Shown here in pieces: positions 1 through 64,000 of a DNA stretch of 64,000 nucleotides; positions within the stretch are counted from its first letter, which is position 1; every line of letters begins with the position of its first letter. Position numbers and translations under genes: made by a program. This stretch comes from an uncultured Actinomycetota bacterium. GTDB taxonomy: Bacteria; Actinomycetota; Humimicrobiia; Humimicrobiales; Humimicrobiaceae. The stretch is taken from positions 15,880-79,879 of the forward strand of contig CAZFEN010000003.1 in NCBI GenBank assembly GCA_964517765.1, given 5' to 3'. The notes under the pieces are model-generated. The model saw nothing but the letters and a program-made list of their open reading frames with translations. It made no database searches and was not told the DNA's origin.

Positions 1-38
1 TCTAATAAAAATCTATAATTATATATTATCCCTTAAAA

Positions 39-938
39 CTACTTTAATTTAGGATCAAACGCATCTCTTAATCCATCACCAAGTAAGACAAAACCTAAAA
101 CTGTTATTAAAATAGCCAACCCGGGGAAAAACATCATCCAGGGGGCTATATCAATGTAAGACATAGAATCTGCAAGCATCTTGCCCCATGCAGCTGTCGG
201 AGGTTGGACTCCTATTCCAAGAAAACTCAGTGCAGCTTCTACTATTATCGCGGTTCCTACATTCATTGTCGCATAAACAATTATTGGAGCAAAAGAATTA
301 GGGAAAATATGTTTCATTATAATTCTTTTATTGCTTGCACCCATTGCTCTTGCAGCTTCGATATATTCCTTATTTTTAATTGTCAGGATAGAACTCCTGA
401 AAATTCTTGCGATAGAGGCCCATCCCAGAATCCCGATTGCAATAAATATATTTACTATTCCCGGACCTAAAATCGTCATTATCGCTATCGCCCCCAGAAT
501 ATACGGAAATGCAAAGAAAATGTCTGCTACCCTCATGATCACTGCATCTGATAAACCACCAAAATAGCCTGAGAGAGCTCCAAAGAAAAGACCTATTATC
601 ACTGATATGCCTACCGCAATAACTCCTACCTCTATAGAAATCCTGCTCCCATAAATGACTCTGCTAAAGATATCTCTGCCCAGTAGATCTGTTCCAAAAA
701 AATAGTTAATACTGGGACCAAGTGAAGAATCTTCCTTTATTCTTTCAATTGGATTATAGGGAGAGATCAAAGGAGCAAATATAGCTATCAATATTAGTAA
801 TACGACTATCGAGAGCCCCAGCATGGCAAGCTTATTTTTTCGCAACCGTTTCCATGCATCTTTATAAAGAGATGTCCTTGAATATTTTTTTCCGGTTTCT
901 AATTCTTCTAATGCTTCTAATTCTTTTATAGTCGCCAT
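39..938 (-). CDS. oppC: Oligopeptide/dipeptide ABC transporter permease (OppC/DppC)
   Basis: 299 aa; N-terminal 'AWKRLRKNKLAMLGL', 'FFGTDLLGRDIFSRVIYGSRISI' and the EAA loop 'EYIEAARAMGAS' are typical of OppC. Confidence 0.9.
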   Translation of the reverse strand: MATIKELEALEELETGKKYSRTSLYKDAWKRLRKNKLAMLGLSIVVLLILIAIFAPLISPYNPIERIKEDSSLGPSINYFFGTDLLGRDIFSRVIYGSRISIEVGVIAVGISVIIGLFFGALSGYFGGLSDAVIMRVADIFFAFPYILGAIAIMTILGPGIVNIFIAIGILGWASIARIFRSSILTIKNKEYIEAARAMGASNKRIIMKHIFPNSFAPIIVYATMNVGTAIIVEAALSFLGIGVQPPTAAWGKMLADSMSYIDIAPWMMFFPGLAILITVLGFVLLGDGLRDAFDPKLK

Positions 939-1883
939 TTAAATTTGTATTTCCTTTTTCTCATATCTGATCCTTGGATCCAATAATGCATATACGATAT
1001 CTACTACTAAATTCATAGCTACAAAGATTATAACCAGAATTATCGTTCCGCCGATTACTACGGGTGCATCCCGCTGAAGGATCGCCAGATAAATCGTTCT
1101 CCCTACACCGGGCCAGTTAAAGACTGTCTCGGTAAGAATAGCGCCGCCCATTAAGCTGCCCAGATCAACTCCTATCAATGTTACTACCGGAATCAAAGCA
1201 TTTTTTAAAGCATGTTTGCCTATGACCATATTGCGTGAAAGCCCCTTTGCATAAGCAGTCGTAATATAATCATTGGATAGTACTTCAAGCATTGTACTCC
1301 GTGTCATTCTAGCCACAAATGCAGTAGAAACCGAAGCCAGTGTTATTGCAGGTAATATATAATATCTTAAGCTTCCGTCTCCCATCCCGGACATAGGCAG
1401 CCATCCAAGTTTTAGACCAAACGAAACCTGCAGCATCATACCAAGCCAGTATACGGGAACGCAGACAGCAATAGTCGTTGAAATAGTAACCAGTATATCC
1501 CAGAAACTAAATTTTTTGACTGCAGATACTATGCCCGCAAATATGCCAATAATAACCTCTATTATAATAGCGGCCAGCGCTAATTTTATTGAATTGGGAT
1601 AATGATCGGCAAGAATACTATTGACCGAGCGCCTGTATCTGTATGAAGTTCCGAGATCTCCTTTTGCCAGTTGTTTTATATATCTCCAGTATTGAACATA
1701 AACAGGTTTGTCAATGCCCATTTTTACCCTCAGGTTCTGAAGCGCTTCAGGCGTAGCGCCTTTTTCAAGAATCAGCTTTGCAGGATCTTCAGGGATAACA
1801 TACATTAAAGTAAACAGAATCAATGTAACCCCTATGATAACCGGGATAATCTGTAAAATTCTTCTTAATATAAAATAGAACAT
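939..1883 (-). CDS. oppB: Oligopeptide/dipeptide ABC transporter permease (OppB/DppB)
   Basis: 314 aa; 'GDLGTSY', 'ARMTRSTMLEVLSNDYITTAYAKGL', 'ETVFNWPGVG', C-terminal 'LDPRIR'. Confidence 0.9.
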   Translation of the reverse strand: MFYFILRRILQIIPVIIGVTLILFTLMYVIPEDPAKLILEKGATPEALQNLRVKMGIDKPVYVQYWRYIKQLAKGDLGTSYRYRRSVNSILADHYPNSIKLALAAIIIEVIIGIFAGIVSAVKKFSFWDILVTISTTIAVCVPVYWLGMMLQVSFGLKLGWLPMSGMGDGSLRYYILPAITLASVSTAFVARMTRSTMLEVLSNDYITTAYAKGLSRNMVIGKHALKNALIPVVTLIGVDLGSLMGGAILTETVFNWPGVGRTIYLAILQRDAPVVIGGTIILVIIFVAMNLVVDIVYALLDPRIRYEKKEIQI

Positions 1884-1924
1884 TTTAAATAATTTATTTA
1901 AATAACAATTTTCTTCCTAATATT

Positions 1925-1959
1925 ATGCAGCCTACACCCAAAAAAGATGTAGGCTGCAT
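1925..1959. terminator. Intercistronic stem-loop between oppA and oppB
   Basis: Perfect 12-bp inverted repeat atgcagcctaca (1925-1936) / tgtaggctgcat (1948-1959); the T-run follows on the + strand only, so on the coding (-) strand it may stabilise mRNA rather than terminate. Confidence 0.65.
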
Positions 1960-2006
1960 TTTTTAATTAAATCTCCAAACCGTTACTTAAGGCTGCTTTC
2001 CCTTTT

Positions 2007-3596
2007 TTATTTTTCCAGCCATACCTTGCTTAAATCATAATTTTCCATATTGTTAAGGAAAAATCCCTTAACATATGGCTGTACTATTCTCCTTGTTCCA
2101 TACCAGTAAACATTTGCAAAAGCAACGTCATCAAGAATCAACTTTTCGGCTTCTCTGTATTTTGCAATTCTTTCATCCTCGTCAAGGATAGTCCTTGCTT
2201 CAAGAAGCATTGCATCTGCTTCAGGATTATTATACTCGCCATAGTTATCACTGGATCCTGAATAGAATAGCGGGAACAGGAAATTATCCATTGTAGGATA
2301 GTCTGCCACCCAGCCTAATCTGAAGAATATTATATCTCCAGCCTGTGCCATCTCGAGCATTGTTCCCCATTCGTAACCGGTTATGTTTACATCTATTCCA
2401 ATCTCGCTCAAGTCAGCCTGTATTGCTTCTGCAATCAGCTCATGACCCGCACCTGTATTGAATCCGAATTCCAATGTCGGTAAGCCCTCTCCACCCGGAT
2501 ATCCGGCATCGGCCAGTTTTTGTTCAGCTAATTCAACATTGTATACATAATCCGAAGCATTCTCCTGGAATCCCGGAATTCCTGGTGGAACAAATCCTGC
2601 TGCAGGTGAAGGTACGCCTTCACTTATTACATCACAAATATTTTGCCTGTCTATGGCATAGCTTATCGCCTCACGAAGTTCTTTATTACCTGCAAAAGGC
2701 TCGGCATCTAAATTAAATCCATAATAGTATAAACCCCAGAATGGTTTAATTATAGCACCATCTTTAAGTTCCGGATCTTCCAGTGTAACAGTGATTTTTC
2801 CTACGGGAATCTGAGTATACTCAAGATTTCCGGCCTTAAATTCCAGAAATGCCGTATCTTCGTCGGCAATTATAACATATGTGACACTTTCCAGTTTTGC
2901 TTTTTCACCCCAGTAGTCGTCGTTTCTGACAAGTTCTATTTTCTGATCGTGAACCCATTCAACGAATTTAAATGGACCTACACCATTAATATGTTCGGTA
3001 TATTCATCTCCCCACTTTTCGATATCTTCCTTTGCAACAGGGTAGAATACATCATGACCCAGAGTAGGTAAAAAGTCTGCGTAAGGTTCTTTTAAGGTAA
3101 CTTCGAGCGTGTAATCGTCAAGAGCTTTTACTCCTGATAGAACAGTAGCGGTTCCGGCCTGGCATTCATCATAACCCTGAATTGGAAGCAAATGATAGGC
3201 AAGATAAGAAGCTGTTTCCGCATTGGCTACCCTGGACCATGAATAAACAAAATCTTCAGCTACCAGTTCTCTGCCGCTGTGAAATTTAACTCCTTTCCTT
3301 AAATTAAAGGTATAAACAAGGCCATCATTGCTTATATCCCAGCTTTCTGCCAGTTCGGGTATTGGTTCATATGTATCCGGATCCCAGTCAATCAGACCAT
3401 CCCAGCACTGTCTTATCACCTGGATTCCTTCACTTTCATAAGCATTCGGAGGATCCAGAGATACCGGTTCAACAATATGTAACCTCATGATCTGCTCACC
3501 GGTTGCTTTTGTTTTACATCCTGCAAACATTGCTCCTATAAATACGATAACCGTAAGTACTGCAATTATTCCTATTAACTTTTTGTAATTCCTCAC
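2007..3596 (-). CDS. oppA: Peptide ABC transporter substrate-binding lipoprotein (family 5, OppA/DppA)
   Basis: Family-5 SBP motifs ('PELAESWDISNDGLVYTFNLRKGVKFHSG', 'GVGPFKFVEW'); lipobox 'MFAGC'; start re-set to GTG at 3596, 5 nt behind SD AAGGAGG. Confidence 0.88.
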   Translation of the reverse strand: MRNYKKLIGIIAVLTVIVFIGAMFAGCKTKATGEQIMRLHIVEPVSLDPPNAYESEGIQVIRQCWDGLIDWDPDTYEPIPELAESWDISNDGLVYTFNLRKGVKFHSGRELVAEDFVYSWSRVANAETASYLAYHLLPIQGYDECQAGTATVLSGVKALDDYTLEVTLKEPYADFLPTLGHDVFYPVAKEDIEKWGDEYTEHINGVGPFKFVEWVHDQKIELVRNDDYWGEKAKLESVTYVIIADEDTAFLEFKAGNLEYTQIPVGKITVTLEDPELKDGAIIKPFWGLYYYGFNLDAEPFAGNKELREAISYAIDRQNICDVISEGVPSPAAGFVPPGIPGFQENASDYVYNVELAEQKLADAGYPGGEGLPTLEFGFNTGAGHELIAEAIQADLSEIGIDVNITGYEWGTMLEMAQAGDIIFFRLGWVADYPTMDNFLFPLFYSGSSDNYGEYNNPEADAMLLEARTILDEDERIAKYREAEKLILDDVAFANVYWYGTRRIVQPYVKGFFLNNMENYDLSKVWLEK

Positions 3597-3690
3597 TAAA
3601 GCCTCCTTCTTAAATTCTATAATTACCTGCAAGATTTTTTATTTTAAAACCTCCTTTCGTTTTAAATAATAATCCTGCAATTTCAATTTA

Positions 3691-3924
3691 TTATAATAAA
3701 ATGAATAGAGTTATTGTGGTAATAGTAAAAACCACTCCAAGTATAATTGTTAGCCTATCAAGATTTTTTTCTACAATTCCTGCGCCGTCAAAAGTTTCTA
3801 CCATACCGGTGAATAAACCGGAAATTCCTCCTCCTCTTCCCGCATGCAATAGAATTAATAATACCAGACCGATACTGGCAATTATATGAAATGCAAATAA
3901 CACATTAAGTAAGACAGAACCCAT
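3691..3924 (-). CDS. secG: Preprotein translocase subunit SecG
   Basis: Two TM helices with 'LLHAGRGGGISGLF' and 'EKNLDRLT'; start re-set to ATG 3924 behind GGAGG; follows gap-pgk-tpi-gpm. Confidence 0.9.
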   Translation of the reverse strand: MGSVLLNVLFAFHIIASIGLVLLILLHAGRGGGISGLFTGMVETFDGAGIVEKNLDRLTIILGVVFTITTITLFILL

Positions 3925-4052
3925 ATCTATAATTCCTCCGTAATCATTATTAAATATAATATTGGCTTCTGGCCAATATTTTATCAAAAAAATGACATAT
4001 TAAAAACAAATATTTATATGTAGAATACATAGTCTTTGTCATAAAATCAAGT

Positions 4053-5609
4053 TCAATATGATAAAAGTGATACTCCGGTCATTTCCCCGGGTTTTTCAAT
4101 TTCTAAGAGTTCCAGTACCGTAGGTGCAATATCGCTTAATTTAAAATTATCATCATAATCTTTCAATTTTATTTTCGAATCGCAAATCACAAATGGCACC
4201 ATCGATAAAGAATGGGCTGTTATGACTTTTTTATCGACAGGATTTATCATTTCTTCAGCATTACCATGGTCCGCCGTGATCAGTGCCAGTCCTCCATTTA
4301 CAATTAATTCTTCTACTACTCTTCCCATACATTTATCTACCGCCTCGACAGCTTCTATGGCAGCATCCAAATGCCCTGTATGCCCTACCATATCAGGATT
4401 AGCATAATTTAATATTATTACATCATATATTTTTGATTTGATTTTGCCTATAACAGTATCAGTTACTTCAAATGCACTCATTTCAGGCTTAAGATCATAT
4501 GTTGCAATTTTTGGGGAAGGAATCAATATTCTATCTTCTCCCTTAAATGGTTTTTCTATACCACCATTAAAGAAGAAAGTGACATGAGCATACTTCTCGG
4601 TTTCAGCAATTCTTAATTGCTTCAAATTATTTTTTGATATAACCTCTCCAAGAGTATTTTTAATTTCCTGAGGAGGAAAGGCTATGGGAGCATTAAACGA
4701 CCTGTCGTACTGGGTCATACATACAAAATATACTCTGGGCGGATTCAGGCCTCTGTCGAATTCCTTAAAATCATCAGAAATAAATGCCCTGGTTAGCTGT
4801 CTTGCCCTATCCGGCCTGAAATTAAAGAATATTACTGAATCCGTCGATCTGATCCCGGCCTTCTCATTATCTTTACAGTTCACTATTGAAGGAACAACAA
4901 ACTCATCATCTATATTATTGTTATAGGATGCTTCAACAACTCCGGCAGCCGTTTCGAATTTCTTTCCTTTTCTATACACCAGCATATTATAACTTTTTTC
5001 GATTCTATCCCATCTATTATCTCTGTCCATGCTGTAATATCTTCCGCTGACAGTGGCAATTTGTCCGGCACCCTTCTTTTTTAAATAATCATCCACTTCA
5101 TCCAGGAACGGTATTGCACTTCTTGGGGGAACATCTCTGCCGTCAAGAAAAGCGTGTATAAATAAATCTTTTATTCCATGACTGACTGCCAGGTCAATTA
5201 AAGCTTTAAGATGTCTGATGTGACTGTGTACTCCTCCATCTGAAACAAGTCCCATAAGATGAAGACAGCTATTATTTCTTTTTACATTATTGATTGCATC
5301 TATCAATACTTTGTTGCTGAAAAAATCTCCATCTTTGATTTCTTTATTTATTCTGGTAAATTCCTGATATACGACTCTACCTGCCCCTATATTTAAATGG
5401 CCTACCTCCGAATTGCCCATCTGCCCTTCGGGTAGTCCCACAGATTCACCTGAAGCATTTAATCTGGTATTTGGGTAAATCCTGTAGTAATTATCCATAT
5501 TGGGAGTTTTTGCAAGCCTGATTGCATTGCCTTCATTCTGGACGGATAAGCCCCAGCCATCAAGTATCATCAAACAGATTGGTTTTTTTACTACGGTTTT
5601 ATAAGTCAC
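4053..5609 (-). CDS. gpmI: 2,3-bisphosphoglycerate-independent phosphoglycerate mutase
   Basis: 'LDGWG', 'GQMGNSEVGH', 'NFRPDRARQ', 'NPDMVGHTG', 'TADHGNAE'. Confidence 0.97.
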   Translation of the reverse strand: MTYKTVVKKPICLMILDGWGLSVQNEGNAIRLAKTPNMDNYYRIYPNTRLNASGESVGLPEGQMGNSEVGHLNIGAGRVVYQEFTRINKEIKDGDFFSNKVLIDAINNVKRNNSCLHLMGLVSDGGVHSHIRHLKALIDLAVSHGIKDLFIHAFLDGRDVPPRSAIPFLDEVDDYLKKKGAGQIATVSGRYYSMDRDNRWDRIEKSYNMLVYRKGKKFETAAGVVEASYNNNIDDEFVVPSIVNCKDNEKAGIRSTDSVIFFNFRPDRARQLTRAFISDDFKEFDRGLNPPRVYFVCMTQYDRSFNAPIAFPPQEIKNTLGEVISKNNLKQLRIAETEKYAHVTFFFNGGIEKPFKGEDRILIPSPKIATYDLKPEMSAFEVTDTVIGKIKSKIYDVIILNYANPDMVGHTGHLDAAIEAVEAVDKCMGRVVEELIVNGGLALITADHGNAEEMINPVDKKVITAHSLSMVPFVICDSKIKLKDYDDNFKLSDIAPTVLELLEIEKPGEMTGVSLLSY

Positions 5610-6379
5610 TGGCTATCCTGATAATTAATTATATCAATAAAATCGTCTACTTCCAGGCTTGCACCACCTACAAGGGCACCGTCTATATCTGACATCTTCA
5701 TCAGTTCGGAAATATTTGAGGGTTTAACACTTCCGCCATATTGAATTATGGTAGTTTCGGAGATCTTTTTACTATATAATTCACCAATTTTTTTTCTTAT
5801 ATTGATACACATATCATTGGCATCCCTGGAAGTTGCAGTTTTACCGGTACCAATGGCCCATATAGGCTCATATGCTACAGTCAAATCAATCATACTTTCT
5901 TCATCTATACCATCCAGACATTCTTCTATTTGATTCAGAACAAACTGCCTGGCCTTACCGCTTTCTCTTATTTTCAGTGATTCACCAACACACACAATTG
6001 GCTTTAAACCTGCATTGAAAGCAGCCTTTGCTTTTTTATTGATATCCGAATTAGTTTCTCCGAAATACTGTCTTCTTTCACTATGACCGATTATCACATA
6101 TTCGACACCAAGAGCTTTAAGCATTATTGGTGAGATCTCACCTGTAAATGCACCACTTGCCTCATAATACATATTTTGTGCACCAAGTTTGATATCAAGG
6201 TTATCACTATCAATTATAGTTTTTACGCTCTTTAAAGATGTTGCGGGCGGACATACCGCTACTTCACAATTATTTTTATTATTATATTTATCCCCGAGGT
6301 CCTGTATAAAGTTTACGGCCTGTAAATGAGTCATATTCATTTTCCAGTTTCCGGCTATAAAAGGCCTTCTCATTTCCAT
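5606..6379 (-). CDS. tpiA: Triosephosphate isomerase
   Basis: 'AGNWKMN', 'GHSERR', 'AYEPIWAIGTG', 'YGGSVK', 'LVGGASL'. Confidence 0.98.
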   Translation of the reverse strand: MEMRRPFIAGNWKMNMTHLQAVNFIQDLGDKYNNKNNCEVAVCPPATSLKSVKTIIDSDNLDIKLGAQNMYYEASGAFTGEISPIMLKALGVEYVIIGHSERRQYFGETNSDINKKAKAAFNAGLKPIVCVGESLKIRESGKARQFVLNQIEECLDGIDEESMIDLTVAYEPIWAIGTGKTATSRDANDMCINIRKKIGELYSKKISETTIIQYGGSVKPSNISELMKMSDIDGALVGGASLEVDDFIDIINYQDSQ

Positions 6380-6412
6380 AGTTCCTTTCGAGATTTTTTA
6401 TATTATTTACAA

Positions 6413-7603
6413 TTACTTATCTAAAAGAGATGATACTCCTGGTAATTCTTTACCTTCCAGTAGTTCCATAGCGGCCCCGCCACCGCTTGAGACATGAGTA
6501 AATTTTGAAGATAGACCATATTTTTTCAATGCAGCCAGCGTATCTCCTCCTCCTGCGACTGTAATAGCCTGGCTTCCGGCGATCGCATTTGCGATACTTT
6601 TGGTTCCATTTTCAAAATTGGACCATTCAAAGACACCCACCGGACCATTCCAGAAGATGGTTCGTGCAACAGAAATTTCTTTTTTAAACAATTCTATGCT
6701 TTTATCTCCGATATCCATCCCCATCCAGTCTACCGGTATTGATTGTATTGATACAAGTTTTTTCTCTGCACTACTATCAAATTCTTTTGCAATTACGATG
6801 TCTACAGGCAGTATTAAATTTACATTATCTTTTTTAGCCAGGGCCAGCATTTCTCTGGCAAAATCAATCTGATCATCCTCACAAATCGATTTACCTATTT
6901 CATACCCTTTAGCTTTTAAGAAAGTATAAGTCATTCCACCGCCCAACATCAGACTGTCCACCTTGCCAAGCAAGTTTCTTATAACCTGTATTTTATCCGA
7001 AACTTTACTCCCGCCGAGAATTGTCAGAAAAGGCCTTTGTGGTGATTCCAGAAGAGATGTCAGGACTTCAATTTCTTTCTTCATTAAAAATCCCGCTACT
7101 GCAGGAAGATATTTCGTCACTCCGGCAACAGATGCATGTGCCCGATGCGCAGCGCCAAAAGCATCATCGACATATATATCAGCCAGTGATGCAAGAGATT
7201 TTGAGAATTCGTCGTCATTGGCTTTTTCTCCGGGATCAAATCTCAGATTTTCAAGCATTACAATTTCACCATATTCCATTTCATTATCTATATATTCTTT
7301 GATTTCCGGTGAATAAATACTATCAAATTTTTTGACTTTTTTACCCACCAGTTCACCGAGTCTTTTTGCTGCGGGATCCAGTTTGAATTTAGCCTCGACT
7401 GTTCCTTTTGGCCGCCCGAGATGTGACATCAATATGATCTTTGCATTTTTTTCGATAAGATAATTTATAGTCGGTAGTGATAAACTTATTCTGGTATCAT
7501 CTACTACATTCAGGTTATCGTCCAGGGGAACATTATAATCTACCCTTACCAGGACTCTCTTGTTTGTGACATCTATATCTTCTATTGTTTTTTTATTAAA
7601 CAT
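6413..7603 (-). CDS. pgk: Phosphoglycerate kinase
   Basis: 'RVDYNVP', 'SHLGRP', 'LENLRF', 'GGSKVSDK', 'WNGPVGVFE', 'GGGDT'; ATG 7603 preferred over the track's GTG 7612. Confidence 0.97.
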   Translation of the reverse strand: MFNKKTIEDIDVTNKRVLVRVDYNVPLDDNLNVVDDTRISLSLPTINYLIEKNAKIILMSHLGRPKGTVEAKFKLDPAAKRLGELVGKKVKKFDSIYSPEIKEYIDNEMEYGEIVMLENLRFDPGEKANDDEFSKSLASLADIYVDDAFGAAHRAHASVAGVTKYLPAVAGFLMKKEIEVLTSLLESPQRPFLTILGGSKVSDKIQVIRNLLGKVDSLMLGGGMTYTFLKAKGYEIGKSICEDDQIDFAREMLALAKKDNVNLILPVDIVIAKEFDSSAEKKLVSIQSIPVDWMGMDIGDKSIELFKKEISVARTIFWNGPVGVFEWSNFENGTKSIANAIAGSQAITVAGGGDTLAALKKYGLSSKFTHVSSGGGAAMELLEGKELPGVSSLLDK

Positions 7604-7627
7604 TTTTACCACCAGAATTTAACTTTA

Positions 7628-7662
7628 TAAATAACCGGGGCTTAATTGACCCCGGTTATTTA
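7628..7662. terminator. Stem-loop between gap and pgk (partial terminator or mRNA stabiliser)
   Basis: 13-bp inverted repeat taaataaccgggg / ccccggttattta. Confidence 0.7.
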
Positions 7663-7672
7663 TTTTTTTTAT

Positions 7673-8725
<1,053 letters not shown>

Positions 8726-8873
8726 TTATTCATATAAATTTATAAAAATATAAGAATATTTTTAATTTCGATATGAACCGTGTAATTTTAACAAATTTGA
8801 TAAAATCAATAAAGCGCAATTTACAATAAATATCTTTTTCCGGAATAAAAATATATCTTTCCAGTTAATACAA

Positions 8874-9734
8874 TCAAGTTTTGGAAATATCTCTATGAAA
8901 TAATTTTATGGAGTAACCCTTAAGCTTTAAATATTCAAATATTTTATCGGAAATCACAACCGAACGATGTTTACCGGCGGTACAGCCTATGCCTATCCCA
9001 AGATAACTTTTACCTTCTGCAATATAATTGGGTATTAAAAAATCAAGCATCTTCTCAAATATAGTCAGGAACTCTTTTGTTTCTTCGCGACATAAAATAT
9101 AGTCAATCACTTTTTTATTCTTCCCATCAAGGTCCTTTAACTCCTCATTATAAAATGGATTGGGTAAAAACCTTACATCCATCACAACATCCACACTTTC
9201 GGGTAAACCAGATTTGTATCCGAATGAAGTGATGGATATTTGCAAGAGTCTGCTTTTTTCTATATCGCTCATCATCCGATCTGTTATTGCGATACGGAGT
9301 TCTTTTGAATTCAAAAGCGTGGTGTCAATCACTACATCCGCTATTTCTCTGAGTCTTCCCATCTTTTCTATCTCTTTTTCGATTCCCTCTCCAAGATTAC
9401 CGTCCTCGACCAGCGGGTGCTTTCTTCTGGTCAAAGAATATCTTTTTACAATGGCGCTCTTTGAAGCTCCCAAAAACAGGATTTTATAATCTATTTTCAT
9501 TTCTTTAAGCTTATCGAGGGTCCTGTATATCTCATTAAAAAAATATCCGCTTCTTAAATCTACGGCAAAAGCCATATTGCTTATATTCCTATCCTCCGTT
9601 GAAAAGTAATCGATAATATTAAGCAGAAGATATGCAGGTAAATTGTCTATGCAATAATAACCTGCATCCTCAAAATACTTGAGTGCTTCGGTCTTTCCGG
9701 CGCCGGATAATCCGGTAATTATTACTATCTTCAT
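8874..9734 (-). CDS. rapZ: RNase adapter / P-loop NTPase RapZ (YvcJ)
   Basis: 'GLSGAGKT', 'CIDNLP', 'SFGYKSGLP', 'DVRFLPNP', 'GCTAGKHRSV'. Confidence 0.93.
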   Translation of the reverse strand: MKIVIITGLSGAGKTEALKYFEDAGYYCIDNLPAYLLLNIIDYFSTEDRNISNMAFAVDLRSGYFFNEIYRTLDKLKEMKIDYKILFLGASKSAIVKRYSLTRRKHPLVEDGNLGEGIEKEIEKMGRLREIADVVIDTTLLNSKELRIAITDRMMSDIEKSRLLQISITSFGYKSGLPESVDVVMDVRFLPNPFYNEELKDLDGKNKKVIDYILCREETKEFLTIFEKMLDFLIPNYIAEGKSYLGIGIGCTAGKHRSVVISDKIFEYLKLKGYSIKLFHRDISKT

Positions 9735-9811
9735 TTTGTTATTTATTTTCTCTTTTACGCTAATAATACTTTTTTCTTTTAAAATTGTAACGATACTTAA
9801 TATACATTATT

Positions 9812-10207
9812 TTAATCTTTTTTGTCCCTTTTTTCCCTAAAGAAAATAATTTTAGATATTACTATACTTAGAATACTTATTACCAGTGAACTCCAGACGT
9901 ATCCCCAGAATCCTTTTATTTCCAATTCCCTGATGATCATATCCACGATCCATAACATACCTGCATTTATGATTATATTAAACAGTCCCAGAGTTAAAAT
10001 ATTAATGGGTAAAGATAAGATTTTAACGATAGGTTTTACAATAAGATTAAACAAACCCAGAAGCAATCCTGCTAAAAAAGCGACCTTTAATCTGTCCCAG
10101 GCAGTATCACCCATTAAATATATGAAAGGAGTCAATAAATATGAAGCGACTGTGATAGAAAAAGTAAGTATCACCCAGTCAAGAATCCATTTTAACAAAT
10201 AAACCAC
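9812..10207 (-). CDS. 4-TM membrane protein, phage-holin-like (YvlD-type)
   Basis: 131 aa; 'LGLFNLIVKPIVKILSLPINILTLGLFNIIINAGML' is characteristic of this family. Confidence 0.75.
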   Translation of the reverse strand: MVYLLKWILDWVILTFSITVASYLLTPFIYLMGDTAWDRLKVAFLAGLLLGLFNLIVKPIVKILSLPINILTLGLFNIIINAGMLWIVDMIIRELEIKGFWGYVWSSLVISILSIVISKIIFFREKRDKKD

Positions 10208-10214
10208 CTATCCT

Positions 10215-12086
10215 TTACCGGTGAATATTTTTGTATATCTTATTTGCATCTTGATAATTCAATCCTTTTATTTTCATTAAATCCTTTATTGTTTTATTTC
10301 TTAGATCTTCTATCGAGTTTACACTTTCATATACATACTTCTTCTTTTTTTCTCCGATGCCTTTTATTCCATCCAGTATGGAACCGGTCATATTCTTTTC
10401 CCTCAGTCTTCTGTGAAAGTTAACGGCAAACCGGTGTGCTTCATCTCTTGCCTTAATAAGAATCCTTGCATATCTATCATGCAAATCAAGCTTTAATCCA
10501 TCAGGGTATTTATCACAGAATACTACTTCCTCTTTTTTTGCAATACTGATGATATCAATGCCAGCTATATTTTTTTCAGATAATAATCTTTTTATCGTAT
10601 TATACTGTGCCTTTCCCCCATCGATTATTATTAGATCGGGCTTTATATAGAAGTTTTCTCTTTTTTTTATTTCTCCGTTCTCAAGGTATTTAAGTCTCCT
10701 TACAACTACTTCGTTTATCATTCTGCAATCATCCTGGCCCTTAACATCTTTTATCTTAAAATACCTGTAATTATCAGTCAACATTATGCCGTCCAGAGAA
10801 ACAGACATCGATCCGACAGGAAAAGAATTTTTTAGATTTGAAATATCAAAACATTCTATTCTCCCCGGAACATTGGCCAATCCAAAAACTTCTTTCAATT
10901 TTATGGCATCCTTATAAACATTACTGAGTCCCGTGTCCTTTTCAAACTTTTTTTTCTCAAGATATAATTTTGAATTTCTGATCACCATCTCCATTATTTT
11001 TTTCTTTTCACCTATTTTAGGAACTATTATGTCTATTTTTTTACTTTTCTTTTTACTCAACCAATCCGATATCGATACAGTACTTGTCATATCTGCGGAG
11101 CAAAAAATTTTCGACGGAATATCATCTTTATCCGTATAATATTTTTCTATAAATCCCGATAAAATCTCGTTATCTTCCAGATGTCCGGCATTATTCACAA
11201 TAAAATTATTGATAATCGCAAGCATCCCGGATCTGTAAGTAAATAAGCTTATTGCCGAATCATCAATACTCCTGGCGATAGATATGAAATCCCACTTACT
11301 GCCGCCGGGAAAGAATATTTTTTGTTCCCTGTAAAGTTTATTTATGTCTTCTATCTTATTTTTAATTTCAGCCGCTTTTTCAAATTCTTTTTTCTTTGCA
11401 TAATGATCCATTTTTACTTTCAATTGGGAGGTTATGGTCCTGTCCCTGCCTTTCAGGAATAACATAACATAATCGATATTTTTGCCGTACTGCTCCGGAG
11501 ATACATTGTCAATACATGGTGCCGGACATAGTTTGATATGGTAATTAAGACAGGGCGTATTTACACCTTTCCCCGGTTTTGCCTTCTTACAATCACGTAC
11601 CTGAAATATTTTTCTTAAATATTCAAGAGTTTTCCTTACGGCTCTGGCATCCGTATAGGGCCCGAAATATCTGGCATCTTTCATGTTCCTGTCTCTGGTC
11701 AAAAAAACACGTGGGAATTTTTCCCCTATTGTCACGGCAACAAAAGGATATGATTTATCATCCTTCAGTTCTATATTGTATTTTGGTTTATTTTTTTTAA
11801 TTAGATTACCCTCCAGAATAAGCGCTTCTGTTTCATTATCTGTGACAATATAATCGATAGATTTGATTTTTTTGGCAAAATCCGACGGTTTGGCGTAAGG
11901 AAGTTTAATTCTGTTATCCTGAAAATAACTCTTTACCCTGCTGGAAAGATTCTTTGCTTTGCCTACATAAATAATTTCATCATGATAATTTTTAAAAATA
12001 TAGACCCCGGTTTTTCGGGGAAGAATCTTCAAAAGTTCTTTTATTTTACTTTCCTGATTATTGTCATCGATTATTTTTTTATTCAC
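10215..12086 (-). CDS. uvrC: Excinuclease ABC subunit C
   Basis: GIY-YIG ('GVYIFK..IIYVGKAKNL'), Cys cluster, 'RIECFDISN', 'IDGGKAQ', 'RDEAHRFA', HhH. Confidence 0.97.
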   Translation of the reverse strand: MNKKIIDDNNQESKIKELLKILPRKTGVYIFKNYHDEIIYVGKAKNLSSRVKSYFQDNRIKLPYAKPSDFAKKIKSIDYIVTDNETEALILEGNLIKKNKPKYNIELKDDKSYPFVAVTIGEKFPRVFLTRDRNMKDARYFGPYTDARAVRKTLEYLRKIFQVRDCKKAKPGKGVNTPCLNYHIKLCPAPCIDNVSPEQYGKNIDYVMLFLKGRDRTITSQLKVKMDHYAKKKEFEKAAEIKNKIEDINKLYREQKIFFPGGSKWDFISIARSIDDSAISLFTYRSGMLAIINNFIVNNAGHLEDNEILSGFIEKYYTDKDDIPSKIFCSADMTSTVSISDWLSKKKSKKIDIIVPKIGEKKKIMEMVIRNSKLYLEKKKFEKDTGLSNVYKDAIKLKEVFGLANVPGRIECFDISNLKNSFPVGSMSVSLDGIMLTDNYRYFKIKDVKGQDDCRMINEVVVRRLKYLENGEIKKRENFYIKPDLIIIDGGKAQYNTIKRLLSEKNIAGIDIISIAKKEEVVFCDKYPDGLKLDLHDRYARILIKARDEAHRFAVNFHRRLREKNMTGSILDGIKGIGEKKKKYVYESVNSIEDLRNKTIKDLMKIKGLNYQDANKIYKNIHR

Positions 12087-12093
12087 TGCAGAT

Positions 12094-14949
12094 TCACCTG
12101 TAGAGCCGTTCCTTCACAAGATTTTTATTCATATACTTTTTTAAAAACTGTCCTGTGTAAGAATCAATATTTTCCGATATTTCTTCGGGAGTTCCGAGGG
12201 CAATTATTTCTCCGCCCTTATCTCCCCCTTCCGGTCCAAGATCTATAATATAATCGGCGGTTTTTATGACTTCCAGATTATGTTCTATCACAAGTACGGT
12301 GTTTCCTGCATCTACCAATTTTTTCAATATCGCAAGTAATTTATTTATATCATCGAAGTGAAGTCCCGTAGTAGGTTCATCAAGCAAATATAATGTACTT
12401 CCGGTACTTTTTTTCGAAAGTTCCGTAGACAATTTGACTCTCTGCGCCTCTCCGCCTGATAATGTAGTCGAAGATTGTCCTAATTTGATATAACCAAGAC
12501 CCACATCATTAATGAGTTTTAGTTTTCTATTGATTCTCGGAATATTTTCAAAAAAGATCATTGCTTCTTCTACGGTCATATTCAAAACATCGTCTATATT
12601 TTTCCCTTTATATATCACTTCAAGAGTCTCGCGGTTAAATCTCTTTCCTTTACAAACTTCACAGGGAACATAAATATCGGGCAGAAAATGCATCTCTATT
12701 TTTATAAGTCCGTCCCCATTGCAGAATTCACACCTTCCCCCTTTTACATTAAAACTGAATCTTCCCGGTTTATATCCTTTGATCCTGGATTCATGTGTTT
12801 TTGAGAATAACTCTCTTATATAAGTAAAAACACCCGTATAAGTGGCCGGATTCGATCGGGGTGTTCTTCCTATGGGAGATTGATCTATAACTATAACTTT
12901 ATCCAGATTATTATAATTTAATATTCCATCATGTTTTCCCGAATTATAATTTGTCCTCATAAGCAGATTGGAAAGCGATGGGTATAATATCTCATTTACA
13001 AGTGTACTTTTACCTGATCCCGAAACTCCCGTTACGGCAATAAGCTTACCCAGGTCTATCCGAACGTCGATATTCTTAAGATTATGTTCTCTTGCACCTT
13101 TAATAGTAATAAAATTTCCGTTTCCTTTTCTCCGCTCCCCTGGAACAGCTATCGATTTTTCCCCTGATAGATATTTTCCGGTTATTGATTTCTCGCATGT
13201 GTAAATATCTTCCAGGTTTCCGCTGAACACGATTTCCCCTCCATGTATTCCCGCACCGGGCCCGATATCGACTAAAAAATCCGAACTCCTCATGGTTTCT
13301 TCATCATGTTCTATTACTATTATTGTGTTTCCAAGGTCTCTCAACCGTTTCAATGCGTTTATCAATTTCTTGTTATCTCTTTGATGGAGACCGATACTCG
13401 GTTCATCAAGTATATAAAGGACCCCCACGAGCCCCGATCCTATTTGTGTGGCCAACCTTATCCTCTGAGATTCACCACCGGATAAGGTACTGGATTTCCT
13501 GTCAAGGGTCAGATACCCCAGCCCTACGTCTTTCAAAAAATTCAGCCTCTCTATTATTTCTTTTATCAGTCTCTCCCCTATCATTTTTTCTCTATCCGAC
13601 AGCTTAAGTGATTTTAACCACCCCATACCTTCCTCAACAGTTTTTTCACAGAAATCCGAAATAGAAAGCATGCCAATTTTCACTGCAAGGCTTTCCGGCC
13701 GGAGTCTCTTACCATTGCATCCTCTGCATGGTTTGCTGCTTATCAATTTTTCTATTTTGATCCTCTGGCTTTCGGATTCCGTTTCCAGATATCTTCTGCT
13801 TAAATTATTGGCTAGACCTTCGAATTTTATATAATAATGTCTTAATCTGCCCTTATGGTTTATATAACTGAGTTTTACCCTTTTACCATCGGTCCCGTAT
13901 AATATTGTCCTTCTTGCATATTCGTCAAGATCCTTAAAAGGAGTATTTAAATTAAATCCATATTCTTCAGCCAGACTTTTCATCAACTGTGAATAATAAT
14001 TTGAATATCCCATATTAAAGAAAGGGATTGCACCATCCATTATGCTTAAGTCCGGATGTTCCACTATTAAATCAGAATCCACTTCTTTGCTTATACCCAG
14101 TCCGCTGCATTCCTTGCATGCACCATAAGGACTATTGAAGGAAAACATTCGCGGAGTAAGTTCTTCAAAATCAAGGCCGCAGTCCACGCAGGAAAAATTT
14201 TCCGAGAAGCTTTGTATCTCTCCCGAATCAAGCAATTGAATGTAAACAATACCACCGCTTTCCTTGAGTGATATTTCTATATCCTCCGAAAGTCTTTTTC
14301 TTATATCGGATTTTATTTTTAATCTGTCAATGATTATTTCAATGTTATGTTTAAGGTTTTTATCCAGCTTCAGATCAAAATTATCTCCAGGCTCGTAAAT
14401 ATTTCCATCTACCCTGACTCTTGCATAACCGTTATTTTTAATATCTTCGAATGTTTTGATATATTCGCCTTTTCTTCCTCTTACAATAGGTGAAAGGATT
14501 TGAAATTTAGTGTTTTCCGGTAATTCCAGAACCCTGTCGACTATCTGATCCACTGTCTGCCTGGTTATACGTTTCCCGCATCTGTAGCAGTAAGGTACCC
14601 CGATTTGAGCATAAAGAACACGGAGATAATCATATATTTCAGTTATCGTTCCCACCGTAGATCTGGGATTCTTTGAAACACCTTTTTGATTTATAGAAAC
14701 TGCGGGGGACAGGCCTTCTATTAAATCAACATCCGGTTTTTCCATCTGTCCCAGAAACTGCCTTGCATAAGAAGAAAGTGATTCTACATATCTTCTCTGT
14801 CCTTCGGCATAAATCGTATCAAATGCCAGTGATGATTTTCCCGATCCGCTTACACCGGTAAAAACTACGAATTTATTTCTTGGAATTCTTAAATTTATAT
14901 TTTTAAGGTTATGCTCCCTGGCACCCTTTATTACTATCTCTTCTTTCAT
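12094..14949 (-). CDS. uvrA: Excinuclease ABC subunit A
   Basis: Two ABC cassettes ('GVSGSGKSS', 'LSGGESQR', 'GVSGSGKST', 'LSGGEAQR') plus Zn fingers. Confidence 0.98.
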
Positions 14950-14954
14950 ATATA

Positions 14955-16985
14955 TTATTTTTTAACCTCTATATTTGTTATCTTCTTTATCCTTTTTATT
15001 TCATCTCTGATCATAGCAGCTTTCTCAAAGTTCAACTCTCTTGCCTCAAGATTCATCTCTTCCTCGAGGCCACTTATTATAGTGGCAACTTCCGATGGTT
15101 CCATATCCAGTATTTTATCCTCACCGAATATCTTTTTCTTTTCGCTTACTTTTAAGTCAGCTCTTGTTTCTTTCTTCGATTTTATTCCTCTGCTGTATAA
15201 TATGTCAGATATAGTCTTATTTATAGTTGTTGGCGTTATATTATGTTTCTTATTATATTCTATCTGAATTTCTCTTCTCCTGTTTGTTTCATATAATGCA
15301 TTTTTTATAGAATCCGTTATATTATCTGCGTACATTATAACTATACCATTCACATTTCTTGCAGCTCTTCCTATAGTCTGTATAAGCGATATTTCCGATC
15401 TGAGGAATCCTTCTTTATCCGCATCCAGAATAGCTACCAGCGATACCTCCGGTAGGTCCAATCCTTCACGGAGCAGATTTATACCAACCAGTACGTCGCA
15501 TTCCCCTGTTCTTAAATACCTCAGTATTTCCACTCTCTCTAGAGTATCTATGGTAGAATGCAAGTATCTTACTTTTATCTTCTTACTTGCCAGATAATCA
15601 GCCAGGTCTTCGGCCATTCTTTTTGTAAGAGTAGTTACCAGCGCCCTTTCGCCTCTGCTTATGACTTTCTTTATCTCATCCATCAGATCATCTATCTGAC
15701 CTCTGGTTTTTCTCACATAGACCTGCGGATCGACCAGACCAGTGGGCCTGATTATCTGCTCCACAATCTGGTTACTCACCCTTCTCTCGTATGGTCCGGG
15801 GGTTGCTGAAGTAAATATCACTCTTCTGGCTTTAGACTCGAATTCTTCGAATCTTAATGGCCTATTATCCATCGCCGATGGGAGCCTGAATCCGTAATCT
15901 ACAAGTGTTTGTTTTCTGGAATGATCGCCTTCATACATCCCTCTGATCTGAGGAATGGCAATATGAGATTCGTCTATAACAACCAGGAAATCTTCTGGGA
16001 AAAAATCGAGCAGGGTGTTCGGTGCCTCTCCCGGTTTTTTCCCAAGTATGTGCCTCGAATAATTTTCGATACCGCCACAAAATCCCAGTTCTGCTATCAT
16101 CTCCATGTCGTATCTGGTCCTTGATTCCAATCTCTGGGCTTCCAGCAGTTTATCCGTATCTTTAAAATATTTTAGTCTTTCACTTAATTCTTCCTTTATT
16201 GTCCCGAGTGCTCTTTCTACCCATTCTGCTGTTGCCAGAAAATGAGTTGCCGGCGATATTATATAGGCTTCCTTATCATCAAAGATTTCACCGGATACAG
16301 GATCGAACTCAACTATTCTTTCTAATTCATCTTCCAAAAGCTGGATTCTCACGGCCCTGTCCTGGTATGCAGGAAATATTTCTATTGTGTCCCCTTTGAC
16401 CCTGAATTTACCGTTTGTAAAATCATATTCATTTCTTTCATATCTTATATTTACCAGCTTATTTATTATTTCTTCTCTTGGGAACATCTCACCCGACCTC
16501 AAAATAATTCTCTGTTTTCCATATTCGGAAGGTGAACCCAGTCCATATATACAGGATACACTTGCAACCACTATTACATCATTTCTTGTATAAAGGGAGT
16601 TAGTAGTGGATAATCTCAACTTTTCTATTTCTTCATTTATCGAAGTATCTTTCTCGATGTACATATCCTTACCGGGTAAATATGCTTCCGGCTGATAATA
16701 ATCATAATAGCTTACGAAAAATTCAACTGCATTATCGGGAAAGAACTCTTTGAATTCATTACAGAGTTGAGCCGCAAGAGTTTTATTAGGAGCAAGAACC
16801 AGCGTGGGGATTTGAATATTTTTTATTACATTCGCTATAGAATAAGTCTTTCCTGAACCGGTGACTCCCAGCAGACTCTGAAATTTAAGGTTATTCTTAA
16901 TTCCTTCCGTTAATTGGCTTATAGCCTTCCCCTGGTCACCCTGGGGAGAGTAATTGGATACTATTTTAAATTGCGAATCGGTCAT
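14955..16985 (-). CDS. uvrB: Excinuclease ABC subunit B
   Basis: 'GVTGSGKT', '[10 protein letters not shown]', 'DESH', '[14 protein letters not shown]', C-terminal UVR domain. Confidence 0.98.
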
Positions 16986-17003
16986 ATTTTTTTATTAATA
17001 CAC

Positions 17004-17585
17004 TTAAATTTTTTCTAAGATCTTTTCAACTTTGCCAGGCAGATCTCTTTTAGAACCATTATTTTCAATTATAAACGACACTTTTTCTTTTTTTATTTTA
17101 ATATGCTGGCCTTTCATCCTTAATTTTACTTTTTTATCCGAAAAACCTTTACTCTTAAGAAAAGTCTCCCTCATTTTACCGGGTGCTTCAACCAGAATTA
17201 TATAATCACAAAGCAGGTCCAATTTACAATCAAAGAGTACTGCTGCATCTATTATTATATAATCCTTATCCTGGTTCTTATTTAAAATATTTTCAACCTG
17301 ATTTCTAATCAATGGAAACATCAAACCATTTAATTTTTTTAAATCCTTCTTACTTGAAAAAACTTTCTCTGCCAGAGATTCAAAAATCAGATCTCCTTCT
17401 GGTTCGAATATTTCATTTCCAAAAATAACTTTAAGTTTAATCAGGATTTCAGGATTTTTCGAATAGATACTTTTCGCCAGTTTATCTATGTCCAGTATCA
17501 GGACGTTTTTCTTTATTTTTTTTATAAAACCAGATACCGTACTTTTACCCGAAGCAATCCTGCCCGTGATTCCCAATACTATTAT
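17004..17585 (-). CDS. coaE: Dephospho-CoA kinase (start uncertain: TTG 17576, or ATA 17585/17582)
   Basis: P-loop 'GITGRIASGKST', 'IDAAVLFD'; rpsA-coaE-uvrB synteny; see the start-codon finding. Confidence 0.85.
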   Translation of the reverse strand: MIVLGITGRIASGKSTVSGFIKKIKKNVLILDIDKLAKSIYSKNPEILIKLKVIFGNEIFEPEGDLIFESLAEKVFSSKKDLKKLNGLMFPLIRNQVENILNKNQDKDYIIIDAAVLFDCKLDLLCDYIILVEAPGKMRETFLKSKGFSDKKVKLRMKGQHIKIKKEKVSFIIENNGSKRDLPGKVEKILEKI

Positions 17586-17739
17586 TGTATCCTCCTTCTA
17601 TCTTTATAAGTCAATTATACCTTACTTATAAAAGAGTGGAATTAAATATGAAAAGATGGTTACAACCAATGGTTATTAAAATAATTCTCGCGGTTCAGGC
17701 AGTTTTAAGATATAAACTAAAATGGCCGGAAATGGGACT

Positions 17740-19080
17740 TTAATCTATTTTAGCTTCGTCTTTCATTTCCTTGAGTATTTCTTTTATCTGTCTTTTTTTA
17801 CTGGATTCGTTATCTTCTGTTTCTTTGTTCTGGCTCTTTTCAGCTTCTTTGCCAGAGATTTCTTCTTTCTCATCAGTTTTCTTTGAATCTTTTTTAGAAG
17901 TTTCCTTTTTTACACTTTTTTTACCTGATTTTGAATCCCTGGCTTCTTTATCTTCTTCTTTTTCTTCGATTGGATTTTCAACCTGTTTGACACTAAAAGC
18001 CATTCTTCTTTTATCAAAATCTATATCAATGATCCTTACCATTAATTCATCCCCGATTTTTGCAGCATCACTGGGTCTTTTTACCGTTTCCGGGCTTAAC
18101 TCCGATATATGTACCAGACCCTCCAGGTCCCCTTCTACCTGAACAAATAAACCGAATTTTACAATACGGGTTACTTTGCCCTTGACAATATCTTTAACCG
18201 AATAATTTTTTATTTTCTCAAGCCATGGATCTTTCTGGGTTTGTTTCAGGCCCAGGGACAATCTTTGCTTTTCATAATCGATATCCAGTATCTCCACATC
18301 TACTTCTTGATTGACGCTGACCACTTCGGAAGGATGCTTCACGTGGTTCCAGGAAAGTTCCGATATATGCACCAGCCCGTCGACACCCTCGACGTCCACA
18401 AATGCTCCGAATTCCGCAATACTTGTGATTATTCCCTTCCTTATTTGCCCTACTTCCATTTTATTAAGTATTTCTTTTCGCTGTTCTTTTCTTTCACCTT
18501 CTATGATTGCTTTCCTGGATAGGACAACATTATTCCTGTTCCTGTCCACTTCTATGATCTTACATGTACACTTTTCGCCAATATAAGATTCCAAATCTTT
18601 AGTTTTTCTTACATCTATCAAGGACGCAGGTAAAAATCCCCTTAAGCCTATATCTACTATCAGGCCTCCTTTTACACATTCTATGATCTCCCCTTCAACG
18701 GTATCTCCACCCTGGTATATTTTTTCTATCCTGTCAAAATTCTGCTCCACTTCCGCTCTCTTTTTGGATAATATCAACCTCCCATCCTGATCTTCCTTCT
18801 GCATTACCATTATTTCTATCTCATCATCCACCTTTAGAACATTTTCGGGTTTGACATCGTTCCTTATAGAAAGTTCGTTTATCGGTATAACTCCTTCGGA
18901 TTTGAATCCTACGTCGACCAGGATCTCGTCTTTGTCGATTTTTACCACTCTGCCCCTTATCACATCGCCATCATTCAAATCAATCATGGTAAGGTCATAA
19001 TTGGGGACCATCTTACCATCCTTGTTTTCTATCATGCAATTGTCATTCGTTAGTTTTCCGTAAAAATTATTATCGGTCAT
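17740..19080 (-). CDS. rpsA: 30S ribosomal protein S1 (four S1 domains plus charged tail)
   Basis: 'DVGFKSEGVIP', 'GFLPASLID', 'DGLVHISELSW', 'EGLVHISELS'. Confidence 0.96.
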   Translation of the reverse strand: MTDNNFYGKLTNDNCMIENKDGKMVPNYDLTMIDLNDGDVIRGRVVKIDKDEILVDVGFKSEGVIPINELSIRNDVKPENVLKVDDEIEIMVMQKEDQDGRLILSKKRAEVEQNFDRIEKIYQGGDTVEGEIIECVKGGLIVDIGLRGFLPASLIDVRKTKDLESYIGEKCTCKIIEVDRNRNNVVLSRKAIIEGERKEQRKEILNKMEVGQIRKGIITSIAEFGAFVDVEGVDGLVHISELSWNHVKHPSEVVSVNQEVDVEILDIDYEKQRLSLGLKQTQKDPWLEKIKNYSVKDIVKGKVTRIVKFGLFVQVEGDLEGLVHISELSPETVKRPSDAAKIGDELMVRIIDIDFDKRRMAFSVKQVENPIEEKEEDKEARDSKSGKKSVKKETSKKDSKKTDEKEEISGKEAEKSQNKETEDNESSKKRQIKEILKEMKDEAKID

Positions 19081-19162
19081 AGTTAATAAATCATTCTCCT
19101 TTTTTAATATTCGAAAAGGATAACATGCGTGAAAATAATAATCAATATTATAAAATATTTTT

Positions 19163-21901
19163 CTAAATATACCAATTTTTGCCCGTTTTTATGTCCACTT
19201 TGAGTTTCACATTCAAATTCACACAATTTTCCATTGATTCAATGACCATTTGCTTTACTTTATCAAGATCTTTCTCTTTTAATTCCAGTACCAGTTCATC
19301 ATGTACATGAAGTATGATATTGCTGTCTATTCCGGTCGCCTTAAGTCCGTTAAAAAGCAAAACAGTGGATAATTTCATTATGTCGGCAGCACTCCCCTGT
19401 ATGGGAGTATTTATTGCAAATCTTTCCCCAAGACTCCTAACGCGGACATTAGTGCTTCCGAGTTCCCTCAAATATCTCTTTCTTCCAAAAATAGTGGTTG
19501 AGTAACCCTTTTTATACGCATCGTCTATTAAAAATTTCAAATATTTTTTTACTCCCGAATAACGGTTAAAATATTTTTGAATGTACTCTCTTGCTTCTTC
19601 CTCCGATATCGAAAGCCTGCTCATAAGACCATATTCTGTCATACCGTATATTATTCCGAAATTTATAGTTTTTGCTTTTCTTCTCAGATTCTCATCGACT
19701 TTATCATAACTTACCCCGAATATCTCCGAAGCTGTATGCGTGTGAATATCTTCCTCCTGCCTAAATGAATCTATAAGATTTTTATCTTCGGAAAGGTGAG
19801 CAAGTACCCTTAACTCTATCTGGGAATAATCCGATGCGAGTATCAGATCATAACCTTTCCCGGGTATAAAAGCTTTTCTTATCTGTTTCCCGTAATCTGT
19901 CCTTACCGGGATATTCTGAAGATTGGGATCACTGCTGCTTATCCTTCCGGTAGATGTTCCCAGCTGGTGGTATGTTGTATGAACCCGAGAGTCCCCGGGA
20001 TCGATCAGGCAGGGTAAGACATCTATATAAGTATTTTTTAATTTGGTTTTTTCTCTAAAGTCCAGTATTTTCTCTATTACCGGAGAACTATCATAAATAG
20101 CCTTAAGTGTCCCTGCATCCGTGGATAATCCTGTTTTGGTTTTTTTCATGGCAGGAAGCTTCATCTTTTTATAGAGGACTTCGGATAATTGCTGGGAAGA
20201 ATTTATATTAAACTCGCCACCACAAATTTTATGAATTTCTTTCCTGAGCCCCTCTATGTCCTTTTCATATTCCTTGATCAAACCATTCAGATATTTTTTA
20301 TCTATGTTGACGCCCTTATATTCTATTTCGGCAAGCACCTTTATGAGAGGTTCTTCTATCTGCCAGTATAGTTTTTCCATATCCTCTTTCTTTAATTCTT
20401 CCAGAAATCTTTTCCCCAAATTTTCATAAAGGCCCAGCTTTTTTAAGATTACATCTAATTTTTCCTTATCCATTTTTGTTTTCTGCTTATCATCCTCATA
20501 CAGATCCAGTTTTAATTGCTTTTTCGTCTCTGTTTTTTTAAATCCTGTACTGCCATCATCTTTGAACTCAATATCTTTTATTTCTATATTCAGGAGATCT
20601 TTAATTATCTCATCCAGAGTAACGGTAGACTTAACAGGATTTAATATCAGGTATAGTATTTTGTAATCTATAAACTTACCATTTAAAATAATGCCGTAGC
20701 TTTTCAGGATTTTATATATTCTTTTAAAATCGAAACCGGTTTTTTTTATTTTTTTATTTTCCAGTACTTTTTTTAAATCCTCTTTTAACTCTTCCCTTAC
20801 AAGGTCGCCTGTTTTAATTAAAAATGCATCGCCTTGCCCGTAATGTAAAATAATACCCTCGAATATATCTTCGGGGCACCATTCAGCTATATACATACTT
20901 TCAGCTGCATTTTTACTCAAGCCTCCAGGATTTAAATTCAGAGTTAAATGTTTAAAAACCGTTTTATCGATTGCTCTTCTGTCTGCAGGGATTCCTTCTT
21001 TGAAATCGATCTTATCTTTAAGACTTGTGAGTTTCTTTTCCAGAGATTTAAACTCAAGACTTTCGAATAACTGTTTGACTCTATCAAAACTGACATCTTT
21101 AAAACTGCTGTCAACAATATTTTCAATATTTAAGTCACCGGGCATCTTTAGTTGAGTAAGTTCTTTGCTTAATACGGCAATATCTTTATTTTTTACAAGC
21201 ATTTCTTTTAGTCTCGGATTTGCTATTTTATCGATATTTGAATAAATCTCTTCGACAGAACCATATTCCCTTACCAGTGATCTGGCTGTTTTTGGTCCAA
21301 TTCCCGGAATACCGGGTATATTATCGGAACTATCTCCCATCAGGGCAAGCAGATCTTTTACATTTTCCGGTTTGACACCAAGTTTTTCCTCTACTTTAAA
21401 CCTATCCATCAATACGGTATCCGTAATACCCTGTTTAATGGCCATTACTCTTACATTACCGGAAACCAGTTGCAGTATATCTTTGTCACCAGTCAATATG
21501 ATTACTTCATCGAATTGATTTTTGATTTTATCCGTTATATCCGCGAGTATGTCATCTGCCTCAAATCCTTCTTTTTCCAGATAAACAATATTGAATGCAT
21601 CCAGGACCTCTTTTATCAGGGGAAATTGTTCGGACAACTCAGTGGGCATTTTTTTTCTTTTTATTTTATACTGATCGAACATCCTGTGCCTGAACGTGGG
21701 GACCTTACTGTCAAAAGCGCATATTATAGTATCCGGATATTGATCCTCTATGAGTCTTAACAACATATTGGTAAAACCAAGAACAGCATTGGTAGCGGTA
21801 CCCGATGAAGTGGATATATTTTCGGGTATAGCATAGAATGCCCTGTATGCAATATTATTCCCATCTATAAGGATAATTTTACTGTTCTTTTTACTTTTCA
21901 A
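19163..21901 (-). CDS. polA: DNA polymerase I
   Basis: 5'-3' exonuclease ('LIDGNNIAYRAFYA', 'GDSSDNIPG'); polymerase motifs 'DYSQIELR', 'KTINFGIIYG', 'LHVHDEL'. Confidence 0.98.
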   Translation of the reverse strand: MKSKKNSKIILIDGNNIAYRAFYAIPENISTSSGTATNAVLGFTNMLLRLIEDQYPDTIICAFDSKVPTFRHRMFDQYKIKRKKMPTELSEQFPLIKEVLDAFNIVYLEKEGFEADDILADITDKIKNQFDEVIILTGDKDILQLVSGNVRVMAIKQGITDTVLMDRFKVEEKLGVKPENVKDLLALMGDSSDNIPGIPGIGPKTARSLVREYGSVEEIYSNIDKIANPRLKEMLVKNKDIAVLSKELTQLKMPGDLNIENIVDSSFKDVSFDRVKQLFESLEFKSLEKKLTSLKDKIDFKEGIPADRRAIDKTVFKHLTLNLNPGGLSKNAAESMYIAEWCPEDIFEGIILHYGQGDAFLIKTGDLVREELKEDLKKVLENKKIKKTGFDFKRIYKILKSYGIILNGKFIDYKILYLILNPVKSTVTLDEIIKDLLNIEIKDIEFKDDGSTGFKKTETKKQLKLDLYEDDKQKTKMDKEKLDVILKKLGLYENLGKRFLEELKKEDMEKLYWQIEEPLIKVLAEIEYKGVNIDKKYLNGLIKEYEKDIEGLRKEIHKICGGEFNINSSQQLSEVLYKKMKLPAMKKTKTGLSTDAGTLKAIYDSSPVIEKILDFREKTKLKNTYIDVLPCLIDPGDSRVHTTYHQLGTSTGRISSSDPNLQNIPVRTDYGKQIRKAFIPGKGYDLILASDYSQIELRVLAHLSEDKNLIDSFRQEEDIHTHTASEIFGVSYDKVDENLRRKAKTINFGIIYGMTEYGLMSRLSISEEEAREYIQKYFNRYSGVKKYLKFLIDDAYKKGYSTTIFGRKRYLRELGSTNVRVRSLGERFAINTPIQGSAADIMKLSTVLLFNGLKATGIDSNIILHVHDELVLELKEKDLDKVKQMVIESMENCVNLNVKLKVDIKTGKNWYI

Positions 21902-22074
21902 TTAAAATCTACCTGACTTTTAAAAAATATTTATTAATTAAATCTTTTGAACTTTTTTATTATAAAAATCTGATATTCTGAAAAATAATAAAATTTCGTC
22001 TGATATTAATGTGTTTTAATATTATATCATTTAAGAAAAATAATTTTGTTAGGATAATGCGCCTGGCAGAAACA

Positions 22075-22121
22075 TAAAAAAAGCGTCATCAAATTTCATA
22101 GAAATTTAATAACGCTTCGTG
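22075..22121 (-). ncRNA. Putative ~47-nt small RNA (single 17-bp hairpin plus U tract)
   Basis: Begins right after a consensus promoter; hairpin 22081-22117 (17 bp incl. GU pairs, 3-nt loop) followed by a U-run. Confidence 0.4.
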
Positions 22122-22127
22122 AGTAAA

Positions 22128-22156
22128 ACTATAATAAATTATTATACAATTGTCAA
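22128..22156 (-). promoter_or_regulatory. Sigma70-type promoter TTGACA-17-TATAGT
   Basis: -35 at 22156-22151, -10 at 22133-22128, 17-nt spacer counted. Confidence 0.6.
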
Positions 22157-22296
22157 TGTTAATATCCTGCAATATCTTACAATAGCCGATAAGGGATCCT
22201 CTGCGTTATATCCAGGCCAGTGGCCCGGTGTATAATTTTTATTTATTTCTAATACCATGAAGGAGATGCAAGCAGACTGGTAATTTACAGCAATTC

Positions 22297-22325
22297 TTGA
22301 TAATAATCCGGATAAATTGTATTAT
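22297..22325 (+). promoter_or_regulatory. tRNA-Leu promoter TTGATA-17-TATTAT (extended -10 TG)
   Basis: 17-nt spacer; -10 ends 8 nt before the tRNA 5' end. Confidence 0.6.
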
Positions 22326-22333
22326 TTTAGAGC

Positions 22334-22422
22334 GCCGAAGTGGCGGAACTGGCAGACGCGCTGGACTCAAAATCCAGTGGACCGCGAGGTTCGTGTCGGT
22401 TCGACCCCGACCTTCGGCACCA
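22334..22422 (+). tRNA. tRNA-Leu (CAA)
   Basis: Acceptor stem GCCGAAG/CTTCGGC, anticodon arm CTGGA-CTCAAAA-TCCAG, long variable arm, T-loop GGTTCGA, encoded CCA. Confidence 0.97.
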
Positions 22423-22434
22423 TAACAATCTTTT

Positions 22435-23409
22435 TCATAGAGCAAGTATATGAGCAAGTTTATATAATTCCTTGTCTATACCTTTTTTTATCTCAAAAAT
22501 ATCTTCGAATTTAGATGTTTCTATTTTCATACTTTTAATACCGACCATACAGTCACTCTCACCTTCCAGTAAGAGGTCTACTGCTTTTTTGCCAAATTCC
22601 GCTGCAAGTATCCTATCCAGAGCAGAAGGAGAACCTCCCCTCTGTATATGGCCAAGTACCGATACTCTGACTTCATGACCTACTAGTAATTTTATAGAGG
22701 AAGCGACATCACCTGCACTGCATACTCCCTCGGATACTATTATCAGCGTATGCCTCTTACCTTCTCTATGGTTTTTTATATCTTTTGCAATCTTGACCAG
22801 GTCGACTTTTATTTCAGGAATTAGTATGTAATCGGCTCCACATGCAATCCCTGTATTGACTGCTATTATTCCCGATTCTCTTCCCATAACCTCTACTACG
22901 AATATTCTTTCATGAGAAGATGCGGTATCTCTGATTTTAGAGATTATACCGATTATTACATTAAGTGCCGTATCAAAACCTATGCTATTGTCGGTCCCTG
23001 CAATATCGTTATCTATTGTAGCAGGAATTCCAACCACCTGGACTCCCTGTCCGTGGAGATCATGGGCTCCTTTGAAAGATCCGTCTCCGCCAACAACAAT
23101 CAGCCCTTCTATTTTGTTTTTTTTCAAATTGGCTATAGCCTTTTCCTGCCCTTCTCTGCATTTGAATTCTTCCGACCTTGCAGAATAAAGGAAAGTGCCG
23201 CCTCTATCTATGATTCCTCCTACCGAATTTAGATCCAGTACCGCAAAATCGTTAGCAATCAGTCCCTTATATCCTTCGTAAAATCCATAAACATCCAGCT
23301 TGCAATATATCGCATATCTGGTAACCGTTCTTATAACAGCATTCATCCCGCTTGCATCTCCACCACTTGTTAAAAGTGCGATTCTTCTTTTTTCACCCAC
23401 AGCGTTCAC
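22435..23409 (-). CDS. pfkA: ATP-dependent 6-phosphofructokinase
   Basis: 'LTSGGDASGMN', 'GGDGS' (ATP-type), 'PATIDND', 'EVMGR', 'LGHIQRGG'. Confidence 0.95.
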   Translation of the reverse strand: MNAVGEKRRIALLTSGGDASGMNAVIRTVTRYAIYCKLDVYGFYEGYKGLIANDFAVLDLNSVGGIIDRGGTFLYSARSEEFKCREGQEKAIANLKKNKIEGLIVVGGDGSFKGAHDLHGQGVQVVGIPATIDNDIAGTDNSIGFDTALNVIIGIISKIRDTASSHERIFVVEVMGRESGIIAVNTGIACGADYILIPEIKVDLVKIAKDIKNHREGKRHTLIIVSEGVCSAGDVASSIKLLVGHEVRVSVLGHIQRGGSPSALDRILAAEFGKKAVDLLLEGESDCMVGIKSMKIETSKFEDIFEIKKGIDKELYKLAHILAL

Positions 23410-23413
23410 TCCT

Positions 23414-24070
23414 TTACTTTCTTCTGCTTTTTAATTCGCCAAATACTTCTTCGAGGGTAATCTTTTTTTCAACCATCAGTACCAGTAAATGATAGATCAT
23501 ATCAGATATTTCGTTTATCATATCCTTCTTGCCCTGGTGTTTCGAAGACAGAACAACTTCCATGCTTTCTTCTCCGAATTTCTTTATTATTTCATCCAGT
23601 CCTTTTTTATGAAGCGAATATGTATATGAATCCGAAATTTTATTTCTTATTCTTCCTTCTATAACGCTATATAACTCGTCCAGTATATTCTCTTTTGAGC
23701 TTTCCTTGAAATATCTATCAAAATCCAGATCCTTCTCGATATCTTTAAGTTTTCTGTAAAAGCAGCTTTTATTTCCTGTATGGCAGGCATTTCCTACCTG
23801 TTCCACACTGACAAGCAGAGAATTTCCATAACAATCATATTTTATACTTTTTATTTTCTGTATGTTCCCGGATGATTCGCCTTTTTTCCACAAGCTTCTT
23901 CTGGTTCTGCTCCAGAACCATGTAAATCCGGTATCCAGACTTTTTGCCAGGGATTGCCTGCTCATATATGCAAGCATAAGAACCTCACCTGTCTTATGAT
24001 CCTGAATAATGGCCGGGACCAGACCAATTTTATCGTTATTTTCTTTGCCGGTTTTATTATTTTTTTTCAT
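23414..24070 (-). CDS. hisIE: Bifunctional phosphoribosyl-AMP cyclohydrolase / phosphoribosyl-ATP pyrophosphatase
   Basis: 'VLMLAYM', 'WKKGESSG', 'ACHTG..SCF', HisE 'KKFGEE'; the DCDxD motif is altered to DCYGN. Confidence 0.92.
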
Positions 24071-24107
24071 AATATCAATTCATCCATTTATTTTAATATT
24101 TTTTTAT

Positions 24108-24866
24108 TTAAAGCCTTACATTTATCCCTTCGGATTTTAAATATTCCTTTGCTTCCCTTATCGTATTCTGTAGATAGTGAAAAATAGATGCAACAAGAAC
24201 TGCATCGGCACCGGCATATTTTATTACATCTTTTAAGTGTTCCAGTTTCCCTGCACCGCCCGAAGCTATAACAGGAATATTTACTATAGAAGTTACCCCT
24301 CCTGTAAGTTCGATATCATAACCATCCTTTGTTCCATCCCTGTCCATGCTTGTAAGAAGAATCTCACCGGCACCCAGTTCTTCTGCTTTTTTTGCCCATT
24401 CGAATACATTCATACCTGTAGGGGTCCTCCCTCCATTTATATATACTTCCCAGAAATTTTTACCTCTCTTCTTTGCATCTATTGCGATCACTATGCACTG
24501 ACTTCCAAAGATCCCGGATGCCCTGCTTATCAGAGAGGGGTCTTCGACTGCGGCAGTATTTATAGAGATCTTATCCGCACCTTTTTTTAATATCTCGCGT
24601 ATATGCTCTATCTTGCTTATACCTCCTCCTATAGTATATGGTATAAACACTTTTTTAGCAGTTTTACTGGCAAGATCGACTACTGTTCCTCTTTTTTCAT
24701 GAGAAGCAGTTATATCCAGAAACACTATTTCATCAGCGCCTTCTCTATCATAAAAAGCTGCAAGTTCCACAGGATCACCTGCATCTTTTATGTCTATAAA
24801 ATGAATCCCTTTTACAACCCTGCCCTTGTCTACATCCAGACATGGGATTATTCTTTTAGTTATCAT
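24108..24866 (-). CDS. hisF: Imidazole glycerol phosphate synthase subunit HisF
   Basis: 'RIIPCLDV', 'FLDITAS', '[12 protein letters not shown]', 'ASGGAG'; start re-set to ATG 24866. Confidence 0.97.
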
Positions 24867-25602
24867 CTTTTTGAGCTCCAATCCTTATTGCTTCCCTTAA
24901 ATTGATTTTATTTTCCCCTTCATATAATGCTTTTCCTATTATCACACCGGCAATACCCATGTTCTCGATTTCCTTTAGATTGATGATATCCTCGATCCTG
25001 CCTATACCTCCGGCAATTATAAATTTCATTCCGGAACTTTTTAAAATTTTTTTAATAAATTTTAGATTAACTCCCTCCAGCGTCCCGTCTCTTGATATAT
25101 CGGTAACAATAACCTCGTTTGCACCTGACCGTTCCACTTTTTTTATTGATTCAAAAATACTATTTGCCGATTCTTTCTGCCAGCCGTTTTTAAATACCAT
25201 CCCGTTTATACCATAATCAAGACTAATTATAACCTTATTTTTATAACCGGAGACGCATTTTTTAAGGAAATCCATATCTTCTATGGCTCTGGTTCCCAGT
25301 ATGACCTTATCTATACCATCATCAAGAACATCTCGTATTGTCTCATAATCCCTTATTCCACCGCCATATTGTATTTTTATATCTATTTTTTGTTTTATTT
25401 TAAGTGCAGCGTTTAGATTCTGATGCTTTCCGGTCCGTGCGCCATCCAGATCGATTACATGCAGCCATTCAGCACCTTCCTGCTTCCATTTTTCGGCAGC
25501 TTTCACCGGATCATCAAAATATTTCTTCAGTGTTCCGAAACTGCCCCCTGTCAGTCTCACACATGCACCATTTATTAGATCTATTGCAGGTATTATGGTC
25601 AC
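24856..25602 (-). CDS. hisA: ProFAR isomerase HisA
   Basis: 'IIPAIDL', 'LHVIDLDGA', 'QYGGGIR', 'TDISRDGTL'; GTG 25602 overlaps the hisH stop (GTGA). Confidence 0.95.
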
Positions 25603-26219
25603 GATCTTCCTTCCCTTGCCATGGTCCAAAAGTTTTCCAGGACCTTTAAACCATCCATACTGCTTTTTTCCGGATGAAATTGGAATCCGTAAATATTTTC
25701 ATATTCGATACTTGCCGTTATTTTCATTCCGTAATCAGCCGTACTGCTTATAATGCTTTTATTTTGCGGAATCACATGATAGGAATGAACAAAATAAAAA
25801 TTTTTTTCCTCCTCTATTCCGTAAAATATTTTACTTTCTTTTTTTAATATATTTAATTGGTTCCATCCTATATGCGGTACTTTAACGACAGAAGGTATCT
25901 TTTCGACAGAACCTTCCAATATGCCAAGTCCTGTGTTTCTGCCATTTTCCAGGCTATATTCAAACAGCAGCTGCATCCCGAGGCATATTCCCAGAAAGAT
26001 TTTCTTCCGTATATTATCTTTTAAGGTTTCTATAATGCCCAATTTCTCAAGATTTTTATATGCATCCCTGTACGCACCCACACCTGGAAGTATCAATGCT
26101 CCGGCATTGTTTATGTCTTTTATATTGCTCGTCACCTTTATATCGGCACCAACTTTTTTAAAAGCATTTTCCACGCTGCTGATATTTCCCATATTGTAAT
26201 TTATGATTGCGATATACAT
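25599..26219 (-). CDS. hisH: Imidazole glycerol phosphate synthase glutaminase HisH
   Basis: 'LPGVGA', 'GICLGMQLL', 'PHIGWN', 'QFHPEKS'. Confidence 0.96.
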   Translation of the reverse strand: MYIAIINYNMGNISSVENAFKKVGADIKVTSNIKDINNAGALILPGVGAYRDAYKNLEKLGIIETLKDNIRKKIFLGICLGMQLLFEYSLENGRNTGLGILEGSVEKIPSVVKVPHIGWNQLNILKKESKIFYGIEEEKNFYFVHSYHVIPQNKSIISSTADYGMKITASIEYENIYGFQFHPEKSSMDGLKVLENFWTMAREGRS

Positions 26220-26300
26220 TTTTACTCCATTGCGTCACAAACCGCTACTTTATTTCTTGATTTATAAATAAGTACTGATTTTCCGAACCGATATCTGCTC

Positions 26301-26885
26301 TTATATTATACCTTTGGTCGAAGGTACGGTATCTGTACCCGATAATCTGGTCGCATCATACAGCGCTATACCAAAAGCCTTGAAGATTGCTTCTACTATA
26401 TGATGGGAGTTCAATCCGGTGTTTTTATTTATGTGAAGATTAATAAAGCTATTGCTGGTAAGAGCCCTGAAAAACTCTTCTACCATAATAGTTTCCATCC
26501 CATCAATTTTTTCATAATCCATATCCACATTGTATTTAAGATAAGCTCTTCCGCCTGTATCGATAGATATTGCTATTTCCGTTTCATCCATAGGTAATAA
26601 AATGTATCCGAATCTTTTTATCCCGCTTTTATTTTTTAAGCAGTCAAAAATAGCTTTGCCCAGGCAAATACCCACATCCTCTATCAGATGATGACTGCCC
26701 ACCTTCAAATCACCTGAGGCCCTGAGTTTCATATCAAACTTGCCATGTCTTATAAAACTTTCCAGTATATGATTAAAAAAAGGTATAGAAGTCTCGATAT
26801 CAGATTTCCCGCTGCCATCCAGGTCAAATTCAAGCTTAATATCGGTTTCTTTTGTCTTTCTGATTATTTTTGTTTTTCTTTCCAT
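26301..26885 (-). CDS. hisB: Imidazoleglycerol-phosphate dehydratase
   Basis: 'RKTKETDI', 'HHLIEDVGI', 'PMDE', 'NSHHIVEAIFKAFG', 'PSTKG'. Confidence 0.96.
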   Translation of the reverse strand: MERKTKIIRKTKETDIKLEFDLDGSGKSDIETSIPFFNHILESFIRHGKFDMKLRASGDLKVGSHHLIEDVGICLGKAIFDCLKNKSGIKRFGYILLPMDETEIAISIDTGGRAYLKYNVDMDYEKIDGMETIMVEEFFRALTSNSFINLHINKNTGLNSHHIVEAIFKAFGIALYDATRLSGTDTVPSTKGII

Positions 26886-26889
26886 TATT

Positions 26890-27537
26890 TCATTTTATTA
26901 CATTTTTAATTTTATTCATAAATTTACTTATTAAATCATATTTGACCCTGTAACTCGTAATATTTGCAATCAGTCTTGTAGTTGAAACAATAACTTCTTC
27001 CATTTCCATTAAATCATTCTCCTCCAGAGTTTTACCCGAAGCTGTAATATCCAGTATCTCATCGGCAATTCCTAAGGCAGGCGCCAGTTCTACCGAACCA
27101 TAAAGTTTGATTATTTCTACCTGCATTCCCTTGCTGTCAAAATATTTTTTTGTAATATTGGGGTAGCTTGTTGCAACTCTTATAGAGCCAAAATGTCTGT
27201 ACTTCTCTTTTACTTTTTCCAGGTTGTCCTTTAGAGTAGCGAGGACTATCCTGCATTCTCCATTTTTCAGGTCAAGTAATTCATACACTTTGCTTTCTTT
27301 TTCCATCAGCATATCCTTACCCGAAAAGCCTATATCGCATGCGCCGTGTTCCACATAAACCGGAACATCCATGGGACGCGATATTATATATTGTATTGCA
27401 TCCTCTCCGGAATATACGGAAAGCTTTCTGTTATTTTCCATCAGGGATTTTACTTCAAATCCCGCTCTGCTTAATATATCCAAACACTTATCAAATAAAT
27501 AGCCTTTTGGGATTGCAATCTTAAATCCTTTTTTCAT
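26890..27537 (-). CDS. hisG: ATP phosphoribosyltransferase, short form
   Basis: 215 aa; 'IAIPKG', 'DVPVYVEHG', 'GSVELAP'; adjacent to hisZ. Confidence 0.95.
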   Translation of the reverse strand: MKKGFKIAIPKGYLFDKCLDILSRAGFEVKSLMENNRKLSVYSGEDAIQYIISRPMDVPVYVEHGACDIGFSGKDMLMEKESKVYELLDLKNGECRIVLATLKDNLEKVKEKYRHFGSIRVATSYPNITKKYFDSKGMQVEIIKLYGSVELAPALGIADEILDITASGKTLEENDLMEMEEVIVSTTRLIANITSYRVKYDLISKFMNKIKNVIK

Positions 27538-28801
27538 CTTTCATCTCTTTTAAGAATTCGGTTATTGTTTTAACTTTCGTCATGTTATTTTTAAGATCTT
27601 TTATCTTTACATTTTTTAGGTCCTGTTTAAATTCAACAATCAAATCGCAATTCTTTTCTCTGGCAAAATTTTCATAATCAGGTATGTCTTCAAAAGATAA
27701 TTCGACTATGATACCATCATCCCGCAATTTGCCCGCTAATCCTATCAATTCCGCAGCATTAACATTTTTTACACCTATTATTAAAATCTTTAATTTTCCC
27801 TTTAGTTCTATTTCGTTAACCGCTTTGTGTACCAGATCTATATCCAGTGCAAATCCGGTTGCAGGAACGTCCAATCCGAATTTTTTTATCAGTCCGTCAT
27901 ATCTCCCGCCGCTGCCTATTATATCGGTTATATTCGCTTGATAAACCTCGAATAAAAGCCCTGTATAATAATCAAAATCTCTTATGATACTGAAATCGGT
28001 TACGAGGCATCCTTCATAATCAAGTCCCTTTAAAATACCGTATATTTCTTTTATGTAATTCAGGCTTTTAATTACTTTTTTTTCCTTTATTCCTGAAACC
28101 ATATCGGATATTTTTTCGATACTGCTCTCCGGCTGTATCAATTTCAAAAAAATTTTTGCTTTGACTTTATTTTTCTTGCTTAGAAAATTTTCCAATGCCA
28201 CAAAGTCTTTCGCAACTATTTTCTTCCTTATGTGTTCCCTGTCTTTCATATCCAGTTCAAACCAGTCGAACAATCCCTCTATAAATCCAATGTGTCCTAA
28301 ACCTATTTTATAATCACGTAAATTCAGTCCGTCTAAAATATTTATTAATATGACCAGAATTTCTACATCTGACATTAAGGCATTCGAAGAGCCGATAAAC
28401 TCGATGCCTGCCTGATTGTAAACTCTACTTACACCCTTTTGTATATCGGATTGCCGGAAAGAATCTGCAAAATAACAAAATCTTACCGGGAGCTGATTTC
28501 TTTTTATTCGCATTCCCGTAAGTCTTGCCACCGGTATAGTCATGTCGGTTCTGAGAGATACCGGACTTCCGTCGACATCAAAAAAATTGATCAACTTATC
28601 TTTCCAATTTTTACCTGCTCCGATTGAAATATTTTTTGTAAATTCGATTATAGGAGTGTAAACTTCACCATAACCCCACAATTTGAACTTTCTTGCGATA
28701 ATTTCTTTTATCCTATTTCTTTCTTCTATCTCAAAGGGGAATATATCTCTTAATCCGAAAGGTAACCTTACGATCTGGCTATCTTTTTTATTCTCAAACA
28801 T
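27521..28801 (-). CDS. hisZ: ATP phosphoribosyltransferase regulatory subunit
   Basis: HisRS-like: 'LPFGLRD', 'LRTDMTIPVAR', 'QAGIEFIG', 'FDYYTG', 'GGRYDGL'; directly upstream of short hisG. Confidence 0.9.
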   Translation of the reverse strand: MFENKKDSQIVRLPFGLRDIFPFEIEERNRIKEIIARKFKLWGYGEVYTPIIEFTKNISIGAGKNWKDKLINFFDVDGSPVSLRTDMTIPVARLTGMRIKRNQLPVRFCYFADSFRQSDIQKGVSRVYNQAGIEFIGSSNALMSDVEILVILINILDGLNLRDYKIGLGHIGFIEGLFDWFELDMKDREHIRKKIVAKDFVALENFLSKKNKVKAKIFLKLIQPESSIEKISDMVSGIKEKKVIKSLNYIKEIYGILKGLDYEGCLVTDFSIIRDFDYYTGLLFEVYQANITDIIGSGGRYDGLIKKFGLDVPATGFALDIDLVHKAVNEIELKGKLKILIIGVKNVNAAELIGLAGKLRDDGIIVELSFEDIPDYENFAREKNCDLIVEFKQDLKNVKIKDLKNNMTKVKTITEFLKEMKDEKRI

Positions 28802-28871
28802 TTTTTACGGACCCCCGGGATTTATATATAAAGTAAGTATTTTATCATACTACAATGTTTTAAAAAAAGGT

Positions 28872-30515
28872 TTAATTTTCAAAAATTTCAGGTATCCTGC
28901 TCAATCTGTCTTTTTCCGATATGGGCCTGCATTTTTCATCCACGGCTACACATTTACCATTCAAAAACATGGTTCTAATCGTTCCCTTTGCCGCCCTGAC
29001 TCCGAATAAATGCGGAGCATCCAAAACACCTGACCTTATTGCTTTTGAGATTACTGCCGGAGAAATCAAAGGATCTTTGATTTTTTTATCTCTGCCCAGC
29101 ATCTTTATCTTATCTATGATTAACTTTGCATCTGCAATCAATTCGGCTTTTCTTTCTTTTACCATTTTATCTGTCTTCATATCGGGACAGCCGTATAAAC
29201 AATTTTCAATGACCTTTCTGGCTATTTTTACACTTGCTATAATATCTTCCGGTCTGGCAGCATGGTCCGCTTCACAATACGCAACGACATGAATAATGTC
29301 AGGGTCAAGCTGCATTTGAAGAAAAGTAGAAGAAGCGAGCTGTCCTTTACTTTTATTAAAATCGGCAGGGTAGCTGTATAATCCGGCTCTTGTCTGCCTG
29401 ATAGTCGTAAAATTATTATCATGAAGAGATTCTATGAGTTCCGTTTTGGCAAGCATTTTAGCCAGATCCATTACAAACGATGTCTCGGGTGGAGTATTAA
29501 ACATATATTGAGAAATATAAGTTTTTACTTCCATCATTTTAGCATTGTAAGCAGCAATATATGCCGCTGCCACAGCAATAGAATCAGGCGAATACCTCAG
29601 ACTCCAGTGATGGGATTCGTTGACTTCTACAGGAACATTTCTTTCTGCATGCCATTTCATTACTGCTTGATTTTCGGCTATCGACTGCTCTAATTCTCTT
29701 CCGCTTCTATTATCGAGCTCATTGTACCAGCAAAGCGGAACGGCACACCATGCATTATTTATATTTTCCAGAAGCACCTTTGCCATTCTCAAAATATCAT
29801 TTGTGCCGCTGTAACATCTCATCAACGGATAGTTGCCGGTTCTAGATGCGAGATATAGATTTTTAAAATCTTTCTCACTTCTTAAAGGAACTCCTCCTGC
29901 CCCATCCTGTCCGGGATCCATTTTGTCCTGATGGAAAAAAAATTCCTGAGTATTCTGATCCGGACCAATGGATATCACATCCAGCACCCCGCTGAGCGAG
30001 ATCTCTTTTATTCCTTTCACGGTTTCATCAAGAGTCGGCCTGCCGAAATGATGCCGTATCACGGGAAAAGGTTTGTTGTATTTGATTCTCTCTAAAATAT
30101 TTTGAGGGGGGATCTTACCTTTTGTAAATACCTTCTTTTTACCTAAAAATTCTTCGATTTCCTCTATGCTTTCTTCACCGGTAAAAATAACATCAAAAAT
30201 ACCAAGTTTTTTTGCAACTTCTGCAACGGGCTTTGTACTTCCCAGTATAAACACTTTTTTTGATGGATATGGTTCATTGATTACTTTCTTTTTCAATTCC
30301 TTAAATACTGGCATGACGCTCTCCGGTGAAAGCCGATAGCTTACAGCTACTATATCAGGATCATACTCATCTATTTTCTGCTTCAAATAATCGATTTTAC
30401 ACGCAGAGCCTAAAAACATGGTATTATAGCCATGTTTATCGGATAAGTTTAAGAAATTCAAGATCCCTGCCACATGTACACAGCTGCCAATACAGGCACC
30501 GAGTATTTTTTTCAT
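28872..30515 (-). CDS. Cobalamin-binding protein: N-terminal B12 domain fused to a glutamate-mutase-E-like domain; substrate unknown
   Basis: Base-off His motif 'CVHVAG' followed by 'VSYRL' and 'LGS'; C-terminal segments ('YPADFNKSKGQL', 'YCEA', 'KAIRSGVLDAP') recall GlmE. Confidence 0.7.
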   Translation of the reverse strand: MKKILGACIGSCVHVAGILNFLNLSDKHGYNTMFLGSACKIDYLKQKIDEYDPDIVAVSYRLSPESVMPVFKELKKKVINEPYPSKKVFILGSTKPVAEVAKKLGIFDVIFTGEESIEEIEEFLGKKKVFTKGKIPPQNILERIKYNKPFPVIRHHFGRPTLDETVKGIKEISLSGVLDVISIGPDQNTQEFFFHQDKMDPGQDGAGGVPLRSEKDFKNLYLASRTGNYPLMRCYSGTNDILRMAKVLLENINNAWCAVPLCWYNELDNRSGRELEQSIAENQAVMKWHAERNVPVEVNESHHWSLRYSPDSIAVAAAYIAAYNAKMMEVKTYISQYMFNTPPETSFVMDLAKMLAKTELIESLHDNNFTTIRQTRAGLYSYPADFNKSKGQLASSTFLQMQLDPDIIHVVAYCEADHAARPEDIIASVKIARKVIENCLYGCPDMKTDKMVKERKAELIADAKLIIDKIKMLGRDKKIKDPLISPAVISKAIRSGVLDAPHLFGVRAAKGTIRTMFLNGKCVAVDEKCRPISEKDRLSRIPEIFEN

Positions 30516-30525
30516 AACTTTATAA

Positions 30526-31629
30526 TTACTTTTTTCCTTTTGTTAGAATATCTCTTATCTCATCCAGATTTAATCCCTCCAGGCCAAGTGTGGAAATATT
30601 CCTGCCTGTCTTTCTAAAATCCTTTTTAAATATAGAACTGGCCATATTGATAAGTGAATCGATTATTGTAGTTTTTACTTTAAGGATCTTTCCGAATTCA
30701 GAAATAGGCACCAGACTCATCGGGATATCTTCGGTTATATATCTTACATTTATAGTTATTGGAGCCATAATACCCACATAGCCGGGATTACTATGAATCG
30801 CATCGAACAGATTATCTTCAACCACATTATAAGCCATCGATAACCATTCAATAGCCGAATATATATTGGCACACTTTAATTTTCTTGCGACCAATACTCT
30901 TTCTTCATCCACTGCCTCCAGGATTTTTACTACTGACTGTGTCACACCCTCTATATAAAATTGAAAATTTCCAAGAGTAGACTCTATGCGGCTTAAGTTA
31001 AGTATGGTAATGGCAGGATGGAAAACTGCACCCATATTATTAAAACTTGTTTCAATCACGCTCCTGGCAGGGATAAACTCCGGAAATGCTTCGTTTAATC
31101 TCCTGACTACCATTTCAGTTTTTTTTGAAGATATTGCAGCTACGGGTATTGCCTGTTTTATTCTGAATATTCTTGCCGTAGCCGGACCCATACCTCTGCT
31201 TGCATAAATAAAAGTTTGTGCTTCAGCTATTGTAATATCCTTATTATTACCTTCTTTCCGTAAAACATTCAGAAATTCCAGAGCACCGCATGTTCTTCCG
31301 GGATTCAATACTACTATCTGATTCTCTTTTAGATACGGCGCACACAGGCGGGCAATAAAAGCATGGCCATTTGCCGGCACGACAACCATAATTATATCCA
31401 CGCCTTTTATTGCCTTCTCGATGTCACTGGTAATTATATTAAGTTTACCAAAACCTTTTATTTCACCTTCAAGCTCGATCCCCTTCATCTTTTTTATTGG
31501 TTGAATTCTTGAAAATGTTCTATTGTAAAGGTTTACTTTGAAACCTTTTATTGCCAGATGAGCGGCTACCGCTTTCCCACCATGACCTGCCCCTATTACT
31601 GCAAATTTTAAATCATGCATATGATTCAT
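30526..31629 (-). CDS. NAD(P)-dependent opine (octopine/nopaline) dehydrogenase family protein
   Basis: 367 aa; Rossmann 'VIGAGHGG', 'LNPGRTCGA', 'NMGAVFHP', 'RYITEDIPMSLVP'. Confidence 0.88.
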   Translation of the reverse strand: MNHMHDLKFAVIGAGHGGKAVAAHLAIKGFKVNLYNRTFSRIQPIKKMKGIELEGEIKGFGKLNIITSDIEKAIKGVDIIMVVVPANGHAFIARLCAPYLKENQIVVLNPGRTCGALEFLNVLRKEGNNKDITIAEAQTFIYASRGMGPATARIFRIKQAIPVAAISSKKTEMVVRRLNEAFPEFIPARSVIETSFNNMGAVFHPAITILNLSRIESTLGNFQFYIEGVTQSVVKILEAVDEERVLVARKLKCANIYSAIEWLSMAYNVVEDNLFDAIHSNPGYVGIMAPITINVRYITEDIPMSLVPISEFGKILKVKTTIIDSLINMASSIFKKDFRKTGRNISTLGLEGLNLDEIRDILTKGKK

Positions 31630-31649
31630 AGCTCCTTCTATTTTTTTAT

Positions 31650-34600
31650 CTATATCCTGTCCCAGTTAATTTTATCCGAAAACACTTTCTTAAGGTTTTC
31701 TTTAAGGGACTGATTTAAATCTATCCTGTATGTGGAGGGGAGTTTATATATCTTATTTGTATCTTCCCCGCTATCATCTGTTATTCTAAACTCAACTTCA
31801 TTAAATCCCGGATATTTTTTTAATATATCATAAAACCTGTTTATAAAGTCCCTGTCAAGATCATTCTTTTTTGCGGTAAAAATTATTCTGCCATTTCTAT
31901 CGCTTATTAATTCTTTTTGATCCCTGTTTACTGCCTTATCTCTATCCAGCTCTTCTATTTCATTTGCTATAATCTTCAACTGGTCTTCTTTTTTATCCAG
32001 CTTTCCCTTGATTTTTACAATCTTATCTTCTGCTATTATTCCCCTGCACTTCATAAGAACTGAGGGGAATACTATTACTTCCACACTATCGTCGATATCT
32101 TCCAGATCCAAAAAACACATCTGCTGGTCCTTCTTTGTGTATACGATCTTTACTTTGGTTATTACTCCGCCAACAGCTATATTTGTTTTGTCTTCTACAT
32201 CAATCAGGGCTTCTATTGGAGTTACCCTGGTAAGGGAGTCTTCATATTCGAATAAAGGATGACCTGAGATATAAAGACCCAGCATTTCCTTTTCAAAATT
32301 CAATAACTCTTTTTTTGAAAACTCCTCGAACTTCTCTTCGGTTTGATATACTCCGTTCAGCAGTACTTCCTTTTTTTGACCATCACCGATATCGAATAAC
32401 GAGAATTGTCCGAGATCCCTGTCCTTTCTGATCTTCAGGGTTTCTTCTGTTATTCTTTCGTAATTATCCAGAAGATGTTTACGGCTCTGGCCAAGAGAAT
32501 CGAAGGTCCCGCTTTTAATCAGGCTTTCAAGCGTTTTTTTATTTAGTACATTACTATCGACTCTTTCACAGAAATCGATGAAACTCTCAAATTTGCCGCC
32601 TTTTTCTCTTTCTTTTTCAATACATTCGATAACATTTATCCCGACATTTTTAATTGCCGAAAGTCCGAATCTTATGGAATTCTCTACTACGGTAAAATCT
32701 GTAAAACTTCCATTGATATCCGGTGGAAGTACTTCGATATCCATTCTTCTTGTCTCATTTACATACTGGGCCACTTTTTCCTGACTGCCCATCCTGATAC
32801 TGAGCAGAGCAGCCATGAATTCTACAGGATATTTTGCTTTAAGATAAGCTGTCTGATATGAAATCATGGCATATGCGGCACTATGCGATTTATTAAATCC
32901 ATATTCTGCAAAATGATTTACCAGTTCGAATATTTTCAAAGATATTTTCTCATCTATTCCCTTGTTTTTGGCGCCTTCTATAAACTTGTTTTTTTGTTTT
33001 GAAAGTAAACTTCTTTTTTTCTTGCTTATGGCTCCTCTCAGAATGTCTGCTTCCGACATGCTAAAACCGGCCAGTTCCGATGCTATACTCATAACCTGTT
33101 CCTGATACAGAATAATTCCATATGTACTTTCCAGTATTTTCTCCAGAGATGGGTGCAGATAGCTTATTTTCTTCCTGCCATTTCTGCTTTCGACAAAATC
33201 ACTCACCATACCACTTTGAAGCGGACCCGGTCTGTACAACGCCAGAAGAGCAATCAGATCTTCGAATTTAGTTGGCTTCAGATTTATTACCAGTTCACGC
33301 ATTCCCGAACTTTCCAGCTGGAACACACCGAGACATTCACCTTCGCTCAGCATTCTGAAAGTCTCTTTATCATCAGGATCTATATTATTTATATCTATAT
33401 CAATATTATTAGTTTTTTTGATTAAAAATAGGGTCTTGTCTATTAGCGACAGTGTTTTTAGCCCAAGAAAATCCATCTTAAGCAGTCCTATTTTTTGAAT
33501 ATCTTCCATCTTGTATTGAGTTACGATATCGCCCTCATTTTCTTTTTGTATCGGCGTATAGTTAAAAAGCTCTTCCGAAGATATTACAACCCCCGCGGCA
33601 TGGATTGAGTCCTGTCTGGATATACCCTCGAGGGAAATAGCCGTATCGATTACTTCTTTTATTCTCATATCGTTCTCATAAATTTCCTTTAAATCGGGAA
33701 CTATTTCCAGCGAGTTTTTGATTGTCACATTCAATTCCATGGGAACCATTTTTGCTATTCGGTCGACTTCCGCATAGGGGACCTCCATTACTCTTCCGGC
33801 ATCTCTAATCGCCTGTCTGGCAGCCATTGTTCCAAAAGTTATCAACTGGGCAACCCTTTTATCACCATATTTTTTGGTAACATATTTAATGACTTCATCT
33901 CTCTTCTCATAACAAAAATCTATATCGATATCGGGCATACTTTTACGTTCCTCATTTAAAAATCTCTCAAACAATAGTCCGTACTTTAAAGGTTCGATAT
34001 CGGTTATACCCAGGATATAAGAAACTATACTGCCTGCTGCCGATCCTCTTCCCGGCCCCACTCTTATGTTATTATTTTTGGCATAGTTGATTAGATCCCA
34101 TACTATTAGAAAATATTCTGAAAATCCCATCTTCTTTATGACTTCCAGTTCTTTTTTTATTCTTCTGTCAATTTCTGCGGTAATATCACCATATCTTTTT
34201 CCGGCGCCTTCATAACTTAGTTTTTTTAAATATTCATCAGAGCTGGATCCATCGGAAATAGCAAAGGATGGTATAAGGTTCATATCAAATTTTATATTTA
34301 CATTACACCTTTCAGCAATCTCCAGAGTGTTCTTAATGGCACCTGGAAATTGGCTAAAAAGTTCTTTCATCTGATCGCAACTCTTGAAATAATATTCATC
34401 TGTCGGAAATTTCAGACGTCCGGCTTCATTTATTGTCGAGCCCGTCTGTATACAGAGCAGGACATCATGGGCTTTGCTATCCTCTTTATCTAAATAATGT
34501 ACATCATTTGTAGCAACAAGCGGAATCTTATATTCGGAAGATAATTCAAGGAGAACCCTGTTTACTTTCTTTTGTTCCGGAATTCCTGAATCCTGCAATT

Positions 34601-35135
34601 CCAAAAAAAAATTATTTTTTCCAAAAATATCCAGGTACTGCTCCAGACTTCTTTTTGCACCTTCGATTTGATCCGAAATAATATATTTTGGAATCTCGCC
34701 AGAGATACATCCGGAAAGAGCAATCAAACCTTCTTTAAATTTACCGAGCAGTTCTTTATCAACTCTTGGTCTGTAATAAAAACCTTCCAGAAATCCCATG
34801 CTGACCAGCCTCATTAGATTGTGGTAACCCTGATTATTTTCGGCAAGTAAAGTAAGATGATAAAAGTTTCCTTCCTTTTTTTCTCTTACAGATTGTTTTT
34901 CGAATCTGCTTTTTGGCGCCAGATATACCTCACAGCCTATTATCGGTTTTATACCCATTTTTTTTGCCTGCGTGTAAAATTCAATAACACCATACATAAC
35001 ACCATGATCGGTCAATGCCAGAGCAGGCATATCGTACTGACTGGCTTTTTCGATTAATTTTGTTATTCTGCAGGCACCATCTAACAATGAGAATTCACTA
35101 TGGACATGCAAATGGACGAAATTGTCTTTTTTCAT
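31650..35135 (-). CDS. dnaE: DNA polymerase III alpha subunit
   Basis: PHP 'HLHVHSEFSLLDG', 'GRGSAAGS', 'PDIDIDF', 'KMDFLGL', OB fold; 1161 aa, no intein-sized insertion. Confidence 0.98.
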   Translation of the reverse strand: MKKDNFVHLHVHSEFSLLDGACRITKLIEKASQYDMPALALTDHGVMYGVIEFYTQAKKMGIKPIIGCEVYLAPKSRFEKQSVREKKEGNFYHLTLLAENNQGYHNLMRLVSMGFLEGFYYRPRVDKELLGKFKEGLIALSGCISGEIPKYIISDQIEGAKRSLEQYLDIFGKNNFFLELQDSGIPEQKKVNRVLLELSSEYKIPLVATNDVHYLDKEDSKAHDVLLCIQTGSTINEAGRLKFPTDEYYFKSCDQMKELFSQFPGAIKNTLEIAERCNVNIKFDMNLIPSFAISDGSSSDEYLKKLSYEGAGKRYGDITAEIDRRIKKELEVIKKMGFSEYFLIVWDLINYAKNNNIRVGPGRGSAAGSIVSYILGITDIEPLKYGLLFERFLNEERKSMPDIDIDFCYEKRDEVIKYVTKKYGDKRVAQLITFGTMAARQAIRDAGRVMEVPYAEVDRIAKMVPMELNVTIKNSLEIVPDLKEIYENDMRIKEVIDTAISLEGISRQDSIHAAGVVISSEELFNYTPIQKENEGDIVTQYKMEDIQKIGLLKMDFLGLKTLSLIDKTLFLIKKTNNIDIDINNIDPDDKETFRMLSEGECLGVFQLESSGMRELVINLKPTKFEDLIALLALYRPGPLQSGMVSDFVESRNGRKKISYLHPSLEKILESTYGIILYQEQVMSIASELAGFSMSEADILRGAISKKKRSLLSKQKNKFIEGAKNKGIDEKISLKIFELVNHFAEYGFNKSHSAAYAMISYQTAYLKAKYPVEFMAALLSIRMGSQEKVAQYVNETRRMDIEVLPPDINGSFTDFTVVENSIRFGLSAIKNVGINVIECIEKEREKGGKFESFIDFCERVDSNVLNKKTLESLIKSGTFDSLGQSRKHLLDNYERITEETLKIRKDRDLGQFSLFDIGDGQKKEVLLNGVYQTEEKFEEFSKKELLNFEKEMLGLYISGHPLFEYEDSLTRVTPIEALIDVEDKTNIAVGGVITKVKIVYTKKDQQMCFLDLEDIDDSVEVIVFPSVLMKCRGIIAEDKIVKIKGKLDKKEDQLKIIANEIEELDRDKAVNRDQKELISDRNGRIIFTAKKNDLDRDFINRFYDILKKYPGFNEVEFRITDDSGEDTNKIYKLPSTYRIDLNQSLKENLKKVFSDKINWDRI

Positions 35136-35192
35136 TCTAAAAGAATCTTATTATTTCTTTGACTTAAGGTATTGAATTGAAATTATTTAAAA

Positions 35193-36875
35193 CTAATAAA
35201 CGACTCTGTATAACTCTTCAAGGGAAGTTATTCCTTCTGCAACTTTATAAGCTCCGCTCTCCAGGAGGGTTTTCATACCCTCTTCTCTGGCAGCATCACT
35301 GATCTCATCCGTACTTTTTTTATTTAAAAGCATCTCTCTGATTCTTTTTGTCACCTCTAACATGGAATATATCCCTGTTCTTCCCAGATAGCCGCTGAAA
35401 TTACATCTTTTACATCCAACTGCTTTGAAAATCTTTTTGCCTTTTAATATATGTCTAATTTCCTCATTAAACGAAGAATCAGGTAACTCTATTTCTGTCT
35501 TACAATTATCGCATAATATTCTCACCAATCTCTGTGCTACTATGCCGATAATCGCAGATGATATCATATATGATTCCACTCCCATTTCCAGAAGCCTTGT
35601 CAGGCATGAGGGAGCATCGTTGGTATGCAAAGTAGTAAGAACCAGATGTCCGGTAATTGCCGCCTCTACTGCTATCTTTGCAGTTTCCATATCCCTTATT
35701 TCTCCTATCAGAATTATATCAGGATCACTTCGGAGCATTGCACGAAGGCCCCTTGAAAAAGTCATATCTATCTTCGGATTTACCTGAACCTGCATTATTT
35801 GTTGAAACCTGTATTCAACAGGATCTTCTATAGTAAAAATCTTTTTTTCCACACTTGAAATCTTATTCAAACTGGCATATAGAGTAGTAGTCTTTCCTGA
35901 TCCGGTAGGACCCGTTATGACGACAGCTCCATGGGGCACAGATATCATTTTTAAATATTTTGGTACTTCTTCTTCGGACATCCCCGACTTTTTGATATCA
36001 AAAACTGACTCGTCTCTATCCAGTATTCTTATGGTAATATTTTCTCCGAAAACAGTAGGTATTGAAGCCAGCCTTAAATCAATTATCCTGTTACTGTAAT
36101 TTATAGAACTTCTGCCGTCCTGCGGCAGCCTATTTTCGGTTATATCCATACCACCCATTATCTTATATCTTGAAATAAGAAGTCGCTGTACCGTTTTTGG
36201 AACATCTTTTATTTTTTGTAATACACCGTCTATTCTGAATCTTATGGTACAATTCTTTTCCTGAGGTTCAACATGCACGTCGCTTGCCCGCAGCGATATC
36301 GCCTTTAATATGATCTGATTCGCAAGCCTCACAAGGGGATTTTTTTCAACCAGGTCCTCCTCAAATTTTTTACCTATGGTAAAGTCCTCATCTTTTATTA
36401 TTTCCTGGACTTCTTTTAGACTGTAGTCATCTGAGGTATATAATCTTATAATGTCCTCGATGTTCTTTTTGGTACATATATATGGCCTTACATTATAACC
36501 GGTAAGCATCCTTATTTCACCGATGGCATTTATATCTCTGGGATCAGTCATTGCGACACACAGGTTATTATCACTTAAGTTGAATGGAAATACCTTTCTT
36601 TTGAATGCAAAATCTTTTGAAATCAGATTTGCTACTAAAGGATCGATTTTATCCTGTATTTTATCTAAATCTACAGACTCAAAACCTCCCTGTAATGATA
36701 CAAGTTCCGTTAAAGTATCATCGGAGATATACCCCTTTTTTATTAATATCTCTCCCAGTTTTTCTCCGGTATTTTTCTGAATATCCAGTGCTTCTTCCAA
36801 TTGCTCTTTGGTTATGATGTCCTTGTTTAGAAGTATCTGACCTAATTTTTCTTTTTTAGAATCTAATTCGACCAT
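35193..36875 (-). CDS. PilB/GspE-family secretion ATPase with N-terminal MshEN-like domain
   Basis: 'ASDVHVEP', 'RLPQDGR', Walker A 'GPTGSGKTTT', 'EDPVEY', 'GEIRD', 'TLHTNDA', Cys4 motif; tandem 'KLGxxL' repeats. Confidence 0.9.
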   Translation of the reverse strand: MVELDSKKEKLGQILLNKDIITKEQLEEALDIQKNTGEKLGEILIKKGYISDDTLTELVSLQGGFESVDLDKIQDKIDPLVANLISKDFAFKRKVFPFNLSDNNLCVAMTDPRDINAIGEIRMLTGYNVRPYICTKKNIEDIIRLYTSDDYSLKEVQEIIKDEDFTIGKKFEEDLVEKNPLVRLANQIILKAISLRASDVHVEPQEKNCTIRFRIDGVLQKIKDVPKTVQRLLISRYKIMGGMDITENRLPQDGRSSINYSNRIIDLRLASIPTVFGENITIRILDRDESVFDIKKSGMSEEEVPKYLKMISVPHGAVVITGPTGSGKTTTLYASLNKISSVEKKIFTIEDPVEYRFQQIMQVQVNPKIDMTFSRGLRAMLRSDPDIILIGEIRDMETAKIAVEAAITGHLVLTTLHTNDAPSCLTRLLEMGVESYMISSAIIGIVAQRLVRILCDNCKTEIELPDSSFNEEIRHILKGKKIFKAVGCKRCNFSGYLGRTGIYSMLEVTKRIREMLLNKKSTDEISDAAREEGMKTLLESGAYKVAEGITSLEELYRVVY

Positions 36876-36972
36876 AAATATCCCGAAATCTTTTATTGAT
36901 TTTTATAATTATAATATATCCTGATAAATAATACATCTGCCATAGAAAAATCCGATTACTTTGTAAAACTTT

Positions 36973-37752
36973 TTAACCGGTTTTATCTCTTTTAATTGCC
37001 CTGTTAATGATTCCAGCCGCATAACCTGCTCCGAAGCCATTATCTATATTTACTACAACGACTCCCGGACTGCAGGAATTCAACATTGTCAGAAGTGGTG
37101 ATAATCCTTTAAAACTTGAACCGTATCCTTTGCTGGTAGGGACACCTATTACCGGACAGTTTACCATCGAGCTCACAACTCCGGGCAATGCTCCTTCCAT
37201 ACCGGCAACTGCTATAATGACATTGGACTGATTTAACTCGTCTTTATAACTTGTCAGTCTGTGTATCCCCGCAACTCCTATATCATAGATCTTTACTACT
37301 TTATTTTTCATCAAATAGCTGGTTACCGAAGCTTCTTCTGCAATACTTATATCCGAAGTTCCTGCACATATAATAGTAATTCCCTCACTTAATTTATCAT
37401 CAGGGATATCAAGCGGTGTATAAATAATATTTGATCTTTCGTTAAATTCCAGATTCTTTATATCTTTTTTTAAAAGAGCGTAGGTTTCTATAGTGGTTCT
37501 GGTGACAAGAAGCACGGGTGAATATTTTAATATTTTCTTTGCTATCTCTAAAATCTGATCCGGACTCTTGCCATCGCCATAAATGACTTCTGGAAAATCC
37601 CTGCGAAGCAAGCGGTGATGGTCTATTTTTGCAAAACCTATATCTTCAAAATATAATTCTTTTACTTTTAAGATCGCATCTTCTTTGTTTATTCTTCCTT
37701 CTTTAAAACTATTAAGTAATTCTTTTACTATTTTATTTATATTGTTTTCCAT
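36973..37752 (-). CDS. larB: Nickel pincer cofactor biosynthesis protein LarB
   Basis: 'AKIDHHR..RRDFPEVIYG', 'AGTSD', 'DIGVAGIHRL', 'AGMEGAL', 'PTSKGYG', 'NIDNGFGA'. Confidence 0.92.
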   Translation of the reverse strand: MENNINKIVKELLNSFKEGRINKEDAILKVKELYFEDIGFAKIDHHRLLRRDFPEVIYGDGKSPDQILEIAKKILKYSPVLLVTRTTIETYALLKKDIKNLEFNERSNIIYTPLDIPDDKLSEGITIICAGTSDISIAEEASVTSYLMKNKVVKIYDIGVAGIHRLTSYKDELNQSNVIIAVAGMEGALPGVVSSMVNCPVIGVPTSKGYGSSFKGLSPLLTMLNSCSPGVVVVNIDNGFGAGYAAGIINRAIKRDKTG

Positions 37753-37825
37753 ATGATTAAAATATCATAAATACAAATAATTTTAAATCTTACCGCAAAT
37801 TAAATCATTGCAAACAGCTAAAAAT

Positions 37826-37864
37826 AAAAATGCACAGATGTATTTTCTCCACCTGTGCATTTTT
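37826..37864. terminator. Intrinsic terminator downstream of hppA
   Basis: aaaaatgcacag ... ctgtgcattttt inverted repeat with A/T tails on both sides. Confidence 0.75.
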
Positions 37865-37883
37865 TATTCTATTTTTAGATTAA

Positions 37884-39974
37884 TTAAAATTTTAATAAAT
37901 CAAATAATGAGCTGGCATTTTTTAATAAAGGCGCCAGAACCAGACTTACTACTGACATTAATTTTATTAAGATATTCATTGATGGACCTGAAGTATCCTT
38001 GAAGGGATCCCCTACCGTATCGCCAACAATCGCCGCTTTATGAGGTTCGCTTCCTTTACCAAAGCCTTCCAGGTTGCCTCCTTCGATATACTTTTTGGCA
38101 TTATCCCATGCTCCGCCTGAATTAGCCATCATTAGAGCCAGCATGACTCCGACAACTGTAGCACCTGCAAGAGCACCTCCTAGTCCTTCTTTTCCTAAAA
38201 GGAAACCAATTACTGCAGGGAATATAACTGCTACCGAACCCGGAACTATCATTCTGATTACTGCTGCTTTTGTTGCAATATCAATACACCTTTTTGTGTC
38301 TGGCTTTGCGGTTCCTGTCATTAATCCTTTTATTTCTCTAAATTGTCTTCTAACTTCCTCAACCATTTTAAATGCAGCGGATCCGACTGCTCTCATTGTA
38401 CTTGAAGCTATAAAGAATGGAATCAAACCTCCTAAAAATGTTCCAATTACAACCTTTGGATTAGTAAGATTGATTATATCTACTCCAGCTGCAAGACAGT
38501 AAGCTGCGTATAAAGCTAATGAAGTCAGTGCTGCGGAGCCAATTGCAAATCCCTTACCTATGGCTGCAGTTGTATTCCCGAGGGAATCAAGACTGTCGGT
38601 AATTTTTCTTGTTTCGGGTCCCAATCCGCTCATTTCACTTATACCACCGGCATTATCAGCTATCGGACCATAAGCATCGACAGCCATTGTGACTCCTATT
38701 GTTCCAAGCATACCCACGGCAGCAATTGCAATTCCATATAAACCTGCAAAATAAAAACTGACTCCTATTGCGGCGCAAATACCAACAACAGGTAAAATTA
38801 TTGATTGCATACCAGTTGCAAGACCATTTATTATAACGGTAGCCGGCCCTGTTTTAGCAGTTTCTGCTATACTTTTAATGGATTTTCCGGAAGTATAGTA
38901 TTCTGATAGTAAACCGATTATTATACCGATTATACAACCGCTGGCAGCAGCATGAGCAAATTTTATATCAATATGCAGTAATGGGCATATGAGATATGCA
39001 ATTGCCAGCATAACAGCGGCCGCAATCCATGTTGATAGTCTTAATGCTAAAGGTGGATTGAATTTCTGCAGAACTTTCATTGCTAATACCGCAAATAAAC
39101 TTCCAATCAAACCCGCTCCCGCAATAAATATAGGGAATACTGCAAAGGCAGTGGGATTCTGTGAAATAACCATTCCGGATATTGCAGCAGCAGAACCTGT
39201 GGTAACGGCCAGGGCAATAGCTGCTATAATGCTTCCCACGTAACTTTCATATAGGTCTGCGCCCATTCCTGCAACATCACCGACATTATCTCCGACATTA
39301 TCGGCTATTACAGCCGGATTTCTTGGGTCGTCTTCAGGTATACCTGCTTCTATTTTTCCAACTAAATCAGCCCCGACATCTGCTGATTTTGTGAAGATTC
39401 CGCCACCGACCCTCATGAACAGAGCGACTGAACTTGCACCCATTGCAAATCCATTCATAATCGAAAGATACAATATATTACCATCTGTTATCTTCATTAT
39501 TAGTAAGTAAAGACCTCCGAATCCTATTAATCCAACACTTGCGACTGCCAGCCCCATTACGGCGCCGCCGTTAAAAGCAATACCCAGAGCTTTGGCCATA
39601 CCTTTTTTATTAGCTGCATTTGCTGTTCTGACATTTGCTTTTGTACTTGCAGACATTCCTATAAAACCACAAATCATGGATGTCATGCCCCCCAGTGCAT
39701 ACGCTACTGCACTATAGATGCCAAAATTCGGAATATTTTTATCTTTTAAAAAGACAGCGAGTAAGATAACAATAATCACGACAAATACACCAACAAATAG
39801 CAGCTGCCGTCTCATATAGGTCATTGACCCTTCTCTGATTTGATTTGCTATCCCTATCATTTTTTCATTGCCAGGCTTTTGTCTGGATATAAAAATGTAT
39901 ATTCCGAGAATAGTCAACAGTCCTATTACTCCAAGAAGTGGTACAAAATATACAGCATCTTGAATAAAAGCCAT
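37884..39974 (-). CDS. hppA: K+-dependent membrane pyrophosphatase, probably Na+-translocating
   Basis: '[19 protein letters not shown]', 'DNVGDNVGD', 'DLYESY', '[10 protein letters not shown]' (Ala marks the K+-dependent type), '[10 protein letters not shown]'. Confidence 0.95.
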
Positions 39975-40280
39975 AAAAAATCCTCCCTTTTTATGTATCT
40001 TGACTTTATATAAAAATGAAATTATTTGATGAGCTTAAATTCCTGAAACATCTGCATTATTTTATTAAAAATAAAATTAATAAGCAATTAAAATTTATGT
40101 CTGAATTCTATTAATATAGAATAATTTCCTGTTATAAAAACTATGATTTAATGTCCTGTTTATGATTGTATTAATACTCATAAGAATTATTATAATAAAT
40201 TTTCACAAAATAATTGTAAAGCACCCCGCTATCACATATAATTACCCCTATTTATAAAACTTGCATTACTACAGGGTGGA

Positions 40281-41543
40281 ATGTCTAAGTTCCTTATTAA
40301 AGAACTTGGTGAGTATAAGCCGAATTCTTTTAACAGCCTGAATTTAAATAAATTAAAAGAATTCGTAATCGTTCCTTATTTTATAGACTGGTACAGAAGC
40401 AGGCAGTCAAATAAAATAAATCCGTTATTTATTCAGGAAATAGAATCTCTTAATCCAACACTTTTCAGGATACCCGGAGTTATTGGCAGAAATCCGTTTT
40501 TTGATCATACGCAAATCAAGTTTTTTATTGCATACAGCGAAGGCAAACCAACAGGAAGAGTAATATCTTTTATTGATTATAACTATAATGAAAAACATAA
40601 CGATATTTTTGGCTGGTTCGGACTATTTGAATCCATTGAAAATAAAGATCTGGCATTAGCATTACTCGATAAAGCAGTGGATTATTTAAAGAAAAATGGA
40701 TGTAAAAGAATAATAGGTCCTGCAAAATTTAATGCAGGAGGCGAAATAGGGTTACTTATAAACGGATTTGAAAATAAACCTTATTTTTTAGAACCATATA
40801 ATGCTCCTTATTATAAGGATATCTTTGAAGACTATGGACTGGTTAAGGAAAATGATTGGTATAGCGTGATCACTGATAGTGTTGTTTCAAGAGACTATAT
40901 GAACAGGATTGAAAGGGTTCTGATTAAGATTTCCAATAAATATCGGAAGACACTCAATGAGATAAAAATCAGAAACGTAAATTTTCAAGATTACAGAAAT
41001 GAAATAAAAAAAATAAAAGAACTCTATAATATTATCTGGAATAGCGCAAACCATCCCCAGCAGGTCAGGATGACCGATGCAGAGTTTAATTTGCAGGCAA
41101 TGAATATAAAAGCAATATCTATCGAAGATTTAACCTTCATTATAGAGAAAGACGGAATACCTATAGGAATCTCGGTAAATTTTCCTGATATAAATGAAGT
41201 CATAGAATATTTTGACAGCCAATGGCCTTATACACCTTCGGAACGTTTTTTTAATTTAAGAGATATGAAAAGAGATATTAAAATTTTCAATTTAATTCAG
41301 AAGAAACTTAAGACCGGCGGATTTACAAGATTAAGAATTCTACTGCTGGGGATAAAAAAAGAGTTCAGGAAAGCAGGTATCGAGTCTAAGATATTTTCCA
41401 GGATAAATAAGGATGCATCTAAATTGGGGTTTAAATACGCTTCGGGTTCACAACTGGCTGATATAAATCTGGATATAATAAATCCTATTTTTAGATTGGG
41501 AAAAGTCGCTTTTACCTGGAGAGTTTATGGTCTTGATATTTAA
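40281..41543 (+). CDS. Tandem GNAT-fold protein (YghO-like); function unknown
   Basis: 'GWFGLFESIE', 'IIGPAKFN...GLLINGFENKPYFLEPYNAPYY', second acetyl-CoA-type segment 'LGIKKEFRKAGIE'. Confidence 0.6.
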   Translation: MSKFLIKELGEYKPNSFNSLNLNKLKEFVIVPYFIDWYRSRQSNKINPLFIQEIESLNPTLFRIPGVIGRNPFFDHTQIKFFIAYSEGKPTGRVISFIDYNYNEKHNDIFGWFGLFESIENKDLALALLDKAVDYLKKNGCKRIIGPAKFNAGGEIGLLINGFENKPYFLEPYNAPYYKDIFEDYGLVKENDWYSVITDSVVSRDYMNRIERVLIKISNKYRKTLNEIKIRNVNFQDYRNEIKKIKELYNIIWNSANHPQQVRMTDAEFNLQAMNIKAISIEDLTFIIEKDGIPIGISVNFPDINEVIEYFDSQWPYTPSERFFNLRDMKRDIKIFNLIQKKLKTGGFTRLRILLLGIKKEFRKAGIESKIFSRINKDASKLGFKYASGSQLADINLDIINPIFRLGKVAFTWRVYGLDI

Positions 41544-41556
41544 GAAATCTCTTTGA

Positions 41557-41973
41557 CTATTCTCCAATGACCTGTATAAAAACTTCACGTGAACGGGGTC
41601 TGTTATCATGATCGATGACTATTATCTGCTGCCAGGTACCTAGAACAGGTATGCCGTCTGACAGCGGCACACAGATACCCGGACCCATAAATGTTGCTCT
41701 CAGGTGTGAAAATCCATTATCATCACCCCATGTCTGTGAGTGCCGGGTATGCTTGCTTGCCGGAATAAATTCTTCCAGCTGCTGACGCATATCTTCAATC
41801 AGAGCCGGCTCATATTCTTGAGTTGAAACCGAAGCAGTTGAACCAATGATAAAAACATTTACCAATCCGTTTTTTATACCCGACTGCGAAACAATGTCTT
41901 CTACCTCTCTGGTAATATCTTTAATATCCGAAAATCCTTTTGTTGATAGAGTGATTTTTTTACCATATACCAT
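41557..41973 (-). CDS. yjbQ: YjbQ/UPF0047 family protein
   Basis: 'GSTAS', 'HSQTWGDDNGFSHLRA', 'LGTWQQI..DHDNRPRSR'. Confidence 0.9.
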   Translation of the reverse strand: MVYGKKITLSTKGFSDIKDITREVEDIVSQSGIKNGLVNVFIIGSTASVSTQEYEPALIEDMRQQLEEFIPASKHTRHSQTWGDDNGFSHLRATFMGPGICVPLSDGIPVLGTWQQIIVIDHDNRPRSREVFIQVIGE

Positions 41974-42032
41974 AGGTTTGCCTCCCCGCTTTTAGCTGTA
42001 TGATTTATTTTGATAAGTCTGTTGGATAATTC

Positions 42033-43625
42033 TTATTCCTGCTTGCTCTTCTCAACATGCATCAATCCGTAAACGACACTGTCTTCCAGTGCCTGCCAGC
42101 TGGCTTCGATTATATTTTCAGATACTCCTATGGTGCCCCAGCTTCTCTCTCCGTCCGATGATTCGATCAGAACCCTTACAACTGCCCTGGTGCCCTTCTT
42201 CTCATTTAGCACCCTTACTTTAAAGTCAGTAAGAGTGATTTTTGACAGCGTGGGATAACGGCTTTCAATCGCCTTTCTTAATGCCCTGTCCAGAGCATTA
42301 ACCGGACCATTTCCTTCTGCTGTCTCGATTATCCTGTCTCCGTTTATCTCTACTTTAACCGTAGCTTCGGAAAGCATTCTTCCATCTTCTTTCTTCTCAT
42401 TTAATACCCTGAAACTTTCCAGTTTGAAAAACTTTTTCTTCAGTCCTGTGATTTCCTTTACCAGCAGTTCAAAACTCCCATCAGCAGCTTCGAACTGATA
42501 ACCTTTATGCTCCAGATTCTGAACCCTGCTTAAGATTTCACTTACTTTCTTTAAATCATCTTCCAGATTTATCCCGAATTCCTTTGCTTTAAGAATTATG
42601 GATTTTTTACCGGATAGTTCCGAAATCAATATTTCTCTTGTATTTCCAACTGCCTCCGGGTCAACATGTTCAAATGCTTTCGGTATTTTACTTACTCCGC
42701 TTACATGCATACCACCCTTATGAGTAAAAGCATTTCGTCCGACAAATGGCTGGCCGGGATTTAAAATCTGATTTGCGGTTTCGCTGACGAATCTTGAAAG
42801 ATTGGTCAGATGTTTGAGGTTCCCTTCTTTTAGACAACTTTTTTTTAGCTTTATTTCCAGATTGGGGATTATCTGACAAAGATCAGCATTGCCGCATCTT
42901 TCTCCATAGCCGTTTATTGTTCCATGGACCATCTTTATCCCCTTTTTTACAGCTATCAGAGTGTTTGCAACTGCGCAGCCGCTGTCATTATGAAAATGTA
43001 TCCCCAGGGTTGCTTTTACACCCTTTTTTACTTTATCTATTATCTCGGTAACATCATCCGGAAGCATTCCGCCATTTGTATCACAGAGAACAAGATAATC
43101 TGCTCCTGCTTCAAGGGCTGACTTTAAAGTTTTTACGGCATACTGAGGATTCTCTTTAAAACCATCAAAAAAATGCTCCGCATCAAAAATCACTTCCGGA
43201 AAATATTTTTTTAAATATTTTATTGTGTCAAAGATCATGCTTAAATTGTTCTCCAGAGTGGTCTCTATAACCTTTTCGGCATGAAGAGCCGATGATTTGC
43301 CTACGATACATACGCTATCCGCACCAGACTGGACCAGCTGCTTTATATTCTCATCCTCTTCTGCTTTTATATTCTTATATCTCGTCATCCCGAATGCAAT
43401 TATTTTCGAATAATCGAATTTTCTCCCTTTAAGCTTCTCGAATAATTCCATTTCTTTTGGATTGGAAGCAGGGAATCCGACTTCTATATAATCAATTCCG
43501 ATATCATCGAATCTTTCGATAAGCTGCAGCTTATCGCTTACCGAAAATGATATATCTGCTCTCTGGGCACCATCTCTAAGGGTAGTATCCAGTATGTATA
43601 CTTTATCTTTCACTTGATTGTCCAT
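42033..43625 (-). CDS. cimA: Citramalate synthase (LeuA/CimA family)
   Basis: 'DTTLRDGAQ', 'HFFDG', 'LCDTNGG', 'HFHNDSG', 'AFTHKGGMHVS', regulatory 'GNGPVNALD'. Confidence 0.85.
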   Translation of the reverse strand: MDNQVKDKVYILDTTLRDGAQRADISFSVSDKLQLIERFDDIGIDYIEVGFPASNPKEMELFEKLKGRKFDYSKIIAFGMTRYKNIKAEEDENIKQLVQSGADSVCIVGKSSALHAEKVIETTLENNLSMIFDTIKYLKKYFPEVIFDAEHFFDGFKENPQYAVKTLKSALEAGADYLVLCDTNGGMLPDDVTEIIDKVKKGVKATLGIHFHNDSGCAVANTLIAVKKGIKMVHGTINGYGERCGNADLCQIIPNLEIKLKKSCLKEGNLKHLTNLSRFVSETANQILNPGQPFVGRNAFTHKGGMHVSGVSKIPKAFEHVDPEAVGNTREILISELSGKKSIILKAKEFGINLEDDLKKVSEILSRVQNLEHKGYQFEAADGSFELLVKEITGLKKKFFKLESFRVLNEKKEDGRMLSEATVKVEINGDRIIETAEGNGPVNALDRALRKAIESRYPTLSKITLTDFKVRVLNEKKGTRAVVRVLIESSDGERSWGTIGVSENIIEASWQALEDSVVYGLMHVEKSKQE

Positions 43626-43659
43626 TTCATTTATTAATATGTCATATTTTTAAAGTTGA

Positions 43660-44154
43660 TTACTTATTTAAATCTTCTTTTACGAAATTTATATATCCTC
43701 CGCTTTTTATTATCCCCTGTATAAATTCAGGCAGCGGATTTATTTCAAAAACTTTATCTCTCGTGATATCTTTGATTCTGCCGCTGCTAAAATCTACCTC
43801 CAGTTCATCTCCATCCTGGATAAAATTAGCAGCTTCCCTGCTTGAAATGACCGGAAGTCCTATATTTATCGAATTTCTAAAAAAAATTCTCGAGAACGAC
43901 GCTGCGATTATAGCTTTGACACCGCTTGTTTTTATAGAAAGAGGCGCATGTTCCCTTGAGGAACCGCAGCCAAAGTTATTGCCGGCAATTATGATTTTTC
44001 TTTCTTTTACTTTCTCCTTAAAATCCCTGTCAAGACCTTCTAAACAATGTGATGCCAGTTCTCTGTCATCTGAAGTATTCAGGTATCTTGCAGGTATTAT
44101 CACATCAGTATCGACATTATCTCCGTATTTTATCGCTTTTTCTCTTATAATCAT
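43660..44154 (-). CDS. leuD: 3-isopropylmalate dehydratase small subunit
   Basis: 'DNVDTDVIIPARYL', 'NFGCGSSREHAP'. Confidence 0.95.
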   Translation of the reverse strand: MIIREKAIKYGDNVDTDVIIPARYLNTSDDRELASHCLEGLDRDFKEKVKERKIIIAGNNFGCGSSREHAPLSIKTSGVKAIIAASFSRIFFRNSINIGLPVISSREAANFIQDGDELEVDFSSGRIKDITRDKVFEINPLPEFIQGIIKSGGYINFVKEDLNK

Positions 44155-45431
44155 TATATGACCTCCTCGGGTGTGGCAATTCTTCCGGCTATTGCAGAAG
44201 CTGCAGCTACGGCCGGACCGCTTAAGTAAACCTCGCTTTTAGGATGGCCCATCCTTCCCACAAAATTCCTGTTGGTTGTCGATACAGCCCTTTCACCTTC
44301 GGCAAGAACTCCCATATGTCCCCCCAGGCAGGGCCCACATGTTGGGGTACTTACCGCACAGCCCGAATTTATAAAAGTCTCTATATAGCCTTTTTTTAAT
44401 GCTTCAAGGTATATGTTTTGGGTAGCAGGAATTATTATGACCCTTATGTTTTTATCGACTTTTCTGCCTTCTAAAATTTCTGCAGAAATTTTTAAATCTT
44501 CCATCCTGCCATTCGTACAGGAACCAATGACTACCTGATCTATGTTTATATCTTTCAAATCCTCAGCATTTTTTGCATTCGAAGGAAGGGGAGGTGCGGC
44601 TACCTGTAGTTTTATATCGGAGCAATCTATGTTATAAATCTTTTCATATTCCACATCCGGATCGCTTCTGAATATTTTATAATTTCCATCGGATCTTGAT
44701 TTCAAAAACTCCCTGGTCGCTTCATCGACTTCGAATATTCCAAACTTCCCACCCGCTTCTATCGCCATATTAGACATAGTAAATCGGGAATCCATTGACA
44801 GTTTACTTACAGCAGATCCACTGAATTCCATAGATTTATAAAGTGCGCCTTCCACTCCGATGAGACCAATTGTATGAAGTATAAGATCCTTTCCTGTTAT
44901 CCATTTCTTTAAGTCTCCGCTGTACATGAATTTTATTGTTCGTGGTACCATAAACCAGAGTTTTCCCGTGGCCATTGCAACAGCCACATCGGTACTCCCA
45001 ACACCGGTCGAAGCTGCTCCCAGCGCTCCATAAGTACACGTATGAGAATCTGCTCCCACTATGAGATTACCGGGGAGTACCAGTCCAAGTTCGGGAAGCA
45101 GAGCATGCTCTATACCCATTTTTCCGATTTCAAAATAATTTTTGATCTCCTGTTCCCTTGCAAATTCTCTCATAAACTTACACTGCTGGGCCGATTTTAT
45201 ATCTTTATTGGGAGCAAAATGATCCGGTACTACGACTATCTTATCTCTGTCAAAAACTCTTCCCGTCCCAATTTTATTAAACTCCTTGATTGCGATTGGA
45301 AGTGTGATATCATTGCCGAGAACTATATCCACATCTGCATTTATGATCTCTCCTTCCGATACATGATCCCTGTCGCAGTGATAGGCAATTATTTTTTGAG
45401 TTATTGTCTGAGATTTCTGTTTATCGTTCAA
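44154..45431 (-). CDS. leuC: 3-isopropylmalate dehydratase large subunit
   Basis: 'DSHTCTYGA', Fe-S Cys in 'GSCTNGR' and 'CGPCLGGH', 'STTNRNF'. Confidence 0.95.
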
Positions 45432-45518
45432 CTTTAAAAATCCTTTTTCCCTTCCTGATTTTTAATTTTAGTATTTTAATTTTTTTATATTTTTCAAAAA
45501 TTAGTACTGTATATTTTT

Positions 45519-47039
45519 TCAATCGGTACTTTCTACGATTCTATTCATCGCATCAATGTAAGCCTTAATGCTTGCCTCTACAATATCTGTGCTTATACCG
45601 CTTCCCATCACTTCTGTTCCATTTGTACTTACCACTACTCTGACAGATCCCAGTGCATCTTTGCCCCCCGATACTGCTTCTATTTTATATTCTACCAATT
45701 TTGCATTCATTTTCGTTACCCTGTCTATAGCTTTAAAAGAAGCATCTACCGGACCATCACCTTCCGAAGAACCTTCATTTATTTTACCAGCTATTTCTAT
45801 ACCTACTCTGGATGAGGCACGTATATCCGAACCGCTTCTTACCTCGTAATATTTAAGCAGGAAATGTTCCGGAACTTCCCGCATTTCATTTTCTGCTATT
45901 GCCCTTACATCCTGATCATTTATTGCCCCTTTTTTCTCTGCAAGGTCCTTGAATCTTTCAAAAGCTTTTTCAAGGTCATTCTCATCAAGCCGGATTCCGA
46001 GATCTGTAAGTCTCTCCACAAATGCGTGCCTGCCTGAATGTTTACCAAGTACCAGTTTCGATGATTTTAACCCGATATCTTCGGGTTTTATGATTTCATA
46101 AGTCGATCTGTCCTTAAGCATTCCATCCTGGTGTATTCCGGCTTCATGGCTGAATGCATTTTTTCCGACTATCGCTTTATTTGGCGCTACAACGTACCCG
46201 GTAAGTGATTTTACAATACTGCTTGTTCTTATGATTTCGCCAATATTAATATCGGTATATACTCCTAAATCTTTTTTTCTGGTATCTATAATCATGGCAA
46301 TCTCTTCCAGTGAGGCATTACCGGCTCTTTCGCCAATACCATTGACGGCACATTCAATTTGCCTTACCCCGTGTTCTATTGCTATAAGTGAATTTGCAAC
46401 AGCAAGACCCAGATCATTATGGCAGTGAACACTTAATACCACGTCTTCTATCCCGGCAGTATTTTCGAAAATAAAATCTATCATTTCTCCGAATTCGTCC
46501 GGAATAGCATATCCGACCGTGTCCGGGAAATTTATTATTCTTGCGCCGTTCCTTATTGCCAGTTCAAATAATCTGCATAAAAATTCCCGGTCACTTCTGG
46601 TTGCATCCATAGCCGAGAATTCAACCAGGTCGGTATATTTAAGGCTTCTTTTTACGGCTTCCCCTGCAAGCTGCAGTACTTCTTCTCTGCTTTTCTTTAA
46701 TTGATATTTCAGGTGGATATCGGATGAAGATATAAAAGTATGTATTACTGGTTGTTCCGCACCCTTGAGAGCTTCTCCGGCCGCATCAATATCCTTGGGA
46801 TTTGCTCTGGCGAGAGCCGCGATTTTTCTATCCCTGATTTTAGCTGATATTTCTTTTACGGAATAAAAATCACCTTTTGATGATATGGGAAAACCGGCTT
46901 CTATTACGTCTACGTTTAACCTTGCGAGCTGCTGGGCTATCTCCAGTTTCTCTCTGGTATTCAGATGTATGCCCGGTGCCTGTTCGCCATCCCGTAATGT
47001 TGTATCAAATATATAAATTTTATTTTTCTTATTTTCCAT
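45519..47039 (-). CDS. leuA: 2-isopropylmalate synthase
   Basis: 'DTTLRDGEQ', 'HCHNDLGLA', 'GERAGNA', 'HEAGIHQDG'; start re-set to ATG 47039. Confidence 0.93.
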   Translation of the reverse strand: MENKKNKIYIFDTTLRDGEQAPGIHLNTREKLEIAQQLARLNVDVIEAGFPISSKGDFYSVKEISAKIRDRKIAALARANPKDIDAAGEALKGAEQPVIHTFISSSDIHLKYQLKKSREEVLQLAGEAVKRSLKYTDLVEFSAMDATRSDREFLCRLFELAIRNGARIINFPDTVGYAIPDEFGEMIDFIFENTAGIEDVVLSVHCHNDLGLAVANSLIAIEHGVRQIECAVNGIGERAGNASLEEIAMIIDTRKKDLGVYTDINIGEIIRTSSIVKSLTGYVVAPNKAIVGKNAFSHEAGIHQDGMLKDRSTYEIIKPEDIGLKSSKLVLGKHSGRHAFVERLTDLGIRLDENDLEKAFERFKDLAEKKGAINDQDVRAIAENEMREVPEHFLLKYYEVRSGSDIRASSRVGIEIAGKINEGSSEGDGPVDASFKAIDRVTKMNAKLVEYKIEAVSGGKDALGSVRVVVSTNGTEVMGSGISTDIVEASIKAYIDAMNRIVESTD

Positions 47040-47145
47040 ATAGACCAACTCACCTTTATAATATTAGAGTCCTCTGCTGCTAGATTCTTATAGAAATCTT
47101 TTCTAAAAATCTTTACTTAGAAAGAAGTTTCTTTTTTAAATCTTT

Positions 47146-48735
47146 TTAATAAAGAGTAACTATTTTTATATTTTTAAAACCTGAAAGTTTTTTAAATTCC
47201 TCAAGCATTTTAGGGGTTACCTCATTGTCCAGATTTAAACCCATTACCGCATCTCCACTCATTTTTTTTCTCCCTACATGCATAGAGGCAATATTTACGT
47301 CCAGCTTACCAAAAGCAGTTCCTATCTTTCCGATCTGACCCGGGATATCCTCATATCTTATAAATGCCATAAACTTTGAAGGAACCATATCTATTTCAAA
47401 CTTATCAATAGCAATAAATCTTGGTGTGTCTTTCTTACCGGTCGTTGCGCCGGAGATTGAAAGCTCACTTTCCTTTCCTTTACCCTCCAGAGCAATCAAA
47501 TTTATGAAATCTTTCGACTGACTGCTCTTTACTTCTTTTACTTTTAGTCCCATTTCTCTTGCCAGTAGATCGACATTTACCAGATTGATATTTTCTTCAG
47601 AATATTTTTCCAGTATCTTTACCAGAATGATCGAAGTCAATACTCTGACATCATATTCGGATACTTTTCCATAATAGCCTATCTTCAGACTGTCCAGGTT
47701 GCCTTCAAATAGATTTATAAACAAACTTCCCAGATTTTCACATAACTCGAAGAAAGGAGATAGTATATCGATCAGCTCAGGTCTTACAACAGGTGCATTG
47801 ACCGGAAATGAAGCAGACTTTCCGCCAAGGACATCTATAACCTGGTCCGCAATAGTGATTCCCGCCCTGTCCTGAGCTTCGGTGGTCGATGCTCCCAGGT
47901 GAGGTGTGCAGACTACTTCTTCAAGTTTAAAAACAGGAGAATCGGTACATGGTTCCGATTCATAAACATCCAGCGCCGCTCCGCCTATCTGTCCATCCTT
48001 GATTGCTTCTGCCAGATCTTTTTCCACAACAATGCCACCCCTTGCAACGTTTAATATTATCGTTCCTTTTTTCATTTTATAAAATGCGGCTCTGTCAAAC
48101 ATCCTCAGAGTGTCTTTATTTTTGGGTAGATGTATAGAGATAAAATCGGCCTCTTTATATATATCTTCAAGCTTTTCGGCTTTTTTTATTTCAAGCTGTT
48201 TAAATCTGTCTTCCGACACAAAAGGATCATAGGCAATAATTTTCATGCTCAGACCTATTGCTTTTTTTGCAACCAGCCCGCCAATCTGTCCGAAGCCTAC
48301 AATACCAAGCGTTTTTCCTTCTAGCTCAATACCCTTGAATTTTGATTTCTCCCATCTGCCGTTCTTAAGTGAAAAATTTGCTTCAGGGATTTTCCTTACC
48401 AGAGAAAGCATAAGAGCTATTGTATGCTCCGCAACGGTAACTGCATTACTTGTCGGAGCGTTTACTACTACGATACCTTTTTTAGTTGCTGCGCCGACAT
48501 CCACATTGTCTACTCCTATGCCTGCCCTTCCGATAATCTCGAGCTTATCAGATGCATTAATAACATCTGCCGTTAGTTTTGTGGCGCTTCTTATTATTAT
48601 GGCATTTACACCTTTAATCTCTTCTTTAAGCTTTTCCGGTGTAAGGCCTTTTTTCTCCTCAACAATAAAATGCTCCTCAAGCTTCTTTTTTGCATCAGCT
48701 GAAATCCCATCGGTTATCAATATTCTTTTATTCAT
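47146..48735 (-). CDS. serA: D-3-phosphoglycerate dehydrogenase (with ASB and ACT domains)
   Basis: 'RAGIGVDNVD', 'GFGQIG', 'NVARGG', 'PHLGAST', C-terminal ACT 'DIPGQIG'. Confidence 0.95.
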   Translation of the reverse strand: MNKRILITDGISADAKKKLEEHFIVEEKKGLTPEKLKEEIKGVNAIIIRSATKLTADVINASDKLEIIGRAGIGVDNVDVGAATKKGIVVVNAPTSNAVTVAEHTIALMLSLVRKIPEANFSLKNGRWEKSKFKGIELEGKTLGIVGFGQIGGLVAKKAIGLSMKIIAYDPFVSEDRFKQLEIKKAEKLEDIYKEADFISIHLPKNKDTLRMFDRAAFYKMKKGTIILNVARGGIVVEKDLAEAIKDGQIGGAALDVYESEPCTDSPVFKLEEVVCTPHLGASTTEAQDRAGITIADQVIDVLGGKSASFPVNAPVVRPELIDILSPFFELCENLGSLFINLFEGNLDSLKIGYYGKVSEYDVRVLTSIILVKILEKYSEENINLVNVDLLAREMGLKVKEVKSSQSKDFINLIALEGKGKESELSISGATTGKKDTPRFIAIDKFEIDMVPSKFMAFIRYEDIPGQIGKIGTAFGKLDVNIASMHVGRKKMSGDAVMGLNLDNEVTPKMLEEFKKLSGFKNIKIVTLY

Positions 48736-48794
48736 ACTTTTTTCCTCTATAAATTGTTTTCATACTTTTTATCAGATTCTCCCAATTTTATCGG

Positions 48795-49958
48795 TTATTT
48801 TAGATAATTGTTTTCCACAAATATTCTTTCGGCTTCTGATATACCCGAACCTATTTCAAGTTTATAGCCCAGTTCCCGTAATGTTATCTCCAGCGCCGAT
48901 ATCGCGACAATAATATCAAAGATCCCAACATATCCCAGATGTCCTATCCTTATGATCTTCCCGGTAAGCTTACCCTGTCCGCCTGCAATGGTCACTCCGT
49001 ATTTAACTCTCATGATCTTTGTAAGTTCTTTGGCATCTATTCCTTCAGGTACCATTATTGAAGTCACAGAAAAACCTCTTTTGGCTTCATCCTTCACTAA
49101 AAGCTGAAGTCCTATTTTTTCTATTGCTTTCTGTGTTGCCAGTGCAAGTATCCTGTGTCTTTCAAATACATTTTCGAGACCTTCCTCAAATATCATATCC
49201 AGTGCTTTGTTCATGGCTACAATTATTGATATCCCGGGAGTCCATGGTGTCTGAGGCGGTGTTTTCTGTGAATAATTTTTGGCTGCCGCCAGATCAAAAT
49301 AAAAACGGGGAGTATCTGATTTTTCATTTAGCTTCCAGGCTTTTTCACTTACACTTATGAATGCGGCCCCTGTCGGTGCACTCAGTCCTTTCTGAGATCC
49401 TCCTATCACGACATCCAGACCCCATTCATCTGTCCTGAGATCCGATGCTCCAAGCCCGCTTATCACATCCGCAATAAGAATTGCAGGATAATTTTTTACA
49501 ATATCCGCTATTGCTTTTATGTCATTTATAACACCGGTTGACGTCTCGCTAAACTGAACCATGACTCCTTTAATATCGGAATTATTATCCAGAGCTTTCT
49601 TTATATCTTCGGGATTTGCTGCATCTCCCCACTCGTAATCAAGGGAAATAACTTCCAGACCGAATTTACTGCTAATTTTTTTGAATCTTTCTCCAAAATT
49701 TCCGACACTCACAACAAGTACTTTTTCCCCTCTGGAAAAGAAGTTTGTTACTCCCGCTTCCATACCTCCTGTACCCGAAGAAGTCAGTATAAAAAGATCA
49801 TTAGTGGTTTTAAAAAGTTTTTTTAATTTTTCTGTGACCTCTATAAATATTTTTGAGAACTCCGGGGATCTATGATGCATAAGAGGTCGGGCATGTTCCA
49901 TAAGCACTTCCTCGGATATCGGAGTAGGACCCGGAGTCATTATGTATTTTTTTACCAT
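48795..49958 (-). CDS. Class-V PLP aminotransferase (probable SerC substitute)
   Basis: 'MTPGPTP', 'SSGTGGME', 'ETSTGV', PLP Lys in 'GSQKGL', 'RIGHLG'; immediately upstream of serA. Confidence 0.85.
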   Translation of the reverse strand: MVKKYIMTPGPTPISEEVLMEHARPLMHHRSPEFSKIFIEVTEKLKKLFKTTNDLFILTSSGTGGMEAGVTNFFSRGEKVLVVSVGNFGERFKKISSKFGLEVISLDYEWGDAANPEDIKKALDNNSDIKGVMVQFSETSTGVINDIKAIADIVKNYPAILIADVISGLGASDLRTDEWGLDVVIGGSQKGLSAPTGAAFISVSEKAWKLNEKSDTPRFYFDLAAAKNYSQKTPPQTPWTPGISIIVAMNKALDMIFEEGLENVFERHRILALATQKAIEKIGLQLLVKDEAKRGFSVTSIMVPEGIDAKELTKIMRVKYGVTIAGGQGKLTGKIIRIGHLGYVGIFDIIVAISALEITLRELGYKLEIGSGISEAERIFVENNYLK

Positions 49959-50064
49959 TTTTTAAGCTTCCCTTTCTAATAGCTTTGTATTAAAAATAAT
50001 ATTTTAAATATATCTTTCTTTTTATTAAGATTTTAAAATATATCTTCTTTTGTACTACTCTAAT

Positions 50065-50547
50065 TTAGCCTTTAATACCCCTGCTGCAGGCAATTTTACC
50101 GGTTCTGACCAGTTCAAGTATTCCAAACGGCCGCAGAAGATCTCCCAGAGCTCTCACTTTAGTACTGTTCCCGGTGATTTCAATCATCAAAGATTTTTTT
50201 GCAACATCCACGATATTTGCCCTGAAAACGCTTACTATTTCCAGCACTTCAGGTCTGGTTTTAGAATCAGCACTTACTTTTATTAAAACCAATTCTCTTT
50301 CAACAATGTTTAATGGATCCAGCTCCTGTATTTTTATTACATTTATTAACTTATAAAGCTGTTTAATGATTTGTTCGATGCTGTGCTCCTCCGCATTCAC
50401 TTCAAGGGTGACTCTGGAAATTTTTTCATCATCAGTAGGACCGACTGCCAGACTTTCAATGTTAAATCCCCTTCTGCTGAAAAGCCCGGATATTTTTGCC
50501 AGTACTCCTGCTTTATTCTCTACTAAAACCGATATGATATGGCTCAT
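50065..50547 (-). CDS. ilvN: Acetolactate synthase small subunit
   Basis: 'LVENKAGVLAKISGLFSRRGFNIESL', 'ELVRTG'. Confidence 0.96.
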   Translation of the reverse strand: MSHIISVLVENKAGVLAKISGLFSRRGFNIESLAVGPTDDEKISRVTLEVNAEEHSIEQIIKQLYKLINVIKIQELDPLNIVERELVLIKVSADSKTRPEVLEIVSVFRANIVDVAKKSLMIEITGNSTKVRALGDLLRPFGILELVRTGKIACSRGIKG

Positions 50548-50567
50548 AATGCTCCACCTTTCATATT

Positions 50568-52277
50568 CTATACACCTTCTAACATTTCGCTTTCTAACAT
50601 TTCACTTATCGGAGAACCCGGGGCCACCATAGGGTAAACGTTTTCTTCTCTGTCTATCCAGAAATCTACAAGGACAACGTTATTTATCTCCAGAGCCTTT
50701 TTTATGGCACCTTCGACCTCTTCCTTTTTTTTAACCCTTATACCAACCCCGCTATATGCTTCCACAAGCTTTACAAAATCTACACAATTATAGATGCAGG
50801 TCTGGGAATATCTTCTTTTAAAGAAAAATTCCTGCCATTGCCTTACCATGCCCAGATATCCATTATTGAGAAGCATTATCTTTATATTTATTTTATTAGT
50901 AACTGCCGTAGAAAGTTCCTGGGACACCATCTGAATACTGCCATCTCCAGCTATATCTATTACCGTTTTATCCGGTCTGCCGATTTTTGCACCTATCGCT
51001 GCAGGAAGTCCGAATCCCATGGTACCCAATCCTCCTGAAGAAACCAGTGTTCTGGGTTGAGTGAATTTATAAAATTGCGCTGCCCACATTTGATTCTGCC
51101 CCACTTCCGTACAGATAATGGCATCGCCTCCGGTCAGTTCATATATTTTCTCTACAACAAAAGCAGGCTTTATCTTACTGGAATTCTTATCATATTTAAG
51201 AGGGTAAGCATTCTTTAAATACTTAATCCTTGACAGCCACTCTTTCCTGTCGGGAATTCCTTTTTTTTCGATATAATTTTCATACTCGTTCTTTAAATCA
51301 GTAAGAATGATTTTTGCATCTCCCACAATAGGTATTAATACTCTGACATTCTTACCAATTTCCGCAGGATCTATATCTATGTGAATTATCTCGGCATTTG
51401 GTGCAAATTCAGATAGCTTACCAGTAACCCTGTCGTCGAATCTAACTCCTACTGCAATAATAAGATCTGCTTCGGTAAACGCAAGATTAGCATATTTGGT
51501 TCCATGCATTCCGGCCATACTTAATGACAGCTGATTGTCTTCCGGAAAAGAGCCCATTCCCAGAAGTGAAGTGATAACCGGAATTTTTGAAACCTTTACA
51601 AATTTTCTTAAAATATCACTTGCCCCCGAAGAGATGACTCCTCCTCCGGCAAAAATTACTGGCTTTTTACTTTCGGCTATTTTTTTTGCCGCCTGTTTGA
51701 CCTGTTTGAGATTGCCTTTGATTGTAGGTTTATATCCCGGAAGATATATTTCTACCTTAAAGTTTTCATCTATAAGATCTGTTGTTACATCAAGCGGAAT
51801 ATCTATCAGAACCGGACCCGGTCTACCGGTAGATGCAAGTTTAAAGGCTTCTTTTATTACTTTTGGCAGTTCCCTGACATCTTTAACAAGATAATCGTGC
51901 TTTATTACAGGTGCAACTATACCGGTTATATCCGCTTCCTGAAAAGCATCTGTACCTATCTGTGCTCTGCTTACCTGCCCGGTTATTGCCACCATGGGTA
52001 TTGAATCCATATATGCATTTGCTATACCTGTTACAAGGTTGGTTGCTCCCGGACCGGAAGTGGCAATACAAACCCCGGTTTTTCCTGTAACTCTTGCATA
52101 TCCGTCTGCTGCATGTGCCGCTCCCTGTTCATGCCTTACCAGTATATGCCTTATATCACTGTCAAACAAAGCATCATACAAGGGAATTACTTTGCCTCCG
52201 GGATATCCGAATATTACTTCTACTCCCTCTTCCTTTAAACATTTTATTATCATTTGTGCGCCGGTTATTTTAGCCAT
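50568..52277 (-). CDS. ilvB: Acetolactate synthase large subunit
   Basis: 'RHEQGAAHAADGYAR', 'TSGPGATN', 'VGQNQMW', TPP motif 'GDGSIQM..LNNGYLGMVRQWQ'. Confidence 0.97.
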   Translation of the reverse strand: MAKITGAQMIIKCLKEEGVEVIFGYPGGKVIPLYDALFDSDIRHILVRHEQGAAHAADGYARVTGKTGVCIATSGPGATNLVTGIANAYMDSIPMVAITGQVSRAQIGTDAFQEADITGIVAPVIKHDYLVKDVRELPKVIKEAFKLASTGRPGPVLIDIPLDVTTDLIDENFKVEIYLPGYKPTIKGNLKQVKQAAKKIAESKKPVIFAGGGVISSGASDILRKFVKVSKIPVITSLLGMGSFPEDNQLSLSMAGMHGTKYANLAFTEADLIIAVGVRFDDRVTGKLSEFAPNAEIIHIDIDPAEIGKNVRVLIPIVGDAKIILTDLKNEYENYIEKKGIPDRKEWLSRIKYLKNAYPLKYDKNSSKIKPAFVVEKIYELTGGDAIICTEVGQNQMWAAQFYKFTQPRTLVSSGGLGTMGFGLPAAIGAKIGRPDKTVIDIAGDGSIQMVSQELSTAVTNKINIKIMLLNNGYLGMVRQWQEFFFKRRYSQTCIYNCVDFVKLVEAYSGVGIRVKKKEEVEGAIKKALEINNVVLVDFWIDREENVYPMVAPGSPISEMLESEMLEGV

Positions 52278-52389
52278 CTTTTTTTCACTCCCTATATTTG
52301 TAACAACTTTATAACACTAAAAATGTTTTGATAATTATATCATTATTTTATTCTTTTTTAAAAAATAAAATTCTAAAAAATTTTTAAAA

Positions 52390-54048
52390 TTATTTTAATA
52401 CTGCCCCTTTTGCTGCCGAAGATACCAGCCTTGAATATCTGGCAAGATAACCTTCTTTTATCTTAGCTTCCGGGGGGTACCAGTTTTTCATTCTTTCTTT
52501 GATTTCCTCATCACTGACAAGGAGATTTATCTTTTTTTCAGGTATATTTATTTCAATTATATCTTCTTCCTTTACAATACAGATCGGACCCCCTGCCTGA
52601 GCTTCAGGTGATATGTGACCAATAGAAGCTCCTCTTGTGGCGCCGGAAAATCTTCCGTCTGTAATCAGGGCAACTTCTTTATCCAGTCCCATTCCTGCTA
52701 TGGCCGATGTTGGGGCAAGCATTTCTCTCATTCCGGGTCCCCCTCTGGGACCTTCATATCTTATTACTACTACATCTCCGGAATTTATTTTTCCGTCCAT
52801 TATAGCTTCAAGAGCTTCTTCTTCGCTATCAAATACCCTCGCTTTTCCTTTATGATTATACATCGAAGGATCCACGGCTGATTTTTTGACAACACACCCA
52901 TCGGGTGCGAGATTCCCGTATAATATTGCGATACCCCCGTCCTTTAAATAAGGATCCGAAACTTCTCTTATGACCTCTTTATTTATAATATCTGCCCCGT
53001 ATATATTATCTTTTACTTTTTTACCACTTACAGTTTGTAAGTCGCCATTTATCAGATTATTTTTTAAAAGCTCATTCATAACCGCTTCTACTCCGCCGGC
53101 CCCGTATAGATCTTCCATATGATGTTTACCTGCAGGGCTTATTCTGCATAAATTAGGAGTCCTTCCGCTTATTTCATTTACAAGATCCAGAGTAAATACG
53201 ATTCCTGCTTCATTAGCAATTGCAGGTAGATGCAGAACAGTATTTGTTGAGCACCCAAGTGCCATATCGACCGCAAGCGCGTTTTTTACTGCATCTATGG
53301 TTACTATATCTCTTGGTTTTATATTATTATTAACAAGATCCATGATCTTGATTCCTGTAGTTTTTGCCAGCCTTAATCTTTTAGAATAATAAGAAGGGAT
53401 GGTCCCATTTCCCGTAAGTCCCAGCCCTATTGCTTCCGAAAGACAGTTCATTGAATTTGCTGTGAACATTCCCGAGCAGCTTCCGCAGGTGGGACATGCT
53501 TCCTCTTCTATTGACTTTAAATCTTCCTCCGTATATTCACCTTTATTATATTTACCGATAGCTTCATAACATGTACTGTAATCAATGCGTTCACCTTTGA
53601 ATTCACCCGACAGCATGGGCCCTCCGCTTATTAAAATGGCTGGAATATTTAACCTTAATGCCGCCATCATCATCCCGGGAACAATTTTATCGCAGGAGGA
53701 TATAAGTACCAGACCATCAAAAGGATGTGCCATGGATACTGCTTCTATGCTGTCTGCTATTATCTCTCTGGTGGCCAGGGAATACTTCATCCCGATATGA
53801 TTCATCGCCACTCCATCACATACGCCTATTGTAGAGAATTCCTGGGGAGTGCCCCCGCCAATCCTTATTCCTGCTTTTACTGCTTTCGCAATACTCTCAA
53901 GATGCATATGACCGGGAATCAATTCATTTTCCGAATTGACAACTCCGATTATAGGCTTCTCTATTTCTTCATCGGTATATCCCAGGGATTTAAAAATAGA
54001 TCTGTGGGGCAGCCTTTCGACTCCTTTTTTCATTATATCGCTTCTCAA
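52390..54048 (-). CDS. ilvD: Dihydroxy-acid dehydratase
   Basis: 'CDKIVPG', '[10 protein letters not shown]', 'GCSTN', '[13 protein letters not shown]', 'TDGRFSG'; TTG start behind SD ACAGGAGG. Confidence 0.97.
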
Positions 54049-54128
54049 TTTTCCTCCTGTCCTCTAAAATTTATTTATAATATATTTAAACAATATAACC
54101 AATAATCTCGAGATTCTTATTAAGGATA

Positions 54129-54168
54129 TTACAGGATTATTAGGTTAAGGTAAATTACAATCCTGTAA
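54129..54168 (-). promoter_or_regulatory. Hairpin of the putative ilvD attenuator
   Basis: 10-bp perfect stem ttacaggatt / aatcctgtaa with a 20-nt loop, starting directly after the leader stop codon. Confidence 0.55.
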
Positions 54169-54321
54169 CTAGGATAGAATACCCACTGAAGCCAGTAGAC
54201 CGATTAGAATTAAAGGAATACAAACAAAAAGAGAAGTAATATTTACTTTATTACATGTAAAATGAGTGTTTAAGAAGCTATTTTTAAGTTTTTTAGTAAA
54301 AATATACTTATTTGTATTCAT
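54169..54321 (-). CDS. Putative ilvD leader peptide, 50 aa: MNTNKYIFTKKLKNSFLNTHFTCNKVNITSLFVCIPLILIGLLASVGILS
   Basis: Hand-translated ORF; 12 of the last 20 codons are Ile/Leu/Val; a second in-frame ATG lies at 54330; no clear SD. Confidence 0.6.
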   Translation of the reverse strand: MNTNKYIFTKKLKNSFLNTHFTCNKVNITSLFVCIPLILIGLLASVGILS

Positions 54322-54351
54322 AATAGTCATCGAAAATTTATTTGAAGAAAC

Positions 54352-54380
54352 ATGATAACATAGATACTTTACTAAAACAA
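54352..54380 (-). promoter_or_regulatory. Promoter of the ilv leader/operon, TTGTTT-17-TATCAT (extended -10 TG)
   Basis: -35 at 54380-54375, -10 at 54357-54352, 17-nt spacer counted. Confidence 0.55.
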
Positions 54381-54382
54381 TT

Positions 54383-54427
54383 AAAAATTTACAGGGCTTA
54401 AACCTCCCCGGCTAAACCCTGTAAATT
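54383..54427 (-). terminator. Intrinsic terminator after the protease gene
   Basis: aatttacaggg (54386-54396) / ccctgtaaatt (54417-54427) inverted repeat followed by a U-run on the - strand. Confidence 0.7.
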
Positions 54428-54476
54428 CAATCATTTATTAATACTTCTGATATTTATCTAAATCTTATGATATTTG

Positions 54477-55628
54477 TTATTCAGAAGAAACTCCCGGTTC
54501 TATAATTTTAACTTCCGTCCCCTCCTTGAACTCAACATCTTCACCTTTATTTATAGCTTCCTGCGCCTTCGACCTGTATTCCTGAGCCTGGAGATGTTTC
54601 TGATTCAGGTTCAGCACACTATTAAAGTGCTTTATGGCTTCCGTATAATATTTTAATCTGTACATAACAAGCCCCTGCCTGAACTCTTCGTCTACCATAC
54701 CCTGTTTATTGGTAACACCATTTCTGCTCAATATCTCTTTTATATCATTACTGGGTCTTAAGTAATTATTGGTCTCGTCTGTGAACATGGTAAATATTCC
54801 CACAACCTGACCGTTAGAATTTAGAACAGGTCCTCCGCTGTTTCCCGGTCTGGCATCCCCCTGGACCTGAAGGACTTCCGTACCGCTCAACATCAGCCTT
54901 CCACTTATATTACCGTTCGTTATTGTAGGATTCAGTACATTCTCCTGACCTATATCGGATGTCCACGGATATCCTATTATTGTAAGATTATCCTGTACTT
55001 CCACCATCGAAGAGTCCCCGACCATTGCACCTGAAAGAGCTTTACCTGTCTGCGGTTGAATTTTTATAAGGGCAATATCTCTCTGGTCCCAGCCACTGAA
55101 ATCTATTACCTCGGCTCTGATAAAAGTCTCGTTGTCTGCAGGATTGTCGGGTATTCCAGAACTTGCAGCATTGAACTGTACATAAACCTCTCTATCGTAG
55201 GAACCGCCTTCAAATCCCTCGACCCTTATGTTCTCATATGCCCAGTTCCAGTCGGCATCCAGCCAGTCATCCAGCTGGCTGCCATAAGTTTCGGTCAAAT
55301 AGGTGTATATCAGATCATATTTGAAATCCACTTCGCTGACCTCAACCATGTGTCCAGCTGTGATTATATGGCCCGTATCGGGATTTACGCAAAAACCTGT
55401 TCCATTAAAAGCTTCATAATAAGCATCGCTCCATACGTTATCCCAGGGATCAAGAACATACCCCCAATAATAAGTAGTTATAAAACAAACCGAGGGTTGA
55501 GTTAAAATCACCTGGTCCTGAGAAGTAAGTTCATATGAAACACTCTTTTCTTCACAGCCCATGCATGAAAAACTGATCACAAATATCAGAATCAGACATA
55601 ACAACAACCATTTAAATTTTTTACCCAT
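54477..55628 (-). CDS. Lipoprotein trypsin-like serine protease with C-terminal TPR-like helices
   Basis: Signal peptide and lipobox ('SFSCMGC'); catalytic triad 'TAGH', 'RDIALIK', 'GNSGGP'; no PDZ domain; start re-set to ATG 55628. Confidence 0.8.
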   Translation of the reverse strand: MGKKFKWLLLCLILIFVISFSCMGCEEKSVSYELTSQDQVILTQPSVCFITTYYWGYVLDPWDNVWSDAYYEAFNGTGFCVNPDTGHIITAGHMVEVSEVDFKYDLIYTYLTETYGSQLDDWLDADWNWAYENIRVEGFEGGSYDREVYVQFNAASSGIPDNPADNETFIRAEVIDFSGWDQRDIALIKIQPQTGKALSGAMVGDSSMVEVQDNLTIIGYPWTSDIGQENVLNPTITNGNISGRLMLSGTEVLQVQGDARPGNSGGPVLNSNGQVVGIFTMFTDETNNYLRPSNDIKEILSRNGVTNKQGMVDEEFRQGLVMYRLKYYTEAIKHFNSVLNLNQKHLQAQEYRSKAQEAINKGEDVEFKEGTEVKIIEPGVSSE

Positions 55629-55814
55629 TTTCACCCCATCCTTATTATTAAAATACAAATTTTTATTAGTATATAAATAATATATTTAATTATATTTTCT
55701 TTTAGCTGCTTAGTCAATAAATATATTAAATTATTATTATATTTTCAATAATACTTATTATAAATATTTTTTATAAAAAAATATAAAAATAAATATTTTT
55801 AAATAATAATTATA

Positions 55815-56930
55815 TTAGTTATTTAAAATTCTTGTATAATATTCAATATACTTTGGTACTATCAATTTGCTATCAAAAAATTTAGCTCTTTTTCTGGCCT
55901 CTAAACCCATTTCTAATCGGATTTCCTTACTTTCAAGTATTTTCACGGCTGCTTCACTCATAGAATCGATATCTCCAGGATCAAATAAATAACCTGATTT
56001 CCCATTTTCAATTACTTCTTTTAGTCCCCCTACATTTGTTCCGATAACAGGAACCCCGCAGCTTAATGCTTCCAGTGCAGAAAGTCCGAAACCCTCACTT
56101 TTCGAAGGCAGCATATAAACATCACTGATATTAAGAAGCGGGATTATGTTTTCCTGGACGCCAAGGAAAAACGCACTACTGCCCAGATTGAATTTACACA
56201 CAAGATCCCTGATCTTGCACATATCGGGTCCATCGCCCACAAGAAGCAATTTACTTTTTACTTCTTTGCTTACTTTCTGGAATACTTTAACAATATTCTC
56301 TATTCTCTTAACCGGTCTGAAATTGGAAATATGTATAATTACTTTTTCATCCGGATCAACAAATTCCATATTTTCTCTGTTTTTTGATGTCCTTTTATAC
56401 TTTTCGGTATCTACAAAATTATAAATCACTTCCATTTTTTTATTTGTCCTGAAAATCTTTTGAGTCGTTTCTTTCAGATAATTTGAGACACAGGTAACAC
56501 CATCACTTTCCTCTATGCTGAATTTGGTAATTCTATAAAAAGACTGATGGTTACCAACAAGCGTGATGTCAGTTCCATGCAAAGTAGTTATAAATCTGAT
56601 CCTGCTCCCTATTATTTTCTTTGCCAGATAAGCTGAAGTCGCATGAGGCATAGCGTAATGCACGTGAAGAAGGTCCAATTTTTCGGATTCTATGACTTCA
56701 GCCATTTTTGCACTCAATGAAAGACTGTAAGGAGGATACTTAAAAAGTGAGTATTCCATGGTTTCTACTTCATGAAAAAAAATATTCCTGTAAAACCTGC
56801 TCAACCTGAACGGAAGGCGATAGCTTATGAAATGTATATTGTGCCCTCTTTTTGCAAGTTCGATACCCAGTTCGGCAGCTATTGCTCCACTGCCTCCGTA
56901 AGTCGGATAACAGGTCATTCCTATGTTCAT
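55815..56930 (-). CDS. bshA: N-acetyl-alpha-D-glucosaminyl L-malate synthase
   Basis: 'CYPTYGGSG..A.ELG', 'LHVHYAMPHA', 'TTLHGTDITLVG', 'HISNFRPVKR', 'EGFGLSALEA'. Confidence 0.93.
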   Translation of the reverse strand: MNIGMTCYPTYGGSGAIAAELGIELAKRGHNIHFISYRLPFRLSRFYRNIFFHEVETMEYSLFKYPPYSLSLSAKMAEVIESEKLDLLHVHYAMPHATSAYLAKKIIGSRIRFITTLHGTDITLVGNHQSFYRITKFSIEESDGVTCVSNYLKETTQKIFRTNKKMEVIYNFVDTEKYKRTSKNRENMEFVDPDEKVIIHISNFRPVKRIENIVKVFQKVSKEVKSKLLLVGDGPDMCKIRDLVCKFNLGSSAFFLGVQENIIPLLNISDVYMLPSKSEGFGLSALEALSCGVPVIGTNVGGLKEVIENGKSGYLFDPGDIDSMSEAAVKILESKEIRLEMGLEARKRAKFFDSKLIVPKYIEYYTRILNN

Positions 56931-57019
56931 ATATTCTTCTCGCTATCTACTCAGGGGGTCACGGATTTAAAAATAAACCGGTCTGGTTTATAGATAAACC
57001 GGATTCATTTCTATACTTT

Positions 57020-57760
57020 TTACTTCAAATACTTAAAAAATTCAAGAGGATCATCGATTCTTATACCGGATTCCATATAATATGGTTCCCCGTATTCTGC
57101 CTTTACTTTTAATCCCGAGCATTGATGCCTGCTGTTTACTATATTAAAGAAATACCTGGAAGCTATATGGGTAATTTCTTCTTTTGGGACATCGCTGTAG
57201 AACTGGGACGCATAAGCAGCGACCGCACTGGATTTTTGTTTATAATACTGGCTTATATCTACTATAAAACTGGGTTTGAATTCATAATGAAGCATATAAC
57301 TTATCACTGCATAGGGTCTGTGATTGTCGAGACCGGTTTTAAATTTCCTGAGGCCGGAGATAAAAATAGCATCTTTTAGCAACTTGTGGGAATTTTCATG
57401 ATCGGGATGTCTGTCTTTCCAGAAAGGTATGAGCACAAGATCAGGCCTGTACTTTCTTATGGAATTTATCACCTTCAATCTGCTTTCAGGATCGTTATTG
57501 ATATTTCCGTCTTCAAGTCCCAGATTTTCTCTGATATCCAATCCCAGGATCTTCGATGCTTCTTTTGTTTCTTTTTCTCTGGTCTCAAGGTCACCGTTAG
57601 TGGAAAGCTCAGCTCTGGTAAGATCTATTATTCCTGTGCTGTAACCTTTATCTTTTAATTTTAAGAGAAGCCCTCCGCAGCCCATTTCTGCATCATCCGG
57701 GTGAGGGCTGAAAGCAATTACATCTATTTTAATCACATCTATCATATTTACTTTTTCCAC
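57020..57760 (-). CDS. bshB1: Bacillithiol biosynthesis deacetylase BshB1
   Basis: 'HPDDAEMGCGG', 'DLTRAELS..G', 'DRHPDH'; lies between bshC and bshA; alternative ATG start at 57745. Confidence 0.9.
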   Translation of the reverse strand: MEKVNMIDVIKIDVIAFSPHPDDAEMGCGGLLLKLKDKGYSTGIIDLTRAELSTNGDLETREKETKEASKILGLDIRENLGLEDGNINNDPESRLKVINSIRKYRPDLVLIPFWKDRHPDHENSHKLLKDAIFISGLRKFKTGLDNHRPYAVISYMLHYEFKPSFIVDISQYYKQKSSAVAAYASQFYSDVPKEEITHIASRYFFNIVNSRHQCSGLKVKAEYGEPYYMESGIRIDDPLEFFKYLK

Positions 57761-57767
57761 TTATCTT

Positions 57768-59432
57768 CTAAATAATTTCCAAAAATTTATGTGAAAAATC
57801 CATTGGCTTTATGGCAGAATCTATATCATTTAAAAACTCAAATCCATATTTATTCAGATAACTGAATATATTAATCTCACGCTCCTGTAAATTACCATTC
57901 GGAAATATATTTGTATAAATTTTCTTTACACTTTCTACAACAAATTCATCCTGTTTTTTTAACCCGGAATATAGTTTCTTGTTGAGAACCTTTATCTCTT
58001 TTTTTAAATTTCTTTTAATTCTATCAAAAGAATCCGAAATATTCATTTCAATATCTAAAAATGCTTTTTCCAGTTTCTCAAGTCTTTCACTGATATCTTT
58101 TTCCAGATCCAGCATTGACCCTTCCAGATCGATCTCCATTCTCTTGCTTATTATTTGTTTCGTTATCTCTTCTTCGTCCGGGACTAACATTGCATCGGTA
58201 ATTTTAAACTTTTTAAAAAGTTTCCTTATTTTCCTTTCGATTATAGTTGCAGAAAATCTTGGATATATTACCGGCATTTTTAAACCATAAAGATCATATA
58301 GGGGTCTTAACTGAGCAAAGTAACTTATTTCCCCTGGTCCGCAAATCGAACATAAAACCGGCAGCAGACTATCCTGAAACAAAGGTCTTAATGCTGCATT
58401 CAGGCTAATACCTGCCGGACTACTTGCTATTAAATCCCAGAATTCCTTTTTGTTATACACTTTATTTCCAATCTTAAATGAATCTTCACCATCCGGGTAT
58501 ATTCTTTTCCTTGTGCCGCCCTCACAATAGAAAAAATCAAGTATTTCCGCTGCTGAGTTTAACTGGCTGTGATAACCGCTGCTATTTAATTCTTCACCAG
58601 TTGAGTTTATGAGACCGCTTATCTTGTTATGATTATTTACATCAGATTTCAGCAGGTCCTGACCTGATTTCTTTAGATTATTATCAGCGGGATCTATAAT
58701 AACAAGGCCATGATCCGAAAACATCCTGGTAACCACACCTGAAAAAAAAGCAGCAATATTTAACCTGCCGCCGCTACTTGAACAATTCTTCATGATATCC
58801 GATAGACTATTTTTTAAAAAATTGATAATTCCGGATTTAAAACCAGTCGGGTAAAGAAGATCCTCAAGTCTTTTAATCATATCCTTTAATCTGTCTTCCG
58901 GAAGATCGATATCCGAGTATCTTGTCTTCCTGTCAAAACCTGAAAGATCAAGTTTAATATTTAAAATCTCACCATTAATTATATTAAGATTATCGACCTG
59001 ATCTGCGCTGTCATCATCAGATGCGTTCCAGAAACATGGAATCACCGGTATCTCTAATTCCCTGTGAAAAAAATTACTCAATTTCAATATGGTCAGTATC
59101 TTAAATATCATAAACAGAGGACCTGTCAAAAAACCGGGTTGCTGTCCGCCTATTATTACCACTGATTTCCTGTTTTTAAGTTTATCTATATTTTCTAAGG
59201 TTTTTTGGCTGCAGCCAATCTTTTTATTGTAATTTTCTAATATGCTGCAAATTTCTGTCCTTTTTTTTTCATCATAGTCCGCTTTAATATCAAAAACTCT
59301 TTTTTTATAACTTTTTATATCCCTGTAATCATATTCATAAAATTTACTGATATTTTTATAATCAAAAATATAATCCAGGAGCAGTTTATTATAATAAAAT
59401 TTCGCGGTCCTTATTTCTTTTGATTCGATCAT
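57768..59432 (-). CDS. bshC: Bacillithiol biosynthesis cysteine-adding enzyme BshC
   Basis: 554 aa; 'GGQQPGFLTGPLF', 'WNASDD', 'GPGEISYFAQL', coiled coil, 'FPNGNLQERE'. Confidence 0.9.
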   Translation of the reverse strand: MIESKEIRTAKFYYNKLLLDYIFDYKNISKFYEYDYRDIKSYKKRVFDIKADYDEKKRTEICSILENYNKKIGCSQKTLENIDKLKNRKSVVIIGGQQPGFLTGPLFMIFKILTILKLSNFFHRELEIPVIPCFWNASDDDSADQVDNLNIINGEILNIKLDLSGFDRKTRYSDIDLPEDRLKDMIKRLEDLLYPTGFKSGIINFLKNSLSDIMKNCSSSGGRLNIAAFFSGVVTRMFSDHGLVIIDPADNNLKKSGQDLLKSDVNNHNKISGLINSTGEELNSSGYHSQLNSAAEILDFFYCEGGTRKRIYPDGEDSFKIGNKVYNKKEFWDLIASSPAGISLNAALRPLFQDSLLPVLCSICGPGEISYFAQLRPLYDLYGLKMPVIYPRFSATIIERKIRKLFKKFKITDAMLVPDEEEITKQIISKRMEIDLEGSMLDLEKDISERLEKLEKAFLDIEMNISDSFDRIKRNLKKEIKVLNKKLYSGLKKQDEFVVESVKKIYTNIFPNGNLQEREINIFSYLNKYGFEFLNDIDSAIKPMDFSHKFLEII

Positions 59433-59529
59433 TTAAATATAAAAACTTATTAAATAAAAAACTAACCTGTATAATATTTTACATATTATCGTATAATTAT
59501 CCATGCAATAAATAGTCATCATAAGAAAA

Positions 59530-60999
59530 TTGAACTCAAATTTAACATTGCATTTTAAAAAACCATTTAATGTCGGAGAAATATTTCATCCTGACGCTTC
59601 AGGCAGCAGTGGAGGAATCAATTGCTCCGAGAACATAAAACTAAAGGCAAGAATAGATAAAAATATAATCAGCGATATAAAATTTAAGGCATTTGGCTGT
59701 AATTATACCATTGCCGCAGCCAGTTATCTTACCACTCTGATTAAAAACAGGGATATTCTCAGGTCCGCTCTCATAACCGGAAAAGAATTGGAAAAACATC
59801 TTGGAAAATTTCCAGCAGGTAAAAAATATGTGCTTAATATAGCTATAAATGCTCTTAACAACCTGATCAGCGACTATATTTCAAAATCTCATAATGGAAG
59901 TATTTATGAAAAAAACACCAAAAGAGTTGCAGTTGCCATGAGCGGAGGAATCGACAGTTCAATGGCCGCCAAACTTTTAAAAGACGATGGATGGGAAGTA
60001 ATCGGCATCACAATGAAATTGCTTCCCGATGATTTTTACTGGAAGAATAATACAAAGACCTGTTGTTCCCTTGAAGACATAAAAACAGCAAGAAAAGTAT
60101 CTCTCAAACTCGATATTCCGCATATTGTAATAAACTTTGTGGGTCCATTTGAAGAAAATATAATAAATCCGTTTTGTATGGAATATCAAAAGGGCCATAC
60201 CCCCAATCCCTGCGTGGAATGTAATAAATACATCAAATTTGGAGCACTTCTGGAAAAAACAAAAACTCTTGGTGCAAGTTATCTGGCTACCGGCCATTAC
60301 TGCAGGATCGAAAAATCACTCTGTAGCGGACTATTTGAAATTAAAAAAGGAATCGATAAAAGCAAGGACCAGAGTTATGTATTATGGAAACTCAATCAAG
60401 ATCAACTATCGATGATAAAGACTCCGATAGGAATCTTTACTAAAGACTATATAAAAAAAGAAACCGGAAAGATTTTCTCTTTTTTAAAAAAGAGAAGTGA
60501 GAGTCAGGACATTTGTTTTATACCTGAGAATAATTATCATTCATTTCTGGCATCAAAACTCCGGAATATAAAGCAAGGAACAATTTTAAATACCAGAGGG
60601 GAAATTATCGGAACACATAAAGGATATCCTTTTTATACTGTGGGCCAGAGAAAAGGCATGGGTATAAGCCATTCAAAACCACTATACGTAAAAGAAATAA
60701 TACCGGAAAAAAATATCATTATAGCAGGTGAAGAAAAAGATATTTTACAGAGATCTTTGAAGGTCAAAGATATCAATTTTATTGCCGGCAGTCCCCCCGG
60801 AAACAATTTCAAATCAATGGTTAAAATAAGATACAGCTTTAAGGAAACCCCTGCTGAAATAAAAATCGAAAATAAAAAAACATCCACTATTACATTCGAT
60901 ACTCCGCAAAAAGCTGTTACACCCGGACAATCGGCAGTTTTTTATATCGATGATACCCTGATAGGAGGAGGAGTAATCATGAAATCTTTAAAATCTTAG
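59530..60999 (+). CDS. mnmA: IscU/NifU-N-like domain fused to tRNA 2-thiouridylase MnmA (CxxC type)
   Basis: Residues ~1-120: 'HFKKPFNVG', 'NCSE', 'FKAFGC..TIAAAS'; then 'AMSGGIDSS', 'TPNPCVECN', 'LATGHY', 'KDQSY', 'SQDICF', 'VTPGQSAVFY'. Confidence 0.92.
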   Translation: MNSNLTLHFKKPFNVGEIFHPDASGSSGGINCSENIKLKARIDKNIISDIKFKAFGCNYTIAAASYLTTLIKNRDILRSALITGKELEKHLGKFPAGKKYVLNIAINALNNLISDYISKSHNGSIYEKNTKRVAVAMSGGIDSSMAAKLLKDDGWEVIGITMKLLPDDFYWKNNTKTCCSLEDIKTARKVSLKLDIPHIVINFVGPFEENIINPFCMEYQKGHTPNPCVECNKYIKFGALLEKTKTLGASYLATGHYCRIEKSLCSGLFEIKKGIDKSKDQSYVLWKLNQDQLSMIKTPIGIFTKDYIKKETGKIFSFLKKRSESQDICFIPENNYHSFLASKLRNIKQGTILNTRGEIIGTHKGYPFYTVGQRKGMGISHSKPLYVKEIIPEKNIIIAGEEKDILQRSLKVKDINFIAGSPPGNNFKSMVKIRYSFKETPAEIKIENKKTSTITFDTPQKAVTPGQSAVFYIDDTLIGGGVIMKSLKS

Positions 61000-61271
61000 T
61001 CTTCTATCCCCCAGTACTCTTCTGCTTCTTTCTCCATCTTCATGAGCCTGTCATAGTAATCCGGAAATTCATTCAAATGAGCAAGAGCAATTTTTCCAGT
61101 TATCGATGGATCGTCATCAGAAACATTAGTATTGGGATCGATTTTTCCATGCTCCAATTCGACATCCATTCCTACTCTGAATTGCTCTGTATCGAACTTG
61201 GACCAATCGATTCCGAGTTCTTTACCAATGTTCATCGCTTCTTCGGCAGTAAAGTGTTTCTTTTCACTCAT
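60996..61271 (-). CDS. Small acidic protein, DUF5661-like
   Basis: 91 aa; 'GMDVELEHG', 'IALAHLNEFPDYYDRL'; SD AAAGGAG; stop overlaps the convergent mnmA stop. Confidence 0.7.
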   Translation of the reverse strand: MSEKKHFTAEEAMNIGKELGIDWSKFDTEQFRVGMDVELEHGKIDPNTNVSDDDPSITGKIALAHLNEFPDYYDRLMKMEKEAEEYWGIED

Positions 61272-61391
61272 ATTTCACTCCTTTCCAATATAATTTTATC
61301 ATTAATAATCCAAATCCTCTTATAAAATTATAAAATATCTGATTTTAATTTCAAGATTTAAAAAAGTTCTCTAAAAATATCAAAATGCCTA

Positions 61392-61420
61392 TTGACATAA
61401 ATGGAACCATTTGTTATATT
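61392..61420 (+). promoter_or_regulatory. Sigma70-type promoter TTGACA-17-TATATT with palindrome AAATGG-AA-CCATTT in the spacer
   Basis: -35 at 61392-61397, TG-extended -10 at 61415-61420, palindrome 61399-61412. Confidence 0.7.
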
Positions 61421-61425
61421 TAATT

Positions 61426-61600
61426 CACCCTTAAAGCAGGAGGTAACTTTCAGAAGTAACTGAAATCTATAGACGAAAGAATGTAAAAAGTAAGTAGCTT
61501 TCAAAAAAGAACCTGAGAAAAGTTTTAAGGTAGTGACCCCAAGATGTTGAGTAACCTAAGGCGAAAGCTAAGGTAAAAGGTAACTTGGGGTTTCTTTTTT
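61426..61600 (+). ncRNA. Putative ~175-nt structured non-coding RNA of unknown family
   Basis: Bounded by a consensus promoter and a terminator-like end; no start codon behind its AGGAGG; several long-range stems. Confidence 0.45.
61535..61600 (+). terminator. Terminator-like stem closing the putative RNA
   Basis: gaccccaag (61535-61543) / cttggggtt (61584-61592) followed by tctttttt. Confidence 0.6.
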
Positions 61601-61738
61601 GCCTGAATTCCAATTTTAGAATTGATTGGATGTATTGGTTGTAAGTCCCCTTTCAAGTAATTTTCATAACTGAAATCCTTCCATACGGTAAGAAGAATAC
61701 TCTTATCAGATGAATTGTTATTATTTACAAACTATAAA

Positions 61739-61767
61739 TTGCAAAAAAGTATTAAAATAAGTAAAAT
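61739..61767 (+). promoter_or_regulatory. ilvE promoter TTGCAA-17-TAAAAT
   Basis: 17-nt spacer counted; -10 ends 32 nt upstream of the ATG. Confidence 0.55.
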
Positions 61768-61799
61768 ATTAAAAATTAAAATTTATAAAAGAGGGATTT

Positions 61800-62720
61800 A
61801 TGGACAACCCAGGATTTGCTTTCTTTGAGGGTAAAATAATTCCGATAGAACAGGCCAGAGTAGATATAAGGACAAATGCATTGCAGTATGGTACCGGAAT
61901 TTTTGAAGGAATTAGATGCTACTGGAACGAAAAAAATAAAACAAATTACGTTTTCAGAATGGAAGACCATTATAGAAGATTTATTCTAAATTCCAGAATA
62001 ATGATGATAGATATAAAATATTCCATAGAAGAACTCTGTGACATAACTGTAGAACTGTTAAAAAAAGAAGGATATGAAGAAGATAGCTATGTAAGACCGT
62101 TTGCATACAATAGCGGTTTAAATATAGGGCCCAAATTAATAGGAAACAAACAGGATCTTTTCATATATACCATACCACTTGGAGAATATCTGGATATAAG
62201 TAAAACAATAAGTGTCTGCATTTCTTCATGGGACCGCATACCGGATAATTCCATACCCCCCCGTGCAAAAATATCAGGATCATATGTAAATGCGGCATTT
62301 CAAAAAACAGAAGCACTGTTAAATGGTTATGATGAAGCACTTGTCCTGACTGCTAATGGCAAACACGTCAGCGAAGGGAGCGCTATGAATGTTTTTATGG
62401 TCAAAAACGGCAATTTGATAACTCCCCCTGTGACCGATGAAATATTGGAAGGAATCACCAGAGACACGGTTATAAAACTTGCTAAAGACAACGAAAATAT
62501 CGATGTTCAAGAAAGATCGATAGACAGAACAGAGCTTTATATAGCTGATGAATTATTTTTCTGCGGAACCGGTGCCCAGATTTCTCCAATAGGCAGTGTA
62601 GATAAACGCCCTGTCGGAAATGGTGAAATGGGTCCGTTGACAAAAAAACTACAGGAACTTTACTTCCGTGCAGTAAAAAACGAAATCAGTAAATACTCTG
62701 GTTGGTGCAGGAAAGTATAA
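61800..62720 (+). CDS. ilvE: Branched-chain amino acid aminotransferase (class IV)
   Basis: 'LQYGTGIFEGIR', PLP Lys 'AKISGSY', 'SEGSAMNVF', 'LEGITR', 'FCGTGAQI'. Confidence 0.93.
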   Translation: MDNPGFAFFEGKIIPIEQARVDIRTNALQYGTGIFEGIRCYWNEKNKTNYVFRMEDHYRRFILNSRIMMIDIKYSIEELCDITVELLKKEGYEEDSYVRPFAYNSGLNIGPKLIGNKQDLFIYTIPLGEYLDISKTISVCISSWDRIPDNSIPPRAKISGSYVNAAFQKTEALLNGYDEALVLTANGKHVSEGSAMNVFMVKNGNLITPPVTDEILEGITRDTVIKLAKDNENIDVQERSIDRTELYIADELFFCGTGAQISPIGSVDKRPVGNGEMGPLTKKLQELYFRAVKNEISKYSGWCRKV

Positions 62721-62831
62721 AACAACGATTTAGATTCGCTACAAAGATATCCCGGATAGATACGTCATAATTATAATTGTCTTTTATTTAGCTTTTATCA
62801 AACTTTTTGCTTGTATTTATAAGGTCATTGG

Positions 62832-62984
62832 TTATTTGGCATTTATTTGCTTTAATTCAATAAGTATCTCTTTTAACAGGGTTAATTGAAGCCTTCTGAA
62901 ATCGACATCGCTTGAGAGTTTTGCCCATTTTCTGGGATTATCTTCAGGGATATATTTATCAAGTTCCGACAGTATGTCTGCCAT
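62832..62984 (-). CDS. Unannotated 50-aa protein: MADILSELDKYIPEDNPRKWAKLSSDVDFRRLQLTLLKEILIELKQINAK
   Basis: ATG 8 nt behind AAAGGA; starts 20 nt after the tRNA-Gly CCA; protein-like composition; below the ORF-track size cutoff. Confidence 0.65.
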   Translation of the reverse strand: MADILSELDKYIPEDNPRKWAKLSSDVDFRRLQLTLLKEILIELKQINAK

Positions 62985-63004
62985 ATCGCTCTTCCTTTCA
63001 TCTA

Positions 63005-63078
63005 TGGAGCGGACTACGGGAATCGAACCCGCCTCTTGAGCTTGGGAAGCTCATGTACTACCAATATACTAAGTCCGC
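63005..63078 (-). tRNA. tRNA-Gly (CCC)
   Basis: Reverse complement GCGGACT...TGAGC-TTCCCAA-GCTCA...GGTTCGATTCCCG-TAGTCCGC-TCCA; 74 nt with encoded CCA. Confidence 0.96.
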
Positions 63079-63209
63079 TTTATACCAGATTCACTTTATT
63101 AAATTCGACACTTTTTAATATGTCTAATCTTAATTATATTCTAAAACCTTAATTCCCCGATTTAATCTTAATTTTTTAAAATAAATAATCTTGATCGGCT
63201 ATCCTGCCT

Positions 63210-63836
63210 TTACCTATTATCATCTTCCGTTTCAATAATATCTTCAGCCTCTGCCGGCGCTGCTTCAGCGGCTTTTTTTATATCTCTCTTCTCCGGTTTT
63301 TTCCCTCTTTCTCCTGAAATAAGACCGACAATGGTAAGATTTGTTTTTATGACTTTAATACCCAGCTTATCCGATACGATACCGGCAGCTCCGTTTATTA
63401 TTTCCTGCATTTTTTCCGGAATATTTGTATCTTCGTTTAATCTGGCATTCATATCTATTATTATACCTGTTGGTTTTGGAACTATTTTTACCCTTACATC
63501 TTCCACTCCATCTATTTTAGTCACTTCGTTTTTAATCTGTCCGGCTACCGTTTCGAGTGTTACCATAGCATTTCCTGTTTTGGAGCTGGATATATTGGCT
63601 GCCCTTGTTTTTTTTCTATAGAACTCTAAAATCAGAATAAATACACTGATTGCAAATACAGCCACTAAAGCAAGAAATGCAACAAATGCATTAATACTAT
63701 TTCCCGGATTAAAAATTCTCATAGCAATATCTGACCATACAAAATATTCTGCAAATACATTTATCATAGAGATAATTGAGACACCGATTATAAATACCAG
63801 TATCAGTATTACTACTATTTTGTTAAATATATTCAT
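63210..63836 (-). CDS. Alkaline-shock-response membrane anchor AmaP-like protein (2 TM plus Asp23-like domain)
   Basis: Two TM helices, then 'TGNAMVTLETVAGQIKNEVTKIDGVEDVRVKI' and 'LGIKVIKTNLTIV'; start re-set to ATG 63836 behind GGAGG. Confidence 0.65.
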   Translation of the reverse strand: MNIFNKIVVILILVFIIGVSIISMINVFAEYFVWSDIAMRIFNPGNSINAFVAFLALVAVFAISVFILILEFYRKKTRAANISSSKTGNAMVTLETVAGQIKNEVTKIDGVEDVRVKIVPKPTGIIIDMNARLNEDTNIPEKMQEIINGAAGIVSDKLGIKVIKTNLTIVGLISGERGKKPEKRDIKKAAEAAPAEAEDIIETEDDNR

Positions 63837-64000
63837 TTGATACCTCCGTAATCCTTTATATTTTAAAAACATTTAAAGATTATAATAGGCACTATAAAAA
63901 GTCAATAAATCGGGACGGCACAGGAAATTGAACTGCTTATTAAAATTATTAAAATAATTATTTCCAAAAATAGTCCAATAAAATGTAGATTTTTGACGAT

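Follow-up and report, generated by a model that had tools for sequence, protein, structure and literature searches.

A candidate branched-chain amino acid leader-peptide attenuator upstream of ilvD in Humimicrobiia-type Actinomycetota

Attenuation of branched-chain amino acid (BCAA) operons by a leader peptide is textbook biology, and to our knowledge nearly all of the characterised examples finish in an intrinsic terminator. Leader peptides lying next to ilvD are already known: S. aureus has a 26-aa attenuator peptide upstream of this gene (PMC5794164), and the Rli60 leader of Listeria has one of 13 aa (PMC5864092). The actinobacterial LEU element, found 5' of leuA, is terminator-less, and the codons of its upstream ORF, which contains a pure Leu run, were proposed to pair with the downstream Shine-Dalgarno (SD) sequence; in this proposal a base stem closes off a compact fold, and the element also includes a conserved pseudoknot (Seliverstov et al. 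2005, PMC1262725). The LEU-element principle has so far been predicted only and is experimentally ambiguous. The leader described here lies in a 64,000-nucleotide stretch of DNA from an uncultured actinomycetote (the window, below) and is probably an unusual, terminator-less version of the familiar leader-peptide attenuator. Judged from sequence comparison, the leader of this ilvD-ilvBN-serA-leuACD-cimA operon is quite probably a BCAA-responsive leader-peptide attenuator. As the best overall explanation, with a probability of roughly 0.5, we propose a ribosome-mediated attenuator with charged Ile-, Leu- and Val-tRNA as its signal, which acts through a hairpin (P2) and masking of the ilvD ribosome-binding site (RBS).

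The leader, its promoter, the hairpin and ilvD are all on the minus strand, where the original prediction had placed them (Table 1). The promoter that it named is present, with an extended -10 element (TG at 54360-54359, TG-n-TATCAT). A consensus promoter scanner does not flag this site because the -35 hexamer matches the consensus at only 3/6 positions. The promoter block TTAATTGTTTTAGT...CTATGnTATyAT is nonetheless near-invariant in 14 of 15 relatives and is missing in L168. The intrinsic terminator of the upstream peptidase gene, which is kept in those relatives that share this gene, probably isolates the leader as a transcription unit of its own. The 5' UTR motif CAAATAAATTTTCGATGACTATT is a direct repeat of the stretch immediately 5' of the ilvD SD. 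It also has complementarity to the start region of ilvD (AUUGAGAA), with 98% of cells pairing across the 15 sequences and without covariation. The SD energy of the leader ORF is +0.3 kcal/mol. The absence of a clear SD had been entered as a caveat; indeed none is found, but the caveat carries little weight, as about 30% of the longest-ORF starts listed for the window (start positions unverified) are likewise SD-less. Leaderless translation of the ORF was rejected, there being no -10 element in a suitable position. At the other end of the leader, the match to the NCBIfam model of ilvD begins with residue 1, and GGAGGAAAATTG at the RBS is kept in 13 of 15 relatives, with GGAGGAGAATTG in L001 and AAGGAGAAAAAATG in L174. 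The sixth gene of the operon is leuA. A look through RNA-seq runs turned up none that contains this locus.

Table 1. Positions of the leader features and of the operon proposed to be regulated (window numbering)
Feature	Position	Strand	Description
Intrinsic terminator of upstream trypsin-like peptidase gene	54383..54422	-	GC-rich 13-bp stem (ACAGGG...CCCTGT) followed by AAATTTTT
Promoter	54380-54352	-	-35 TTGTTT 54380-54375, 17-nt spacer, -10 TATCAT 54357-54352
Leader 5' UTR	54322..54345	-	A/U-rich, CAAATAAATTTTCGATGACTATT, without SD
Leader ORF	54169..54321	-	50 codons + TAG from the ATG conserved in relatives (54321): MNTNKYIFTKKLKNSFLNTHFTCNKVNITSLFVCIPLILIGLLASVGILS
Putative regulatory tail, codons 31-50	54172..54231	-	Ile/Leu/Val at 12/20 in the window, 12-15/20 in all 15 relatives
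Codons 47-50 (GGT ATT CTA TCC), segment 1	54172..54183	-	No synonymous change in the analysed relatives
P2 5' arm, segment 2	54159..54168	-	TTACAGGATT; first base one nt past the stop
P2 3' arm, segment 3	54129..54138	-	AATCCTGTAA; holds the UCCU anti-SD core
Pyrimidine tract after P2	54119..54128	-	TATCCTTAAT in the window; (A)UUCUUUUA or UAUCUUUUA in most relatives
Variable A/U-rich spacer	54061..54118	-	Long imperfect hairpin P3, ends just 5' of the SD
ilvD RBS, segment 4	54046..54060	-	ACAGGAGGAAAATTG; strong SD GGAGGA 54057-54052, weak TTG start at 54048
Downstream operon (proposed regulated)	42033..54048	-	ilvD, ilvB, ilvN, class-V aminotransferase, serA, leuA, leuC, leuD, cimA; NCBIfam matches

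For comparison, 15 related loci and 23 called peptides were collected from Humimicrobiia-type Actinomycetota. All of them encode leader peptides of 47-50 aa, and every indel is in-frame. The predicted 50-codon ORF is borne out when counted from the conserved ATG; its longest version (54330..54169, 53 aa) starts at an additional in-frame ATG at 54330, which occurs in the window clade only, and its TAG stop occupies 54171-54169. The frame is open in 15/15 relatives, whereas the other two frames contain 3-9 stops each. The ORF has a dN/dS of 0.63, compared with 0.07 for ilvD. Its dS is also below that of ilvD (0.48 versus 1.14), and the nucleotides themselves must therefore be constrained. The N-terminal half, with a dN of 0.41, diverges at a rate similar to that of the non-coding spacer, for which mean pairwise identity among relatives is 67%. 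Taken at sequence level, the in-frame indels, the freedom from in-frame stops and the dN/dS suggest that the ORF is translated into a product that is not under protein-like selection.

The order promoter-ORF-ilvD on one strand is the same in the 15 loci, and the ORF lies upstream of ilvD in 18/18 loci fetched, staying with this gene while the upstream neighbour changes (peptidase, bshA or another gene). A search with the window peptide alone matched only itself. An exhaustive search of 1.8 billion representative proteins detected four homologues, all members of the same leader family, and none outside the ilvD context. Some gene callers annotate the ORF as a hypothetical protein. For the "hypothetical proteins" of about 50 aa upstream of ilvD in these MAGs, a leader peptide label appears to be warranted.

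The content of the C-terminal tail, 12 Ile/Leu/Val codons in 20, including three CTA codons (39, 42 and 49), was counted as originally given. Across the relatives, 71% of the last 20 residues are I/L/V and 2% are F/M/W/A/Y, so the identity of the BCAA residues is kept, beyond mere hydrophobicity. Rare codons (CTA, ATT, GTC) are enriched in the tail; CTA accounts for 6% of Leu codons in the genes of the window and for 27% in the leaders, a 4.5-fold enrichment. The end of the ORF is frozen. Codons 47-50 have a pS of 0, a value reached by 0/547 four-codon windows of ilvD, and the last six residues (LVGILS-stop) are almost invariant, as is the U that follows the stop. Of the non-BCAA residues, C34, G47 and S50 hardly vary either, an observation against the attenuator reading. 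The conserved non-BCAA codons fall in blocks where synonymous sites are frozen too, a sign of constraint at the RNA level.

In the window, the arms of P2 form 10 bp without a mismatch around a 20-nt loop. The original prediction placed this hairpin correctly, directly past the stop, and it is conserved: folding energies range from -9 to -12.5 kcal/mol in 15/15 relatives, and 88.7% of cells pair, versus 30-52% when the partner columns are slid. Compensatory changes are observed at two pairs (AU/UA/UG and UA/CG/UG). Because the 5' arm begins one base past the stop, a terminating ribosome would melt it. A comparison of the four segments (Table 1) shows that only the 2:3 pairing, which is P2, covaries; for 1:2, 3:4 and 1:4 there is complementarity that either does not vary or is not conserved. 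P2 was rejected as a transcription-factor operator, given arm spacings of anywhere between 20 and 31 nt, and as a regulon signal because the two other matches to its motif in the window are both within coding regions. A T-box riboswitch was also discarded: gathering and permissive Rfam scans (E <= 10, 53900-54600) identify neither a T-box nor any other RNA family.

These elements can be assembled into a switch. Since the stop codon directly adjoins the 5' arm of P2, only a reading in which stalling lets P2 form and turns the operon ON would have the right sign. When BCAAs are scarce, the ribosome would stall at codons ~33-49, covering the pyrimidine-rich ORF end and leaving the 5' arm free. 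P2 could then form and hold its UCCU-containing 3' arm, so that the strong SD of ilvD, with its weak TTG, would stay accessible and the operon ON. When BCAAs are plentiful, the ribosome would reach the stop, melt the 5' arm and depart; the pyrimidine segments released in this way, namely the ORF end and/or the 3' arm together with the tract that follows it, would then mask the purine-rich RBS and turn the operon OFF. That the read-out is RBS masking at ilvD translation initiation rather than transcription termination is a tentative assignment, which we hold at somewhat under even odds. We are more doubtful of a purely translational, terminator-less attenuator, in which stalled ribosomes on the SD-less 47-50-codon leader would unmask the ilvD start of the nine-gene operon; this version includes several redundant pyrimidine-rich anti-RBS segments, which would be occupied or locked in P2 while ribosomes stall.

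As a candidate mask, TCCTGT (54136-54131) in the 3' arm can pair with ACAGGA (54060-54055), a hexamer that overlaps the SD GGAGGA, and to this extent the anti-SD pairing put forward originally exists in the window. The full 6 bp, however, is confined to the window clade and present in only 5/15 relatives, the rest having a generic UCCU:AGGA match. The fifth pair of this helix is G-C in 5/15 relatives, with one further G-U, and shows no covariation. Overall, 82.2% of cells pair, and 77.8% still do so when the partner is slid by three columns. In minimum-free-energy folds, the tract after P2 is predicted to pair with the ilvD SD in the window.

The ORF end offers a second potential mask. Its UUCU.UCCU is complementary to the RBS (AGGAGGAA), with 96% of cells paired and no covariation, and ranks among the four best RBS partners in 13/13 relatives scanned. 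The duplex reaches about -10 kcal/mol in most relatives, is weakened in L161 and L173 and is largely lost in L174, where the ORF end stays invariant though the helix is largely gone. Compared with shuffled controls the helix is not stronger, the fraction of shuffles at least as good being 0.06-0.82. The frozen codons and an RNAalifold prediction under ribosum scoring had suggested this pairing (P1), which the plain RNAalifold consensus lacks; it was set aside.

Folding with ribosome footprints gives a mixed picture. In a local model with the ribosome masked, SD accessibility in the window is 0.19 for free RNA, 0.24 with a stalled and 0.26 with a terminating ribosome, and thus the anticipated switch is not predicted for the window itself. 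Averaged over the relatives, the values of the local model are 0.21, 0.53 and 0.41, respectively, and six relatives show the expected drop from stalled to terminating. When the full leader is folded with a sliding ribosome mask, accessibility is about 0.25-0.35 everywhere, with no consistent switch across relatives. Of the switch as first proposed, the leader ORF of the ilvD operon and the conserved P2 stand, and the specific SD-blocking read-out is unsupported, given its 5/15 distribution and the lack of a folding switch.

The same leader peptide might instead act on transcription. P2 with a U-rich tail, or a downstream A/U-rich hairpin, would serve as a weak intrinsic terminator or pause site, or Rho would load on the leader's ribosome-free, pyrimidine-rich end, and stalled ribosomes would prevent premature termination before ilvD. 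We regard this as unlikely, although there are precedents: all of the other ilvD leaders found, in other phyla, have textbook terminators, the ilvD attenuators of S. aureus and Listeria use terminators (PMC5794164, PMC5864092), and terminator-less actinobacterial leader peptides have been proposed to work via Rho (PMC1262725). The pyrimidine tract of Table 1 takes its (A)UUCUUUUA or UAUCUUUUA form, adjoining P2, in 11/15 relatives, and 11/15 have 6 U in the first 9 nt past the stem. This hints at termination or pausing, and in these relatives the tract could be the U-rich tail of a weak terminator. The earlier statement that no U-run follows the stem is accordingly correct for the window clade and fails for those 11 relatives. 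In the window, the tail after the stem (UAUCCUUAAUAA) has 4 U in its first 9 nt, and a scan found no site resembling a Rho-independent terminator before ilvD; likewise, no terminator is detected with the tail UAUCCUUAAU of the window clade. Moreover, the apical region of P2 measures 16-29 nt, and its stem contains no more than 3-4 G-C pairs. Its use as a terminator would also invert the logic, because P2 forms under starvation, with the ribosome stalled upstream. The candidate antiterminator, in which the ORF end pairs with the 5' arm (1:2), was rejected as well: it spans only 4-7 bp, does not covary and is uncompensated when the arm changes.

It is quite improbable, in our view, that the ORF codes for a genuine small membrane protein, tail-anchored by a transmembrane helix at its C-terminus and rich in Lys/Arg at its N-terminus, which would simply share a transcript with ilvD; the hairpin would then serve RNA stability or processing. 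The original prediction had itself raised a membrane helix as a caveat. The conserved length, the polar-then-hydrophobic layout and the near-invariance of C34, G47 and S50 would suit such a protein, as would the hypothetical-protein annotation and a weak match to the transmembrane-like Pfam family Saf_2TM (E = 0.005, below the family cut-off). The dN/dS of the leader ORF, 0.63 against 0.07 for ilvD, disfavours this reading, however, and its N-terminal half diverges about like non-coding spacer. An almost pure I/L/V composition is atypical of a transmembrane helix, and here it is combined with a preference for rare codons. Further, the synonymous freezing of the conserved non-BCAA codons argues for selection on RNA, and the search of 1.8 billion representative proteins yields no homologue away from ilvD. 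A type I toxin-like peptide was rejected on the same dN/dS and the constant position of the ORF upstream of ilvD in 18 loci.

We give very little credence to an arrest peptide, whose LVGILS-stop C-terminus, like TnaC or SpeFL, would sense a free amino acid inside the tunnel of the ribosome and stall at termination, thereby controlling the RNA downstream. The nearly invariant last six residues and stop-then-U fit this idea, and 47-50 codons would fill the exit tunnel, but synonymous sites are invariant beyond what selection on the peptide explains, and a stall at the stop under amino acid plenty needs a repressive output, for which no structure is conserved. Just as remote is the idea that the leader works chiefly as a structured RNA, regulating in cis by binding a protein or ligand, with the ORF secondary. 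It draws on low synonymous divergence and on many conserved complementarities: the 5' UTR can pair with the ilvD start and the start of the leader with codons 34-36, and codons 22-30 contain a hairpin whose covariation is weak. These points are outweighed by strict reading-frame conservation, which argues for translation, and by clear covariation in P2 only, no Rfam match and a consensus-fold covariation term of only -0.96 kcal/mol. Another hairpin, in codons 13-21, was dropped as its covariation is no higher than that of shuffles.

The attenuator reading is best viewed against the described systems. Like the classical attenuators (E. coli ilvL, ivbL and leuL; C. glutamicum ilvBNC, PMC11857589), the Humimicrobiia leader has a short ORF with clustered, often rare, Ile/Leu/Val codons, a stop codon between segments 1 and 2 of the alternative pairings and a hydrophobic peptide that is unconserved as a protein. 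It differs in its length (47-50 codons versus ~14-32), in a BCAA run that reaches the penultimate codon, and in having neither an SD nor a GC-rich terminator with a U-run. With S. aureus and Listeria Rli60 it shares a leader peptide directly 5' of ilvD as the first gene of an ilv-leu operon, chosen over a T-box; in those leaders an RBS is present and a terminator/antiterminator pair has been demonstrated, neither of which applies to the Humimicrobiia leader, and there is no sequence similarity. The ilvD leaders of Desulfobacterota, Veillonella and Sutterellaceae (L088, L027, L012, L024, L153, L018, L052, L140) are ILV-rich and occupy the same position, and their motif ...ISL[IL][IL][IL]LV[VG]G[VI][IL]... 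resembles the ...SLLILVGILS of the Humimicrobiia peptides. Their peptides run 5-30 residues past the ILV run and are followed by stems of up to 19 bp and 6-10 U.

Translational attenuation of ermC and cat is alike in the proposed logic, where stalling of a ribosome on a leader ORF shifts the RNA pairing so that a downstream SD becomes exposed. Those systems are drug-induced and have short leaders with the SD in a local hairpin, whereas the candidate masks here are redundant and lie 70-120 nt from the SD. The Humimicrobiia leader is a deeply conserved one that appears to keep the sensing half of an attenuator (rare Ile/Leu/Val codons and a stop abutting a covarying hairpin) and to miss the canonical output half. 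Should the output prove to be RBS masking, it would be a clean natural case of amino-acid-sensing translational attenuation.

The original prediction drew an analogy with the LEU element. Both are actinobacterial and terminator-less, and in both the ORF codons are candidates for pairing with a downstream SD. The Humimicrobiia leader precedes ilvD instead of leuA, its codons are mixed I/L/V, and its base stem has no statistical support, being no better than shuffles; no counterpart of the pseudoknot was identified, folding having predicted nested structures only. With RBS masking as the output, this leader would provide an experimental handle on the long-ambiguous LEU-element idea, and if the purely translational version were true, a LEU-element-like principle would operate across an entire pathway, in a class of actinobacteria that is uncultured.

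Between its promoter and ilvD, the BCAA operon carries a real and conserved element, most probably a leader-peptide attenuator. All of the features described in the original prediction, which proposed a BCAA leader peptide and an SD-sequestering switch, lie on the minus strand at the positions it assigned. The BCAA leader peptide and the conserved hairpin hold up under comparison, but the particular SD read-out is unsupported. From the sequence comparisons below, the leader probably senses BCAA-tRNA charging through ribosome stalling, a well-supported reading to which we assign a probability of about 0.75. Twelve of the 20 C-terminal residues (LFVCIPLILIGLLASVGILS) are Ile, Leu, or Val, with CTA encoding three of the Leu residues.

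Features of the ilvD leader (window coordinates)
Feature	Position	Strand	Remarks
Promoter −35, TTGTTT	54380-54375	minus	
Promoter −10, TATCAT	54357-54352	minus	17-nt spacer to −35; TG two bases 5' makes an extended −10
Leader ORF from first ATG	54330..54169	minus	53 aa
Leader ORF, start ATG of the original prediction	54321	minus	50 codons
Hairpin P2, 5' arm, TTACAGGATT	54168-54159	minus	perfect 10-bp stem, begins 1 base past TAG
Hairpin P2, 3' arm, AATCCTGTAA	54138-54129	minus	20-nt loop between arms
ilvD start, TTG	54048	minus	

Relatives were collected in three ways. Two close loci (L001 and L081) came from genome and metagenome scans; an ilvD protein search with contig look-ups added 13 loci, 10 of them distinct (ilvD identity 82-94%); and an aligned-peptide profile search gave 23 called homologues, for two of the most divergent of which (L174 and L175) the loci were fetched. 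The small ORF adjoins ilvD on its upstream side in all fetched relative loci, and this linkage is kept while the gene farther upstream varies (peptidase, bshA, or other). In the most divergent relative (L174:2650-2812), ilvD begins with ATG, the RBS differs (AAGGAGAAAAAATG), and an insertion of ~29 nt brings the spacer to 159 nt; its ORF end and hairpin are unchanged. In L168 (1430-1626), the promoter block (GTTTTAGT...TATyAT), near-invariant in the other relatives, is missing, and the terminator of the upstream gene passes directly into the leader 5' UTR.

The hairpin that follows the stop codon (P2) is conserved. It folds in all 15 sequences at −9 to −12.5 kcal/mol, and nine of its 10 pairs are kept. 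Compensatory changes occur at two pairs, one appearing as A-U, U-A, and U-G with U.U intermediates, and the other as U-A, C-G, and U-G. The stem scores higher in covariation than 499 of 500 shuffles, and sliding the partners brings pairing down to 30-52%. Because its apical part differs among relatives in both sequence and length, P2 cannot be a dimeric DNA operator. The absence of a U-run behind the stem, part of the original prediction, is true of the window, where a terminator search found none; in 11 of 15 relatives, however, a U-rich (A)UUCUUUUA or UAUCUUUUA lies directly 3' of P2. Given this tract, the output might instead run through weak termination or pausing, or depend on Rho, though we consider this unlikely. 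If P2 served as a terminator, the regulatory sign would be inverted: a ribosome stalled upstream in starvation would allow P2 to form, and so, by the logic of the original prediction, P2 would have to be the ON structure.

Masking of the ilvD RBS is the best-fitting output, though unproven, and we hold it only tentatively. The ORF end (segment 1) and the 3' arm (segment 3) carry UCCU cores complementary to the AGGA cores of the 5' arm (segment 2) and the SD (segment 4); the stop codon separates segments 1 and 2, an arrangement known from classical attenuators. In the window, the TCCTGT of segment 3 complements ACAGGA (54060-54055), a stretch that overlaps the GGAGGA of the ilvD SD. The proposal that this pairing is the read-out fares poorly among the 15 relatives: the fifth pair (G-C) is present in only five, a three-column slide pairs almost equally well, and the 3:4 pairing exhibits no covariation. 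Judged from these alignments, the 6-bp pairing is a clade-specific detail and not the conserved mechanism. The alternative pairing of ORF end and RBS (P1; UCGGU.UUCU.UCCU with AGGAGGAA.AUUGA, about −10 kcal/mol) places the ORF end among the four best partners of the RBS in 13 of 13 scanned sequences. Its strength is no better than with shuffled ORF ends, and its positions are invariant across relatives; in L174 it is largely lost, even though the ORF end is unchanged. The ORF end and 5' arm (1:2) show no compensation when the arm changes. Two further long-range complementarities, between the 5' UTR and the ilvD start and between the leader start and codons 34-36, occur in all sequences and are uninformative because nothing varies.

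Whole-leader equilibrium folding with a sliding ribosome mask gives no consistent shift in SD accessibility. In a local model, mean accessibility is 0.21 for the free leader, 0.53 for the stalled state (segment 1 masked), and 0.41 for the terminating state (segments 1 and 2 masked), and six relatives follow the prediction. The window itself, for which the switch had been proposed, is flat (0.19 free, 0.24 stalled, and 0.26 terminating). In its predicted structures, the SD is paired with a UCCUU just past P2 when the leader is free or carries a stalled ribosome; in the terminating state, it is the 3' arm that pairs with ACAGGA.

The ORF spans 47-50 codons in the 15 distinct loci; every indel is a multiple of three, and its frame is free of stops, with three to nine in each of the other two. 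Over 13 loci, the pooled Nei-Gojobori dN/dS of the leader is 0.63, with 0.66 in codons 2-30 and 0.38 in codons 31-46; that of ilvD is 0.07. In the N-terminal half, dN is 0.41 and divergence about equals that of the non-coding spacer (67% identity). The low dS of the leader (0.48, vs 1.14 in ilvD) indicates constraint at the nucleotide level. Codons 47-50 (GGT ATT CTA TCC) have no synonymous change, which is matched by none of 547 four-codon windows of ilvD, and codons 34-37 are nearly frozen as well. By these substitution patterns, the ORF appears to be translated, yet not to be a protein gene. The original prediction would have been refuted had relatives kept mere hydrophobicity without BCAA identity, but they keep the identity of Ile, Leu, and Val: the C-terminal 20 residues are 71% I/L/V and 2% F/M/W/A/Y, and swaps at hydrophobic positions are almost confined to the three residues. 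Codon choice is skewed toward codons rare in the genome: CTA makes up 27% of Leu codons in the leaders and 6% in 42 genes of the window, and the corresponding shares are 68% and 28% for ATT and 41% and 17% for GTC. The possibility that the ORF encodes a membrane protein is disfavoured by this selection pattern, by composition, and by linkage exclusively to ilvD. A search of 1.8 billion representative proteins detected just four homologues, all of them peptides of the same leader family. The leader does lack an SD, but this earlier caveat is not unusual here, as ~30% of the window's listed longest-ORF starts, whose positions are unverified, also lack one.

Several other elements lie in or near the ORF. 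A hairpin in codons 22-30 (54232-54258), clearest in L081 (ACCGGTAAT...ATTACCGGT), has compensatory changes at four pairs, with 78% of cells paired against 23-63% when slid, and a covariation score reached by 24 of 500 shuffles; the 'conserved' GN..IT residues may thus reflect RNA structure rather than peptide. The sequence TGTATTCCTTTAATT (54208-54222, codons 34-38) resembles TGTAATATCCTTAAT past the 3' arm (54119-54133). The two copies change in parallel, each reading CC in the window clade and CT in most of the remaining relatives and each being altered in L162; with one or two events behind it, this parallelism may be chance. An 18-nt direct repeat, AAATAAATTTT(C/A)GA(T/G)GAC, lies directly 5' of the leader ATG (54326-54343) and of the ilvD SD (54059-54076), both minus strand, with 16 of 18 positions identical. 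It may be a common A/U-rich translation enhancer or standby site, and its conservation beyond the window clade is only partial. A 21-nt inverted repeat (90% complementary) joins codons 8-14 (54280-54300) to the −35 region (54368-54388); its upstream arm is mostly 5' of the −10 and hence probably outside the transcript. In one homologue (P0138, 78 aa), the stop is read through (…VGILSWFQDYY…), which fits TGA to TGG, and the ORF runs through the hairpin; this is either a sequencing error or a natural variant in which the mechanism should fail.

The leader is followed by ilvD, ilvB, ilvN, a class-V aminotransferase gene, serA, leuA, leuC, leuD, and cimA. The serA and aminotransferase genes (47146-49958, minus) inside the operon and the citramalate synthase gene cimA at its end (42033-43625, minus) suggest isoleucine synthesis independent of threonine under the same leader. 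The ilvN call of one relative (L172:5998-6479) is split into two ORFs, 78 and 79 aa long, owing to a frameshift or assembly error. Upstream are a trypsin-like peptidase gene with its own GC-rich terminator and homologues of bshA (GT4), bshB (PIG-L), and bshC for bacillithiol synthesis (55815-59432, minus), in a lineage of Actinomycetota, a phylum better known for mycothiol. The closest ilvD proteins carry the names Ca. Hydromicrobium and Humimicrobiaceae (Actinomycetota, class Candidatus Humimicrobiia), and the window DNA is present in salt-marsh metagenomes.

Searching Rfam up to E ≤ 10 gave no family for the leader, and in particular no T-box. Among the other fetched ilvD loci, I/L/V-rich leader ORFs also precede the gene in Desulfobacterota, Veillonella, Sutterellaceae, and further groups, with 34 forward-strand matches (11 from Humimicrobiia-clade loci) vs one in the reverse-strand control. 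Many leaders of the three named types share an ...ISL[IL][IL][IL]LV[VG]G[VI]... motif, the CCTCGT of which pairs with a downstream ACGAGG in several Desulfobacterota-type loci. In eight loci from other phyla (L088, L027, L012, L024, L153, L018, L052, and L140), each ORF precedes a textbook terminator, with up to 19 bp in the stem and 6-10 U in the run, whereas the window leader has no canonical one. The experimentally studied ilvD leaders of S. aureus (26 aa and a terminator; PMC5794164) and Listeria (Rli60, 13 aa and a terminator/antiterminator pair; PMC5864092) are also of the terminator type. The actinobacterial LEU element (PMC1262725) shares the terminator-less idea, with regulatory codons proposed to pair with the SD, but it precedes leuA and has a pseudoknot and a run made up of Leu alone, so we do not assign to it this leader, which precedes ilvD. 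The distinctive set here is a long SD-less leader, a BCAA run ending at the stop codon, a covarying hairpin directly behind that codon, and, in the window, the lack of a canonical terminator.
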